From Thermoproteota archaeon (GTDB taxonomy: Archaea > Korarchaeota > Korarchaeia > Korarchaeales > Korarchaeaceae), in NCBI GenBank assembly GCA_027491415.1, contig JAOZFH010000032.1, forward strand, positions 1 through 50,898: DNA of 50,898 bases. The letters run 5' to 3'. Positions 1 to 50,898 of the stretch are shown piece by piece. The notes beneath the pieces are model-generated. The model was not told where the DNA came from. It saw only the letters and a program-made list of their open reading frames with translations, and ran no database searches. Made by a program: the position numbers and the translations under genes. The first letter of the stretch is position 1, and each line of letters begins with the position of its first letter.

Positions 1-238
1 CCTTGGTCGCGAACTCTCCCGTCCCTATGACCGCCACCTTGGCCTCCTTCCCCTTCGGCGCGTGTGGGAGCGCGACTATCTCGTTGATCTTGAGGGACGG
101 GTCCTTCTTTAGATCCAGCCCCCTGAACACCACCGTGAGGTCGACGGACTCCTTGAACCTCCTCCGGGGGCTCTCCTATATGGCCCTCCTCACGGCCTCC
201 CTCAGGGGATCTTCCAACGAGGAGATCGTAACGGCCAT
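1..238 (-). CDS. rpl1: 50S ribosomal protein uL1, 5' part (runs off window); in-frame TAG at codon 21 (176-178)
   Basis: Manual translation from ATG 238: MAVTISSLEDPLREAVRRAI*ESPRRRFKESVDLTVVFRGLDLKKDPSLKINEIVALPHAPKGKEAKVAVIG. This matches the archaeal L1 N-terminus (RxFxESVDL...V.LPH) and lies directly after rpl11. Absent from the ORF track. Confidence 0.88.
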
Positions 239-259
239 GATCAACACCCTCGCGCCTAT

Positions 260-751
260 TCAGGATCCCTCCTTCTTCAAGAGGTCGTCCCAGAGACCTG
301 CGTCGACATCCTTGATGGCCTCCTTGGGGTGCTTTCCCTCCACGGTCACGCCAACGCTGACGGCCGTGCCGAGTACCTGCTTCACCGCCGACTTCAGGCT
401 TGTGGTGTTCATGGACTCGAGCTTCATCTCGGCTACCTTCACGATCTGCTCCCTCTTCAGGTCACCGACCGACTTCGACCCAGCCTCGCCCGATCCCTTC
501 TCAACACCTATCTCTCGAATCAGCAGCATTGAGGTCGGGGGGAGGCCGACCCTCACCTCGTACTGCCTGGTCTCCAGATCGACGATTATCTCGACTGGGA
601 CCTTCATCCCCGCGTATTCCTTCGTCTTCTGATTGATCTCGCCTACTATCCTGCCTATGTCAACTCCGAGGCCGCCCAGCGCCGGACCGATCGGCGGCCC
701 AGGCGTGGCCTTTCCACCTTCCACGAGGACCTTGACGACCTTCTTGGGCAT
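260..751 (-). CDS. rpl11: 50S ribosomal protein uL11
   Basis: MPKKVVKVLVEGGKATPGPPIGPALG signature; spt5-rpl11-rpl1 order. Start ATG 751 (GTG 760 alternative). Confidence 0.97.
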   Translation of the reverse strand: MPKKVVKVLVEGGKATPGPPIGPALGGLGVDIGRIVGEINQKTKEYAGMKVPVEIIVDLETRQYEVRVGLPPTSMLLIREIGVEKGSGEAGSKSVGDLKREQIVKVAEMKLESMNTTSLKSAVKQVLGTAVSVGVTVEGKHPKEAIKDVDAGLWDDLLKKEGS

Positions 752-772
752 CTGGTACACCTCCTCAGCCTA

Positions 773-1306
773 TCAGGCTTCCTCTTCCCCAGGAGGAGCC
801 TCCTCCCCCTTCTCCTTCCCCTTCTCCACCAGCTTGACGCTGTCGACGGGGAGTTGGACCTCCCAGTCTCGTTCGATGTCGAGCAGCCTCGCCGTTATCA
901 ACTTTCTCCCCTTCCCCGAGGGTGAGGAGAGGACGAGCGCGCGGAACCCCTTGAAGTTACCCCTGATTATCTGGACTATGTCCCCCGGCTCTATCTCAAT
1001 CTTCTCGGGCTCCCTGTAGAGTAGGGCGTCGATCTCGGAGAGCGGAACGGGACTGCCGGGGAGCATCTTTGCCCTGGACACTCCCCTCACGAGCTTCCTG
1101 ACCTCGTACTCCCTGTCTGCCTCTAAGAACAGGTAACCCCTCAGCCTGGGGACGAAGAGGATGGATCTCACTCCCAGCCGGGAGTACTCTGCCTTCTTGG
1201 CGAGGAGCTTTATGATCCCGGCCTCTTGCCCAGCGGGCACCTTCACGACGAAGAAGAAAGCCCGCCCTTTTCGTTCCTCGCCTCCGCCCCCGGCGCCCTC
1301 GCTCAT
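773..1306 (-). CDS. spt5: Transcription elongation factor Spt5/NusG
   Basis: NGN domain (LRGYLFLEA) and KOW motif (EPGDIVQIIRGNFKG); start moved to ATG 1306. Confidence 0.93.
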   Translation of the reverse strand: MSEGAGGGGEERKGRAFFFVVKVPAGQEAGIIKLLAKKAEYSRLGVRSILFVPRLRGYLFLEADREYEVRKLVRGVSRAKMLPGSPVPLSEIDALLYREPEKIEIEPGDIVQIIRGNFKGFRALVLSSPSGKGRKLITARLLDIERDWEVQLPVDSVKLVEKGKEKGEEAPPGEEEA

Positions 1307-1326
1307 CGCCCAAGCACCCTCGGAGC

Positions 1327-1503
1327 CTATACCTGCCCCCCGCTCATCAGGGTGACGGCCAGCTGCAGGAGGAAGCCGATCAACCCGACGAGCAAGAAGC
1401 CCAAGAACGTTATCTTGAAGATCGTCCAGAGGTCGTCCCACGTGGGCTTTCTAGCCACCTTGAGCGTCCTCTTGATGGCCTCTAAGGTATCCTCGCCCAC
1501 CAA
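1327..1503 (-). CDS. secE: Protein translocase SecE/Sec61-gamma
   Basis: Manual translation: (M)VGEDTLEAIKRTLKVARKPTWDDLWTIFKITFLGFLLVGLIGFLLQLAV...; RxLKVARKP motif plus one TM helix, between ftsZ and spt5. Confidence 0.92.
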   Translation of the reverse strand: MVGEDTLEAIKRTLKVARKPTWDDLWTIFKITFLGFLLVGLIGFLLQLAVTLMSGGQV

Positions 1504-1514
1504 TGCGGCCCACC

Positions 1515-2708
1515 TCAGACGCCTTCAATCCCCAGGTCGCTCAATATATCCTTCTTGCTCCTGGCGGCCGGTCTCCTGATCCCTATCGTGGGCTTAGTGG
1601 GCTCCAGGGGACTCACCGCGGCCTCCCTCTCTATCTTCGCCTCCCTCACCACGCCTTCCAGCTCCTCTATGTAGGGCGAGGTCACCCCGGTGACGATGAG
1701 GAGTACCTGGACCACCCCCTCCAAGTCGTCCTCTATCCTGGCGCCCCAGATCACGTTTGCCTCCGGGTCCAGCGCGCTTACCACGGTCTCTACGACCCTC
1801 TTCATCTCCTGCAGGGACAGGTCCGGTCCGCACGTTATGTTCACCACGGCGGCCTTGGCGCCCGAGATGTCCGCTTCGAGCAGTGGGTTTGCGAGCGCGT
1901 CTTCCACGGCCTCAACGGACCTGTCCTCCCCCTCGCTCTCTCCGAACGCGAGTATAGCAGGACCACCGCGCTCCAGGACGGCTCTAAGGTCGGCGAAGTC
2001 TACGTTGATGAGCCCGGGCTTGGTCACCAGCTCAACGACGCCCTTGACCGACCTGGCCATTATCTCGTCCGCTATCAGGAACGCCTCGTGCAGGGGGCGG
2101 TCGCCGACCAGCTCCAGTATCCGGTCGTTGTTCACGATCACGACGGTGTCAGAACTCTTCAGGACGTTTGCGAGCCCCTCTCTGGCGATCTCGTTTCTCC
2201 TCCTCCCCTCGGCCTCGAAGGGGAGGGTGACCATAGAGACCACCACGGCCCCGAGCTCCTTCGCGACGCTCGCTATCACGGGGAGCCCGCCGGTGCCGGT
2301 CCCGCCGCCTAGGCCGGCCATCAGAAAGACGATGTCCGATCCGTCCAACAGCTCCCTGATCTCCGGCTCGCTCTCCTTTGCAGCCTCCTCGCCTATCTTG
2401 GGGTCCCCCCCAGCCCCGCTTCCACCACATAGCTCCCTTCCGAGGAGGAGCTTCCTGTCGGCGACGCTCTCTAAGAGGTGCTGGGCGTCGGTGTTGGCCG
2501 CCACGGTGACGACGCCCTCCAGCCCGAGCGCGTTCAGCCTGGTGACCGTGTTGCTGCCTGCACCGCCCACGCCCACGATGACTATCTTCGCCCTCACCCT
2601 CTCGAGGAACTCCCTGAGGTACTGGTCCTCCAGCGCCTCCCTGCGTCCTTCTGAGGCTCCTGTGGGCGGAGATAGGGCCCTTTTAGCTAACGACTTCACC
2701 TCAATCAC
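1515..2708 (-). CDS. ftsZ: Cell division protein FtsZ (FtsZ1-type by context)
   Basis: GVGGAGSN, GGGTGTG tubulin signature, INVDFAD T7 loop; ftsZ-secE-spt5 synteny. Confidence 0.96.
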   Translation of the reverse strand: MIEVKSLAKRALSPPTGASEGRREALEDQYLREFLERVRAKIVIVGVGGAGSNTVTRLNALGLEGVVTVAANTDAQHLLESVADRKLLLGRELCGGSGAGGDPKIGEEAAKESEPEIRELLDGSDIVFLMAGLGGGTGTGGLPVIASVAKELGAVVVSMVTLPFEAEGRRRNEIAREGLANVLKSSDTVVIVNNDRILELVGDRPLHEAFLIADEIMARSVKGVVELVTKPGLINVDFADLRAVLERGGPAILAFGESEGEDRSVEAVEDALANPLLEADISGAKAAVVNITCGPDLSLQEMKRVVETVVSALDPEANVIWGARIEDDLEGVVQVLLIVTGVTSPYIEELEGVVREAKIEREAAVSPLEPTKPTIGIRRPAARSKKDILSDLGIEGV

Positions 2709-2800
2709 CTCACTAACTTACTCAAAACCGCGCGGTCCCGCCGCTCATATTAAATATGGTGGTAAGCGATACGTCGAGCGCGGCGTTGCGCCGAGTCGGT

Positions 2801-2891
2801 GGGCCCGTAGCTCAGCCTGGTAGAGCGCCGGCCTTGCACGCCCCGCCAGGAAAGCCGGAGGTCGCGGGTTCAAGTCCCGCCGGGTCCACCA
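2801..2891 (+). tRNA. tRNA-Ala(TGC) with 14-nt intron at 37/38 (2839-2852)
   Basis: Acceptor GGGCCCG/CGGGTCC with G3:U70, anticodon TGC 2835-2837, T-loop GTTCAAGT, CCA encoded; intron forms a bulge-helix-bulge (CTTG/CAGG). Confidence 0.95.
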
Positions 2892-2947
2892 CACATCCCC
2901 CTCCCGAGGGAACCTTAATATTGGGTGGGCCTGTCGCCAGCGGTCGA

Positions 2948-3042
2948 GGGCCCGTGGCTCAGCCTGGCAGAGCGCCCGGCTGATAACCCATCTGGTGGTG
3001 GAAACCGGGAGGTCGCGGGTTCAAGTCCCGCCGGGCCCACCA
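2948..3042 (+). tRNA. tRNA-Ile(GAT) with 18-nt intron (about 2986-3003)
   Basis: Cloverleaf, stem CCCGG/CCGGG, anticodon GAT 2982-2984, CCA encoded; splice motif relaxed (BHL-like), exact boundary ambiguous. Confidence 0.93.
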
Positions 3043-3066
3043 CCCATCTCCCGAGGGTGTCCCTCG

Positions 3067-4131
3067 TTGAGGCTCTGGGTCGACATAGTGAACTCACCCC
3101 ATGTCAGGCTCTTTGAGAGGTTCCTGTCCCTGTTCTCGTCGGATCTAGAGGAGGTATTGGTGACTACCAGAAGGTACGGGGTCCTCCCAGACCTCGTTCA
3201 AAGGCTGATCTCTCCCATTCTGGGCCAGCGCACAGAGATCCTCGTGGTCGGCGAGAGGGAGGCGGATCGGGTCGGAAAGCTGAAGTCCCACCTGCTCCGC
3301 ATCTTGGCCCTTGCAGACCTGGTCTCCGAGTTCGAGCCCGATGCAGCCGTCTCGAAGGCATCTCCCGAGCTCGCGAGGGTGGCCTTTGGACTAGGAGTCC
3401 CGTCGGTGATCGCAAATGACAACGATGAGAGCGCGTTCGTATGCAGGCTATCTCTTCCGCAGGCCGACTCGATAGTAGTCCCTGAGTCGTTTCCCGATCG
3501 AGTCATCTTGGCCAGCGGGGGATCACTGCGAGCGACGAGGAAGTTCCGGGGAGTTTTCGAGGTCGCGCACGTCCTTCAGCACTTCGATCGGGGGCCCTTC
3601 GAACCGGTTCGACCGGAGGACCTTGGGGTCGAGCCGGGCGGGTACGTGATCTTCCGGCCGGAACCCTTCGGAGCCTCTTACCTCACGGGGGCCACCAGGT
3701 CGCCCCAGTACCTCAGGGAGATTTCGCGCAGATACGACGTCGTTGTGATCCCAAGGGGACCGGAGGACGAACCTCTCTGGCGGAGGGAGGGCGCCAAGGT
3801 GGTGTCGCCGCCGGTCGACTTCCTGGACCTGGCGTCGCGGGCGGCGGCCGTCGTGGGGGCTGGCGGGACGATGACCCGCGAGGCCGCCCTCCTTGGGGTT
3901 CCCGCGGCGTCAGCCTTCCCCGGCAGGGAGCCCTGCGTCAGCCTTGAGCTTGAGCGGCTCGGGTTGATCTACAGGCTCAGTGACCCAGTAGACGTCCAAA
4001 AGTTCCTGGACCTCGCGAAAGACCGCGCGGCCTGGGAGCGGCGGGCCAGGGACTACATTCACTCTGCCGAGGATCCAGCTAGGGTCCTTTGGGAGGAGGT
4101 CAATCGCTTGGTCGAGCGCCGGACAGCTTGA
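3067..4131 (+). CDS. DUF354 family protein (GT-B-like fold)
   Basis: N-terminal RLWVDIVNSPHV and C-terminal GAGGTMTREAALLGVPA; start TTG 3067, since the ORF-track start lies inside the tRNA. Confidence 0.8.
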   Translation: MRLWVDIVNSPHVRLFERFLSLFSSDLEEVLVTTRRYGVLPDLVQRLISPILGQRTEILVVGEREADRVGKLKSHLLRILALADLVSEFEPDAAVSKASPELARVAFGLGVPSVIANDNDESAFVCRLSLPQADSIVVPESFPDRVILASGGSLRATRKFRGVFEVAHVLQHFDRGPFEPVRPEDLGVEPGGYVIFRPEPFGASYLTGATRSPQYLREISRRYDVVVIPRGPEDEPLWRREGAKVVSPPVDFLDLASRAAAVVGAGGTMTREAALLGVPAASAFPGREPCVSLELERLGLIYRLSDPVDVQKFLDLAKDRAAWERRARDYIHSAEDPARVLWEEVNRLVERRTA

Positions 4132-4357
4132 TCCTGATCACGGCCGCCCTCACGGAGAGGTACCAGCCCCCCAGGGAAACGGCTAGCGCCGCCAACCCGG
4201 CCAGCACCTTTAACCCCTCAAGGATGGGGTTTCCCGCGGACCAGTTCGTCACGAGGACGCGCCCAATCAGGTAAGCTGCCAACATGAGGGCCCAGCCCTC
4301 TAGCACGAGCGCGACGCCGACCAACAACCCCCTGTCGACCCCCATGACGCTCACCAC
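4100..4357 (-). CDS. Small two-TM membrane protein, unknown function
   Basis: 85-aa ORF with two hydrophobic helices, overlapping the stop of the upstream GPT-family gene. Confidence 0.6.
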   Translation of the reverse strand: MVSVMGVDRGLLVGVALVLEGWALMLAAYLIGRVLVTNWSAGNPILEGLKVLAGLAALAVSLGGWYLSVRAAVIRIKLSGARPSD

Positions 4358-5343
4358 CCCGGAGTCAGGGCGAGGAGAGTCAGCACCGCCAGGAGCGCGG
4401 ACAGGCCCGTGAGGAGGTGAGCCTCCCTGACGACCTCCGGCTCGGTCTTGGGCCTGTCGAGCGTGAGTATCGATATGAGGGTTATCGGGGCGGCCGGGTC
4501 CGGATTCGCCCTGATTAAACCACGGGAATCGACCAAGACGGGTCTCCTGACAATCTGCCGCCTCTCCCTCAGTCCTCCCACGCTGCTTAGCAGGAAGAAC
4601 CCCGAGACCATGAATGGCAGCATCGCAATCAGCAGGAAGGCCTCAAGCCCGTCGTACACCGGGAGGGCGCTGAGGGCGGCCCCTATGGACAGGGAACCAA
4701 CGTTGCCCGAGAACACACGTGCTGGGTACCTGTTGTACCGGTAGTAGGCCAGCAGGGCGACCCCTAGGACTAGGGCTAGCTGCGCGGTCGCGACCCCACC
4801 GGTCAGCGCGCCGATAGCGACCATGGCGCCGCAGGCGATTGCGACGCTTAGGGGCATCATCCCGTTCAGCGCGTCGTACATATTGACCGCGTTCGTGACT
4901 ACAGCCGCGTACGCGGGCACCAGTACGTTTATGGCGATGAAGAGCCTCGCCCTGCCCAGGAGCGGGAGAAGGGGCCTTGGGTTCAGCGCGCCCGCCGCGA
5001 TCAGGGGCGCCGCAACCCCGAGCGTCAGGGTTGGCTTGAGCACCCCGCCAAGGTCCACCCGGTCGTCGAGCGCGCCGATCAGGGCCCCCGCGGCCGCAGC
5101 CCCCACGAACCCCACGGAGTGGGCCGAGCGTGTCAGCACCCAGAGGAGGGCAGCTCCTACCGTTGCCCCAGCGAAGACGGCGAACCCGGCCCCCTCTGGC
5201 ACCTTGGGGTGGCCAGGCTTGTGCAAATCCACTCCGACCATCCCCTTCTGGCGCAGCCTCACCTCGAGGCGTCTGGTGAGCAGGTCCGTCACCGCGCCCG
5301 CCGCCGCGGCGGAGATCAGCGCGGCCGCGAGTACTCCGAGCAT
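4351..5343 (-). CDS. Polyprenyl-phosphate HexNAc-1-phosphate transferase (MraY/GPT/AglH family), paralogue A
   Basis: DLHKP..PKVPEGAG, GALDD, NAVNMYDALNG, NRYPARVFSGN; multiple TM helices; start ATG 5343. Confidence 0.88.
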   Translation of the reverse strand: MLGVLAAALISAAAAGAVTDLLTRRLEVRLRQKGMVGVDLHKPGHPKVPEGAGFAVFAGATVGAALLWVLTRSAHSVGFVGAAAAGALIGALDDRVDLGGVLKPTLTLGVAAPLIAAGALNPRPLLPLLGRARLFIAINVLVPAYAAVVTNAVNMYDALNGMMPLSVAIACGAMVAIGALTGGVATAQLALVLGVALLAYYRYNRYPARVFSGNVGSLSIGAALSALPVYDGLEAFLLIAMLPFMVSGFFLLSSVGGLRERRQIVRRPVLVDSRGLIRANPDPAAPITLISILTLDRPKTEPEVVREAHLLTGLSALLAVLTLLALTPGW

Positions 5344-5365
5344 TCGGTCGACCCCCTCCTTTCCG

Positions 5366-5375
5366 TTTATTAAAT
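5366..5375. promoter_or_regulatory. Shared TATA element between the divergent GPT paralogues
   Basis: TTTATTAAAT about 22 nt from both ATG 5343 (-) and ATG 5397 (+). Confidence 0.6.
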
Positions 5376-5396
5376 GGGGGGCCTTGTCGCCAGAGG

Positions 5397-6329
5397 ATGC
5401 TCGAGTGCGCTCTTCCTCCACTGCTGTCGCTGGCGCTGACGGCCGCCGCGCAGAGCAGGTGGATCGCGATCTCTGAGTCGAGGGGATGGACCGCGAGAGA
5501 CGTCCACAAGCCCGTGAAGCGCTTCTGCGTCAGCGCGGGGGCACTACCCTCGGTGGCGGGAGCGGCCGCTGGTCTCCTGGCCCTGAGTCTCCTCACCAGA
5601 AGTGCCGAACTGGGCGTTGTACTCGCGGTACCACTCTTCCACGCGGCCATGGGGATCTACGATGATCACGTGGGCCTCTCCAATCTTGAAAAGGTGATCC
5701 TTGGGGCCGTCCCATTCCTCCTTCTCCACCCTCAGCCGAGACGCATCCTGTGGCTATCTATGCCAACGTGGGCGTTTCCAGTCTGGGCCGCCCTTCTGGG
5801 GACGTTCTCCGTTAATGCGATCAACATACTGGCGGGATTCAACGGGATAGAGGCGGGCTACTCCCTCCTGGTAGCGCTGGCGCTGGCGATCCACGCGTGG
5901 CTCTCCGGAGATCTGCTGACGGTCGCCGTGTCGCTCGTCTTCCTGGCTGCCCTCGTTCCCTTCCTCCGGTACAACGTCTACCCGGCCAGAGCATTTCCCG
6001 GCAACGTCGGCACGTTCTTCATGGGCGGGTACCTGGCCATTTACGCGCTTCTGGCCGGACTAGACTGGGTTCTCATCCTGATGCTCTCACCTCACGCGGT
6101 AGACTTCCTCTTGAAGGTCTTCCGGTGGGGGAGGACTTCCACCAAGGGGAGATCGAGGGTCCTCCCCGACGGCAGGCTCGCTCCACCCCCCCACCTCTCG
6201 CTGGTGGGCCTGCTCCTCAGGGTCCGAAGGATGACCGAGCCCCAGCTGGTGTTATCGATCCTGACGCTCGGCGCCGCCATGCTGGCCCTAAGCCTGTTCT
6301 TGCCGCCTCTCGTACATGCGCCAGCTTAG
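5397..6329 (+). CDS. Polyprenyl-phosphate HexNAc-1-phosphate transferase (GPT/AglH family), paralogue B
   Basis: DVHKP, GIYDD, NAINILAGFNGIE (DPAGT1-like), YNVYPARAFPGNVGT. Confidence 0.88.
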   Translation: MLECALPPLLSLALTAAAQSRWIAISESRGWTARDVHKPVKRFCVSAGALPSVAGAAAGLLALSLLTRSAELGVVLAVPLFHAAMGIYDDHVGLSNLEKVILGAVPFLLLHPQPRRILWLSMPTWAFPVWAALLGTFSVNAINILAGFNGIEAGYSLLVALALAIHAWLSGDLLTVAVSLVFLAALVPFLRYNVYPARAFPGNVGTFFMGGYLAIYALLAGLDWVLILMLSPHAVDFLLKVFRWGRTSTKGRSRVLPDGRLAPPPHLSLVGLLLRVRRMTEPQLVLSILTLGAAMLALSLFLPPLVHAPA

Positions 6330-7829
6330 GATGGGTTTTCTGGCGGCGAGCACTTCGTCGAGCCTGCCGACGGCCGTGGAGCGAGGCGCCGTCTTGAGGA
6401 TATCCGGATCCTCGTACGCCTCCCGCAGCGCCCTCTCCAGGGCGGCCACGTACCTGTCAAGCTCCCTCTTGCTGTCCGACTCGGTCGGCTCTATCATCAG
6501 AGCCTCCTCCACAATCAATGGGAAGTACATCGTCGGCGGGTGAACCCCGAGGTCGAGCAGCCTCTTGGCAACGTCCAGCGCCCTGACCCCTGTCTCCCTC
6601 CTGAGCGTCTTCAGGCTTATCACAAACTCGTGCTTACACGGATCCCCTGCTCCGTACTGTATCGATACGCCCCTCAGCCTGCGTACCTTGCTGAGCACGT
6701 AGTTTGCGTTCAACACGGCGGCGCCGGATACTGCCCTCACTCCCTCCGATCCCAGGCGCTTGAGGTACGCCCACGCCTTCACCACCACCCCGAAGTTCCC
6801 GTAGAACGCCCTAACCCTGCCGATGGTCTTTGGCACCGAGTAGTCCAGGTAGTATCCGTTCTCCCCTCTCCTCACCAGCGGGACCGGTAGGAAATCTTTC
6901 AGCCCGTCAACGACTCCCACAGCCCCGGCGCCGGGACCCCCCGAACCGTGAGGAGCTGAGAACGTCTTATGCAGGTTGAGGTGGGCGACGTCCACGCCCA
7001 TGTCGGAGAGGAGGACCCTCCCGAGGATGGCGTTGAGATTCGCCCCGTCGTAGTAGATCAGGCCGCCGGCCCCATGCACCAAGTCCGCTATCTCCAGAAT
7101 CTCGGTCTCGAACAGTCCGAGCGTATTGGGGTTTGTGAGCATCATCCCGGCGGTGCGCTCACCGACGGCCTCCCTGAGCGCGGCCATGTCCACCCTGCCC
7201 CTCTCGTCGCTCGGGATCTTGACCACCTTGAATCCCGCCATGGCCGCGCTGGCGAAGTTGGAGCCGTGTGCCGACACCGGGATCAGCATCTCGTCCCGCT
7301 GCGACTCGCCCCTGTCCTGGTGGTAGGCTCTGATCATCAGCGCCCCCGTGAACTCCCCGTGGGCACCGGCGGCGGGCTGAAGCGTGTAGTGGGGGAGTCC
7401 CGTGAGCTTGGCCAGCATCTCGGCCAACTCGAACATTATCTGCAGGGCCCCCTGAACAGTTTCCTCGGGCTGATAGGGGTGAAGCCTGGTCACCTGTGGG
7501 AGGGCGGCCAGCCTCTCGTGCAGCTTTGGGTTGTACTTCATCGTGCAGGAGCCGAGCCAGTAGGACCCGCTATCGACCCCATAGTTCATCTCCGCGAGGC
7601 GAGAGAAGTGCCTCGCCACTTCGGGGGCGGCCAGGGACGGCAGCCGCAGATCCCTCCTCCTCAGGTTCTCGGGGACCAGCTCCTCAGGCGAGCCAACTCC
7701 CAGCTCCTCCAACAGCTCCGGCTCCACCCTGAAGCGGTAGTAACCGTCGCCGTGCGATAGCTCGAACAGGGTCGGCTCTAGGATATCTCGGCCCGCAGCC
7801 CACCTGGCCTGCCTGAACTCATCCTCCAT
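6288..7829 (-). CDS. gcvPB: Glycine dehydrogenase (decarboxylating) subunit 2
   Basis: LGSCTMKYNP, QPAAGAHGE, HLNLHKTFSAPHGSGGPG (PLP lysine), LMIEPTES. Confidence 0.97.
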   Translation of the reverse strand: MEDEFRQARWAAGRDILEPTLFELSHGDGYYRFRVEPELLEELGVGSPEELVPENLRRRDLRLPSLAAPEVARHFSRLAEMNYGVDSGSYWLGSCTMKYNPKLHERLAALPQVTRLHPYQPEETVQGALQIMFELAEMLAKLTGLPHYTLQPAAGAHGEFTGALMIRAYHQDRGESQRDEMLIPVSAHGSNFASAAMAGFKVVKIPSDERGRVDMAALREAVGERTAGMMLTNPNTLGLFETEILEIADLVHGAGGLIYYDGANLNAILGRVLLSDMGVDVAHLNLHKTFSAPHGSGGPGAGAVGVVDGLKDFLPVPLVRRGENGYYLDYSVPKTIGRVRAFYGNFGVVVKAWAYLKRLGSEGVRAVSGAAVLNANYVLSKVRRLRGVSIQYGAGDPCKHEFVISLKTLRRETGVRALDVAKRLLDLGVHPPTMYFPLIVEEALMIEPTESDSKRELDRYVAALERALREAYEDPDILKTAPRSTAVGRLDEVLAARKPILSWRMYERRQEQA

Positions 7830-7830
7830 G

Positions 7831-9237
7831 TTACTTCACCTCCCCCAGCGCCGCGACAAGCGCGTCTAAGTCCGCCTTCGAGTGCCTCTCCGTAGTCGCG
7901 ATCAGGACGCTGTCTCTGAGCTCCGGGAACCACCTGCCCACCCAGGGGCCTATCAAGATCCCTCTCTCGACGAGTCTCCCGACCGCCGCCTGCCAGTCGA
8001 CGGACTCGGCGGACACTAGGAACTCCTTGAAGTGGAAGGAGTCGAATCTTGGCGCCGACAGGCCCGGAATCTCGTTGATCCTCCTCTGCAGATAGTGAGA
8101 GTTGGCCAAGATCTTCTCTCCGAGGGTTCGCATCCCGCTTGGCCCTAGGAGCGCCAGGTAGACCGCGGCCCTGATGGCCATGAGGGCCTCGTTGGTCGTG
8201 ATGTTGGAGGTCGCCCTTTCCTGCCTTATGTGCTGCTCCCTCGTCTGCAGGGTCATGACGTAGCCACGCCTCCCGTCGGCGGTCCGCGTCATTCCTATGA
8301 CCCTCCCGGGGAGCTGGCGTATGAGCCTCGGATCTGCTCTGGTGGCGAAGATCCCGAGGTATGGCCCGCCATAGCTCATGTAAAGCCCTAGAGGTTGTCC
8401 CTCGCCCACGACGATGTCCGCGCCCATCTCCCCCGGCGCGCGGAGCACGCCCAGAGCCGATGGGTCGACTCCTGCAACCATAAGACCCCCGGCTCGGTGA
8501 ACCGCGTCTGCAGCTCCCTCAATGGGTTCCTCCGCGACTCCGAAGAAGTTCGGGTACTCTAGATAGACCATGGCGGTGTCCCCATCGACGGCCTCCTCGA
8601 TCCGATCCAGCGGGACGGTCCCCCGGCTCCGATCGAAATTGATCTCCCTTATCTCGGCGTGAGGTCCAACGTATGTTCTGAGAACCTCAAGCCTCTCGGG
8701 GTGGGCGCTCCTCGGGACGACCAGAACGCGGCGCCTCGTCACCCTCAGCGCCATCCGGGCGGCCTCGCCGAGAGCCGTGGACCAGTCATAGAGGGAGGAG
8801 TTGGCGGCTTCCATTCCGGTAAGCTCGCAGATGAGTGATTGGTACTCAAACAGGGCTTGAAGAGATCCCTGCGAGATCTCAGGCTGGTAGGGAGTATAGG
8901 CCGTGTAAAACTCCTGCTTACCGGAGGCTTCGTCGACGAGCGCCGGGACGTAGTGATCCCAGGACCCTCCCCCCATGAAGCACTTCAAGTTCCAAGCTCC
9001 TAAGTTTCTCTCCAGGATCCTCTCCGCCTCCGCCTCGACGGAGACCTCGTCTCCGCCCTCGCCAATGTCGGGCGACTCTCTGAGCAGCGCCAATTCGGGC
9101 ACGTCTCGAAATAGTTCTTCCACAGAACCTACGCCTATCTCGCCCAACATCTCCTCGATCGTTTCCTCATCCCAATTGGGGATGAGGCCCGTTACCGGCC
9201 TAACAGCCCCCCGCCCTCCAGAGTCTTTCCCTCTCAA
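7831..9237 (-). CDS. gcvPA: Glycine dehydrogenase (decarboxylating) subunit 1
   Basis: [41 protein letters not shown]. Confidence 0.97.
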
Positions 9238-9332
9238 GGGAGATCGCAGCAGCCCGAGGTCATACGATAATTAGATTCTCCCTCAGACCCCGCGACCCAG
9301 GGCCCTGCGAAGACTCTCACGAAGGGGCTTGA

Positions 9333-9356
9333 TGAAACTTTCAAGCGAAAGTTTCA
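9333..9356. repeat. Perfect 10-bp inverted repeat, candidate operator
   Basis: TGAAACTTTC-AAGC-GAAAGTTTCA in the gcvPA / RHH-ftsZ2 divergent intergenic region. Confidence 0.6.
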
Positions 9357-9692
9357 CTCACATCGGTCCTCCACACGACCGGGCCGGTACCGACCCGAAG
9401 TTATTTCTTAGATAGATATTATCAGGCTCCGCACTCGGCCATTAATCCAAACCAATTAACCTATCCTTCAATAAGATGCGTTACTTCGTTTCCATGCTGA
9501 TATAATCTCCGCAGCTTGATGTTCTCAAATTAATTGGAGTTTCCTTATAAGATCCTTGGCTCGAAGTTGCGCACGTCGGCCGCACGCGCGCTCCAACCTC
9601 TTTCTGTAGGTCGGGAGTCGGCTCCTACGGACCTTTATTTGCCGACTTGTAGACTAGGCTGTCCCGCGGGCGCATTTAACCCGCGGGAGCGT

Positions 9693-9923
9693 ATGAGTAT
9701 GTCAGAGGGTTACCGGGCCAGGAGAGCCGGATCCGACGGTGTCTTTTCCCCCGCCGTTGTGTCAGTAAAGCTTCCTATAAGCCTCCTCAACCAGCTTGAG
9801 ATCCTTAGGGACGCGCTTGGCTACTCAACGAGGAGCGAGCTAATTAGAGATGCCCTCAGAGAGTTCATCCTGAGCAGGCACCGTCTCATTGGCGCCTACT
9901 CTCCAGAGGGAGGTGGAGCGTGA
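9693..9923 (+). CDS. Ribbon-helix-helix transcription factor, CdrS-like
   Basis: VVSVKLPISLLNQLEILRDALGYSTRSELIRDALREFI is a CopG/RHH pattern; stop overlaps the ftsZ2 start (GTGATG). Confidence 0.8.
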   Translation: MSMSEGYRARRAGSDGVFSPAVVSVKLPISLLNQLEILRDALGYSTRSELIRDALREFILSRHRLIGAYSPEGGGA

Positions 9924-11173
9924 TGGCTAAGATGATAGAGGACGCCCTTCGACTCAAGTCTGAGCTTCCCAGCCTCTCCTCTCCGGAGGAGGACGACCCC
10001 CTGAGCGTGATAAGGAGGATAATGAAACCCGAGCAGACTGAAGACGACATTCCCGACATCTACGCCGATGTCCTCGGGGCCTCCTCGCCGGAGGTCGGCG
10101 AGGCGAACATAGTGATCGTTGGCGTCGGCGGCGCGGGCTGCAACACGGTGAATACGATCATGAAGGTGGGCATAACCGGCGCCAAGGCCGTCGCCATCAA
10201 CACCGACAAGAAGCACCTCGACAAGATCAACGCCCACATGAAAGTCCTCATCGGCGAATCCATCACCGGGGGCCTAGGGGCTGGTGGCTACCCAGAGATA
10301 GGGAGGGCCTGCGCCGAGAAGGACGCCCACCTCATCGCTGAGGCCCTGGGGAAGAGGCCAGATCTCGTCTTCATCGCGGCGGGGATGGGTGGAGGCACGG
10401 GCACAGGGGCGGCGCCGGTAGTGGCGAAGATAGCCAAGGACAAGGGCGCCATAGTGATAGCCGTCGTGACCCTTCCCTTCAAAAGCGAAGGCAAGCCCAG
10501 GATGGCAAAGGCCGTAGAGGGCGTCAAGAGACTCGCGGAGTACTCCGACACCATCGTCACAATCTACAACGATAAGCTGCTCAGGTTCAAGAACCTGCCG
10601 CTTGATGAGGCATTCGCCGTCGCGGACTACTTCCTCGCCATCATGGTGAAGGGGATCACGGAGATCATAACCAAGAGGGCCCTCGTCAATGTGGACTACG
10701 CGGACATCAGGGCTCTGATGAGCACGGGCGGGCTGGCCGCCGTCGGCATTGGCGAGGCGAGCGGCAGGAAGGGAGAGAGAGTTGAGGCCGCCATCAGAAT
10801 GGCCATGGAGAACCCCTTGGTTGACTTCAAGCCGGACGGGGCCAGAGGGGCGATACTGGTGGTCTTAGGAGGGAAGAGCATGACCTTGGAGGAGGTTCAC
10901 AAGGCCGCAGAGATAGTATCCTCAAAGCTCGCACCCAACGCGGTGTTCAAGTGGGGGGCCGATATAGATTCGTCGCTCGGCGACAGGATCAGGGTAATCC
11001 TGCTCTTCTCCGGGATCAGGGGACCCAACATCATCATAAGGCAGAAGCCCAGGGTTCCCGCCATCGTCGATCCAACGATCAGGGGGCTAATCGGCGTACG
11101 TGAGGAGCCAGAGCCCAGGGAGAGGGTACTTCAGGAAGTACTCCAGATAGTTCAGGCAATGACCTTTGATTGA
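9920..11173 (+). CDS. ftsZ: Cell division protein FtsZ (FtsZ2-type by context)
   Basis: GVGGAGCN, GGGTGTGAAP, VNVDYAD; preceded by an RHH gene. Confidence 0.95.
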   Translation: MMAKMIEDALRLKSELPSLSSPEEDDPLSVIRRIMKPEQTEDDIPDIYADVLGASSPEVGEANIVIVGVGGAGCNTVNTIMKVGITGAKAVAINTDKKHLDKINAHMKVLIGESITGGLGAGGYPEIGRACAEKDAHLIAEALGKRPDLVFIAAGMGGGTGTGAAPVVAKIAKDKGAIVIAVVTLPFKSEGKPRMAKAVEGVKRLAEYSDTIVTIYNDKLLRFKNLPLDEAFAVADYFLAIMVKGITEIITKRALVNVDYADIRALMSTGGLAAVGIGEASGRKGERVEAAIRMAMENPLVDFKPDGARGAILVVLGGKSMTLEEVHKAAEIVSSKLAPNAVFKWGADIDSSLGDRIRVILLFSGIRGPNIIIRQKPRVPAIVDPTIRGLIGVREEPEPRERVLQEVLQIVQAMTFD

Positions 11174-11202
11174 CCCCTGACCCCCTCTCTTTGCCAATTA
11201 TT

Positions 11203-12315
11203 TTACAAAACCCTGATTAAGGTCTCTTCCCTATACCCCGTCACTACCCTTAGATACCCCCTGAACCTCGCCCTCAGCTCCTCGTTAACGTCGAGTCTGA
11301 GTTCCCTGAGCTTGGCCAGCTTGGCAGGATGGGATATCACCATTAGATCAGTTTTGTCCAGTCTCTCTAGGACTCTTTCGGATATCTGCTGGTTCCCCCG
11401 ACCGAGCAAAACGCCTGAACCACCCACCGGGGTAAGGATTAGCTTGACCGGGCCCGCGTGTCGATCCACTATAACCTCGAGCTCGCGGGCGTCCACATCC
11501 TTCGCGATCAGACGATTCCCAAGGGCGACATCCACGCCCAGAGGGGTTTTCTCTATTCCCAACCTTGCCGCCACCTTGGAGACCGTGGATCCAGGGCCCA
11601 GGATGTAGAGGGTATTGGGATCCATATTTTCGGCCAGATAGGCAGCTATCCCGTCGTAGACGGCCTCGTCTCCCCCGCGAGTCGGCTCCTTGGTGCATTG
11701 AATGTGAGCGGGGTCGTCGGGGGTGATCGCGAATCCCTTCAGCTCCAGTCTGAGTTCTCCCTGGCGATAGAGGTCCTCGACGGCGTCAACTATCTCAGCA
11801 GTGCGGACGCCGACGCGCCCCTCCACGTACTCGGCCGCCAGGAGGCCGGCGTCCTCTGGCGAGTATGCGAACACCCCAGAGAACATCTTCACGCCCGCAG
11901 GTATTCCCAAAATGGGGACCCTTTGATCCACCGCAGAGACCACGTCAGCCGCGGTGCCGTCGCCCCCGCAGAACAGTATTAACGCGACCCCTAACCCGCA
12001 CATCCGCTTGGCGGCCTCCACAGTATCCTCGGGCGTAGTCTCACAGGAGTTCGGAACCTCGAGGACCTTCGCGATGCGGGCCCCGACCCTCTTCAGGGTC
12101 TGCTCCCCCATGACCCCGCGCGGTGAAACGAACTGAACCTCCGGGATTCTGGCCAGCAGGATCCTGACAGCCCTCTCGGCCTTGATCGGAGATGTGGGCC
12201 TGTATCCCCGGCTTAGGGCGGTCTTCACGATCCACGGCGCGTCGGTACCCTTGAACCCAGCTGGTCCGCCCAGTCCGGCTACGGGATTCACTATGAGCCC
12301 GATGAGCCTCCTCAC
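11203..12315 (-). CDS. ATP-NAD kinase family protein
   Basis: IVNPVAGLGG..GFKGTD, GGDGTA, GIPAGVKMFSGVFA, LGRGNQQIS. Confidence 0.85.
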   Translation of the reverse strand: MRRLIGLIVNPVAGLGGPAGFKGTDAPWIVKTALSRGYRPTSPIKAERAVRILLARIPEVQFVSPRGVMGEQTLKRVGARIAKVLEVPNSCETTPEDTVEAAKRMCGLGVALILFCGGDGTAADVVSAVDQRVPILGIPAGVKMFSGVFAYSPEDAGLLAAEYVEGRVGVRTAEIVDAVEDLYRQGELRLELKGFAITPDDPAHIQCTKEPTRGGDEAVYDGIAAYLAENMDPNTLYILGPGSTVSKVAARLGIEKTPLGVDVALGNRLIAKDVDARELEVIVDRHAGPVKLILTPVGGSGVLLGRGNQQISERVLERLDKTDLMVISHPAKLAKLRELRLDVNEELRARFRGYLRVVTGYREETLIRVL

Positions 12316-12346
12316 GAGGAGGCCCCAACGGAACTCCCGTTAAAAG

Positions 12347-12997
12347 TTGGCAGATACCCAGCCCCCGGTGCTCCTAGACCTGCTGAAACTAGCCCCCGGC
12401 CTCACGCTGATACACGGCCCACCGGAGGCCGGTAAGACGACCGTAGCCACAATGCTCGCGCGTGAGATGGCCGCTCATGGCCGAGAGGTGATCTACTTTG
12501 ACACCTCGCCCGCAGGCGAGGGGGTATCTAGGCTGTACTCCACGATAGGTGGGGCTGACTCGGCCGCGGAGAGGATAAAGGCCGTGGTTGCCCCCCCAAA
12601 CCGGCTCCGGAGACTCATAATCCCGATTCTCGCGAGATTCGGCGGGGCCCCTCCAGACTTGATAGTGGATGAGCTGTCGGCGATTTTTCTCTCAATCGCG
12701 GCGACTACTCCGGCGGACGATGTGAAGGCTCGCTCCAGGGCGTACAGAGAGATGCTAGCCGTCGCCGCCCTGATGAGGGCCTACGGAGAGGGAAACTCCG
12801 TTACGTGCATAGCGGTGGTCGACGACACGACGGAGGGTCTGCCCGTGGGGGGTCGGGCCCTCACGGCGCTGACGTCCTCCTCCATAGCCGTCGTGAGGAG
12901 CGAGCGCGGGGTAAGAAAGATCGTGGTCGAGCAGGGCCCCTCTGAGGGCGTGGAAGTTGAGTTTCGAGTGACGGAGGGGGGGCCGACGCTCCTTTAA
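12347..12997 (+). CDS. RadB-like RecA-family ATPase (core domain only)
   Basis: Walker A GPPEAGKT, VIYFDT, Walker B LIVDELS; no N-terminal HhH domain. Confidence 0.65.
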   Translation: MADTQPPVLLDLLKLAPGLTLIHGPPEAGKTTVATMLAREMAAHGREVIYFDTSPAGEGVSRLYSTIGGADSAAERIKAVVAPPNRLRRLIIPILARFGGAPPDLIVDELSAIFLSIAATTPADDVKARSRAYREMLAVAALMRAYGEGNSVTCIAVVDDTTEGLPVGGRALTALTSSSIAVVRSERGVRKIVVEQGPSEGVEVEFRVTEGGPTLL

Positions 12998-13029
12998 ATC
13001 GAGGGCTCCTTCCTCCCAACTCGACCGAA

Positions 13030-13509
13030 ATGGAGCAGGTAGCCGCCCTCGTGAAGGAAGCACTCTGGTTCGTTCTACCAGCGTACTTCGCCAACGCGGC
13101 ACCCGTCGTACTGGGTGGAGGTCCACCACTGGACGGCGGGAGAACGTGGAGGGACGGCAAACCCCTTTTAGGCAGCAACAAGACCCTGAGGGGGTTCATC
13201 TCCGGAGTGCTCATGGGCACCCTCGTGGGGGCCGCCCAGGGGAGACCCCTGGCGGGGTTTCTTATGGGGTTGGGGAGCATGCTGGGAGACGCCCTGGGCT
13301 CCTTCATCAAGAGGCGGCTGGATCTGAAGCCGGGGGATCAGGCGCCGGGACTGGACCAGCTCGGATTCCTCTTGGTTGCGCTTATGTTGGTGTACCCGAT
13401 GGAGAGGCCCGATTCGGACGTACTCCTTACAGCGGTCCTTATTACACCGTTCGTCCATGTGGCAACCAACGCGGTCGCGGTCCTCCTCGGCCTCAAGAGG
13501 TGGTTATGA
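13030..13509 (+). CDS. carS: CDP-archaeol synthase (DUF46)
   Basis: PAYFANAAPV..GGGPPLDGG, LGSNKT, GDALGSFIKRRL, LDQLGF. Confidence 0.93.
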   Translation: MEQVAALVKEALWFVLPAYFANAAPVVLGGGPPLDGGRTWRDGKPLLGSNKTLRGFISGVLMGTLVGAAQGRPLAGFLMGLGSMLGDALGSFIKRRLDLKPGDQAPGLDQLGFLLVALMLVYPMERPDSDVLLTAVLITPFVHVATNAVAVLLGLKRWL

Positions 13510-13510
13510 C

Positions 13511-14443
13511 TTGGCCGAGGTTCGGGAGTTCTTGAAGGCGAGAGGCTATCCGGATTGGATAATAGAGCGGATTCAGGCCTGCTTTTCGTCGGTAAGGGAG
13601 CTCTCAATGGTTCCCCCGGGAGTCCTGGCTGAGTCCTGCGGGGTGGACGCAAAGGTCGCTAGGGAGATCGTGCGCCAAGCTGCAGAGGCAACCGTCTCCC
13701 TGAGGCCCGCGATCGAGGTGGCCCGAACCCCCAAGAAATACCTCAAATTCTTGGTGAAGTCCATAGACGAACTCCTCGGCGGGGGCCTTCCAAGAGGGTC
13801 TCTCGTTGAAATATACGGAGAACCCGGGGTTGGCAAGACGCAGACCGCCCTTCACCTCGCCGTTAACGCCCTCCTCCCTACGGACGAGGGCGGTCTGGGT
13901 GGGAGGGTGGTCTACGTGGACACCGAGGGGGGGTTCTCCCCAGACAGAGTGGCCGCCATGGCGAGGGCGAGGGGCATGGAGCCAGAATCCGCCCTGGAAC
14001 GCATATCCGTGGCGGAAGTTCGGACGGTGGAGGCTCTGTTGGTCGCGCTAACCCGCGCACGCGATGAGGTCAGGGCGGGGGCAGTCCTCGTGGTTGTGGA
14101 CTCCCTTCTCTCGCCCTTCAGGCAGGAGTATTCGGGTCTTGGCATGCTCGCCGCTAGGCAGCAGAGGCTCGCAGCTGCGCTCGGGGAGCTGGGAAGGGCG
14201 GCAGACCTCGGCGCCGTCTGCGTGATCACCAACCACGTCATTGGGAAGACGGGGGGGCTTCAGCGCTACTCCCCGGCGGGGGGATACGTCCTGGGCCACG
14301 CCCCCGACCCCGTGCTGCTGATCAGGCGGTCCGTCAGGAATAGGCGCATCCTGAGCGTAGTTGACTCCTCACATCTCCCGCCCGGGGAGGCGCTGTTTGC
14401 AATAACGGAAGCCGGGCTCGTCGATGTGGAGGGGCTTGCGTAA
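13511..14443 (+). CDS. RadA/Rad51-like recombinase (divergent paralogue)
   Basis: HhH-like N-terminus, DELLGGGL, GEPGVGKTQ, YVDTEGGFSPDR, VVVDS, RQQRL; start TTG 13511. Confidence 0.82.
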   Translation: MAEVREFLKARGYPDWIIERIQACFSSVRELSMVPPGVLAESCGVDAKVAREIVRQAAEATVSLRPAIEVARTPKKYLKFLVKSIDELLGGGLPRGSLVEIYGEPGVGKTQTALHLAVNALLPTDEGGLGGRVVYVDTEGGFSPDRVAAMARARGMEPESALERISVAEVRTVEALLVALTRARDEVRAGAVLVVVDSLLSPFRQEYSGLGMLAARQQRLAAALGELGRAADLGAVCVITNHVIGKTGGLQRYSPAGGYVLGHAPDPVLLIRRSVRNRRILSVVDSSHLPPGEALFAITEAGLVDVEGLA

Positions 14444-14489
14444 ACGTTCTATAATTGGAGGCCCACGGCTTTCCCTCGGGTGTTGTCTC

Positions 14490-14912
14490 TTGGATCAGGT
14501 GCCGAGGGATCGAAAGTATACTAAGACCCACGAGTGGGCGAAGCTCGAGGACGGGCGGGTCAGAGTGGGTTTGACGAAGCACGCGATCGACTCCCTCGGA
14601 GACCTCACGTACGTCGAGGTGAAGTCAATAGGCACCGAGGTGGAGAGGGGTGGCGAGCTGGGTCTAGTGGAAAGCAACAAGGCGGTAGAACACATCTACG
14701 CGCCTGTCAGCGGAAGGGTGGTGGAGCTTAACTCGGACGCTGGAGTGATAGAGGAAGGTGGGACCGAGATCACGGGGGAACTCGAGGTTATCTCAGAGGA
14801 CCCCTACGGGCAAGGATGGATAGTGATCCTTGAACCCACCAAGCTTGATGAGGAGTGGGACCAGCTCCTCTCTCCAGAGGAGTACGAGAAGCTCCTCGCT
14901 GAGGAGGGCTGA
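14490..14912 (+). CDS. gcvH: Glycine cleavage system H protein
   Basis: KYTKTHEW, lipoyl-Lys motif VESNKAV, APVSG, DPYGQGW. Confidence 0.93.
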   Translation: MDQVPRDRKYTKTHEWAKLEDGRVRVGLTKHAIDSLGDLTYVEVKSIGTEVERGGELGLVESNKAVEHIYAPVSGRVVELNSDAGVIEEGGTEITGELEVISEDPYGQGWIVILEPTKLDEEWDQLLSPEEYEKLLAEEG

Positions 14913-14924
14913 GGTCAGGGGGAC

Positions 14925-17147
14925 TTGTCCGCACCCCTCGAAAACCCCTTCATAGACCCAGACGCCGTCGAGTACAGGAGGTACCAGGTCGAACTCGCCA
15001 AGAGGGCACTGAAGGGGAACACTCTGATATCGCTCCCGACGGGTCTCGGCAAGACGGTAATAGCCGCGCTGGTGGCGGCCGAGAGGCTGCGACAGAGACC
15101 CGAGGGGAGCGTACTGGTGCTGGCGCCGACCAAGCCGCTGGCCTCTCAGCACCTATCCACCTTTCGAAGGCTCATGAGGTTGGAGGAGGGGGCCTTCCGC
15201 CTCGTAACCGGTGAAGTCCCGCCGGTCAGGCGCGAGGCGATCTGGCACTCAGGGGCCAAGCTATTCTTCGCCACTCCTCACACCGTCTGGAATGATGTCG
15301 TCTCAGGGTCACTGGACCTGGGGGGCTTTTCGCTGTTGGTGTTCGACGAGGCCCACAGGGCCGTCGGAGCCTACCCCTACGTGAGGATCGCCCAGGCGTA
15401 CCTAAACTCGGCGCGCGACGGCCTGATCTTGGCCCTCACGGCCACCCCTGGCTCACCCGAGGGTCGCCTCAGGGAGGTCACCAAGTCTCTGGGCATCAGG
15501 GAAGTGGTTATCAAGACCAGGGACAGCCCTGACATCCGCCCTTATGTCGCCCCCCTAAAGACAAGGGTCGTCAAGGTGAGCCTTCCCTACAGGCTCAGGG
15601 CCGCCTTGGAGCTGCTGAGAGCGGATCTGACGCTAGTCGTCCGAGAACTCGCGGCGGAAGGCCTCCTCTCCGGAAGGCCGGATTACCGGATCCCCCTCCG
15701 AGAGCTTCTGACGCTGAGATCACGCCTGTCCACAGAGGATAGCCCGGACTCTAGGGCGGCGCTCGCGAAGGTCGCTCTGGCGATAAAATTGAGACACTTG
15801 ATAGACGTCGTCTCGAGTCAGGGCCCGAGACAGGCCCTCGCCTACCTAGAGAGGCTTGCCTCCGCGCCTAGGAGGGGGAAGTCGGACAGGATGCTCTTGG
15901 ACCTTCCCTCCGTCAAGAAGCTCCCAGAACTCCTCCGAGGGTCAACTCACCACCCGAAGCTCGACGTGCTGAAACGCCTCCTCAGGGAGCGGGCCTCTCG
16001 CGACCCGAGCTTCAAAGCAATCGTCTTCGTCAGCCTGAGGGACACGGCCAACCTGGTCTTTCAGGAACTTACGGAGGTGAAGGGCGTCAGACCAGCCAAG
16101 TTCTACGGACAGGCGTCACGGGCCGGAGAGAGGGGGATGAGTCAGGCCGATCAGCGCAGAGTCCTTGAGGAGTTCTCCGCCGGGATCTACAACGTTCTCG
16201 TTGCGACAAATGTGGCTGAGGAGGGTCTGGACATACCCGAGGTAGACCTCGTCGTCTTCTACGACCCAGTCCCCTCAGCGATAAGGCAAGTGCAGAGAAA
16301 GGGCAGGACCGGCAGGGGGAGGCCCGGGGAGGTGGTGGTCCTGCTCACGGTGGGGGCTGAGGAGTGGGCGTTCTGGAGGGCGGCGAGGGGGGAGCGGCAG
16401 GTGATGGCCGCCAGACCCTCCACCGACTTGACGACCTTCACCGGCCCCCCAACCACCCCACAGGCCGAAAGACCGGCTGAGAGAGATGTCACGGTGGTTG
16501 TCGACACTAGGGAACTCCAGAGCGAGGTTGTGAGGGAGATGGCGCTGATGCCGGACGTGAAGGTCTCCGTGTCGAGGCTGGAGGTCGGGGACTTCTTGCT
16601 CAGCGACAGGGTCGCCGTGGAGAGGAAGACCGTGGAGGACCTCGCGGCCTCCCTTGTCGACGGGAGGATCTTTGAGCAGATTCACCGCCTAAGGGAGGTC
16701 TACGAGATCCCCATACTGCTGATCGAGGGTAGAGACCCATACAGACCCTCCAGGCGCGGGGTGAGCCCGAAGTCCCTCATGGGCCTCGTGTCATCCATGG
16801 CCCTTATGGGCGTTCCCGTCCTGTGGGCGAGAGACCACAAGGACACGGCCCAAATACTCAGGCTGATCGCCAGGAGAGAGCAGCTAGAGCGCAGGCGAAG
16901 GGTGGTCCTCAAGAGAGCACCCGCCAAGAGCCTAAGCGAGGACATGGAGAGGGCGCTCTCGTCCATACCCGGCGTCGGTCCCGAGACCGCGCGAAAGCTT
17001 CTGAAGAGGTTCGGTTCGCTGATAGCTGTGTTTAATGCGGACAGGGATCAGCTGATGGAAGTGAGGGGGGTAGGACGGAAGCTGGCGGACTTCATCTACG
17101 GTTTCGTGAGGAGGCCCTACGGCGCGGAAGAGGGTGAGCCGGATTGA
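14925..17147 (+). CDS. hef: Hef (FANCM-like SF2 helicase + ERCC4 nuclease + HhH)
   Basis: PTGLGKT, DEAH, QRKGRTGR, VDTRE, GDFLL..ERKT, IPGVG. Confidence 0.93.
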   Translation: MSAPLENPFIDPDAVEYRRYQVELAKRALKGNTLISLPTGLGKTVIAALVAAERLRQRPEGSVLVLAPTKPLASQHLSTFRRLMRLEEGAFRLVTGEVPPVRREAIWHSGAKLFFATPHTVWNDVVSGSLDLGGFSLLVFDEAHRAVGAYPYVRIAQAYLNSARDGLILALTATPGSPEGRLREVTKSLGIREVVIKTRDSPDIRPYVAPLKTRVVKVSLPYRLRAALELLRADLTLVVRELAAEGLLSGRPDYRIPLRELLTLRSRLSTEDSPDSRAALAKVALAIKLRHLIDVVSSQGPRQALAYLERLASAPRRGKSDRMLLDLPSVKKLPELLRGSTHHPKLDVLKRLLRERASRDPSFKAIVFVSLRDTANLVFQELTEVKGVRPAKFYGQASRAGERGMSQADQRRVLEEFSAGIYNVLVATNVAEEGLDIPEVDLVVFYDPVPSAIRQVQRKGRTGRGRPGEVVVLLTVGAEEWAFWRAARGERQVMAARPSTDLTTFTGPPTTPQAERPAERDVTVVVDTRELQSEVVREMALMPDVKVSVSRLEVGDFLLSDRVAVERKTVEDLAASLVDGRIFEQIHRLREVYEIPILLIEGRDPYRPSRRGVSPKSLMGLVSSMALMGVPVLWARDHKDTAQILRLIARREQLERRRRVVLKRAPAKSLSEDMERALSSIPGVGPETARKLLKRFGSLIAVFNADRDQLMEVRGVGRKLADFIYGFVRRPYGAEEGEPD

Positions 17148-17668
17148 GATACGTCTTCAAGCTGGTACGAGACCGGACAGGGCCCGTCAAGCTCTTATCC
17201 TACGTACTCGTCGCGCTCTCTAGGCTGAACGGGTTCACCGACAGGATGCTGGTGAGGCCGGGACATGCTCCGCCGGTTAGGGCGACCCGGGAGTTCGTCG
17301 TCGCAAGGTTGGCAGCGGACAGAGAGTTTCTGTTCGACTCGGGTGCCGCGCTGAGCGCCATATACGCCGCGAGACAGTCTGAAGAGCCAACAATAGAGTT
17401 CAGGTTCAGGGTAACTATCAAGTACTACTACAGGACCGACAGAGGGAGGATCATTACCCTCAGGTACGACAGGTACGACCTCACTGTTAGAACGGTAGAG
17501 GATGGAGTCTTGCTGGAACTTTCGATGCTTGGAGGACTGTCCAGGACCGATCCCACGTCTCTGGTGGACATGATAGTCGAGGAGGCGCGATCCGCATCGG
17601 GTTCCACCGTCCCAATTATCGTCGCCGTTGCCCCCCCTGGCGGTACTCTCGGAGGATCCGCTCGATAA
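17144..17668 (+). CDS. Hypothetical protein coupled to hef
   Basis: 174-aa ORF; TTG start overlaps the hef TGA. Confidence 0.6.
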   Translation: MRYVFKLVRDRTGPVKLLSYVLVALSRLNGFTDRMLVRPGHAPPVRATREFVVARLAADREFLFDSGAALSAIYAARQSEEPTIEFRFRVTIKYYYRTDRGRIITLRYDRYDLTVRTVEDGVLLELSMLGGLSRTDPTSLVDMIVEEARSASGSTVPIIVAVAPPGGTLGGSAR

Positions 17669-17993
17669 CCTCGACCGTCTCAACGATCTCCCTGACCCTC
17701 GAGATTTCCTGGTGGTCCACCTCTCCAACCTCGATAGATCTCACGCTCCTATCTAGCAGGCCTATTAGCGCGTCCCTCAGGGCCATAAGGGAGTACATGG
17801 CCCTCGCCTCGGCCGCCTCCTCTTCGGACGACACTAGCACGTACTTCGTCCCACAAACCGCGCACACGACCTCGTCTCCCGCTTGGAATAGGGGGGACCC
17901 ACATCGAGGGCAAGTCTCCGAGAGCATCCTCCACCCTCGCTTTAGGGCCTCTGCCAGCTTGGCGGACTTATTCTCGGTCTCGTCCCTCTCCAT
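17616..17993 (-). CDS. Zn-finger protein, SSSCA1/UPF0148 family
   Basis: LKRGWRMLSETCPRCGSPLF...CAVCG. Confidence 0.85.
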   Translation of the reverse strand: MERDETENKSAKLAEALKRGWRMLSETCPRCGSPLFQAGDEVVCAVCGTKYVLVSSEEEAAEARAMYSLMALRDALIGLLDRSVRSIEVGEVDHQEISRVREIVETVEVIERILREYRQGGQRRR

Positions 17994-18082
17994 CTCCAAG
18001 GCGGGGGCCGCGGGGGGACTTTAAATAGGGATTAGTCAAACAATTTGAATTGAGCCCTAGTCGGTTTTGGGAGGTGGTTGCA

Positions 18083-18367
18083 ATGCCTAGGAGGTCTTCG
18101 GCCAAGAAGGCCGAGTATGAGAAGTTCGTCTCGGATGCCATCCAGATGTTAGATCGGATCTCGCAGGATCGGGGGGTGCCGCGTAACATAAGGAAGGCCA
18201 CCACCGACGTGATCGACGCGCTGAGGGATGAGTCCCTCTCCTACGGAGTCAGGGCCAGCAAGGCCATATCGCTCCTAAATGAGATCATCAGCGACATAAA
18301 CATGCCCCCGCAGACCAGGTCTCAGATCCTCTTGGTTGTGGGCCTTCTGGAGCGGATCAAGGACTGA
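18083..18367 (+). CDS. UPF0147 family protein
   Basis: DRGVPRNIRK...DINMPPQTR; SD GGAGGTG before ATG 18083. Confidence 0.88.
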   Translation: MPRRSSAKKAEYEKFVSDAIQMLDRISQDRGVPRNIRKATTDVIDALRDESLSYGVRASKAISLLNEIISDINMPPQTRSQILLVVGLLERIKD

Positions 18368-18410
18368 GGCCGCCAAGCATATATTCGGCTCCCCCTATCC
18401 TTTGAGGGGC

Positions 18411-18502
18411 GCCGGGGTAGCTCAGACCGGGAGAGCGCCCGGCTGAAGGCTGGAAAGTTAGACACCGGGCGGTCGTGGGTTCAAGTCCCACCCCCGGCAC
18501 CA
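18411..18502 (+). tRNA. tRNA-Phe(GAA) with 15-nt intron (18449-18463)
   Basis: Cloverleaf, anticodon 18445-18447, strict BHB (CTGA/TTAG helix with AGG and ACA bulges), CCA encoded. Confidence 0.95.
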
Positions 18503-18627
18503 TCTATTCGGCTGTTGATCCACGTGTTCGGAGTTCCACCCCCGTGAGTCAGAGTTGTAGCATCTTGCTAGGGCTTCCCCGGGGGATCACCTTGTTCTCG
18601 AGGGAGGAAGAAGGTGGCGATCAGGCG

Positions 18628-18716
18628 TGGTGCGGGGGGTGGGATTTGAACCCACGCGGGCCTACGCCCACCCGGTCCTGAACCGGGCGCCTTGGACCAG
18701 GCTTGGCTACCCCCGC
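18628..18716 (-). tRNA. tRNA-Leu(CAG)
   Basis: Reverse complement GCGGGGG...CCCGG TT CAG GA CCGGG, long variable arm, CCA encoded. Confidence 0.96.
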
Positions 18717-18768
18717 CCGAACCTACTCCCCTATTCTGGCCGTATTAAAACGTTAGGAGGTGATCGGG

Positions 18769-18846
18769 TGGTGCTCCGGCCGGGATTTGAACCCGGGTCT
18801 GGGGCTCGAAAGGCCCCTATGCTTGGCCTGGCTACACCACCGGAGC
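18769..18846 (-). tRNA. tRNA-Glu(TTC)
   Basis: Reverse complement GCTCCGG...GGGGC CT TTC GA GCCCC...CCGGAGC ACCA. Confidence 0.96.
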
Positions 18847-18894
18847 ACCGGGGTGGCGGCTAATGGTCGGGGGGAAATAAAGGTTGGCTCAGGG

Positions 18895-20010
18895 TCAGAT
18901 GGACACCCCGAGCCTGTCCTCGAGCTTCTCCCGAAGGTAGCTCACGAACAGCTCCTTGAGTTCCTTCGCAGACGGGCTCATCGCCTTGAAGATCTCCAGC
19001 TCAGCCTTCTTCTTGTTCTTCAGGAACCACTCGTTCTCTCTCTGCCAGAACGGGTGCTGCAGGTTCGGCAGGTGCACGTTGTCCATAGCCGCCTTCAGGT
19101 CCGCCTGGGTCAGGGGCTCCAGCGCGAACTGGTAGTCCTTGAAGAAGCCCGTCTCAACGTCCTCCGCCATTATTCCTATGAACCTGGCCTCGGGCGCCGC
19201 GAGATACGGGATGTGGGCCGAGCTTATGCTGTTGTACACCACGGTAGCCGCTATCCTGAGGGACCAGGGGGAGAAGTCCGTCAGGATGGCTATAGGAACT
19301 CCCTCGTCCGACAGCATCCTGAGGAATCGTCGCATGCTCCTAGAGGCCTGCCCCTTTAGTATGGCTATGGCGAGGTTGTACTCCTCTGGAATGCCCAGCT
19401 CGATCATGTTCTTGGCGGGACCGACCTTCTCGACGGCTACGACCGCCTTAACGCCAATCCTCTTGAACTTGATATTCTCGGGCCTCGGGGGGACCGAGTA
19501 CCCCATCTCGCCGACTCTGTCTGCCCTTATGGTCCTTCCGGTCATGTCCACAAGCTCTATGTCTCCGTAGATCCAGCCTCTGGGGTCGCTCGTTATGGAG
19601 AAGGCCTCCCGTGGGGCGCCTAGGATGAGCTCCATCAAGACGATCCGGGCGTCGGTCTCCCTCTGATCCTCGGGAAAGAGCGTCCCCTTCAGTCGCTCGA
19701 CCTTGTGCAGGTAGTAGAAATCCCTCTTGGTCATGGTGAGCCCGTTCTCGAGGTGGTCGAGCGCCTTGGCCAGGCCGTAGAGCACTCCAGCCAGCGTCTT
19801 GACGCTCTTTACCCTGTCCCCCTCTATCTCGCTGAAGGTCTTGGGCCTGAAGATGTAGCCGACGTCCTCCCTGAACTCGATGTTCCCCTTGGAGTTCGGC
19901 GGATACCTAATGCTTGGGAACTCACCCCGCTCTATGTCCTCGATCATCCGCTCAGCTATCTCCATTATCCTCCTCTTGATCTCCTCCACGGACTCAGCTT
20001 CCGTCGCCAC
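18895..20010 (-). CDS. top6A: DNA topoisomerase VI subunit A
   Basis: TKRDFYY (catalytic Tyr), AVEK, KGQ, toprim region, KAELE; follows top6B. Confidence 0.93.
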   Translation of the reverse strand: MATEAESVEEIKRRIMEIAERMIEDIERGEFPSIRYPPNSKGNIEFREDVGYIFRPKTFSEIEGDRVKSVKTLAGVLYGLAKALDHLENGLTMTKRDFYYLHKVERLKGTLFPEDQRETDARIVLMELILGAPREAFSITSDPRGWIYGDIELVDMTGRTIRADRVGEMGYSVPPRPENIKFKRIGVKAVVAVEKVGPAKNMIELGIPEEYNLAIAILKGQASRSMRRFLRMLSDEGVPIAILTDFSPWSLRIAATVVYNSISSAHIPYLAAPEARFIGIMAEDVETGFFKDYQFALEPLTQADLKAAMDNVHLPNLQHPFWQRENEWFLKNKKKAELEIFKAMSPSAKELKELFVSYLREKLEDRLGVSI

Positions 20011-21562
20011 TCTCCCTCACCTCCACCGGGACCTCCACCTTGGCCTTCCTCGCCACCTTGGCTAGTACGGTCTCAATGGGCGGCCGCTCCCCAGTCAACT
20101 CCTCGAGGACCTCCGCTATCAGCGCGTAGTACCTAGACAGGAGCTCAACCCTCCTGGCTGCCGATGCGGCCCTCCTCTTTCTGCTGAGGTAGATCCTCAG
20201 ATCCCTCGCGCAGGCCCTCCAGCCGAGTTCAACCTCCCTCGCCAGCTCGGGCTTGTTTGCGATGAACTCCTTCCCAACGGTCTTGAACGGGACCTTTGTA
20301 GAGACAACGTGGAAGAAGAGGGCGATTGGCTCATCCTCCAAGGACTTGAGCCCGTAGACGCTCCAGTTGAGGCGCCTGGCCACCAGGTAGGAGACGTCGC
20401 TGCTGACGTCGTAGAGGAGGGGAATCCTGTTGGCGAACCGGTAGAGCTGGATCTCCCCGGCGGGCTTTATGTCACCTCCGTAGGCGATGGCCGTCTCCAC
20501 TATGACTGGGTGGCCCTCGACGACTGCGGGGGGCCTCTGAACTGCCTTTACGAACTCCGGCCTGAGCTCCTTCTTGATGCCCTCCTCCCACAGATTGGGA
20601 CCCAGCGGAGACAGGACGCTTGGGTCGGGCGGGAGGTAGTTGTCGTAGGTGACGAGCGCCTTGAACAGCCTCTCCAGCTCCTCATCGCTCAGCCTCTTGG
20701 GGCTGAGGTCCGGAGACAGGCCGGCCCTGGCCAAGATCTCCGCCGCCGTCTTGGGGCCTACCCTCTGGAAGTGGGTGGTCAGGAATCCAGCCAGCTTCCG
20801 GGTGTTCGTGGTCTCGGCGAGCCTCTTCAGCAGCTCAAAGTCGATTCCCTTGGGGTGAAACTTCGTCTCCTTTGGCGGAGGGGGTATCTGGTCAGTGGTC
20901 CTGGCGAAGAAGAAGAATAGGCCGTCTGGGTCGATGAACATTATGTCCGCGTAGGGGGTGACGATCGCCGTCTGGTGGAGGTAGTCGATGATCTTCGACC
21001 TGGCCCGCCTGTAGTTCCCCTCGAAATAGAGCTCTACCGTCGTCATCGACCTCCGCGTCACGCCTGCCAATATCCTCCTGTCCAGGACAATCGGCTCGTT
21101 TTTCTGGATGTCGATCTTCATGGTGAACTCGTAGAGGGGCGATCCCTCTCTCCCCGTTATCACCTTGAAAGGCCGGTTCGTCGTGATCTGTCCGTAGAGG
21201 AGCGCCATGGTTCCTCCAAGCCCGAACGTCCCCCTGCTCTGCATCAGCTTGTACTTGGAGCTGACGAAGACCTTCCCGAAGGCTGCCGGAACGTCCTCGG
21301 GGTCAAGCCCAACCCCGTTGTCCCTCACCCTCAGCATGTAGACGGCCGTCCCCTCAAGGCGACCCTCGGCCACCTCCTCCATCGTGAGCATGACCTTGGG
21401 GGGCCGCCCGGCTAGCTCGCTGGCGTCCAGCGCGTTCTCCACGAGTTCCCTCACGGTCGTGTAGGTGGCCCTGACGGGGTTGTCAAATCCCGCCAGTGAT
21501 CTGTTTCTGTAGAAGAAGTCGGCAGCGCTAATCTGCTCGAGTTCCTTCAGCCCTCCTCCCAT
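19994..21562 (-). CDS. top6B: DNA topoisomerase VI subunit B
   Basis: ELVENALDA, DNGVG, QSRGTFGLG GHKL motifs; RFANRIPLLY, KVPFKTVGKE. Confidence 0.96.
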   Translation of the reverse strand: MGGGLKELEQISAADFFYRNRSLAGFDNPVRATYTTVRELVENALDASELAGRPPKVMLTMEEVAEGRLEGTAVYMLRVRDNGVGLDPEDVPAAFGKVFVSSKYKLMQSRGTFGLGGTMALLYGQITTNRPFKVITGREGSPLYEFTMKIDIQKNEPIVLDRRILAGVTRRSMTTVELYFEGNYRRARSKIIDYLHQTAIVTPYADIMFIDPDGLFFFFARTTDQIPPPPKETKFHPKGIDFELLKRLAETTNTRKLAGFLTTHFQRVGPKTAAEILARAGLSPDLSPKRLSDEELERLFKALVTYDNYLPPDPSVLSPLGPNLWEEGIKKELRPEFVKAVQRPPAVVEGHPVIVETAIAYGGDIKPAGEIQLYRFANRIPLLYDVSSDVSYLVARRLNWSVYGLKSLEDEPIALFFHVVSTKVPFKTVGKEFIANKPELAREVELGWRACARDLRIYLSRKRRAASAARRVELLSRYYALIAEVLEELTGERPPIETVLAKVARKAKVEVPVEVRESGDGS

Positions 21563-22179
21563 TCCTCACCCTCCTCTCCACTCTCCTTCATCCGCCGACG
21601 GGACCTCGCCTCCCTCATGATCATCATCTGCTCCAGGACTTCCCTCTCCCGCATCTCGGCGATCTTTCGCTCCATCCTCCGGTAGGCGGTGGAGTGCCTG
21701 GAGCCAGAGGCGAGGGATACGATCGCCTCCTTGGCGGGGATGATGTCGTAGTACCTTCCAATTATGGCCGCAGTGTGGCCGTATATTGATATGTCGGTCC
21801 CGGTGCGGCTCTCGATGTAGGTCCGCGCCCTCCCCCCCTCCCCTATGAGCCTCCCCCGGATCCTCTGAAGGGCGTTCTTGCTGGGACCGACGTAATCACG
21901 AAGGTCGACTATCTCCAGCACATACTCGTCGTTCAGGAGCTTCATCGCCCTTTCGGGGGAAAAGCCTCTCCCAATCGCCTGAATAACGGATTGAAGCTTG
22001 TGGGGCATGAGGGGGTCCTCGGGGGGCTCCTCAAACGTGATCGTGACCTCGCCGGACCCGCTGTCCACGGTTATCTTCGCCCCGGTCACCCTCTCGAGGT
22101 ACCTCCTGGTGGCCCCTCTCTTCCCTATGAGCACGCCCACCCTGTTCCTCGGGATCTTGACTCTAATCTCGATGGCCAT
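21547..22179 (-). CDS. KH-domain RNA-processing protein (Dim2/Pno1-like)
   Basis: GVLIGKRG, AIGRGFSPE, GRLIGEGG. Confidence 0.92.
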   Translation of the reverse strand: MAIEIRVKIPRNRVGVLIGKRGATRRYLERVTGAKITVDSGSGEVTITFEEPPEDPLMPHKLQSVIQAIGRGFSPERAMKLLNDEYVLEIVDLRDYVGPSKNALQRIRGRLIGEGGRARTYIESRTGTDISIYGHTAAIIGRYYDIIPAKEAIVSLASGSRHSTAYRRMERKIAEMREREVLEQMMIMREARSRRRMKESGEEGEEWEEG

Positions 22180-22187
22180 TCAGGGGC

Positions 22188-23000
22188 TCACCTCGCCTCT
22201 CCCTCTCTAATCAACTCATCAACGAAGCTCCACGGGTCAGGGCCCCTCACCCCAAACCTGGTCGAGAAGAAGCGGATCACCCTCTCAACGTCCCTCCTGA
22301 GGTAAGCCTCGGCCATCGGGTGCAGGGTGACAACGGCCTGGGAGACGTCTATCACCCAGTGCTTCTCCCTCCAGTACATGATGTTGTACTCACTCAGGTC
22401 TCCGTGAACGAGTTCCGCGTCTAGGTACGTCCTCCTAACGTCTGCCAGTATGGCATCGAGGGTGGAACTCGGGTCCGGGAGTTCCCTCACCTCCCTCAGT
22501 AGGGGGGCTGGGAATCCCTCGTCTCCTATGAACTCCATCACGAGCACGTTTCCCACGACTGCTATGGGCTTAGGAACAGATACTCCGGCTTCGTAGAGCC
22601 GGACGAGGTTCCTATACTCCTTCTTCGCCCACAGCCTTATCAGGCGATCTCTATCCCTCACCGGAACGAAGCGATAGTCCCCCACGATGTAGTCCAGGTA
22701 CTTCCTGAAGTTGGCGGTGGCGATCTTGTATACCTTCACTGCCACATCCCCCTCGGGTCCCGTGCCGGCCATCACGACGGCCTCCTTACCCGCACTCACG
22801 ATCCAGGTTATGTCTCTTATCACGCCTTTATTAAACAGTTTTATGAGGGCTCTGATCGTTCTTGTATCAAAAACCAACTGCCTGACCTTGTAGTACTCCT
22901 CGTCCTTGAATCTCTTCGCCCGCTTGGCGTACTCCTCCTCCATTATTCTCTCGAGCCGGCGCTCGATCTCCTCGTAGCCCTCATCGGGCTCAGAGGACAT
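22188..23000 (-). CDS. rio1: RIO1 family kinase
   Basis: SAGKEAVV, AVKVYK, WAKKEYRNL, VHGDLSEYNI, IDVSQ. Confidence 0.95.
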   Translation of the reverse strand: MSSEPDEGYEEIERRLERIMEEEYAKRAKRFKDEEYYKVRQLVFDTRTIRALIKLFNKGVIRDITWIVSAGKEAVVMAGTGPEGDVAVKVYKIATANFRKYLDYIVGDYRFVPVRDRDRLIRLWAKKEYRNLVRLYEAGVSVPKPIAVVGNVLVMEFIGDEGFPAPLLREVRELPDPSSTLDAILADVRRTYLDAELVHGDLSEYNIMYWREKHWVIDVSQAVVTLHPMAEAYLRRDVERVIRFFSTRFGVRGPDPWSFVDELIREGEAR

Positions 23001-23394
23001 CCTCCATCATCGCCCAAGACCTGTCGAGGTACCCCTTCTCAATGAGCCACTCGACCTGCTGACGGTTGTACCTTACCACTATGTCCCCCCTGTCCCTCTT
23101 GAAGGGCCAGACGGATACGAGCACTATGTCCCCCCTCCTTATCCAGTGTCGCTTGCCCCTGAGCTTCCCCCTCACCCTAGCTATCCTGACGACGCCGTCG
23201 GTGCACTCGACCCTGAAGTGCCCCTTGCCCACTGGGTCCAGGACTCGACCGAAGACCTCAAGGTCCTCGTCAGCGGGTAGAAGCTCCTCCATCTCGGCGT
23301 CAAGAGAACTCTCGGGCTTTGAGGACTTCTTTGACATGGGCCTCCTCCTCCGCCTGAAGGTTCTCTTTCTCTTCCCCCTCCTGCGCGATGGCAA
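22990..23394 (-). CDS. eif1a: Translation initiation factor aIF-1A
   Basis: CTDGVVRIARVRGKL, WIRRGDIVLV, RGDIVVRY; start TTG 23394 or a later in-frame ATG (MSKKSS). Confidence 0.92.
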   Translation of the reverse strand: MPSRRRGKRKRTFRRRRRPMSKKSSKPESSLDAEMEELLPADEDLEVFGRVLDPVGKGHFRVECTDGVVRIARVRGKLRGKRHWIRRGDIVLVSVWPFKRDRGDIVVRYNRQQVEWLIEKGYLDRSWAMMEDVL

Positions 23395-23422
23395 GATAAA
23401 CGCCGCCTTCTAAAATATTCCC

Positions 23423-23845
23423 TCAGACCTTCGGGACCGGCGTCTCGGCCCCGCAGGCCAGACACTTCAGAACGAGAGTCCTCTTCACCTTGACGAGCTT
23501 CGTGTCAGGCCTTCCACAGATGGGGCAGAGCACGTACCTCTCTATGAACCTCTTCACCCTGGCGTCGACCAGTTGGGGGTCTATCCTCCTGGACAGTATC
23601 AGCTTGCCGCCTCCGGTCGTCATGTAGGGGCTTCCAAGCTCTCTGGACAGATACCGGGCGACGAGCTTTGGATCCCTGTTGAGGGTGTCGCATATCTCCT
23701 TGAAGTTGATGATGTGCGTCTGCCTCCCTTCAATAATCACCACGGGGGTGGGCGGGGTGAACCTCTCACCGCTAACGACTACCCCCTTCGGGAGCCTCTC
23801 GCGGGCTGCCCGGAGCATCTCAAGGTACTCCTCCTTAGTCGACAA
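23423..23845 (-). CDS. eif2b: Translation initiation factor aIF-2 beta
   Basis: NFKEICDTLNRDP, YVLCPICGRPDT, CLACGA. Confidence 0.95.
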   Translation of the reverse strand: MSTKEEYLEMLRAARERLPKGVVVSGERFTPPTPVVIIEGRQTHIINFKEICDTLNRDPKLVARYLSRELGSPYMTTGGGKLILSRRIDPQLVDARVKRFIERYVLCPICGRPDTKLVKVKRTLVLKCLACGAETPVPKV

Positions 23846-23865
23846 GGTTCTACCTCCTCCGATCG

Positions 23866-24498
23866 CTAAGCTACGACGTACCTCCCTCTCTCGTCAAGGT
23901 ATATTAACCCTTCCTCCATCAGTCGGTCCAGGGCACGGAGTACTGCCCCCCTTTTGGAGCCTGAGAACCCAGCAACGATCTGTTCCTCAGACAGGGGCCC
24001 CCTCTCTCCGAGGAGCTTCAGAATGGCCTCCCTCACGTCCGAAGGTTCGCCTTCCGCCCCCTCATCCCCGGCTGACGCCGCGGCGGCGATCCTCATCCTC
24101 TCTCTGAGGATCTCCAGGGCCCTAACCAATATCCAGTTGGGGTCCTCGACCCTCACCGTAAGCTGGGGGACGACGTACCTCTCTCCCTTCCACTCCCTCA
24201 CCCTGCCCACCACGTCCAGCACGGTTCCCCGCGAGTAGGGGGACCCGGTCTCCGGGTCCACGAGCATCTCGACGTCTTGGTCCCAGGCCCTAACCGATAT
24301 GGATCCCGTCCCGTCCTCTAAGACGACCCTCGCGTGTCCCGCGTCTGTGCTCATGTATGAGTCGACCACAACCCCCATCACCCTGACGGAGACGACGCTT
24401 CCGCCGGTTGGGAGTCTGAAGTACCTGACCGTTCCGACGCTCACGTCCTCAAACCGGCCCTCGAGGATCTCCCTGATCCACACCTTCGCCGCGGGCAT
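23866..24498 (-). CDS. RPA32/RPA2-like OB-fold + winged-helix ssDNA-binding protein
   Basis: VRVMGVVV, LEDGTGSI.VRAW, DVVGRVREW, DPNW; C-terminal LDRLMEEGLIY wH. Confidence 0.8.
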   Translation of the reverse strand: MPAAKVWIREILEGRFEDVSVGTVRYFRLPTGGSVVSVRVMGVVVDSYMSTDAGHARVVLEDGTGSISVRAWDQDVEMLVDPETGSPYSRGTVLDVVGRVREWKGERYVVPQLTVRVEDPNWILVRALEILRERMRIAAAASAGDEGAEGEPSDVREAILKLLGERGPLSEEQIVAGFSGSKRGAVLRALDRLMEEGLIYLDERGRYVVA

Positions 24499-24584
24499 TC
24501 GCGCAGGCAGTCCCGAGCTGACCCCCCAGGCCTGCCACTCTCTATCTTTATATAAGCCAGCCCGGCAGCGGGGGCCGGGGGCGG

Positions 24585-24691
24585 GGGCCCGTGGCTCAGC
24601 CTGGATAGAGCGCCCGCCTTATATGGCGGCTCCCGCCACAAGCCAGGGGAAAAGCGGGAGGTCGCGGGTTCAAGTCCCGCCGGGCCCACCA
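24585..24691 (+). tRNA. tRNA-Ile(TAT) with 29-nt intron (24624-24652)
   Basis: Acceptor and T arms identical and D arm near-identical to tRNA-Ile(GAT) at 2948; stem CCCGC/GCGGG, anticodon TAT 24620-24622; TTTATATA box at about 24547; CCA encoded. Confidence 0.88.
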
Positions 24692-24712
24692 CCCCCAGTT
24701 GGGTGGCCACCC

Positions 24713-25114
24713 TTGACCGAGAGGGAGTTGGTGTTGGATACCTCTTTTCTGCTGGGGATTTTCGAGAAGAAGGTCCCCGTGAGCTTGAGCCACCTCTTAG
24801 ACTTGGTTCCCGGCGCTAGGCTCGTCACCCTCACCTCGTGCCTCGAGGAGCTGAGGGTTAAGGCGGATGGGCGAGATCCCGCCGCCAGGAGCGTCTTGAG
24901 TTCCCTTCCTGCGCTAGAGATCGAGGTGAGGGAGTCGTCGGGGCCAGCGGACGAGGCGATAGTGAAGTACTCCTCCACCGGGTTCGGGAGCAGGGTGGTG
25001 GTCACCTTGGACAATGCGTTAAAGAACAGGTGCCTTGAGCGGGGTGTGCCGGTGGTGTACCTCAGGGCAGGCAAGAGGCTGGTCCTCGAAGACCCCGCCA
25101 AGTTCAGGCCCTGA
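24713..25114 (+). CDS. PIN-domain nuclease (Fcf1/Utp24-like)
   Basis: LVLDTSFL, EEL, ADEAI, VTLD..LK, GVPVVYLR; upstream of rpo7. Confidence 0.85.
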   Translation: MTERELVLDTSFLLGIFEKKVPVSLSHLLDLVPGARLVTLTSCLEELRVKADGRDPAARSVLSSLPALEIEVRESSGPADEAIVKYSSTGFGSRVVVTLDNALKNRCLERGVPVVYLRAGKRLVLEDPAKFRP

Positions 25115-25131
25115 GCACCGGGGGTGATCGT

Positions 25132-25695
25132 TTGTACTACGTCGTTAGGATGAGCGACATGGTCTGGGTTCCTCCCAAGAGGCTGGGAGACGATCCCAGG
25201 GAGGTCGCCGAGGAACTCCTCCGGGCCAGGTACGTTGGGAGGTATCTGGAGGATGTGGGCCTCATCCTCGAGGTCCTGAGGGTCTCCGACGTAAGCCTCG
25301 GCAAGGCGCTCATTTCCAGCCCCTCCATTTACTTCCGCGCCGAGTTCGAGGTGCTCACGTTCCTGCCCAAGGTCCACGAGATAGTGGAGGGTGAGGTCAA
25401 GGCCGTCCTTGAGCACGGGATCGTGATCACCATGGGGCCCATAGACGGCTTCGTCCACATATCCCAACTCGGAGACGACGTCTTCGTGCACAGGGCTGGT
25501 GTCCTGCAGGGAAGAAAGACTAGGATCACTTATCGGAGGGGTGATGTCGTCAGGGCCAGGATAACTGGCGTGAGCAGGCCCAGCCCAGCAGCCGCGGCGC
25601 GGGGAGAGCCGATAGTCAGGGTCTCCTTGACGTGCAGGCAGCCGAGCATGGGAAAGGTGGAGGCACGGGAGGCGGAGGAGGGTGGCGCGTCTTAG
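25132..25695 (+). CDS. rpoE1: RNA polymerase subunit E'/Rpo7
   Basis: VPPKRLG, EIVEGEV, GPIDGFVHISQL, GDVVRARI, LTCRQP.MGK. Confidence 0.95.
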   Translation: MYYVVRMSDMVWVPPKRLGDDPREVAEELLRARYVGRYLEDVGLILEVLRVSDVSLGKALISSPSIYFRAEFEVLTFLPKVHEIVEGEVKAVLEHGIVITMGPIDGFVHISQLGDDVFVHRAGVLQGRKTRITYRRGDVVRARITGVSRPSPAAAARGEPIVRVSLTCRQPSMGKVEAREAEEGGAS

Positions 25696-25873
25696 GGCAT
25701 GTAGGAGGGATAAAGCCCTCACAGACGGAGATGCGTGCCCCGTGTGCGGGTCCACCGATCTTACTCCCAACTGGGAAGGGGTCGTGGCCATCGTTGATCC
25801 AGTTCGCTCCGTCCTAGCCAAGAGGCTCGGCATATCCAGGTCTGGGATGTACGCGCTGAGGGTGCTTGAGTGA
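25682..25873 (+). CDS. spt4: Transcription elongation factor Spt4 (RpoE'')
   Basis: ACRRD...CPVCGS.DLT.NWEG...GMYALRV. Confidence 0.93.
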   Translation: MARLRACRRDKALTDGDACPVCGSTDLTPNWEGVVAIVDPVRSVLAKRLGISRSGMYALRVLE

Positions 25874-25929
25874 CTCCCCGACGCCACCCTTTAATAGGCC
25901 GGCTGGCCTCGCCGTGCTGAGGGTCTCCC

Positions 25930-26235
25930 ATGGAGCTGAAGATAGAGGAGAGGCGTCGCAACCCGCTCCTACGCAGGGAGGAGATCAGGGCAATCGTGTC
26001 ATTCGAGGGCGGGACTCCAACTAGGCGGGAGGTCCGAGAGGCCTTGGCCAAGGCTCTCGGTAAGGATTTGGGCGTCGTGTTCGTTCGCAGGGTCCTGACC
26101 GAGTACGGGGCCCGCCGCGCGAGGGTCCTCGCCATGGCCTACGACGACCGAGACTACGCGCTCCGGATAGAGCCCGAGCACGTCATAAGGAAGAACGAGG
26201 GCGGAGGGGGAGAGGGGGGAGACCAGGCGAGTTGA
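25930..26235 (+). CDS. rps24e: 30S ribosomal protein eS24
   Basis: NPLLRREEI, GTPTRREV, TEYG. Confidence 0.95.
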   Translation: MELKIEERRRNPLLRREEIRAIVSFEGGTPTRREVREALAKALGKDLGVVFVRRVLTEYGARRARVLAMAYDDRDYALRIEPEHVIRKNEGGGGEGGDQAS

Positions 26236-26249
26236 GGGAGGTGTGATCG

Positions 26250-26414
26250 GTGGTCAAGCACGCGAACGTCCGGGTTCACACCTACTACGAGATCAAGGAC
26301 GGGAAGCTCGTCAGGAAGAAGAGGCAGTGCCCCAGATGCGGATCCTTCATGGCCGAGCACGAGAACAGGTGGACCTGCGGCAAGTGCGGGTACACAGAGT
26401 TCAAGACCGCGTAG
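26250..26414 (+). CDS. rps27ae: 30S ribosomal protein eS31 (S27ae)
   Basis: Manual translation [54 protein letters not shown]; SD GGAGGTG. Below the ORF-track cutoff. Confidence 0.96.
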
Positions 26415-26459
26415 ACCCCTCGACGCAACGTTAATTTTTCCGTCGGCCCCTCTTGGCTG

Positions 26460-26538
26460 GGGCCCGTAGCTCAGCACGGATCAGAGCGCCGGCCTCCGGA
26501 GCCGGTGGTCGCGGGTTCAAGTCCCGCCGGGCCCGCCA
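26460..26538 (+). tRNA. tRNA-Arg(CCG)
   Basis: GGGCCCG acceptor, CCGGC CT CCG GA GCCGG, G discriminator + CCA. Confidence 0.95.
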
Positions 26539-26561
26539 CCTATGGCTATGGGGTGATCGAT

Positions 26562-26771
26562 TTGCCTGAAGGAGAGGTCGATGTTGAAGGGAAGACTTGC
26601 GCCGTCGTCGGGTGCGACGAGCCGGCCGCCAAGATCGTCGGCAGGTCGTTTGTGCCTGCCCTGCAGGCGCTCAAGCTCCGCCTTAAGAACAGGGGGCTGA
26701 GGCACATTCCACTGTGCAAGAAGCACTACAAGATGGCCAAGGAGGCGCTTGAGGCCCTCAGGGGAGGCTGA
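26562..26771 (+). CDS. Small putative Zn-binding protein (CxxxxC...LCKKHY)
   Basis: CAVVGC...LCKKHYK; SD GGGGTGA before TTG 26562. Confidence 0.7.
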   Translation: MPEGEVDVEGKTCAVVGCDEPAAKIVGRSFVPALQALKLRLKNRGLRHIPLCKKHYKMAKEALEALRGG

Positions 26772-27357
26772 TTCTCAGCACCCACAGCCTGTCGAAGGCC
26801 ACCTTCTGAGAGCCCACGGGAGTGACCGAGAGGCCCAGCGTCTTGGCGAGGTTCAGCGTCTCTTCTAGGTCGTTGGACTCGGCCTGGAGCAGGAGGGCAG
26901 TCCCGCCGTGCGTCAGGTGCTCTCCAACCCCCTCGACGAAGCGGTCTATCAGCCGCCTGCCCCTCGGGCCGCCGGCCCAGGCGGCCGAGGCGAGGTCTCG
27001 AGGCTCTTCAGCCAGATACGGGGGGTTGAACGTTATCAGCTCGAACCTCTCCCCCGCGACCGGCTGAAAGAGATCACCCAGCCTGAACTCGACCTGAATG
27101 CCGTACCTCCGGGAGTTGACCTCCACGGCCAGCTTGCACATAGGGTTAACGTCCGTGGCCACGACCTCTGACGCCCCCCAGAGGGCCGCGGCCACCGCCA
27201 GCGCGCCGGACCCGGTGCCGACATCAAGGACCCTCTTACCTGCCGGGTGAGCGCTTCGTAGACACCTGAGCATGAGCGCGGTGTCCAGCTCCGGCGGATA
27301 GACCGACTCAGGGACCCTGATCCGCAGTCCCTCCACCTCGACCTCCAGCCACCTCAT
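26758..27357 (-). CDS. HemK/PrmC-family methyltransferase
   Basis: VYPPELDT, LDVGTGSG, FNPPY, AWAGG..GR. Confidence 0.9.
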   Translation of the reverse strand: MRWLEVEVEGLRIRVPESVYPPELDTALMLRCLRSAHPAGKRVLDVGTGSGALAVAAALWGASEVVATDVNPMCKLAVEVNSRRYGIQVEFRLGDLFQPVAGERFELITFNPPYLAEEPRDLASAAWAGGPRGRRLIDRFVEGVGEHLTHGGTALLLQAESNDLEETLNLAKTLGLSVTPVGSQKVAFDRLWVLRISLP

Positions 27358-28207
27358 CCGAGACACCCTTCAGGAAGGAGGCCAGCTCGAGGTATTCATC
27401 TGGGGGGATCTTGTAGACCCTATCGTCCGTCGATATCGGGCACTGGGCTAGTACTTCGGACAGGAGGGGCTCCTCAAGCCCGAAAACGCCCCGAAGCCAG
27501 CCCTTCAAGGCCGCGCGGAGCGTCCTCTTCCTCCTCGAGAAGATGTGCGGGAGGACCCCCTTCAGCACTCTCAGCTCGGGGCCCGGAGGGTTCCTCGACC
27601 TGAGGAGGAGCATCACGGTATCAACCTTGGGGCGGGGGTAGAAGCAGGAGGCCCTCAGCAGCGCCAGCTGCGCCACGTCGTACCTGACCTGAGTCAGCAC
27701 CGAGAGGCTCCCGTAGGCCGGAGTTCCAGGACTGGCGGTCAGCCTCCTACCGAACTCCTGCTGAAAGGTCAGCACCACCCTCTCAAATCTGCTCAACGAG
27801 AGTCCCACCACAAGCCTCGAGGAGATCCCGTAAGGTGGGTTGGACACCATTACTGCGTGGTCTTCATCGGGCAGCACCCTGAGCGCGCTGTCCCTGACAA
27901 CCTCGACCCACTCGAGACCTCCGAACCGATCCTCCAACAGCCTCACGAACCTTCTATCCCTCTCAACAAGCGTCAGCGACTTGGGCCTCTTCTCAACTAT
28001 TCTCTCCGTGAGATTTCCAGGACCAGGGCCGACCTCCAATACGGCGTCGGATCCCCTGATCCCCGCGGAGTCCGCCATGAGGTCGAGGGCCTCCGGGTTG
28101 AGCAGGAGATGCTGACCAGCCTCTTTCCTGAGGCTTACGCCGTACTCTGCCATGAGAAGCCTGTACCTCTCCAGCATCTCGCGGTCGATTCCTGCGAATA
28201 CGCGCAC
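27308..28207 (-). CDS. rsmA: 16S rRNA dimethyladenosine transferase KsgA/Dim1
   Basis: GQHLL, LEVGPGPGNLT, SNPPYGISS, FQQEFGRRL, FYPRPKVD. Confidence 0.94.
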   Translation of the reverse strand: MRVFAGIDREMLERYRLLMAEYGVSLRKEAGQHLLLNPEALDLMADSAGIRGSDAVLEVGPGPGNLTERIVEKRPKSLTLVERDRRFVRLLEDRFGGLEWVEVVRDSALRVLPDEDHAVMVSNPPYGISSRLVVGLSLSRFERVVLTFQQEFGRRLTASPGTPAYGSLSVLTQVRYDVAQLALLRASCFYPRPKVDTVMLLLRSRNPPGPELRVLKGVLPHIFSRRKRTLRAALKGWLRGVFGLEEPLLSEVLAQCPISTDDRVYKIPPDEYLELASFLKGVSDEVAGGRGGGTADQGP

Positions 28208-28270
28208 CGGTTGACGCGCCGCCCGGAATTTTTATTCCCCCCATAGGGCGGCTCGCGCCGAGGTGTGATC

Positions 28271-29716
28271 ATGCTGTCCGTCCTCCGGAGGGTTGATGAG
28301 GTCAGGTGGCTCCTCCCGAAGGGATACAAGGCTGGAATGAGGGTTCCCGGTCTGATAATCTCCACCGAGAAGCTCATCCGAGGAGTCGAAAAGATGTCGG
28401 TCGATCAGCTGGCCAACGTCGCCACCCTGCCCGGCATCTACAAGTACTCTCTGGCCATGCCGGACATGCACTCGGGCTACGGCTTTCCGATCGGAGGCGT
28501 CGCGGCCTTCGACTCCTACGATGGGGTGATAAGCCCGGGAGGCGTCGGATTCGACATCAACTGTGGGGTCCGACTTCTCAGGACGGACTTGAGGGAGTCC
28601 GACGTTCGTCCAAGGCTCAAGCGGCTCGTAGACGAGCTGTTCTCCAACGTGCCCTCGGGGCTGGGCAGCAGGGGCAAGGTGAGGCTCTCCCCCGCCCAGC
28701 TGGACGAGGTCATAGTGATGGGGGCCAGGTGGGCCGTGGAGCACGGGTACGGATGGGAGGAGGACCTGGCCCACACCGAGGAGGGCGGCATGATGGAGGG
28801 CGCCGACCCCAACGCGATCGGCCGGAGGGCCAAGGAGAGGGGCGCCCCCCAGCTCGGCTCCCTCGGGAGCGGGAACCACTTCCTCGAGGTCCAGGTGGTG
28901 GACAAGATCTACGACCCCGAGGCCGCGAGGGCCATGGGGATCGAAGAGCCGGGCCAGGTAACAGTGATGATACACACCGGGAGCAGGGGATTCGGCCACC
29001 AGGTCGCCGACGACTACCTGGGCTTGATGCTCAGGGAGGCCAGGAACCTGGACTTCAGGCTCCCCGACAGGCAGCTGGTCTGTGCCTACGCGAACTCCAA
29101 GCTGGCCCAGAGGTACTTCGCCGCCATGAAGGGGGCCGCGAACTACGCGTGGGCCAACAGGCAGATGATTGTCCACTGGGTCAGGGAGTCTTTCGAGGCG
29201 GTCTTTGGGAGGTCGGCCGAGGACATGGGGATGAGGATGGTCTACGATGTGGCCCACAACATAGCCAAGCTGGAGGAGCACGTAGTGGATGGGAAGACCG
29301 TCAAGGTCTTCGTGCACAGGAAGGGCGCCACCAGGGCCTTCCCACCCGGCAGGCCGGAGATCCCGTCGGACTACAGAGACATCGGCCAGCCCGTCCTGAT
29401 ACCGGGGTCCCAGGGGACTGCCAGCTACGTCATGGTCGGCACGGAGCAGGCCATGCGGGAGACCTTCGGGACCTCCGCCCATGGCGCCGGCAGGGTGATG
29501 AGCAGGGCCCGCGCCAAGAGGACCTACAGGGGAGGCCAGATCGTGGAGATGCTCGCCAAGAGGGGCATCATAGTGAAGCCGGCCTCCCTGGCGGTGGCCG
29601 CCGAGGAAGCTCCCGGCGCCTACAAGGATGTCGACGAGGTCGTCCTGGCCACCCACAAGGCCGGAATCGCGAGGATGGTGGCCAGGCTCACGCCTATCGG
29701 CGTTGTCAAGGGGTGA
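28271..29716 (+). CDS. rtcB: tRNA-splicing ligase RtcB
   Basis: [45 protein letters not shown]. Confidence 0.97.
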
Positions 29717-29729
29717 GGTGAACGCCGAG

Positions 29730-30521
29730 ATGTCGAACGCGCGAGAGGGAGAGATCAAGGAGGGGGACTTCGTCCTGGTCAACGTCAAGGTCGCGGACGC
29801 CGAGACCGGAAAGGTCTACATGACCACCATTGAGGAGGAGGCCCGAGAGGCCGGTATCTACTCTCCAGATGACCTGTACGAGCCCATGCTGATAGTGGTG
29901 GGGGAGGGCAGGATATTCAAGAGGGCCGAGGAGTCCATGGTCGGGCGCAGCGTCGGGGAGGAGATCGAGGTAGAGTTAGAACCCAAGGATGCCTTCGGGG
30001 AGTATGATCCCGACAAGGAGAAGATCTTCCCCATCTCACGGCTGGAGAAGGCTGGCATCAAGGATGTGGCCGTCGGAGACATCATAAGATACGGCGACGA
30101 GAGGGGGGTGGTCAGGTCGATCAGCGGAGGCAGGGTTCGAGTAGACTTCAACCATCCCCTCGCAGGCAGGAGAATAAGGGTCTGGCTGAGACCCGAGGCC
30201 ATCCTGACGGACCCGGCGGAGAGGTTGAGGGCCCTCGTGGCCAGGTACTTCGAGGTGCCGCTGGGCAAGGTGAACGCCAGGATCGACGGAGAGGTCGCCG
30301 AGGTGGAGCTCCCGCCGACGGCCTACACGAGGAGGGATGCGTTCGTCAGAAAGATCAGGGTCATGTCCGCCGTCATGAGGTGGCTGAAAGACTTGAAGCG
30401 GGTGAGATTTGTGGAGGAGTACGAGGTCCCAGAGGAAGAGGCCGAGGCCGCAGAGCTGGAGGAGGGTGCCGGAGAGGCTGAGGTAGAGGCGAGCTCAGAG
30501 GCGGCCTCGAGGGAGCCCTAA
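29730..30521 (+). CDS. Long-type FKBP peptidyl-prolyl isomerase
   Basis: EGDFVLV, PKDAFG, SGGRVRVDFNHPLAG, acidic C-tail. Confidence 0.92.
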   Translation: MSNAREGEIKEGDFVLVNVKVADAETGKVYMTTIEEEAREAGIYSPDDLYEPMLIVVGEGRIFKRAEESMVGRSVGEEIEVELEPKDAFGEYDPDKEKIFPISRLEKAGIKDVAVGDIIRYGDERGVVRSISGGRVRVDFNHPLAGRRIRVWLRPEAILTDPAERLRALVARYFEVPLGKVNARIDGEVAEVELPPTAYTRRDAFVRKIRVMSAVMRWLKDLKRVRFVEEYEVPEEEAEAAELEEGAGEAEVEASSEAASREP

Positions 30522-31000
30522 ACCCCCTGAATCTCGACGAGACACGCAGCCAGGTCCTCCCCCTTGGGGCACCTGAGATCCCTGGGGAGGACCTCGACTA
30601 TCTTGATTCGGTCGCCCGCCTTCAGACCAGGCGGCTCACACAGATCCCTGTTTTCGCACTCACTGGGACAGCTGGGCGGTCTAAATCTGAGAACAGCCCC
30701 GACCACTGCCTGGCGCTTGGGGATGGCAACCTCGATCGGGGGGATGTGGACCTCAACAGGGACCACCTCGCTCCCGTGAAGGTCGCAGGGGAACTTCTTC
30801 TTGGGGATCGCCGACATCACCTCGTAGACTCGTCCCTCTGTCAGGTTCTCAACGCACACGGACCTGAGCCTGCATCTGCCGCAGGCTTCCGCGGGCCCCG
30901 CGAATAGGAAGCGATAGCCAGCCTTGGCCTGACCCTTAGGGATTAGTGTGACTAACCTCCTTCCCAACCCTCCAACCCTTTCCGGGCCGGCCCCCACCAA
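30518..31000 (-). CDS. UPF0179 family protein
   Basis: TLIP...AKAGYRF.F.G...CxxC..C..NL..GRVYEV; second Cys cluster. Confidence 0.82.
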   Translation of the reverse strand: MVGAGPERVGGLGRRLVTLIPKGQAKAGYRFLFAGPAEACGRCRLRSVCVENLTEGRVYEVMSAIPKKKFPCDLHGSEVVPVEVHIPPIEVAIPKRQAVVGAVLRFRPPSCPSECENRDLCEPPGLKAGDRIKIVEVLPRDLRCPKGEDLAACLVEIQGV

Positions 31001-31079
31001 TCCTTATTAATACGCGATCCCCAGAGGGATCGAGGAGCGCCGGGACTGGCGCCCGCTTTTCCACACCCCGTGGAAGGAG

Positions 31080-31772
31080 ATGTCAGAGATGCTACCAGAC
31101 GGAGTTTTGGGAAGGATCCCCCTTAGAGAGTCCGAGCTTGAGAAGGTCAGGGAGAGGCTTCTGAAGGGCACGACGACCGTGGGGGTCAAGGCAGAAGGGG
31201 GAGTCGTGATAGCCTCCGACAGGAGGGCGTCGGCTGAGACCTTTGTGGCCAGCAAGAAGGCCAAGAAGATGATACAGATAGACGAGAGGAGCGTTGTCAC
31301 AATATCTGGGCTGGTGGCAGACGGACAGTTCCTAGTGAACAATCTGAAGACTTTCTCCTCTCTCTACAGGCTCGAGCACGGCCAAGACATGCCCACCCTC
31401 GCGAAGGCCCGGTATCTGGCGCTGCTGCTGAAGTCCTTCAGGCCGGTCCTCCTCATTGCCCACATGATAATCGGAGGGGTGGATTCAACCGGGCCGCGCC
31501 TGTTCAACGTGGACTTCTTCGGCACGATGACCGAAGAAGAGTACCTGGCTACGGGCTCGGGATCGCCGGTTGCCATTTCAGTCATTGAGGAGGGCTACCG
31601 CAAGGGGATGCCCGTTGACGAGGCAAAGGACCTCGTGATATCCGCCATGGCGGCGGCGATCTCAAGAGACTCGGCTACCGGAGACGGGATGGATGTGGCT
31701 GTGATAACCGGAGAGGGGGTTCGCTTCCTCTCCCCAAAGGAGATAGAGGAGCTTCTCAAGACCGCGCGTTAG
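31080..31772 (+). CDS. psmB: Proteasome beta subunit
   Basis: Propeptide then KG|TTTVG, ASDRRAS, ATGSGS, RDSATGDG. Confidence 0.96.
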   Translation: MSEMLPDGVLGRIPLRESELEKVRERLLKGTTTVGVKAEGGVVIASDRRASAETFVASKKAKKMIQIDERSVVTISGLVADGQFLVNNLKTFSSLYRLEHGQDMPTLAKARYLALLLKSFRPVLLIAHMIIGGVDSTGPRLFNVDFFGTMTEEEYLATGSGSPVAISVIEEGYRKGMPVDEAKDLVISAMAAAISRDSATGDGMDVAVITGEGVRFLSPKEIEELLKTAR

Positions 31773-31773
31773 G

Positions 31774-33705
31774 GTGGCCACCAGCATGGTTCCTCGCCAC
31801 GATACGAGGTACCTCCCCGCGGATCAGCTGAAGCGGAGGGTTCGCGCGGAGCTCTCAAAGCTGGGCAAGGTAGAGAAGGTGGAGCTAGAGGGGCCCTTCG
31901 TCGTCGCCTATGTCTCGAACCTGCCCGACTTCCTCGACAGCGGGGGCGTGCTGGGTGAGATAGCCAAGACGCTGAAGAAGAAGATCATAATTCGGTCCGC
32001 TAAGCCCATCCTCTCGCCTCAGGAGGCTAAGAGGAAGATCAAGGAACTCATCCCCGACCGCGCCGAGATAGTCGATATGGAGTTCGTGGAGGAAACTGGG
32101 GAGGTGTACATCCTTGCCAAGAGGACTGGATACGTCGTGGGAAAGGCCGGATCGAGCATAAACGAGGTCCTCAAGGCTACGGGGTGGCGCCCCGTCGTCA
32201 TGAGAGCTCCGACGATGCAGTCAACGTTCCTCAACATCCTCTACAACCTGCTCATCGAGGGGGCCCATGAGAGGAAGAAGAACCTGAGGAGGATCGCCAA
32301 GAGGATCTTTAGAGAACCTGTTCCCTTGGGGAGGGGACTCACGATCACGTTCCTCGGCGGTGCCAGGGAGGTCGGCAGGTCCAGCCTACTCGTCAGGACG
32401 GGGGAGAGCTCCGTGTTGCTGGACGCCGGCATAGGCGTGGGGGGCGGGGACTTCTTCCCGAGGTACGACCTCCCGGACCTCGACCTGGACGAGCTGGATG
32501 CGGTCATAGTGACCCACGCCCACCTCGACCACTCCGGCGCCCTCCCCCTCCTGTTCAAGTACGGGTACAGGGGCCCGGTCTACGTCACTAGGCCCACCCG
32601 GGACCTGATCACGCTGCTGCTCTACGACTACATCAACGTCTCCATGCGAACGGGAAAGCTCCCTTACTTCGGTGAGAGGGAGATAAGGCTCCTGATCAAC
32701 CACATGATAGCCCTCGACTACGGCGAGACCGTTGACATATCCCCCGACATCAAGCTCACCTTCTACAACGCCGGGCACATACTGGGCTCTGCACTGGCCC
32801 ACCTCAACGTGCTCAGCGCGAGGCACAACATCCTCTACACGGGTGACTTCAGGTACAGGGACACCAAGCTCCTGAGCAGGGCCCACACCAAGTTCCCGAG
32901 GGTCGAGACCGTCATAATGGAGACCACCTACTCCGGAGAGGGGGACGTCATGCCTCCACTTCAGGAGGCGGAGCGCCAACTGATCTCCATAATCGAGGAG
33001 ACGGTCGCCAAGGGCGGCAAGGTGCTTATCCCTGCCCTGTCGGTCGGCAGGGCTCAAGAGGTCATGCTGAGCTTGGTGGACGCCTTCTCAAAGGGCGAAC
33101 TCCCTGACATCCCCGTGTACATCGACGGCATGATCTACGACGCCACGGCAATCCACACGGCCTACCCCGACTACATGTCGGACTACATGAAGTCAAAGGT
33201 CTTCAAGGAGGATGTCGACCCCTTCACGGAGCCGCACATCACGCCGGTGAGCAGCAGGGAGGACAGGGAGGCGATCGTCGAGGGCGGTCCCGCGATAATC
33301 TTGGCCCCGTCCGGTATGCTCGCTGGAGGGCCGAGCGTCGAGTACCTATCCATGCTGGCCGACGACGAGAGAAACGCCGTGGTTCTGGTCAGCTATCAGC
33401 CCCCAGGCACCCTGGGAAGAGCCCTGAAGGAGGGGGCCAAGGAGATCACGGTCACGAGGAACGGCGCCCCGACCAGAACCCAGGTGAGAGCCTGCGTCTG
33501 CTCGGTGGAGGGGTTCTCTGCGCACGCCGACAGGGTCCAGCTGCTCAGCTGGATGGGTCGCGTCTCTCCGAGACCTAGGAGGTTCATCCTAGTGCACGGC
33601 GAGGAGAGGAAGATAGCGTCCTTCCGCCCGATAGCGGAGAGGACCTTCAGGGGCCAGGCAGCCGTGCTGGCTCCTAGGGTGTCCGAGAGGCTATCCCTGG
33701 CCTGA
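31774..33705 (+). CDS. beta-CASP ribonuclease aCPSF1 (FttA)
   Basis: N-terminal KH domains, EVGRS, THAHLDHSG, NAGHILGS, GFSAHAD, VHGE; psmB synteny. Confidence 0.93.
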   Translation: MATSMVPRHDTRYLPADQLKRRVRAELSKLGKVEKVELEGPFVVAYVSNLPDFLDSGGVLGEIAKTLKKKIIIRSAKPILSPQEAKRKIKELIPDRAEIVDMEFVEETGEVYILAKRTGYVVGKAGSSINEVLKATGWRPVVMRAPTMQSTFLNILYNLLIEGAHERKKNLRRIAKRIFREPVPLGRGLTITFLGGAREVGRSSLLVRTGESSVLLDAGIGVGGGDFFPRYDLPDLDLDELDAVIVTHAHLDHSGALPLLFKYGYRGPVYVTRPTRDLITLLLYDYINVSMRTGKLPYFGEREIRLLINHMIALDYGETVDISPDIKLTFYNAGHILGSALAHLNVLSARHNILYTGDFRYRDTKLLSRAHTKFPRVETVIMETTYSGEGDVMPPLQEAERQLISIIEETVAKGGKVLIPALSVGRAQEVMLSLVDAFSKGELPDIPVYIDGMIYDATAIHTAYPDYMSDYMKSKVFKEDVDPFTEPHITPVSSREDREAIVEGGPAIILAPSGMLAGGPSVEYLSMLADDERNAVVLVSYQPPGTLGRALKEGAKEITVTRNGAPTRTQVRACVCSVEGFSAHADRVQLLSWMGRVSPRPRRFILVHGEERKIASFRPIAERTFRGQAAVLAPRVSERLSLA

Positions 33706-33706
33706 T

Positions 33707-34114
33707 TCACTCCTCCTTAGGACTGCTCCAGACTGCCACGAAGCTCGGAACCACGAGAAGGGGCGGGTAGTCTTCCGTCTTAATGAGCACAACCTCGCCG
33801 CCCATCCGCTGGACCTTCTCCTTCAGCTGCTGCAGCGCTATTCGGAGTTCCTGACTGCTCTTATTGGCCAGCTCGTCGTACCGAACTATCACTATATTGT
33901 TGTCGCTGACCTCCCCGAGGATCAGGTCAATGTCCGTCATGCTCCTCAGGTCAACGGGCTTTATCGCCAGGGGCTTTTCTTCCATGGCCGGGTGGACTGG
34001 GGGGATGTCCTCCAGACCCTCGACATCTTCGTACTCTCCCTCCTCGTAGTACTCGTCATAGTACTCTTCTTCCTCATCTCCCCGCCTGCCGAAGATCTTC
34101 CTGAAGAAACCCAA
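33707..34114 (-). CDS. sepF: Cell division protein SepF
   Basis: Amphipathic MGFFRKIFG, acidic linker, core NNIVIV...LKEKVQRMGGEVV...VVPSFV. Confidence 0.8.
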   Translation of the reverse strand: MGFFRKIFGRRGDEEEEYYDEYYEEGEYEDVEGLEDIPPVHPAMEEKPLAIKPVDLRSMTDIDLILGEVSDNNIVIVRYDELANKSSQELRIALQQLKEKVQRMGGEVVLIKTEDYPPLLVVPSFVAVWSSPKEE

Positions 34115-34241
34115 AGCTCCACACCTTCCCGAGACGTCATTTTGCCGGGCCCACGCTATTTAAAGGATGTCGGGCGGAGGGCTTACGCGATCGCGCCAAA
34201 GTTTAATTCCCCGAGAGCGACTAGCACCTGGGCGCGGGCGC

Positions 34242-34502
34242 ATGAGCAACGCCATGCAGTACCTCACCAGGAACATGAATGGAAACGTGCTGGTGTCCCT
34301 CAAGAACGGGTCTTGGGTTCGGGGCATACTCAGGGCCTTTGACAACCACCTCAACCTGATAGTCGACAACGCTGAGGAGATGTACCACGTGCAGACCTCT
34401 GAGGGGGTCCAGCTTAAGACTACCAGGCTTGGCAAGAGGATACTCATCCGAGGGGACACGGTGGTGGCCATCTCGACCCCCGGCGGTTCTGGGGGGAAGT
34501 AG
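34242..34502 (+). CDS. Sm-like (Lsm/SmAP) protein
   Basis: VLVSLKNG..VRGILRAFDNHLNL, ILIRGDTVV; adjacent to rpl37e. Confidence 0.94.
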   Translation: MSNAMQYLTRNMNGNVLVSLKNGSWVRGILRAFDNHLNLIVDNAEEMYHVQTSEGVQLKTTRLGKRILIRGDTVVAISTPGGSGGK

Positions 34503-34541
34503 CGCAGTCGGGCCGAGTGCTGAACTCGGGGGTGTCTGGCT

Positions 34542-34733
34542 ATGGTGAAGGGGACTCCCTCCATGGGAAAGAGGTCCCGTGGTAAGACCCACATCCGCTG
34601 CAGAAGGTGCGGGAGGCATTCGTACAACGTGAGAAAGAAGTACTGCGCGGCCTGCGGATTTGGCAGGAGCAAGCGGATGAGAAGGTACTCCTGGCAGAAC
34701 AAGATTCCCTACCGCAGGATCCGCGTCGTCTGA
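34542..34733 (+). CDS. rpl37e: 50S ribosomal protein eL37
   Basis: [25 protein letters not shown]. Confidence 0.97.
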
Positions 34734-34816
34734 GCGTCTGAAGAGCCTCCGACGACCTGAGTGACCACGGGCGCGACGCTGGCCCCAGGTTATATACTGC
34801 TCGACAGCGGCTGGCG

Positions 34817-36142
34817 ATGACCGACACGAGGGCGGTCGGCGTCGTCGGAACGGGGGGCGTGGGAAAGACAACGATCTCTTTTCTCTTGGCGCTTGCGCTT
34901 TCCTACGGATCTCGAAGGGAGCTCTCGAGGATTGCGGCCGTCGACGCAGACGTGACGGAGGCCATGCTGACTAAGATGCTTCTCGGTCGCTGGTCGGGGC
35001 CTGACTTGGTGGATCTCCTGCTCGACAGGGCAGACCTCGACTCCGTCTTGATCGCCCCCCGTGTCCTACTGTCGATTCCGGGAGAAAGGGTGTCACCTCC
35101 GGGGTTGAGACCCCTCTCGGTCATTCCGGGGGCGCATTCGAGGGTAGAGGAGGTAAGGTCGCTCGGCGCGGAGCGTCTCAGGGAGTCGCTAGGGAGAATC
35201 CGGGCGGCCTTGGAGGAGAGGGGTATCGAGCTGGCGCTCGTTGACTTCCCTCCCGGGGATCCCTCCCTCACGGAGTTTGCCCACGCGCTCTCCGAGTGGA
35301 TAGACGCGGCCGTCGCAGTGGTCACCCCCTCGAGAAGGAGGGTTGTCGCCACGGCTTCGATGTGCCGGGCGCTGGAGGACAGGGGAGCACCGACGGTGAC
35401 GGTGATCCTAAACAGGTTTCACAAGTCAGAGCCCTTCGACGAGACCGGGATGAGGTGGGAAGACCTGGTGGACACCTACTTCGGGAGGCGCCCCATAGTC
35501 TTGCCGGACGACCCCGAGCTGGCGAGGATTATGGCCCACGACGCCATCCCACTGGACAGGCTCCCCAGGCTGCGACCAGTCAGGGTCTTAGCTGAGCGCC
35601 TAGACACCATCTTGGAGCGAGTTGAGGCGATTCGCATAGAAAAGGCCCGCCCAGCTCCTGAGACGCCTGCGCCCAGCTTTGAGAGCGTAGAGTCGGAACT
35701 CAGGGAGATCTTCTCGTCCGAGCCCCACCCGGAGCTCCAGCCGACAAGATCGAGCGGCCTGCCTCCCATTCACCCGGTGTCCGCGGAGGCGCCTCAAGCT
35801 CACCGACAGGCTGGCACCGGCGGGGCCCCCGGCAAGGCACCCCAGGAGGCCCCAACCTCAGAGGGGCGGTCGGAGAGGTCGGGCATAGCGGCGAAGGTTC
35901 AGGGGAAGTTGAAGAGGCTACTGGGTGGGTCGTTTGAGGTCAGATATCCAGACGGGCGAGTCGTGAGGGTGAAGAAGTCGGTAATCAGGTCCGCCCTGGA
36001 GATGGCCGGGCTCGACAGGGTGGCGCTTGAGTCCTACATGAGGTCAGGCTCGGTGAACTTAGCCGAATTGAGAAGTGCAGAGCTGGGAGCGTGGAGATTC
36101 GCTCTCCTCGCGTCTGGTCTGGAGCCGATGGATGGGTGGTGA
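34817..36142 (+). CDS. MinD/ParA-family ATPase, TadZ/CpaE-like, with Pro-rich linker and C-terminal domain
   Basis: GTGGVGKTT, AVDAD, LVDFPPG, VILNRF; TTATATA box at 34790-34796; first gene of the pilus operon. Confidence 0.75.
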   Translation: MTDTRAVGVVGTGGVGKTTISFLLALALSYGSRRELSRIAAVDADVTEAMLTKMLLGRWSGPDLVDLLLDRADLDSVLIAPRVLLSIPGERVSPPGLRPLSVIPGAHSRVEEVRSLGAERLRESLGRIRAALEERGIELALVDFPPGDPSLTEFAHALSEWIDAAVAVVTPSRRRVVATASMCRALEDRGAPTVTVILNRFHKSEPFDETGMRWEDLVDTYFGRRPIVLPDDPELARIMAHDAIPLDRLPRLRPVRVLAERLDTILERVEAIRIEKARPAPETPAPSFESVESELREIFSSEPHPELQPTRSSGLPPIHPVSAEAPQAHRQAGTGGAPGKAPQEAPTSEGRSERSGIAAKVQGKLKRLLGGSFEVRYPDGRVVRVKKSVIRSALEMAGLDRVALESYMRSGSVNLAELRSAELGAWRFALLASGLEPMDGW

Positions 36143-36151
36143 TGCTTTTCG

Positions 36152-36946
36152 ATGACCTCGAGTCCGTCTAGGACCCTGGTTGTCCTCGTGGGCGCCTACT
36201 CCTTGGTCGCCGTCGCCCTGCTCACCGGGGCCCTTGGGGGGGTGGCCGGGCCGCCGGAGTCGCGTGAGATCTTCAACTCGCCGCTGGAGGCCGCGCTGAC
36301 CGGGGCTCTCGGTGGACTCGTTGGCTATCTCCTCTCCTTCTCCAGCGCAGGCGTGTTGGGCCTGGTTTATGCCTCAAGCCTGTCCGGAATGTCCCGCGGC
36401 TCTACCTTGATCGACCTCTTGGTGAGGGGGTCTCTTTTGGCTCCAGCCGTGTTTGGATTCTCTGACTTTGCCAGCGTGTGCCTTGCCTGGCGATACGGTT
36501 ACGCCAAGTCCGCCAGGTCCGTGCTCAAGTTCACGGGATACGCCGTAGTGATGGGGGCCGCCGCGGCCCTGGCGCTGCCCCCGAGGTGCTCCACCGCCGC
36601 CTGGTGGGCCGTCCGGCTCGACTCTCTGGCGGCCGGAACGTCTGTCTTGGCGATCCCGGCGTGGGCCTACCTTCGGTCCGGAGAGAGGACAATGCGGGGG
36701 ACCGGTCTCGCCCTCGCGACATCGGCGGCCGCTCTGCTTGTGTCTTCGACGTCGGGCGCGCTCGGGGCGCTCGCCGGTGCCTTCTCGGGAGCGATCCCTT
36801 GGCTCATCCCGCGCCGCCTGTTCTTCCGGAAGGTAGTCGAGATTCCCCCGCCGCCAGTTGGACCTAGGGTACAGCGGTCGGTGGCGGATGACATCGCGGA
36901 GGTGAGGCGCCTCATCCTGGAGAGGATGGCCGAGGGGGGTCTCTGA
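36152..36946 (+). CDS. Multi-pass membrane protein of the pilus operon
   Basis: About 7 hydrophobic segments; stop overlaps the next ATG (TGATG). Confidence 0.65.
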   Translation: MTSSPSRTLVVLVGAYSLVAVALLTGALGGVAGPPESREIFNSPLEAALTGALGGLVGYLLSFSSAGVLGLVYASSLSGMSRGSTLIDLLVRGSLLAPAVFGFSDFASVCLAWRYGYAKSARSVLKFTGYAVVMGAAAALALPPRCSTAAWWAVRLDSLAAGTSVLAIPAWAYLRSGERTMRGTGLALATSAAALLVSSTSGALGALAGAFSGAIPWLIPRRLFFRKVVEIPPPPVGPRVQRSVADDIAEVRRLILERMAEGGL

Positions 36947-37347
36947 TGTTTGCGCCGATTCTGGCGGCTCTCTCCCTGCTCCTCGCCGGAGCGCTGTCGC
37001 CCCCGGCCGCGGCCCCAGCCTGCCTAGTCGTCCTCATTGAGGCGTCGCTGGAGGCCCGCGGGTGGATTCGGGGGCGAAGAAGGAGAAAGTTACTCCTCAG
37101 AGTCTTAGAGCGGGCCAGAGAGCTTAAAGAAGCCGGACACCGCGAGAGGTCCAGAGAGCTGATCCTCTCCGCCATAAGGTACGAGCTGGCCGCTAGGCTG
37201 TCTCAGCCCCTCAACTCCGACTTGGCCGAGCTCTCACCCGCCCTGCCCAGGGCTTGGAGGGACCTGCTGTCTTCCGGGTCGGCGGACGACCTCCTCAGGG
37301 CGGCCGAGGTCCTTCTCTCCGGGGAGTCCCGGCCCCGCCTTTTATAG
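36946..37347 (+). CDS. Membrane-anchored helical protein of the pilus operon
   Basis: Hydrophobic N-terminus, charged helical C-terminus; translationally coupled. Confidence 0.55.
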   Translation: MFAPILAALSLLLAGALSPPAAAPACLVVLIEASLEARGWIRGRRRRKLLLRVLERARELKEAGHRERSRELILSAIRYELAARLSQPLNSDLAELSPALPRAWRDLLSSGSADDLLRAAEVLLSGESRPRLL

Positions 37348-37374
37348 CCGCCGAGGCCGCCAGTCGGTGATCCC

Positions 37375-37665
37375 GTGGAGGAGGTACGCCGGCGTCTTCC
37401 CGGCTATCTGATCGAGTTTCTCGAGGATGAGAGGGGGGTCACTCAGACGGTCGAGCAGGCTCTCCTCATAGCCGCCACGATAGCCGCGTTCTTCGTCCTG
37501 GTCGTCAATCCTGTGGCGGGCGTCGTGGACCTGGTGTGGAACCTGCCAGAACTCGCCGACAAGAAGTTCCTCGACTTTGTGACCGAGCTGAGAGATCGAT
37601 TGGGCGGCATCTTCCACTGGGGAGAGGGACAGGCTAACTTGACTGCGAACTCGACTGTTCCCTGA
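37375..37665 (+). CDS. Flp-like type IV pilin precursor
   Basis: FLEDERG|VTQTVEQALLIAATIAAFFVLVV: class III signal resembling Flp FxxDExG|ATAIEY; TTTTATA box at 37340-37346. Confidence 0.72.
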   Translation: MEEVRRRLPGYLIEFLEDERGVTQTVEQALLIAATIAAFFVLVVNPVAGVVDLVWNLPELADKKFLDFVTELRDRLGGIFHWGEGQANLTANSTVP

Positions 37666-37677
37666 AGGGGGAGGGCC

Positions 37678-39078
37678 TTGCTGCTCGGGGAGGGCAGGGT
37701 TCGCGAGTTCGCGGCCGCCGTATCTCGGCTCGACTATGCGTGGGCGCGACTCCTAGCCGCCAGGCCCGCGAGGACCTACGACGAGCTGAGGGCCAGGTCG
37801 GCCCGCGGGGAGAGGGAGCCCAGGGGGATCATCGCAGCCGTTCCTCCGCCGCCTAACTGTCCGCCGGTTCCAGATGGGAGAATTCTGGAGGACTTAGGAC
37901 CCGCCCTGCTCGTGCAGAACGGTCGGCGAGAAGGCGCGCTGGTTCCGAAGAGCTGGGTCCGCGGCGGCGACTCCGCGGCCTCCGCAGCAGCTGCGGCAGA
38001 ACTCCTGCGGGGCAGGTACCCGCCCGACGTGCTGGAAGCGGGGCTTTGGAGGACGGTGTCCTACAGGTCGTCTCTGGCGGCCGGAATAGGGTTGGATCCG
38101 GACCTCGCCCTTGAGGCGGCCGTTAGATCGACGAAGCTGTGGCCGATCGCGATCCTCTTGATGGGCTCGGACGTGACTGAGGTCTACGGGAGCCTCGGAT
38201 CGAGGGTGTACATCGATCACATCGAGGCGGGAAGGTTGGTCGTCGAGAACCTGATCCTCGACGAGACCGACTTTGAGAGAATAAGGAGCTTCGTCGAACT
38301 CCATCCACACGGCTCCATCGGTCCCCACAACCCTCTCGCAAAGGTCGACCTGGAGCTGCCCGGAGGCAGGGTGAGGCTCACGGTGGACGTGCCCCCAGCC
38401 TCCACCCCTGGGTTTGACGCAAGGAACCTGTCCGCGATGTCTCGCCTCCCACTCCCAAGGCTCATATCCCTTGGGACCATCTCGGAGACTCAGGCCGCGC
38501 ACGTGCTTGAGGCGCTGTCCGGGGGCACGCCCGTCCTGGTCGCGGGTCCGACTGGGTCGGGCAAGACGACGCTATGCAACGCCCTGCTGGTGGCCCTAGG
38601 GAGGGGGGTCAGGGTGCTCACGGTGGAGGAGGTCAGGGAGGTGGAGGACCTCGGTGAGTATGGAATGCTCCACCACGCCTACGCAATTCCCGGGGCCCGA
38701 ACCTCGGCGGTCATGGCCCTGCTCCACAGGAACCCAGACGTCGTCTTCTTGGGGGAGATATTGAGTTCAGAGCACGCCAGGGCGTTTGAGTTCGCCGTCG
38801 ACTCTGGCTTCAGAGTGCTGGCCACCACGCACGCCTCGGACCGGCGGGGGCTCATGCGGAAGTGGTCCTCTTGGGGGCTCTCCCAGGCCCTCGAGGGCGC
38901 GCTGATCGTGTTCATGAGAGACAAGAGGGTGGAGCGCGTCGGCACGGTGATGGGAGGCGCCTGGGAGGAGGTCGACCCCGAGCCGAGCGGCGCCTGGTTT
39001 GACCTCGTCCGATCGCTCAGGGGCATGCGGACGAACTTCGAGGTCGCGGCCGCCGTTGGCAGGGTGATTCCGGCTTGA
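37678..39078 (+). CDS. TadA/CpaF/VirB11-family secretion ATPase
   Basis: GPTGSGKTT, Asp box TVEEVRE, NPDVVFLGEI, His box TTHA. Confidence 0.88.
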   Translation: MLLGEGRVREFAAAVSRLDYAWARLLAARPARTYDELRARSARGEREPRGIIAAVPPPPNCPPVPDGRILEDLGPALLVQNGRREGALVPKSWVRGGDSAASAAAAAELLRGRYPPDVLEAGLWRTVSYRSSLAAGIGLDPDLALEAAVRSTKLWPIAILLMGSDVTEVYGSLGSRVYIDHIEAGRLVVENLILDETDFERIRSFVELHPHGSIGPHNPLAKVDLELPGGRVRLTVDVPPASTPGFDARNLSAMSRLPLPRLISLGTISETQAAHVLEALSGGTPVLVAGPTGSGKTTLCNALLVALGRGVRVLTVEEVREVEDLGEYGMLHHAYAIPGARTSAVMALLHRNPDVVFLGEILSSEHARAFEFAVDSGFRVLATTHASDRRGLMRKWSSWGLSQALEGALIVFMRDKRVERVGTVMGGAWEEVDPEPSGAWFDLVRSLRGMRTNFEVAAAVGRVIPA

Positions 39079-39596
39079 GCGTCGCCAGCCTGTTTGGAGG
39101 AAGAAGTTCCCGCGACAGGCTGCGGGCCGTCTACGCGCTCTGCGCCGCCCTGCCAGCCGGCGCGCCCGGCGCCCTGAGGGTTGCCGCCGAGGTGGCGCCT
39201 GAGGAGGTCGCGCGGGCCTTCAGGAGCGCCCTGGCTGAGGCGGCCGTCGAGGGCACGCCCATCGAAGCGGCGCTCGAGAGGTCGCTCTCAACTGTAGACT
39301 GGGCCCCTCTGAGGGAGACGGTCACCGCGCTTGTCAGGGGAGGAAACCCGGGGGTCTCTCTCGACATTCTCAGGCGCTACGTTGAGTCTGAGATCGAGGC
39401 CGAGTCTCGGGAGATATCGCTCAGGTTGGGGATCCGGACGACGGCCGCCTTCTCCGCCATCACCGTGGTGGCGGCCTCGGTGGTCACGGGCTCCGCGCCG
39501 CCCGGCCTCATCGCCCCGGCGGCCGCCGCGATCTCCCTGTTCCTCCTGGCGGCGTCGGTGAGGAGGTGGATCCGACTGTGGAGGGCCCGAGCCTGA
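39075..39596 (+). CDS. TadB-like platform membrane protein
   Basis: GTPIEAALE helix, GGNPGVSL, two C-terminal TM helices; follows the ATPase. Confidence 0.62.
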   Translation: MSVASLFGGRSSRDRLRAVYALCAALPAGAPGALRVAAEVAPEEVARAFRSALAEAAVEGTPIEAALERSLSTVDWAPLRETVTALVRGGNPGVSLDILRRYVESEIEAESREISLRLGIRTTAAFSAITVVAASVVTGSAPPGLIAPAAAAISLFLLAASVRRWIRLWRARA

Positions 39597-40147
39597 TGGA
39601 CTGGCTGGCCTCCCTCCTTGAGGCTGGCATGCCTCCCCTGGCCGCCATTGAGTCTCTTGCGCGCTCTCAAAGTGAGCTGCAAGGGGCGGCGGCCAGGGCG
39701 AAGGTCGAGGGAGACGTTCTGACCTCCCTCTCGCTTGCCGCCGAGGCCTTCGGCGACGACGCCCCCCTGGTGAGGGCCTTGGTCCCCGGCCTGAGTCCGG
39801 ACGGGGCGGCCATGATCCTGCGCCACGCCGCCTCGGCGTCCCGCGCCATCGGGCAGCTCATGGAGGAGAGGAAGTCGGTGCTGAGGTGGCACAGGCGGGT
39901 GTGCAGGACCCTCGCGGCTTCCGTAGCCGCCTCGACGGCAGTCTTGGGCAAGGTGACCGATCTGCTGGCTCAGATGTCCCTGGGCCATGGCGTCCAGGGA
40001 ACCGGTGCCCTAGGTCCCATGGTGGCCATTGGGCTGGGGTTCTCAGCGCTCCTCCTGTCCGAGACCGGGGACAGCCCCGCCTGGATGGCCCTGCCTGCCG
40101 CCTCGGCGGCGCTGTCAATAGCTCTGCTGGAGGCGATGGGGGTTTGA
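39596..40147 (+). CDS. TadC-like platform membrane protein
   Basis: LASLLEAGMPPLAAIESL (T2SS-F motif) and C-terminal TM helices. Confidence 0.68.
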   Translation: MDWLASLLEAGMPPLAAIESLARSQSELQGAAARAKVEGDVLTSLSLAAEAFGDDAPLVRALVPGLSPDGAAMILRHAASASRAIGQLMEERKSVLRWHRRVCRTLAASVAASTAVLGKVTDLLAQMSLGHGVQGTGALGPMVAIGLGFSALLLSETGDSPAWMALPAASAALSIALLEAMGV

Positions 40148-40530
40148 CCACGCTCAGCCTCGCCACATCGGTGCTTCTCATCTCGGAGGTGTGGATTGCG
40201 GCCTGCGTAGACTCCCGCTCCGGGAGGGTTCCGAACAGCCTCAACGCCGCCTTTCTGACCTTGAACCTGGCTGTGGCTGGCTCTCTGGGGTGGTGGAGGC
40301 CGGCCCTGGTCTGGTCTGCCCTGTCCGTCCCGGCCGCGCTGGTCCTGCACAGGCTAGGCCTGGGAGGCGGAGACCTGAAGCTCGTCCTGTCTACGTGCCT
40401 CCTGGGCGGGCCGATCCCCTGGGTGGCCCTCGCCGCCGCGTGCGTCGCCGGGTACCTCAGCGGCGGCAGGTTCTCCGCGCTCGACCTGGCGGCCTTCGCG
40501 ACGGTCTTCGCGATTCCGACACTCCTCTAG
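40144..40530 (+). CDS. Short A24 prepilin peptidase (TadV/CpaA-like)
   Basis: Two catalytic Asp motifs: ACVDSRSGRVPN and GLGGGDLKL; 128 aa, mostly membrane. Confidence 0.85.
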   Translation: MTTLSLATSVLLISEVWIAACVDSRSGRVPNSLNAAFLTLNLAVAGSLGWWRPALVWSALSVPAALVLHRLGLGGGDLKLVLSTCLLGGPIPWVALAAACVAGYLSGGRFSALDLAAFATVFAIPTLL

Positions 40531-40752
40531 CAGGCTGGCAGTCTCCTTCCACCGGCTCTTCCCGAGCCCCAGCCTCCGGAGCAGATCCTTGAAGGGAATC
40601 CGAGCCCCTCCCCTCAACCTCGTGGGGAACCCGACCTGTTCCATTGCCAGAAGGACCGCGACCGCCGCGAGGTGCCGGGGGTTCCTCCCCGCCAGGGCCC
40701 CACCCACCCCCTCGACCCCGCGCAGCATGGCGATTGCCCTGATCCTGATCAC
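40354..40752 (-). pseudogene. In-frame continuation of the TFB paralogue (second cyclin repeat) after TGA-ATG-TAG
   Basis: Same frame as 41268-40762; GRNPRHLAAVAVLLA matches the TFB repeat-2 motif; tail overlaps the peptidase gene antisense. Confidence 0.6.
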
Positions 40753-40761
40753 CTCCTACAT

Positions 40762-41268
40762 TCACCCCATGTCCAGACCTGACCTGACCAGCCCCCTGAT
40801 TATCGCCCCGACGTAGTACTCCGGAGAGACCCTGTAAGAGACGCCTACAAGCGATTTTACTGCCTCCATGCCCTTCAAGACGTCGCTTGGCCTGACCTTC
40901 CTGGCCCGGGTGAGGGAGAGCGCTTCCAGCACCTCCGAGATCGTAAGGGGATACCCCAGCCTCCTACCCGCGGCCAGGAGACACGCGGCGGCTAGGGAGG
41001 CGGACGCCCGCCCTCCCGTCTTGGAGAGGTAGATCCACAAGAGCCCCTCGGCGGCCGAGCGCACCGAATCGGGCACCTCAAGGGCCTCGGCCAGGTCTTG
41101 GATAACCCTCAGCCGGGAACTCTTCGCTGGGACTCCCAGCCACCAGCCCTCAAGCCGCGAGATCCTGCCCCACATCCTCCCACACGTCGGACACACTAGG
41201 CAGCCGTCCTCAACGATGAGGCGCGATCCGTCAACCGGGCACCTGGACGCGTCCTCCTGGACCACCAT
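40762..41268 (-). CDS. TFB (TFIIB) paralogue: Zn ribbon + first cyclin repeat
   Basis: CPVD...CLVCPTCG; IQDLAEALEVP...GRASASLAAACLLAAGRRLGYPLTISEV; SPEYYV. Confidence 0.75.
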   Translation of the reverse strand: MVVQEDASRCPVDGSRLIVEDGCLVCPTCGRMWGRISRLEGWWLGVPAKSSRLRVIQDLAEALEVPDSVRSAAEGLLWIYLSKTGGRASASLAAACLLAAGRRLGYPLTISEVLEALSLTRARKVRPSDVLKGMEAVKSLVGVSYRVSPEYYVGAIIRGLVRSGLDMG

Positions 41269-41335
41269 GCGCCGCAGCTGGGGCCGATGCAGGTTTCCCC
41301 CGCCCACCTGACGAAAGTATCCCGCTCGCGGGCGT

Positions 41336-41581
41336 TCAGGGGGCTCCCAATATTCTCGGAGCCGAGGCCAGCGCGATATCCGCAACCAGTAGGTAGAGCA
41401 TCACCCGCCTGATCTCCCGCGCCAGTTCCAAGTGGTCCTCAAGGAGCCAGGAGAGGACGAGCAGCAGGGCTATCGGCGGCGCGGCCTCCCGGGCCAGGGC
41501 AGACGCCCTCAGCAGGCCATCTCTCACAGCCTCCCAGAGTCCCCAGAGCATTTCTCCGAGCTCTCTCTCGAACGGGTTCAC
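41336..41581 (-). CDS. Small two-helix membrane protein
   Basis: GTG overlaps the upstream TGA; 81 aa with two hydrophobic segments. Confidence 0.6.
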   Translation of the reverse strand: MNPFERELGEMLWGLWEAVRDGLLRASALAREAAPPIALLLVLSWLLEDHLELAREIRRVMLYLLVADIALASAPRILGAP

Positions 41582-42501
41582 GTGGCCTCCCTCCGCAGAA
41601 GCCCGCGAGTGACGACCGTGATCGCGCCCTCCGAGTAGCACCCCCACCCGGTCCTCTCTTCCTTCCACCAGTAGCGTACCTCGGGGTCCTCCACCCAGAC
41701 GCGTATTAGGAGGGTGGCACGGTGCGTCGCCTCGACCCACTCGCCCCTCCTATCCAGATCGAGTTCTGTTCCGTTGAGAACGACGTCGAACGAGATGCTC
41801 AGTCCCCGCTTGGAATACTTGAGCCTCAGCTCTCTCTCTAGCGCCCTCACCTCACCGATTACCTGCCGCATCGCGCCGTCGGAGGCCTCGAGGAGTTCGG
41901 CGGAGGAGTTGACGACTCCTACAAAGAATACCGCGCGGCCGGCTATCTCGCCGATGCCCGCCGCGGCCTCCCGGTGTGCCTCAATCACCGAGTAGTACCT
42001 CAGGGGGTGGACCACCGTGAAGGTGTAGTTCCTGACCGCCGACGTCTCGGCCAGCCCCCTCCTAACCACCGTCGAGACGTTGAGCGCGCCTCGGACCCTT
42101 ATCATCCCTGCGTCGCCTCCGCCGAGGAAGAGGGAATTGAGATCCTCGTCCACCCCGCCTGGGCCGGGGTTCCTCCTGAGTTCCACCTCAGCCGAGGCCT
42201 TGAGCTCCGAGGCAGTCTCCACGAGCGCCGCCCGGGAGATCATCTCCTCCCAGTCCTCCAGATCTATCTGCGGAGGTTCGATGTCCTCGAGGCTCTTCCC
42301 GTTGGTCTCAACCATCCACCTGTCGATCGCGCAGCGGACGTAGATCAGGAGCCGAGGAAGGGCGGCCTCGGCCTCCATCCACGCCACCGCCTGCGAGAGC
42401 CCGGCGTCGATCGCGGGGGGGTCTAGCTCACTCGCCCTGTGCCCCCCCAGCGCCGAGAGGGCGATCACCAGCACCGCGGCGAGCCCGAGGAGGTCCCTCA
42501 C
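41578..42501 (-). CDS. Secreted/membrane-anchored protein, probable glycoprotein
   Basis: N-terminal hydrophobic helix (RDLLGLAAVLVIALSALGG); sequons NVS, NYT, NSS, NGT; GTGA coupling. Confidence 0.68.
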   Translation of the reverse strand: MRDLLGLAAVLVIALSALGGHRASELDPPAIDAGLSQAVAWMEAEAALPRLLIYVRCAIDRWMVETNGKSLEDIEPPQIDLEDWEEMISRAALVETASELKASAEVELRRNPGPGGVDEDLNSLFLGGGDAGMIRVRGALNVSTVVRRGLAETSAVRNYTFTVVHPLRYYSVIEAHREAAAGIGEIAGRAVFFVGVVNSSAELLEASDGAMRQVIGEVRALERELRLKYSKRGLSISFDVVLNGTELDLDRRGEWVEATHRATLLIRVWVEDPEVRYWWKEERTGWGCYSEGAITVVTRGLLRREAT

Positions 42502-42773
42502 CCTCTCCCCACCTCGACGGTGTGGTTCAGCCCCCCTGGGAGCGGGATCACCACCCTCGCCGACAGCGGGCAGGAGAGGTTCAGCCTGCCGTCCACCTCT
42601 GTCACGCTCTCCCAGACAAGCCTCGCCCCCTCCTCGCTCAGCGCGTCGACGAGCCCTCCGGCTTGCGAATCCCTGCAGGCGACCACCCACCCGGTGCTGC
42701 GGTATCCCAGGAGGGAGTAGCCGGCCAGCGCGACCACCATAAGCGCGCCCACCGCCAGCCACAGAACCCTCAC
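42498..42773 (-). CDS. Small N-anchored protein (minor-pilin-like)
   Basis: Hydrophobic N-helix, Cys pair, sequons NLS and NHT; SD GGAGGTGA. Confidence 0.62.
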   Translation of the reverse strand: MRVLWLAVGALMVVALAGYSLLGYRSTGWVVACRDSQAGGLVDALSEEGARLVWESVTEVDGRLNLSCPLSARVVIPLPGGLNHTVEVGRG

Positions 42774-42898
42774 GGTATCACCTCCAGCGGTAGTGGGCTC
42801 GGCGGCTGCACAGCGGCCAGCGCAGCCGCGACGAGCGCGGCGATCACCAAGGCGAGCCAGAGTAGGTCCCCGATCGCGTCAGCCGCCTCCTCTGACAA
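42770..42898 (-). CDS. 42-aa single-TM protein
   Basis: Manual translation MSEEAADAIGDLLWLALVIAALVAAALAAVQPPSPLPLEVIP*; stop overlaps the next GTG and fills the operon gap. Confidence 0.55.
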   Translation of the reverse strand: MSEEAADAIGDLLWLALVIAALVAAALAAVQPPSPLPLEVIP

Positions 42899-43148
42899 CC
42901 CGCCCACCGCCCTCCCTCAGGCCCCCCGCTCCTGACGGAACTTGGACCTCGCCCCCCCACGGGTACCTAACCACCGTGGTGACGCGGAGGGACTCGGCCC
43001 TCTCTCCCAGCCTCGCGATGTCCTCCCTGAGCCTGGCGCTTGAGGCCCGTTCTCCCAGGCCGCGTAGGAGGGCGCCCATGGCCAGGGCGCTCAGCAGGAG
43101 GGAGGCGTTCAGGGCGATGCCGAGCGACTCCCTGAGCACCCTCCTCAC
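42879..43148 (-). CDS. Small N-anchored protein (minor-pilin-like)
   Basis: Hydrophobic N-helix followed by an amphipathic helix; coupled to neighbours. Confidence 0.55.
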   Translation of the reverse strand: MRRVLRESLGIALNASLLLSALAMGALLRGLGERASSARLREDIARLGERAESLRVTTVVRYPWGGEVQVPSGAGGLREGGGRVVRGGG

Positions 43149-43570
43149 TACCCCCTCACCTCCAGCAGTACGGCCCCCTCGTCCCAGGCCGCCCCGACCC
43201 AGACCAACCCCCTGACCACGCAGACCTCGTTCTCAGGGTGCCAGGGGTAAGTCTGTCCGCTCAGGAGCCTCACCTCCACCGGAAACTCGACCGTGAACTC
43301 GGAGAGGCTCTCGTTGTCCCAGACGATGACCTGACCACCCCTGGCCTCGACCACGAGTTCCACCGGAATGAACACCCGGGTCCTGCAGGCCCCCCCTCCA
43401 ATGACGGCCGACACGCAGTTGCTCACGGCCCCGCCGAGGGTCCACTCGCTCGACGCCGTCAGCCGCCGGTCTATCCTCCCCGCGGCCTCTCGCATGGGGC
43501 CCGAGGCTAGGGCCAGCATGGCAGCCGCTGAGACGAGCCCGATCATGGCGTAGGCGAGCGTCTCGTTCAT
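43148..43570 (-). CDS. Pilin-like protein (N-helix + beta-rich head)
   Basis: MNETLAYAMIGLVSAAAMLALA, long helix, then beta-strand pattern with Cys residues; sequon NES. Confidence 0.62.
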   Translation of the reverse strand: MNETLAYAMIGLVSAAAMLALASGPMREAAGRIDRRLTASSEWTLGGAVSNCVSAVIGGGACRTRVFIPVELVVEARGGQVIVWDNESLSEFTVEFPVEVRLLSGQTYPWHPENEVCVVRGLVWVGAAWDEGAVLLEVRG

Positions 43571-43800
43571 TTACTCTCCACCCCCAGTAGCCTGGCCAGC
43601 TCACGCGCCTCCCTCTCGCTCGCCGTCAGCAGTCCAACCATAAGGCCCGCCAGCGCCTCGGCCGCCTCGCTGGCCGCAGGATTGACGATCCTGATCTCGG
43701 CAATGACCTCCCGGAGGTGCCTCCTGGCCCTCTCCCTGCTGGCGTCGAGGCTCGGCCTGCGCCGAAGCGGGAGGGAGATCAGCCTACCGAGGTTCCGCAT
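43567..43800 (-). CDS. Small hypothetical protein, first gene of the minus-strand operon
   Basis: ATG 43800 about 20 nt after TTTTATTT (43820-43827, minus strand); stop overlaps the next ATG. Confidence 0.55.
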   Translation of the reverse strand: MRNLGRLISLPLRRRPSLDASRERARRHLREVIAEIRIVNPAASEAAEALAGLMVGLLTASEREARELARLLGVESK

Positions 43801-43881
43801 CGCTGCGAGGAGTTCAGCGAAATAAAAGGCGGGGCCGGGCGGGTCGGGGGGGGTTATATCCTGCGCGGAGGCGCCGGCCTG

Positions 43882-44961
43882 ATGAGGACGCGCCCTTGGC
43901 TCTTCGAGGAGTACCCCGAGCTAGAGGGGAGGGCCCCTTGGACGAGCCTGGGCGACTTTCCCACCCCACTGCACAGGCTTGAGGGCCTGTGCAGGTCTGA
44001 GGGGATCTGTGAGGTCTGGATTAAGAGAGACGACCGCTCTTCAAGTCACTACGGGGGGAACAAGGTCCGAAAGCTGGAGTTCACCCTCGCCGACGCGAAG
44101 AGACGGGGGAAGAGGTACGTTCTAACATTCGGCGGCCTTGGGTCGAACCACTGCCTCGCCACGACCGTACACTCCCACAGGCTCGGTCTCAAGTCAATAC
44201 TAGTCCTCCACCCACAGCCGATCACCCCCCACGTAAGGAGGAACCTCCTCCTAGACGTGAAGTTCGGCGCCGAGGTGCACCTGGCTAGGAACCCGCTGGA
44301 AAGGGCGCTGACCGTGGCGTGGATCAAGCTCACCAGACGCGGGGTCTACACGCTGCCGCTCGGCGGCTCCTCGCCCTTGGGGGTTCTGGGCTTCGTCGAC
44401 GCCGGGCTGGAGCTGGCTCGCCAGGTGGAGTCCGGAGAGCTGCCTGAGCCTAGGGAGATCTACCTCGCGCTCGGAACCGGTGGGACGCTGGCCGGCCTGC
44501 TGGTGGGGCTGAGGCTCGCAGGGCTCAACTCGAGGCTGATCGGGGTCAGGGTCACGCCCGAGAGGATCGGCAACGCGAGAAAGGTGGCGGACCTGGCCAA
44601 CAGGGTGATCAACTTCCTCAGGTCCAAGTCAGATTCCGTGCCCGACCTGAGGTTCTACCCCTCCGACTTGGAGGTGGTCCACTACTTCTATGGACCTGGA
44701 TACGGCGCCCCCACGCCGGAGGCTGTCGAGGCTAGGGAGCTCCTGCTCGAGACCGACGGCGTGGAGCTGGACCTCACGTACACCGCGAAGGCCTTCGCGG
44801 CCCTCCTCGCCAGGGCTAGGTCGGGGGCCGAGGGTCCACTCCTCTTCTGGAACACCTTCAACTCGGTGGACCTCACTCCCCACCTCCAGGGAATCAGCGA
44901 GGACGACCTCCCGCCTCGCGTCAGGGAGTTCCTCAGGAGGGAGGTCGGGCCAAGCTTATAG
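43882..44961 (+). CDS. D-cysteine desulfhydrase/ACC deaminase family PLP enzyme
   Basis: PTPL, IKRDD, GGNKVRKLEF, SNH, GTGGT.AG, LDLTYTAKA. Confidence 0.9.
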   Translation: MRTRPWLFEEYPELEGRAPWTSLGDFPTPLHRLEGLCRSEGICEVWIKRDDRSSSHYGGNKVRKLEFTLADAKRRGKRYVLTFGGLGSNHCLATTVHSHRLGLKSILVLHPQPITPHVRRNLLLDVKFGAEVHLARNPLERALTVAWIKLTRRGVYTLPLGGSSPLGVLGFVDAGLELARQVESGELPEPREIYLALGTGGTLAGLLVGLRLAGLNSRLIGVRVTPERIGNARKVADLANRVINFLRSKSDSVPDLRFYPSDLEVVHYFYGPGYGAPTPEAVEARELLLETDGVELDLTYTAKAFAALLARARSGAEGPLLFWNTFNSVDLTPHLQGISEDDLPPRVREFLRREVGPSL

Positions 44962-44976
44962 GCCCGCCCCGACTGA

Positions 44977-45135
44977 ATGCTTGGGATGCGCGTTAGGGAC
45001 GCGCTGTTGCTGCTGGTGGCCCTGGCTCTCGCGGTCCTCTTGTGGAGGATAGTCTGGCTCCTAGTGAGGATCATCCTGATAGCTCTCTTGGCGCTGGTGA
45101 TCTACTGGGTCCTCAAGAGGGCGCTCAAGTGGTAG
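44977..45135 (+). CDS. 52-aa hydrophobic membrane peptide
   Basis: Manual translation MLGMRVRDALLLLVALALAVLLWRIVWLLVRIILIALLALVIYWVLKRALKW*. Confidence 0.6.
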   Translation: MLGMRVRDALLLLVALALAVLLWRIVWLLVRIILIALLALVIYWVLKRALKW

Positions 45136-45184
45136 CTGCAGGGTCGAGGCCGGTTCCCACGTGAAACGGAGGGGGCCGCGGGGA

Positions 45185-46417
45185 TTAGATCACCTCTCCG
45201 AGCCTCTGGGCCCTGGCCACGTCCGCCGCCGTCTTGGACGCCAGTATCTTGGCCGCGAGCGGAGCCAGCAGAACGGTGAAGAGGGCGAAGAGGACCGCCG
45301 TCGAGTAGACGCTAACGTCCACCAAGCCGAGCCTCAGCGCCGCCTCCGAGGCCGCGATGACCAGGCTCAGCTTCGCCCACATCAGCGTCCCCATGGTGAG
45401 GGAGACCTCTTTGCCGTGCCCGCGTAGCCTGGCGGGTACGTACACCCCAACGAGCTTTCCGACGTAGCTAAGCGCCAGAAAGGCAGGCAGGAGCCACAGC
45501 TCCCCGGCGGCAGCCACCTCCGGAAGGTTCACCTTTGCCCCGGCTAAGAGGAAGAACGCCGGGAGGAAGAGAGAGTAGCCGAAGGATATCAGGCTCTCTC
45601 CCAGCCTCTCGTAGCCCTCCGTGAGCACTGACACGAGCACCCCAGCGAAGAAGGAGCCCACGACCGCGTGGACGCCTATGAGCTCCGCCGCCGCGGCGAG
45701 CACTATCATGAGCACCATGCTCATCCGGGTGGTGAAGTGGTACCTCCTCTCCAGCTCAATCATCCTGCTGGCGAGCCTGCCGTAGGCTTGGAGGGCTCGG
45801 TAGAACGGGAGGAGCAGGATGCCGGCCGCCGCTATCAGGGCCAGGGTCTGGATGTTTGCGCCCCTCCTCTCTATCATGAAGGCGAGCATGAACATGCTGA
45901 GCATGTCTGAGACGGCAGTCGCCCCTATCAGCAGCTTGTGGAACGGGACCTCACCCGACCGTCCGGCTAGCCCCTGAAAGAGGTGCTCCATCTCCTTGGC
46001 GGCGGGCAGGACCACGCCGACGGAGGTCGTAGAGAATATGACGCCGGTCAGCTCGGGCGAGAACCCCACCGCCCAGCCGAAGGAGTATCCCATGGCGAGG
46101 GGCACTAGCGTCGATAGCACGCCTATTACCATCGAGTCGAACGCGTTCTGTCGGAGGAACTTGGCCTCGACCTCAAGTCCCGCCATGAACAGGAGGTAGA
46201 TCAGCCCGAAGTCGAATAGAAAGGTGGTCCATGGGCCCTCTACGCTGACGAGGCCCAGCACAGACTGCCCGAAGATGATCCCGAGCGCGATCTCCAGGAC
46301 CACGCAGGGTACCTCGGTTACCTTCGAGATCAGCGGAGCTATAAGAGCCAGCAGACCGACCAAGGCAAGCGTTAGAAGCTCCAATTCTACCGGATGATGC
46401 CCACGCTGGATTGCCAA
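45185..46417 (-). CDS. Cation:proton antiporter (CPA2 family)
   Basis: LFMAGLE, TTSVGVV, VGSFFAG, FFLLAG, GKLVG; about 12 TM helices; start may be TTG 46384. Confidence 0.9.
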   Translation of the reverse strand: MAIQRGHHPVELELLTLALVGLLALIAPLISKVTEVPCVVLEIALGIIFGQSVLGLVSVEGPWTTFLFDFGLIYLLFMAGLEVEAKFLRQNAFDSMVIGVLSTLVPLAMGYSFGWAVGFSPELTGVIFSTTSVGVVLPAAKEMEHLFQGLAGRSGEVPFHKLLIGATAVSDMLSMFMLAFMIERRGANIQTLALIAAAGILLLPFYRALQAYGRLASRMIELERRYHFTTRMSMVLMIVLAAAAELIGVHAVVGSFFAGVLVSVLTEGYERLGESLISFGYSLFLPAFFLLAGAKVNLPEVAAAGELWLLPAFLALSYVGKLVGVYVPARLRGHGKEVSLTMGTLMWAKLSLVIAASEAALRLGLVDVSVYSTAVLFALFTVLLAPLAAKILASKTAADVARAQRLGEVI

Positions 46418-46540
46418 TAAAAGCCGATGTCCGTCGGCCCCCTGGGTTGAGGCGATCAGGTCTCGGCCCAGACCTCAATGACCCGAAAGCGGCTATGGGG
46501 TCTCCAAAAGGATTTTTGTGAGGTAAGCGATTGCCGCAGG

Positions 46541-47680
46541 ATGTCGAGCGGGAACCCGAGACTCCTCGTCCTCGGAACCTGATTCGCCGGCCTGGGCGTT
46601 CTAAGGTGGCTGATACATAGAGACCTCCTGGACAGGCTGGAAGTGATCTTCGTATCGGCCTCCGGCTCCTTTGAGTACCTGCCATCCGCTCCGGAGCTTG
46701 TATCCGACAAGGTGAACCCAGAGGAGATACGGCGGGACGTCTCTCCTGCCCTAAAGTCCCACGGCGCGGACCTGATAAGGGCGAGGGTGGCAGAGCTCCG
46801 GCTGGAGGAGAAGAAGGTTACGCTGGATACGGGTGAGATTCTGGACTACGACTACCTGGCGGTCGGCATAGGGGCAAGGCCTTGGATGCCGCCGGGCGGA
46901 CTCCCCAGCTCAGCTACCACCACTTACAGGGTGGACGACACGATGAGATTCCGCCAGCTCCTGAGCAAAGCCTCGGGAGGGACGGTATTGGTAGTGGGCG
47001 CCGGCCTGACGGGTGTCGAAGTGGCGGGAGAGGTCGTGGACCTGAGCGAGAGGCTTGGCGCCGGCTTCAGGGTCACGATAGTGGAGAAGCTAGAGAGGGC
47101 CGCCCCCTGCATGGGGAACGCGAGGGCGGGAGAGCTGGCCAAGTTCTTCTTGGAGTCTAGGGGCGTTGGGTTCATCCTCGGAAAGGGCGTGGAGAGGGTG
47201 GAGGAGGGTAAAGCAATCCTCGAGGGTGGAGAGGAGTTGGAGTTCGAGGCCGCAGCCTGGACCGCCGGTGTCGTGCCGCCCGAGCCGGTCGAGCGCCTGC
47301 CGAGGAAGTACAAGAGGGGCCGATTCATGGCCGTGGATGAGCACATGAGGGTTATCGGGGCCCAGGGCGCCTATGCGGCCGGGGACTGCGTGCACCTCGA
47401 GGTGGGTGGGAAGTGGGCCGCCAAGATGGCTGAGGAGGCCATGTTTCAGGGGGAGACTATAGCAGAGAACATCTGGAGGGATCTGAAGGGTCTGCCACCC
47501 AGGATCCATAAGATAAGGTTCTCAGTTCAGTCTCCCAGGTGCCTCGTCTCGCTGGGAGCTGGCCGGGCCGTCCTGGCCTACGGGAAGAGAATTGCCCTTC
47601 TGGGCCGCTTCCCGTACGTGGTCAAGAAGAGGATCGAGAGGAAGTTCATGGCAGAGCTGGACGAGCTCCTCGGCCACTGA
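46541..47680 (+). CDS. NDH-2/SQR-family FAD oxidoreductase; in-frame TGA at codon 14 (46580-46582)
   Basis: MSSGNPRLLVLGT*FAGLG continues in frame into ORF 46643; YDYLAVGIG, VGAGLTGVEVAGE, AAGDC. Confidence 0.85.
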
Positions 47681-47773
47681 TCTGAGTCACCAGCGCAGGA
47701 CAGGCCGAGTTGATCTGGTCGGCGGTCCAGTGGATCGCGAGAGCGTTAAATTCAACGCCCCGTCGGGAGGCCG

Positions 47774-48289
47774 GTGTCCGGCAGACCCTCCAAGGAGGAG
47801 TACTTTCTCCGCATAGCCGAGGTTGTGTTAGAGAGGTCCACGTGCCTCCTCCGCAAATATGGGGCCGTGATCGTGGTCGGGGACACGATAGTCTCCACGG
47901 GCTACAACGGCCCGGCCAGGGGAATGAAGCACTGCGACGAGTTTGGATTTTGCCTGAAGGAATTGGCCAACATGCCCAAGGGGACCGGATACGACTTCTG
48001 CCCGGCCGTACATGCCGAGGAGAACGCCATAATCAATGCGGCCAGGAGCGGGGTGAGCTTGGTAGGCGGGACCCTCTACATCGCTGGTAGGGATGCCAGG
48101 ACCGGCGAACTCACGGAGGCCATGCCCTGCGAGAGGTGTAGGAGGGCCATAATCAACGCCGGGATAACGTCGGTGGTCATCAGGACCTCCGACGGCGAAC
48201 TGAGGAGGGTAGATCCTAGGTCGTGGGTGGCCGAGGAGGAGAGGAGGTATCTGGAGAAGGCCAGGATGTTGAGGGAGTCTCAAAGCTGA
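47774..48289 (+). CDS. dCMP deaminase family protein
   Basis: RSTC, STGYNG, VHAEENAI, PCERC. Confidence 0.92.
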   Translation: MSGRPSKEEYFLRIAEVVLERSTCLLRKYGAVIVVGDTIVSTGYNGPARGMKHCDEFGFCLKELANMPKGTGYDFCPAVHAEENAIINAARSGVSLVGGTLYIAGRDARTGELTEAMPCERCRRAIINAGITSVVIRTSDGELRRVDPRSWVAEEERRYLEKARMLRESQS

Positions 48290-48321
48290 GAGAAGCCAGG
48301 TGGGCGCTCGGACGTTGCCCG

Positions 48322-49233
48322 CTACTGGCCCAGTGACTTGAGTATCCCTCTCACCACATCCTCCTCGAGCATTCCAACCCTTGGGAGCCTCCTGAGGACC
48401 TCTACCCACCTACCCTCGGCCTTGAACACCCTCTCGAATATTGGTAGGGACTCCTTGATCCTCCCAGAGCTGGCAAGGGTCACGGCCCGCCAGAACGGCA
48501 GCTCCACAATCTCTGGGGCCAGCGCGGCCGCCTTCTCGTACTCGCCAAGGGCCTCCTCGACCTTCCCCTCAGCCATGAGCTCGTCGCCCCTGTTGGAGTG
48601 AGCGTAGGCCTCGTGAAGCCTGAGGAGCCTCCTGAGCTCTTCCAGAGGCTTCGGATGGTCTTCGACCCTCAGGTCGACGAGCACCTCACCCCACGGCCTC
48701 CCGCTCAGCCTGCCCGACACTACGAGGATGGCGGCCGACTGCATTCCCCTGATGTCTCCTCCCGCCTTCTCGGCCGCCTCCAGAGCCGCCAGGAGCCTGT
48801 GGGCCAGGTTTCCCTCCGCAGACTCGTACGCATCCGCCATGGATGGCCAGACATCAGACGTGCTCATGAGGTTGGCCTGGGCGCTGAAGCCATCTCCGAC
48901 GACGTGCCCGGCCTCGGGTATGCACAGCTCCCCGGTGTGAACCGCCACCCGACCTGAGGAGTCTACGAACGCCACCTGCCTGTACTCTCTCTTGGGATCC
49001 ACCTCCAGCAGAGCCCTGAGTGCCTCGTCCGCGCTTTTCCCGGCCCTCATCAGGGCGAGCCCCAGTGGGCCGTACGAGGGCTCCGCGAACGACTGGGTTA
49101 CTACCGCGCCAACGCCCGCCTCGGCCCAGGGGACCACGCTTCCCACCGAGAACCAGTGGGACTGGACGGCCACCCCCAGCTGGCCAGTCTCGGGATCGCG
49201 GGCCACTATCGAGTACGTAGCCACTGGCCGCAT
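48322..49233 (-). CDS. DUF1028 family protein with C-terminal TPR
   Basis: TYSIVARD..TGQLGVAVQS, GGDIRGMQSAA, DLRVEDH..P; TPR-like tail. Confidence 0.88.
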   Translation of the reverse strand: MRPVATYSIVARDPETGQLGVAVQSHWFSVGSVVPWAEAGVGAVVTQSFAEPSYGPLGLALMRAGKSADEALRALLEVDPKREYRQVAFVDSSGRVAVHTGELCIPEAGHVVGDGFSAQANLMSTSDVWPSMADAYESAEGNLAHRLLAALEAAEKAGGDIRGMQSAAILVVSGRLSGRPWGEVLVDLRVEDHPKPLEELRRLLRLHEAYAHSNRGDELMAEGKVEEALGEYEKAAALAPEIVELPFWRAVTLASSGRIKESLPIFERVFKAEGRWVEVLRRLPRVGMLEEDVVRGILKSLGQ

Positions 49234-49436
49234 TCCGACCGTGGGCGGGAGAGATCTCCTAAAATGGTGCTGCGGGGTGAGGGCACCTCAGCCGCAGACT
49301 TCGCCCCCGAACTCAAGCGGGCGCGGCGTAAGATGAGGCACCCAGGCGATCTCAAGCTGCCTCCTTTCATGGGGAGGTTTTTCCGTGCCCAAAGATTCTC
49401 GGCAATAGATTTATCCCCCTGGCCTGGGGCTGGGGC

Positions 49437-50408
49437 GTGTCGAGGTTAGCGTTCGGTCCGGTCCCATCCAGGAGGTTGGGCAGATCCCTGGGGGTCAATA
49501 ACATCCCACCCAAGCACTGCACCTACTCCTGCGTGTATTGCCAGCTGGGCAAGACGCCTCACCTGGAGGCGAGGAGGAGGGAGTTCTACGATCCGGTCCT
49601 CATCGCAGAATCGGTAGCAAGGGCCCTCGACTCGCTGGAGGGGGGAGTGGACTACGTGACGTTCGTCCCTGACGGCGAGCCCACCCTCGACGAGAACCTC
49701 GGGAGGGCCATCAGGCTGATCAAGGCCCGGATGGACGTCAGGGTCGCGGTGATAACCAACGCCTCCCTTATGCACCTGCCAGAGGTCAGGTCGGACCTCT
49801 CCGAGGCCGATCTGGTGTCCGCTAAGGTCGATGCCGTCTCAGAGAGGGTCTGGAAGCTGATCAATCGGCCGCATCCTGACATCCCCCACCTTGAGAGGCT
49901 AGTGGGGCTGAGGGCATTCGCAGGAGAGTATTCAGGCCGCCTCATAACAGAGACCATGCTGGTGAGGGGCGTGAACGACTCGCTGGAGGAGCTGAAAGCT
50001 ATTGCAGAGTATTTGGCCTCACTAGATCCAGCAAGGGCGTACGTATCCATACCCACGAGGCCCCCTGCTGAGCGCTTCGTCAGGCCGCCGAGCGAGGAGA
50101 CCCTGACGGCGGCCCACGAGATCTTCGCCGACGTATTGGGGCCTGACAGAGTTGAGCTCCTCACGGGGCACGAGGGGCCCGACTTCGCCTCCCTGGGAGA
50201 CCCGATAGAGTCGCTCCTCGCGATAACCTCGGTCCACCCCATGAGGATCGAGTACGCCAGGGCCGTGCTGGAGAGGGGTGGGCTCGACCCCGATGAGACC
50301 CTCCGTGAGCTGCTGGCCAGGGGCGAGGTGAGGGTGGTGGAGTATAGAGGCGAGAGCTTCGTGCTGAGGACCTTGGGCAACTCCGAGGAGAGGATCGTGG
50401 AACCGTGA
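49437..50408 (+). CDS. Radical SAM protein
   Basis: FGPVPSRRLGRSLGVN, CTYSCVYC, DGEPTL. Confidence 0.92.
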   Translation: MSRLAFGPVPSRRLGRSLGVNNIPPKHCTYSCVYCQLGKTPHLEARRREFYDPVLIAESVARALDSLEGGVDYVTFVPDGEPTLDENLGRAIRLIKARMDVRVAVITNASLMHLPEVRSDLSEADLVSAKVDAVSERVWKLINRPHPDIPHLERLVGLRAFAGEYSGRLITETMLVRGVNDSLEELKAIAEYLASLDPARAYVSIPTRPPAERFVRPPSEETLTAAHEIFADVLGPDRVELLTGHEGPDFASLGDPIESLLAITSVHPMRIEYARAVLERGGLDPDETLRELLARGEVRVVEYRGESFVLRTLGNSEERIVEP

Positions 50409-50525
50409 GCCCTCTCCCCAGGTCTAACCGTCGGGCGAGACCGATGTCCCCTCCGCCCCGAGGGCCGCCCTCCGCGTGCGGCGACGGCGCCCTCTAGTTT
50501 AAATACTCGGGCTGTGAAGAGGCTC

Positions 50526-50595
50526 GGGAGGGCAACTCCGCCGAAAGGCGGAAGCGGTCTCACCTCGGGCAACTGAGGAATGGGGTCGCTCTCCC
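50526..50595 (+). ncRNA. Candidate structured ncRNA (three-way junction, two GNRA tetraloops)
   Basis: TTTAAATA at 50498-50505; GGGAG/CTCCC, TCCGCC-GAAA-GGCGGA, AGCGGTCTCA/TGGGGTCGCT enclosing CCTCGG-GCAA-CTGAGG. Confidence 0.55.
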
Positions 50596-50702
50596 ACCCT
50601 CAAGGGGTCTCATTCCAATGTACTCTGCGCCTGAACAGGCTTTGCGGCCCTTCCAAGCTTAACGGGACCGCATCAGGCGCCGAGACCCCTCGACCATCGC
50701 AT

Positions 50703-50898
50703 TCAGAAGTACAGGTCCAGAGAGAGGTGAGAGAGGGCCCCGAGGACCGCGCCTACGGTTGCGCAGAACTCCGGGGTCAGGGGACCGCCGGGCCAAGAGG
50801 AGGCCCAGATCGCCTGGACCTCCTCCAGAGGGGACGTCAACAGGAGGTGGAGGCCGCTCAAGTCGAGCGGCCCCGACACCTCGCCTTCTAGCGCCCAG
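50703..50898 (-). CDS. 3' end of a probable membrane-bound metal-dependent hydrolase (partial)
   Basis: Manual translation ends ...ATVGAVLGALSHLSLDLYF*, resembling the SHxxLD motif of YdjM-like proteins. Confidence 0.5.
   Translation of the reverse strand, partial: WALEGEVSGPLDLSGLHLLLTSPLEEVQAIWASSWPGGPLTPEFCATVGAVLGALSHLSLDLYF

Follow-up and report, generated by a model that had tools for sequence, protein, structure and literature searches.

A lineage-wide type IV pilus gene cluster of Korarchaeota with a locus-specific promoter tag and a TFB-like paralogue

Results

Gene content and organization of the locus

The window (the whole 50,898-nucleotide stretch of DNA analyzed here) contains an archaeal type IV pilus gene cluster that is found lineage-wide. 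A previous, sequence-only reading described a plus-strand operon facing a minus-strand operon, and all 16 genes of the locus are indeed found at the coordinates that it gave (Table 1). Its claim of tight coupling also holds, as most neighbors overlap by 1–4 bases or lie 9–27 bases apart by coordinates and sequence. On the plus strand, a MinD/FleN-type ATPase gene is followed by those for two membrane proteins, a Flp-like prepilin, a very divergent T2SSE-type ATPase, two T2SSF halves and an A24 peptidase; on the minus strand lie seven genes for small proteins and then a TFB-like gene.

Table 1 Features of the pilus locus, with positions in the window.
Feature	Position	Strand	Basis or remark
Promoter tag 1, GGCCCCAGG + TTATAT	34781..34795	+	22 bases before MinD-like ATG
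MinD/FleN-type P-loop ATPase, 441 aa	34817..36142	+	CbiA 28.5 bits, cut-off 25.4
Polytopic membrane protein, 264 aa	36152..36946	+	No Pfam family
Membrane-anchored helical protein, 133 aa	36946..37347	+	No Pfam family
Promoter tag 2, GGCCCCGCC + TTTTAT	37331..37345	+	Internal, 30 bases before pilin GTG
Flp-like prepilin, 96 aa, GTG start	37375..37665	+	Flp_Fap 15.3 bits
Divergent T2SSE/VirB11-type assembly ATPase, 466 aa	37678..39078	+	T2SSE 57.5 bits, cut-off 24.9
Platform half 1 (TadB-like by position), 173 aa	39075..39596	+	T2SSF 19.0 bits
Platform half 2 (TadC-like by position), 183–193 aa	39566..40147	+	T2SSF 18.1 bits
Minimal A24 aspartic prepilin peptidase, 128 aa, TTG start	40144..40530	+	Peptidase_A24 29.0 bits, cut-off 26.5
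TFB-like paralogue, C-terminal part: second cyclin-like repeat and tail	40354..40752	-	Same frame as N-terminal part
Two in-frame stops: TGA 40762–40764, TAG 40756–40758	40756..40764	-	GGA/GAG in relatives
TFB-like paralogue, N-terminal part, 168 aa	40762..41268	-	TFIIB repeat 31.2 bits, cut-off 23.6
m81, small protein, two hydrophobic helices	41336..41581	-	Genus-specific
m307, N-terminal membrane helix, long helix, two alpha/beta modules	41578..42501	-	Lineage-restricted family
m91, N-terminal membrane anchor and small domain	42498..42773	-	g1 and g2
m45, single-helix micro-protein ending PPSPLP	42770..42907	-	g1 and g2
m89, N-terminal membrane anchor and short beta region	42879..43148	-	g1 only
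m140, leaderless pilin-shaped protein	43148..43570	-	Alignments and structure model
m77, small soluble helical protein, first minus-operon gene	43567..43800	-	Alignments
Promoter tag 3, GGCCCCGCC + TTTTAT	43822..43836	-	22 bases before m77 ATG

Plus-strand components

The N-terminal ATPase domain of the MinD-like protein is followed by a C-terminal extension of about 190 residues, and its Walker A motif (GTGGVGKTT) is without the signature lysine. When its family profile was compared with the PDB, archaeal MinD (65.8 bits) and FleN were matched, and TadZ was absent from the best 60 of 65 matches. Among 19 loci examined, the 264-residue membrane protein is present in six, all from genera g1 and g2, and the 133-residue protein is limited to the four loci of the genus.

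The prepilin leader ends in DERG, with a predicted mature end VTQTVEQALLIAATIAAFF..., and residues D18, E19 and G21 are invariant. Its Flp_Fap score falls below the cut-off of 32.2, which counts against the best explanation set out in the Discussion. The gene is single-copy in the genome, as is m140. In the peptidase, D23 and D77 (GGGD) are invariant (8/8). This mini-peptidase occurs in 13 of 43 genomes and in every genus with a leader-bearing Flp ORF (8/8 such ORFs); it is found in none of the 21 genomes of genus g3, and there the Flp-like ORFs start at the mature end (3/3). This shared occurrence across genera suggests a dedicated peptidase–pilin pairing. Elsewhere in the genome there is another A24 peptidase, an ordinary one with about 235 aa.

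For platform half 2, the ATG at 39596 is the likely start. Both halves score below the Pfam cut-off for T2SSF (25.2), and at E ≤ 0.05 just 2/7 and 1/7 members of their families match T2SSF, which is likewise counted against our best explanation; alignment by hhalign with the fused platform of the same genome was not significant. In a search of 878 ORFs, the half 1 profile matches T2SSF genes in the ATPase-proximal position in other phyla (best E 6.7e-9) and the half 2 profile those in the ATPase-distal one (best E 1.2e-9). Split platform pairs occur in eight of the nine other-phylum archaeal genomes sampled, with halves of about 300 aa, and both split and fused platforms occur within the phylum. 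A further T4P locus in the genome, of a more ordinary type, encodes a fused platform.

Minus-strand operon and its linkage to the assembly ATPase

After correction of the ORF starts from alignments, the seven minus-strand proteins measure 77, 140, 89, 45, 91, ~307 and ~81 aa, and none has a Pfam family (0/7). Structure prediction for m140, a check that the sequence-only reading had called for, gave a helix at residues 2–56 followed by a beta sheet (pLDDT 91.8). A PDB fold search returned no match at E ≤ 0.001 for either m140 or m307, so the term pilin-shaped refers to the order of secondary structure in m140. All 25 high-quality genomes, and 38 of the 43 in total, carry the m307 family, which has 26 representatives among 1.84 billion proteins.

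The two convergent operons had been taken as one system, and synteny bears this out. Homologues of m140 and m307 accompany the ATPase in four of the five families of the phylum, and in seven distant loci (7/19 examined) both are on the ATPase's own strand. The ATPase and m307 are at most 5 kb apart in 16 of the 30 phylum genomes with both, and the same figure holds for m140, the other core gene of the minus-strand operon. In the other 14 genomes they are more than 100 kb apart or on separate contigs, which counts against a single system, except that two of these separations are uninformative because of contig ends. On this linkage, the minus-strand operon belongs to the pilus system.

Phylogenetic place of the ATPase and comparison with known systems

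The Walker A motif (GxxGxGKTT) and the other catalytic columns of the assembly ATPase are invariant (17/17). Every sampled phylum genome but one (31/32) has an orthologue at E ≤ 2.6e-44; in the exception (G015, 75% complete) the match reaches just 8.1e-11. By source name, the members of this family are Korarchaeota. In the tree they stand apart on a long branch as one clade (support 100/100, stem 2.2 changes per column), in an open polytomy that also holds TadA, ArlI and two further archaeal clades, and they group with no split-platform clade among those sampled.

The sequence-only reading had suggested that the system stands close to the origin of bacterial Tad from an archaeal Epd-like pilus. 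The locus does share the Tad core list (MinD-type ATPase, Flp-like pilin, ATPase, two platform genes and short peptidase) and the ATPase-TadB-TadC order. It also resembles Tad in that a hydrophobic helix bearing an early Glu comes after the G-cut Flp-like leader, and in that the short peptidase carries no methyltransferase domain. Nor does the AU test reject placing the ATPase family and bacterial TadA in one clade (p 0.457, log-likelihood difference 1.09). Given this value and the polytomy, closeness to the Tad transition is neither backed nor rejected by the ATPase tree. Among the genomes sampled, the best ATPase match from beyond the phylum (E 1.8e-16) belongs to a compact module, ATPase(411)-TadB(224)-TadC(214)-Flp(92), at locus L041 of a 0.8-Mb archaeal genome (G039), with a TadA-family score (139 bits) above that for FlaI (125 bits). 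The module resembles the present locus in its gene order, in the small size of its platform halves and in an adjoining Flp-like gene, but its ATPase is a long branch (2.05) that does not join the korarchaeal clade, and no peptidase, MinD, m140 or m307 homologue is found on its 8.7-kb contig.

Several other observations argue against a position near the Tad transition. The ATPase family profile favors FlaI/GspE2 (96 bits) over CpaF (68 bits), and the NCBIfam order for the window's ATPase is TrbB (58 bits), FlaI (49.5) and TadA-family (43.7). The MinD-like protein resembles archaeal MinD/FleN in its profile matches, and secretin and TadE-like families have no match in the locus. Split platforms are, as noted above, common. 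Further differences from bacterial Tad are the prepilin score below the Flp_Fap threshold, the domain arrangement of the MinD-like protein and the lack of a match for RcpB/C, TadD or TadF/G. We therefore find the proposed closeness unsupported and consider it quite improbable.

Epd entered these comparisons by its published description. The cited passages on Epd, or archaeal T4F system 1 (Makarova clade 1, Methanococcus maripaludis), describe, as here, an ATPase with two separate platform genes, short headless pilins, a MinD/FlaH-type second ATPase, a dedicated prepilin peptidase and extra anchored cluster proteins (PMC13705601, PMC4858521, PMC6668835). In contrast, EppA is a 9-TM form of the peptidase and the korarchaeal one has 128 aa; the platform halves are 173–193 aa here, where those of other phyla with split pairs have about 300 aa; the ATPase lies outside every sampled split-platform clade; and m140 and the rare m307 family are peculiar in being without a Pfam family.

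Promoter tag and TFB-like paralogue

The sequence GGCCCC-N3-TTWTAT occurs exactly three times in the 1.78-Mb genome, once upstream of each of three transcription units, where window shuffles give an expected count of 0.01. Across four genus loci the tag is present on 12/12 promoters; tag 1 is kept in all four, as GGCCCT in L020. In four other genomes of the genus, 11 of 12 genome-wide matches lie inside the locus, and genome G005 of genus g2 has no match genome-wide. The TFB-like paralogue has a similarly narrow range, scoring >500 bits in all five genus genomes and ≤ 85.5 bits elsewhere, so that tag and paralogue are both confined to the genus.

The N-terminal part of the paralogue, which starts at ATG 41268 (TTG 41385 was rejected), comprises a degenerate Zn ribbon (CPVDG...CLVCPTCG), a short linker and the first cyclin repeat; the C-terminal tail runs antisense across the peptidase gene. 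The gene that had been described as ending the minus-strand operon is indeed present, but in the window it is broken after the G of ...SGLDMG by TGA, ATG, TAG. Three genus relatives have GGA and GAG at the stop codons and uninterrupted proteins of 277–320 aa, and a fourth (G001) has no stop within the match, so the gene is open in 4/5 genus genomes.

Is this the system's own transcription factor, as the sequence-only reading proposed? The genus-confined gene and the co-occurring, locus-unique tag agree with that proposal, whereas the two stops, the short linker and the lack of a Zn-ribbon match do not. TFIIB homologues in archaeal T4P loci have been reported before, and arCOG01981 and arCOG05559 are the commonest predicted regulators there in the cited passages (PMC4858521). 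Similarly, a B-finger-less TFB paralogue is tied to the Ups pili of Sulfolobus (TFB3; PMC6101591, in the passage cited). The present paralogue differs from TFB3 in having two cyclin-like repeats and in standing last in the pilus operon, and the cited passages describe no BRE-position tag like the one unique to the three promoters here (PMC6101591, PMC4858521). A three-promoter tag specific to a pilus locus is new here.

It is possible, though doubtful, that the tag is read by another factor, or that the TFB-like protein is a repressor or a decaying passenger. The paralogue is about 50–60 residues shorter than canonical TFB in the B-reader/linker between ribbon and cyclin, and without this part it might sit on TBP/DNA unable to start transcription. 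Zn_Ribbon_TF (PF08271) matches none of three intact copies, compared with 3e-14 for canonical TFB; the second repeat has no Pfam match; and the short TFB-like paralogues of other genera (about 244 aa) are not linked to pilus genes. All three tags are intact in the window despite its interrupted copy, which also counts against our best explanation. With a repressor or passenger, the pilus genes of this genome would stay on, or show no change, once the paralogue was lost. On the other hand, the tag sits exactly at the TFB–DNA contact, directly upstream of the TATA box (PMC6101591, in the passage cited), and shares its narrow distribution with a paralogue that is mostly open and that, by eye, retains an R-[WY]-K-E helix in the region aligned with the canonical HTH. 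Reading of the tag by the paralogue is the alternative that we prefer; the putative pairing comes from one lineage, and hence from one evolutionary event, which is a further point against it.

Discussion

Taken jointly, the best explanation, and in our judgment a probable one, is a phylum-wide archaeal/Tad-branch type IV filament machine whose promoter tag, within this genus, would be read by the TFB-like paralogue. The 96-aa prepilin would enter the membrane and be cleaved after the conserved DE[RS]G by the 128-aa peptidase. A hexameric T2SSE ATPase would then polymerize the pilin via a platform of two half-size T2SSF proteins, and the MinD/FleN-type ATPase may position or license the machine. 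The convergent operon would supply outer parts, with m140, m307 and the small anchored proteins probably priming, capping or anchoring the filament. Within the genus, the GGCCC[CT]-N3-TATA tag common to the three units lies where the BRE is contacted by archaeal TFB, and the paralogue may read it to turn on the whole system, itself included.

The same machine might instead build a short pseudopilus for secretion, DNA uptake or another envelope task. Consistent with this are the single pilin and m140 genes, an accessory set unlike any characterized pilus and the second T4P locus; Makarova et al. raised the possibility that a TFIIB-linked system of Thermoproteales serves for something other than a pilus (PMC4858521, in the passage cited). 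However, short pilins free of globular domains build the long Tad and Epd filaments in the cited passages (PMC6668835, PMC13705601), and no gene for a secreted substrate or DNA handling was found within the locus. We consider a pseudopilus unlikely. For the filament proposed here, attachment or cell–cell contact is the likely function by analogy with Epd and Tad pili. The korarchaeal locus is ordinary in kind and unusual in regulation.

Gene content of the pilus locus

Two convergent, tightly packed gene rows occupy 34817-43800 of the window, whose G+C content is 58-69%. An ORF and Pfam scan returned these rows as the sequence-only reading had described them, with a plus row running from a MinD-like protein to a peptidase and a minus row ending in a TFB-like gene, except that the TFB-like gene is interrupted (Table). 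None of the plus-row proteins reaches the cut-off of an NCBIfam model, and none of the seven minus-row ORFs before the TFB-like gene (m77, m140, m89, m45, m91, m307 and m81, named by length in amino acids) matches a Pfam family. Directly upstream of the locus lie housekeeping-looking genes, their order kept within the genus, which by eye encode a 643-aa beta-CASP/CPSF-like protein, a 135-aa acidic protein, an Sm-like protein and ribosomal protein L37e.

Table. Features of the pilus locus and of loci compared with it. Coordinates without a locus or contig handle are positions in the window; L and G:C handles denote loci and genome:contig places, G000 being the window's genome.
Feature	Location	Strand	Remark
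Housekeeping-looking genes	31774-34733		upstream of the locus
Tag 1	34781-34795		before MinD-like gene
MinD-like	34817-36142	+	CbiA/MinD/ParA 28.5 bits, cut-off 25.4
Two membrane proteins	36152-36946, 36946-37347	+	no Pfam match
Tag 2	37331-37345		before pilin gene, inside end of preceding gene
Flp-like pilin	37375-37665	+	Flp_Fap 15.3 bits, below cut-off 32.2
ATPase	37678-39078	+	T2SSE (PF00437) 57.5 bits, cut-off 24.9
Two ~180-aa platform proteins	39075-39596, 39566/39596-40147	+	T2SSF 19.0 and 18.1 bits, below 25.2
Peptidase	40144-40530	+	Peptidase_A24 (PF01478) 29.0 bits, cut-off 26.5; TTG start overlapping preceding stop, giving 128 aa
TFB-like tail antisense to peptidase gene 3' end	40354-40530	-	~177 bases
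Stretch with both stops of TFB-like gene	40750-40836		spanned by alternative contigs of run X1
TFB-like ORF, last in minus row	start ATG 41268	-	TFIIB repeat 31.2 bits; start from alignment with relatives
m81	start 41581	-	'134-aa' ORF, ~81 aa by alignment with relatives
m307	start GTG 42501	-	'394-aa' ORF, ~307 aa by alignment with relatives
Tag 3	43822-43836		before m77
Ordinary A24 peptidase gene	G000:C20 7769-8098		236-aa frame, away from pilus locus
Second T4P core	L054, G000:C7 3768-6773		more ordinary
Leaderless Flp-like pilins of genus g3	L024 8253-8516, L026 8014-8289, L027 11166-11408
Tandem-ATPase frame	L052 4933-8004 (G032:C25)		1024 aa
Other-phylum module	L041 (G039:C28) 4898-7735		0.8-Mb archaeal genome
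Cys-rich surface protein	L041 131-3523		>1130 aa, beside module
TFB-like frame of genus g4	L028 about 13501-13980 (G007:C4:69500-69979)		333 aa
Short TFB-like paralogue	G024:C4:546797-547441		12 similar places elsewhere
Tag match outside pilus locus	L058 1474-1488 (G002:C17:13973-13987)		~30 bases before a 104-aa ORF

Linkage of the two gene rows

All 16 genes occur in the same order in the four loci of the window's genus (g1), and in an iterated profile search of 19 loci both rows were also present in the sister genus (g2), which lacks the TFB-like gene. In seven distant loci (L024, L026 and L027 of genus g3; L032 of family f2; L033 and L034 of f4; L035 of f5), m140 and m307 lie directly downstream of the ATPase-platform(-peptidase) genes, on the same strand. 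Among the 30 genomes in which both genes were placed, the ATPase and m307 are less than 5 kb apart in 16 and on separate contigs or more than 100 kb apart in 14 (two of them at contig ends); the unlinked m307 matches are weaker (1e-18 to 1e-50). The m307 gene itself was found in 38 of the 43 phylum genomes, including 25/25 high-quality ones. The close linkage in 16 genomes and the shared strand in seven loci indicate that the minus row belongs to the machine, and the earlier claim that the two convergent rows form one system withstood this synteny check. The convergent layout is an inversion peculiar to g1 and g2.

Conservation and placement of the ATPase

The ATPase carries the Walker A and B motifs and the Asp and His boxes of T2SSE/VirB11-type hexameric ATPases, and G290, T292, G295, K296, T297, T298, E317, E321, N352, P353, G359, E360, T383 and H385 are invariant in 17/17 orthologues. 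Orthologues (E <= 2.6e-44) are present in 31 of 32 sampled genomes of the phylum, a group of 43 species genomes in total; the exception, G015, is 75% complete. The matches in nine archaeal genomes of other phyla were all distant (E 1.8e-16 to 5.6e-5). Among 5.8 billion proteins, a word-indexed search returned 39 matches at E <= 8.9e-80, with 'Candidatus Korarchaeum sp.', 'Candidatus Korarchaeota archaeon' and 'Thermoproteota archaeon' as the named sources of close matches, and the next-best matches (about 1e-11) were bacterial GspE, TadA-family and CpaF proteins. Against plasmids, tblastn of the ATPase found five records, four annotated TrbB and one without an annotated feature, and no CpaF.

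For phylogenetic placement, 38 sequences were aligned over 387 columns (LG+C20+F+G4, 1000 ultrafast bootstraps). Of these, 17 belong to this family, 15 come from 14 archaeal loci elsewhere, and six are bacterial sequences taken from the 5.8-billion-protein search and named by NCBIfam. A weak 533-aa match on contig C30 and the phylum orthologues beyond the 17 aligned were left out, and the reference set held no verified Epd sequence. The family is monophyletic (100/100), and its stem measures 2.2 changes per column. It falls on the archaeal-plus-TadA side, separated from PilB/GspE/PilT with 99/98 support, and there forms part of an open polytomy. Constraining it to group with the three bacterial TadA-family sequences cost 1.09 log-likelihood units, and the AU test does not reject this grouping (p 0.457). 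With the family profile, FlaI and Archaeoglobus GspE2 reach 96 bits, CpaF 68 bits. The sequence-only reading had placed the system possibly close to the archaeal-to-bacterial Tad transition; given the polytomy and a CpaF score below that of FlaI, this is not supported, and nothing in the sequences compared here favours a special closeness of the ATPase to Tad.

Related systems occur in this and other genomes. The window's genome has a second, more ordinary T4P core (L054) with a fused 520-aa platform and an ATPase of 478 aa, which scores 259 bits with the FlaI model, short of its cut-off. Locus L052 encodes a frame with two tandem T2SSE domains, mutually nearest in the tree (100/97), which adjoins a split platform pair. 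In an archaeal genome of another phylum, the L041 module comprises an ATPase of 411 aa, whose TadA-family score is above its FlaI score, platform proteins of 224 and 214 aa, and a Flp-like gene of 92 aa (MRG|MTTVEW...); a Cys-rich surface protein is encoded beside it.

Platform proteins

The platform halves are poorly recognized by Pfam, with 2/7 and 1/7 family members matching at E <= 0.05, and hhalign comparisons of the halves with each other and with the fused 520-aa platform of the same genome were not significant. Searched against 878 ORFs, the half profiles nevertheless match bona fide T2SSF genes of other phyla. The best matches of half 1 are the ATPase-proximal genes of split pairs (6.7e-9, 5.1e-6 and 9.2e-6), and those of half 2 the distal genes (1.2e-9 and 4.4e-7). 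The split therefore corresponds to a two-gene arrangement common in archaea, present in 8/9 outside archaeal genomes. The halves measure 173-193 aa here versus about 300 aa in the split pairs of other phyla. Within the phylum, the platform is split in g1, g2, f4 and f5 and fused in L032, where one 466-aa frame contains both halves. It is probably also fused in g3, as a single 308-aa frame with a match to the second half only.

Prepilin and peptidase

Both catalytic aspartates of an A24 peptidase, D23 and D77 (GGGD), are invariant in 8/8 sequences of the 128-aa enzyme (mini-peptidase), and its profile has no match among PDB sequences at E <= 0.1. An invariant D-E-[RS]-G closes the prepilin leader and marks a predicted cleavage site; beyond it come [VL]-T-Q-T-x-E and a hydrophobic helix. 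Of 43 genomes searched, 13 gave a mini-peptidase match, in g1, g2 (3/5), g4, g7, g10 and, weakly, g6, and in 0/21 g3, 0/4 g5 and 0/2 f4 genomes; an ordinary A24 gene, as on contig C20 of the window's genome, is present in 39/43.

All eight leader-bearing Flp ORFs come from genera with the mini-peptidase. The three Flp-like ORFs of g3 start where the mature pilin would (M-x-[NQ]-T-x-E), and in two a stop lies only four codons upstream. Since leader and mini-peptidase co-vary across genera, the 128-aa enzyme would serve this prepilin, and the co-variation is the best evidence here for a putative link between the two. The g3 pilins are leaderless in a genus that does have one ordinary A24 gene; to make a type IV pilin with no cleavable leader would be unusual.

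MinD-like protein and accessory proteins

The MinD-like family profile finds archaeal MinD (65.8 bits) and FleN as its best PDB matches, whereas phmmer with the single protein finds none. The P-loop reads GTGGVGKTT, without the signature lysine. For m140, the AlphaFold model (pLDDT 91.8) has a helix at residues 2-56 followed by a beta sheet, so the modelled order of secondary structure is that of a pilin. The protein begins M-N-E-T-L with a stop just upstream, and has weak similarity to the mature end of the pilin (E about 0.5). The m307 model (pLDDT 90.1) combines one membrane helix and one long helix with two modules of helix plus sheet. Foldseek of the m140 model against PDB gave no match, and neither did the m307 model against PDB. 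As leads only, Atlas comparisons gave 0.93 to archaeal clusters for m140, and three clusters had Class_IIIsignal in 12% of their members; for m307, whose family has 26 representatives among 1.84 billion proteins, they gave 0.80 at best, again to archaeal clusters.

Comparison with known systems

Bacterial Tad systems include the secretin RcpA/CpaC and the pseudopilins TadE/TadF, but none of these Pfam families was detected in the 16 products at E <= 0.1. In TadZ/CpaE, an N-terminal receiver-like domain is followed by an atypical ParA/MinD ATPase; the MinD-like protein of this locus instead has its ATPase domain N-terminal (residues 10-242), followed by a C-terminal extension, and its best PDB matches are archaeal MinD and FleN. 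Like Epd/system 1, the locus has two separate single-T2SSF platform genes, although fused forms occur in the same phylum. Epd/system 1 has a 9-TM peptidase of the EppA type (arCOG02300) according to the text of PMC4858521, unlike the 128-aa peptidase here.

The same text defines the archaeal T4P clades, names Korarchaeota among the clade 4 taxa without discussing their loci, and already reported in 2016 that archaeal T4P loci contain TFIIB homologues, among them a single-cyclin form that shares an operon with the ATPase (PMC4858521). Tad is derived from an Epd-like archaeal system in the text of PMC6668835, and Korarchaeota are absent from the main text of PMC13705601. We did not find this korarchaeal system described in main texts; the supplements of PMC4858521 and PMC13705601 may list these loci and their arCOGs. 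The locus is a genuine, phylum-wide and strongly diverged type IV filament system, a new form of a known kind of machine.

A promoter tag confined to the pilus locus

Alignment of the regions upstream of both operons in the four genus loci revealed an invariant block, GGCCC, located 3 bases ahead of a TATA box, the position at which TFB reads the BRE. The pattern GGCCCCNNNTTWTAT has three matches in the window versus 0.01 expected, and 0/100 shuffles reach three. Across the whole genome (1,783,303 bases), the tag gave those same three matches and the reversed control none. Among the 324 TTWTAT sites of this genome, the upstream sequence is weakly A-rich at -6 to -4, and GGCCCC at -9 to -4 occurs at no site besides the three tags. 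The TATA boxes start 27, 35 and 27 bases before the start codons, and these distances suggest transcripts that would be leaderless or nearly so.

The tag is present at 12/12 promoters of the four genus loci, once as GGCCCT. With Y at the sixth base, the matches falling in the locus are 3/3 in G004, 3/3 in G003, 2/2 in G001 and 3/4 in G002. The g2 genome G005 has no tag match, and g2 promoters carry a different upstream sequence. The sole match outside the pilus locus in the genus, in L058, precedes a 104-aa and then a 118-aa ORF, which we take to resemble a DUF433-type antitoxin and a PIN-like partner.

The TFB-like paralogue

The paralogue in the window is not an open reading frame: after '...SGLDMG' it reads TGA, ATG, TAG and then continues in the same frame through the second cyclin-like repeat. 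Three loci of the same genus (L018, L019 and L020) read GGA and GAG there, giving open proteins of 304, 277 and 320 aa. Both changes are G-to-T at the first codon position, 6 bases apart, and in a search of 43 phylum genomes this combination (one TGA, one TAG) occurs in the window's genome only; the single TAA reported for the G002 paralogue is a natural, earlier stop. Read-through of TGA and TAG as Sec and Pyl was ruled out, the relatives having ordinary GGA and GAG codons. A consensus error and a true loss are equally possible. Each of 18 public sequencing runs contained at most 0.14 of the sampled words; the four that were mapped contain relatives about 90-95% alike to the window, and the stop positions are not among the 40 differences listed for them (there are 84 more). 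Two alternative contigs of 87-88 bases from run X1, at depths of 11.6 and 38.4, cover exactly the stretch with both stops, a hint of strain variation at this site in related populations.

The genome's canonical TFB is a single copy, and the paralogue differs from it in several respects. Its first Zn knuckle is degenerate (CPxDG), the PF08271 Zn ribbon is matched by 0/3 intact paralogues at E <= 0.1 (3e-14 for the canonical TFB of the same genome), and about 50-60 columns in the B-reader/B-linker region (alignment columns about 52-126) are empty. The first cyclin repeat matches PF00382 in 3/3 (24.9-40.7 bits), and the second aligns with the canonical repeat without a Pfam match. MAFFT places a 10-column gap in the HTH region, where inspection by eye still finds an R-[WY]-K-E helix, so the HTH is read as divergent rather than lost. 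The C-terminal tail of the frame runs antisense to the end of the peptidase gene; it is poorly conserved and shorter in G002, and for the most part probably does not form functional protein. The 67-base gap before the gene has no TATA-like box, and a promoter of its own was rejected for that reason.

Orthologues scoring >500 bits occur in five genus genomes only. Short TFB-like paralogues of ~225-281 aa, scoring 58-86 bits to the pilus-linked one, were found in G024 and 12 similar places, spread over g3 and G012 (g2), unlinked to the ATPase; the pilus-linked gene may have derived from this family. In g4, the TFB-like frame of L028 lies ~1.2 kb downstream of ATPase-platform-peptidase-Flp genes, and may be a canonical TFB placed there by chance. 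The proposal that the system carries its own transcription factor therefore stands in part: a TFB-like gene does end the minus row, is confined to the genus and occurs together with the tag, but the copy in the window has two stops and the family lacks a PF08271 match.

A candidate factor and its proposed promoters

The most interesting feature of the locus is the pairing of a private tag with a TFB-like gene, both specific to the genus. In the proposed mechanism, the paralogue would read GGCCC[CT] at the BRE position, 3 bases before the TATA box, because the tag occupies that position, the orthologues are genus-only, and the gene is last in the minus row without a TATA box of its own. A tag-reading paralogue would also switch its own operon, creating a self-reinforcing switch. 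We consider it possible but rather unlikely that the two form such a sigma-factor-like pair, in which a pilus-encoded TFB paralogue reads a tag on only three pilus promoters, its own included. The co-occurrence of tag and paralogue counts as a single evolutionary event.

Do alternative archaeal TFBs select promoters in the manner of bacterial sigma factors? The question is old and poorly resolved. A candidate factor and all its candidate sites are named here, three in the whole genome and conserved in four relatives, and if true, this would be an unusually clean cis/trans case of promoter choice by an alternative archaeal TFB.

If these readings hold, a type IV filament machine can drift far yet keep its core. 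The signs of drift are an isolated ATPase clade, half-size platforms, a 128-aa peptidase and accessory proteins without a solved-structure match; within the phylum, the platform is fused or split, and the pilin leader is present or absent together with a dedicated peptidase. This would caution against reading nearness to bacterial Tad from the mere combination of two platform genes with a short pilin.
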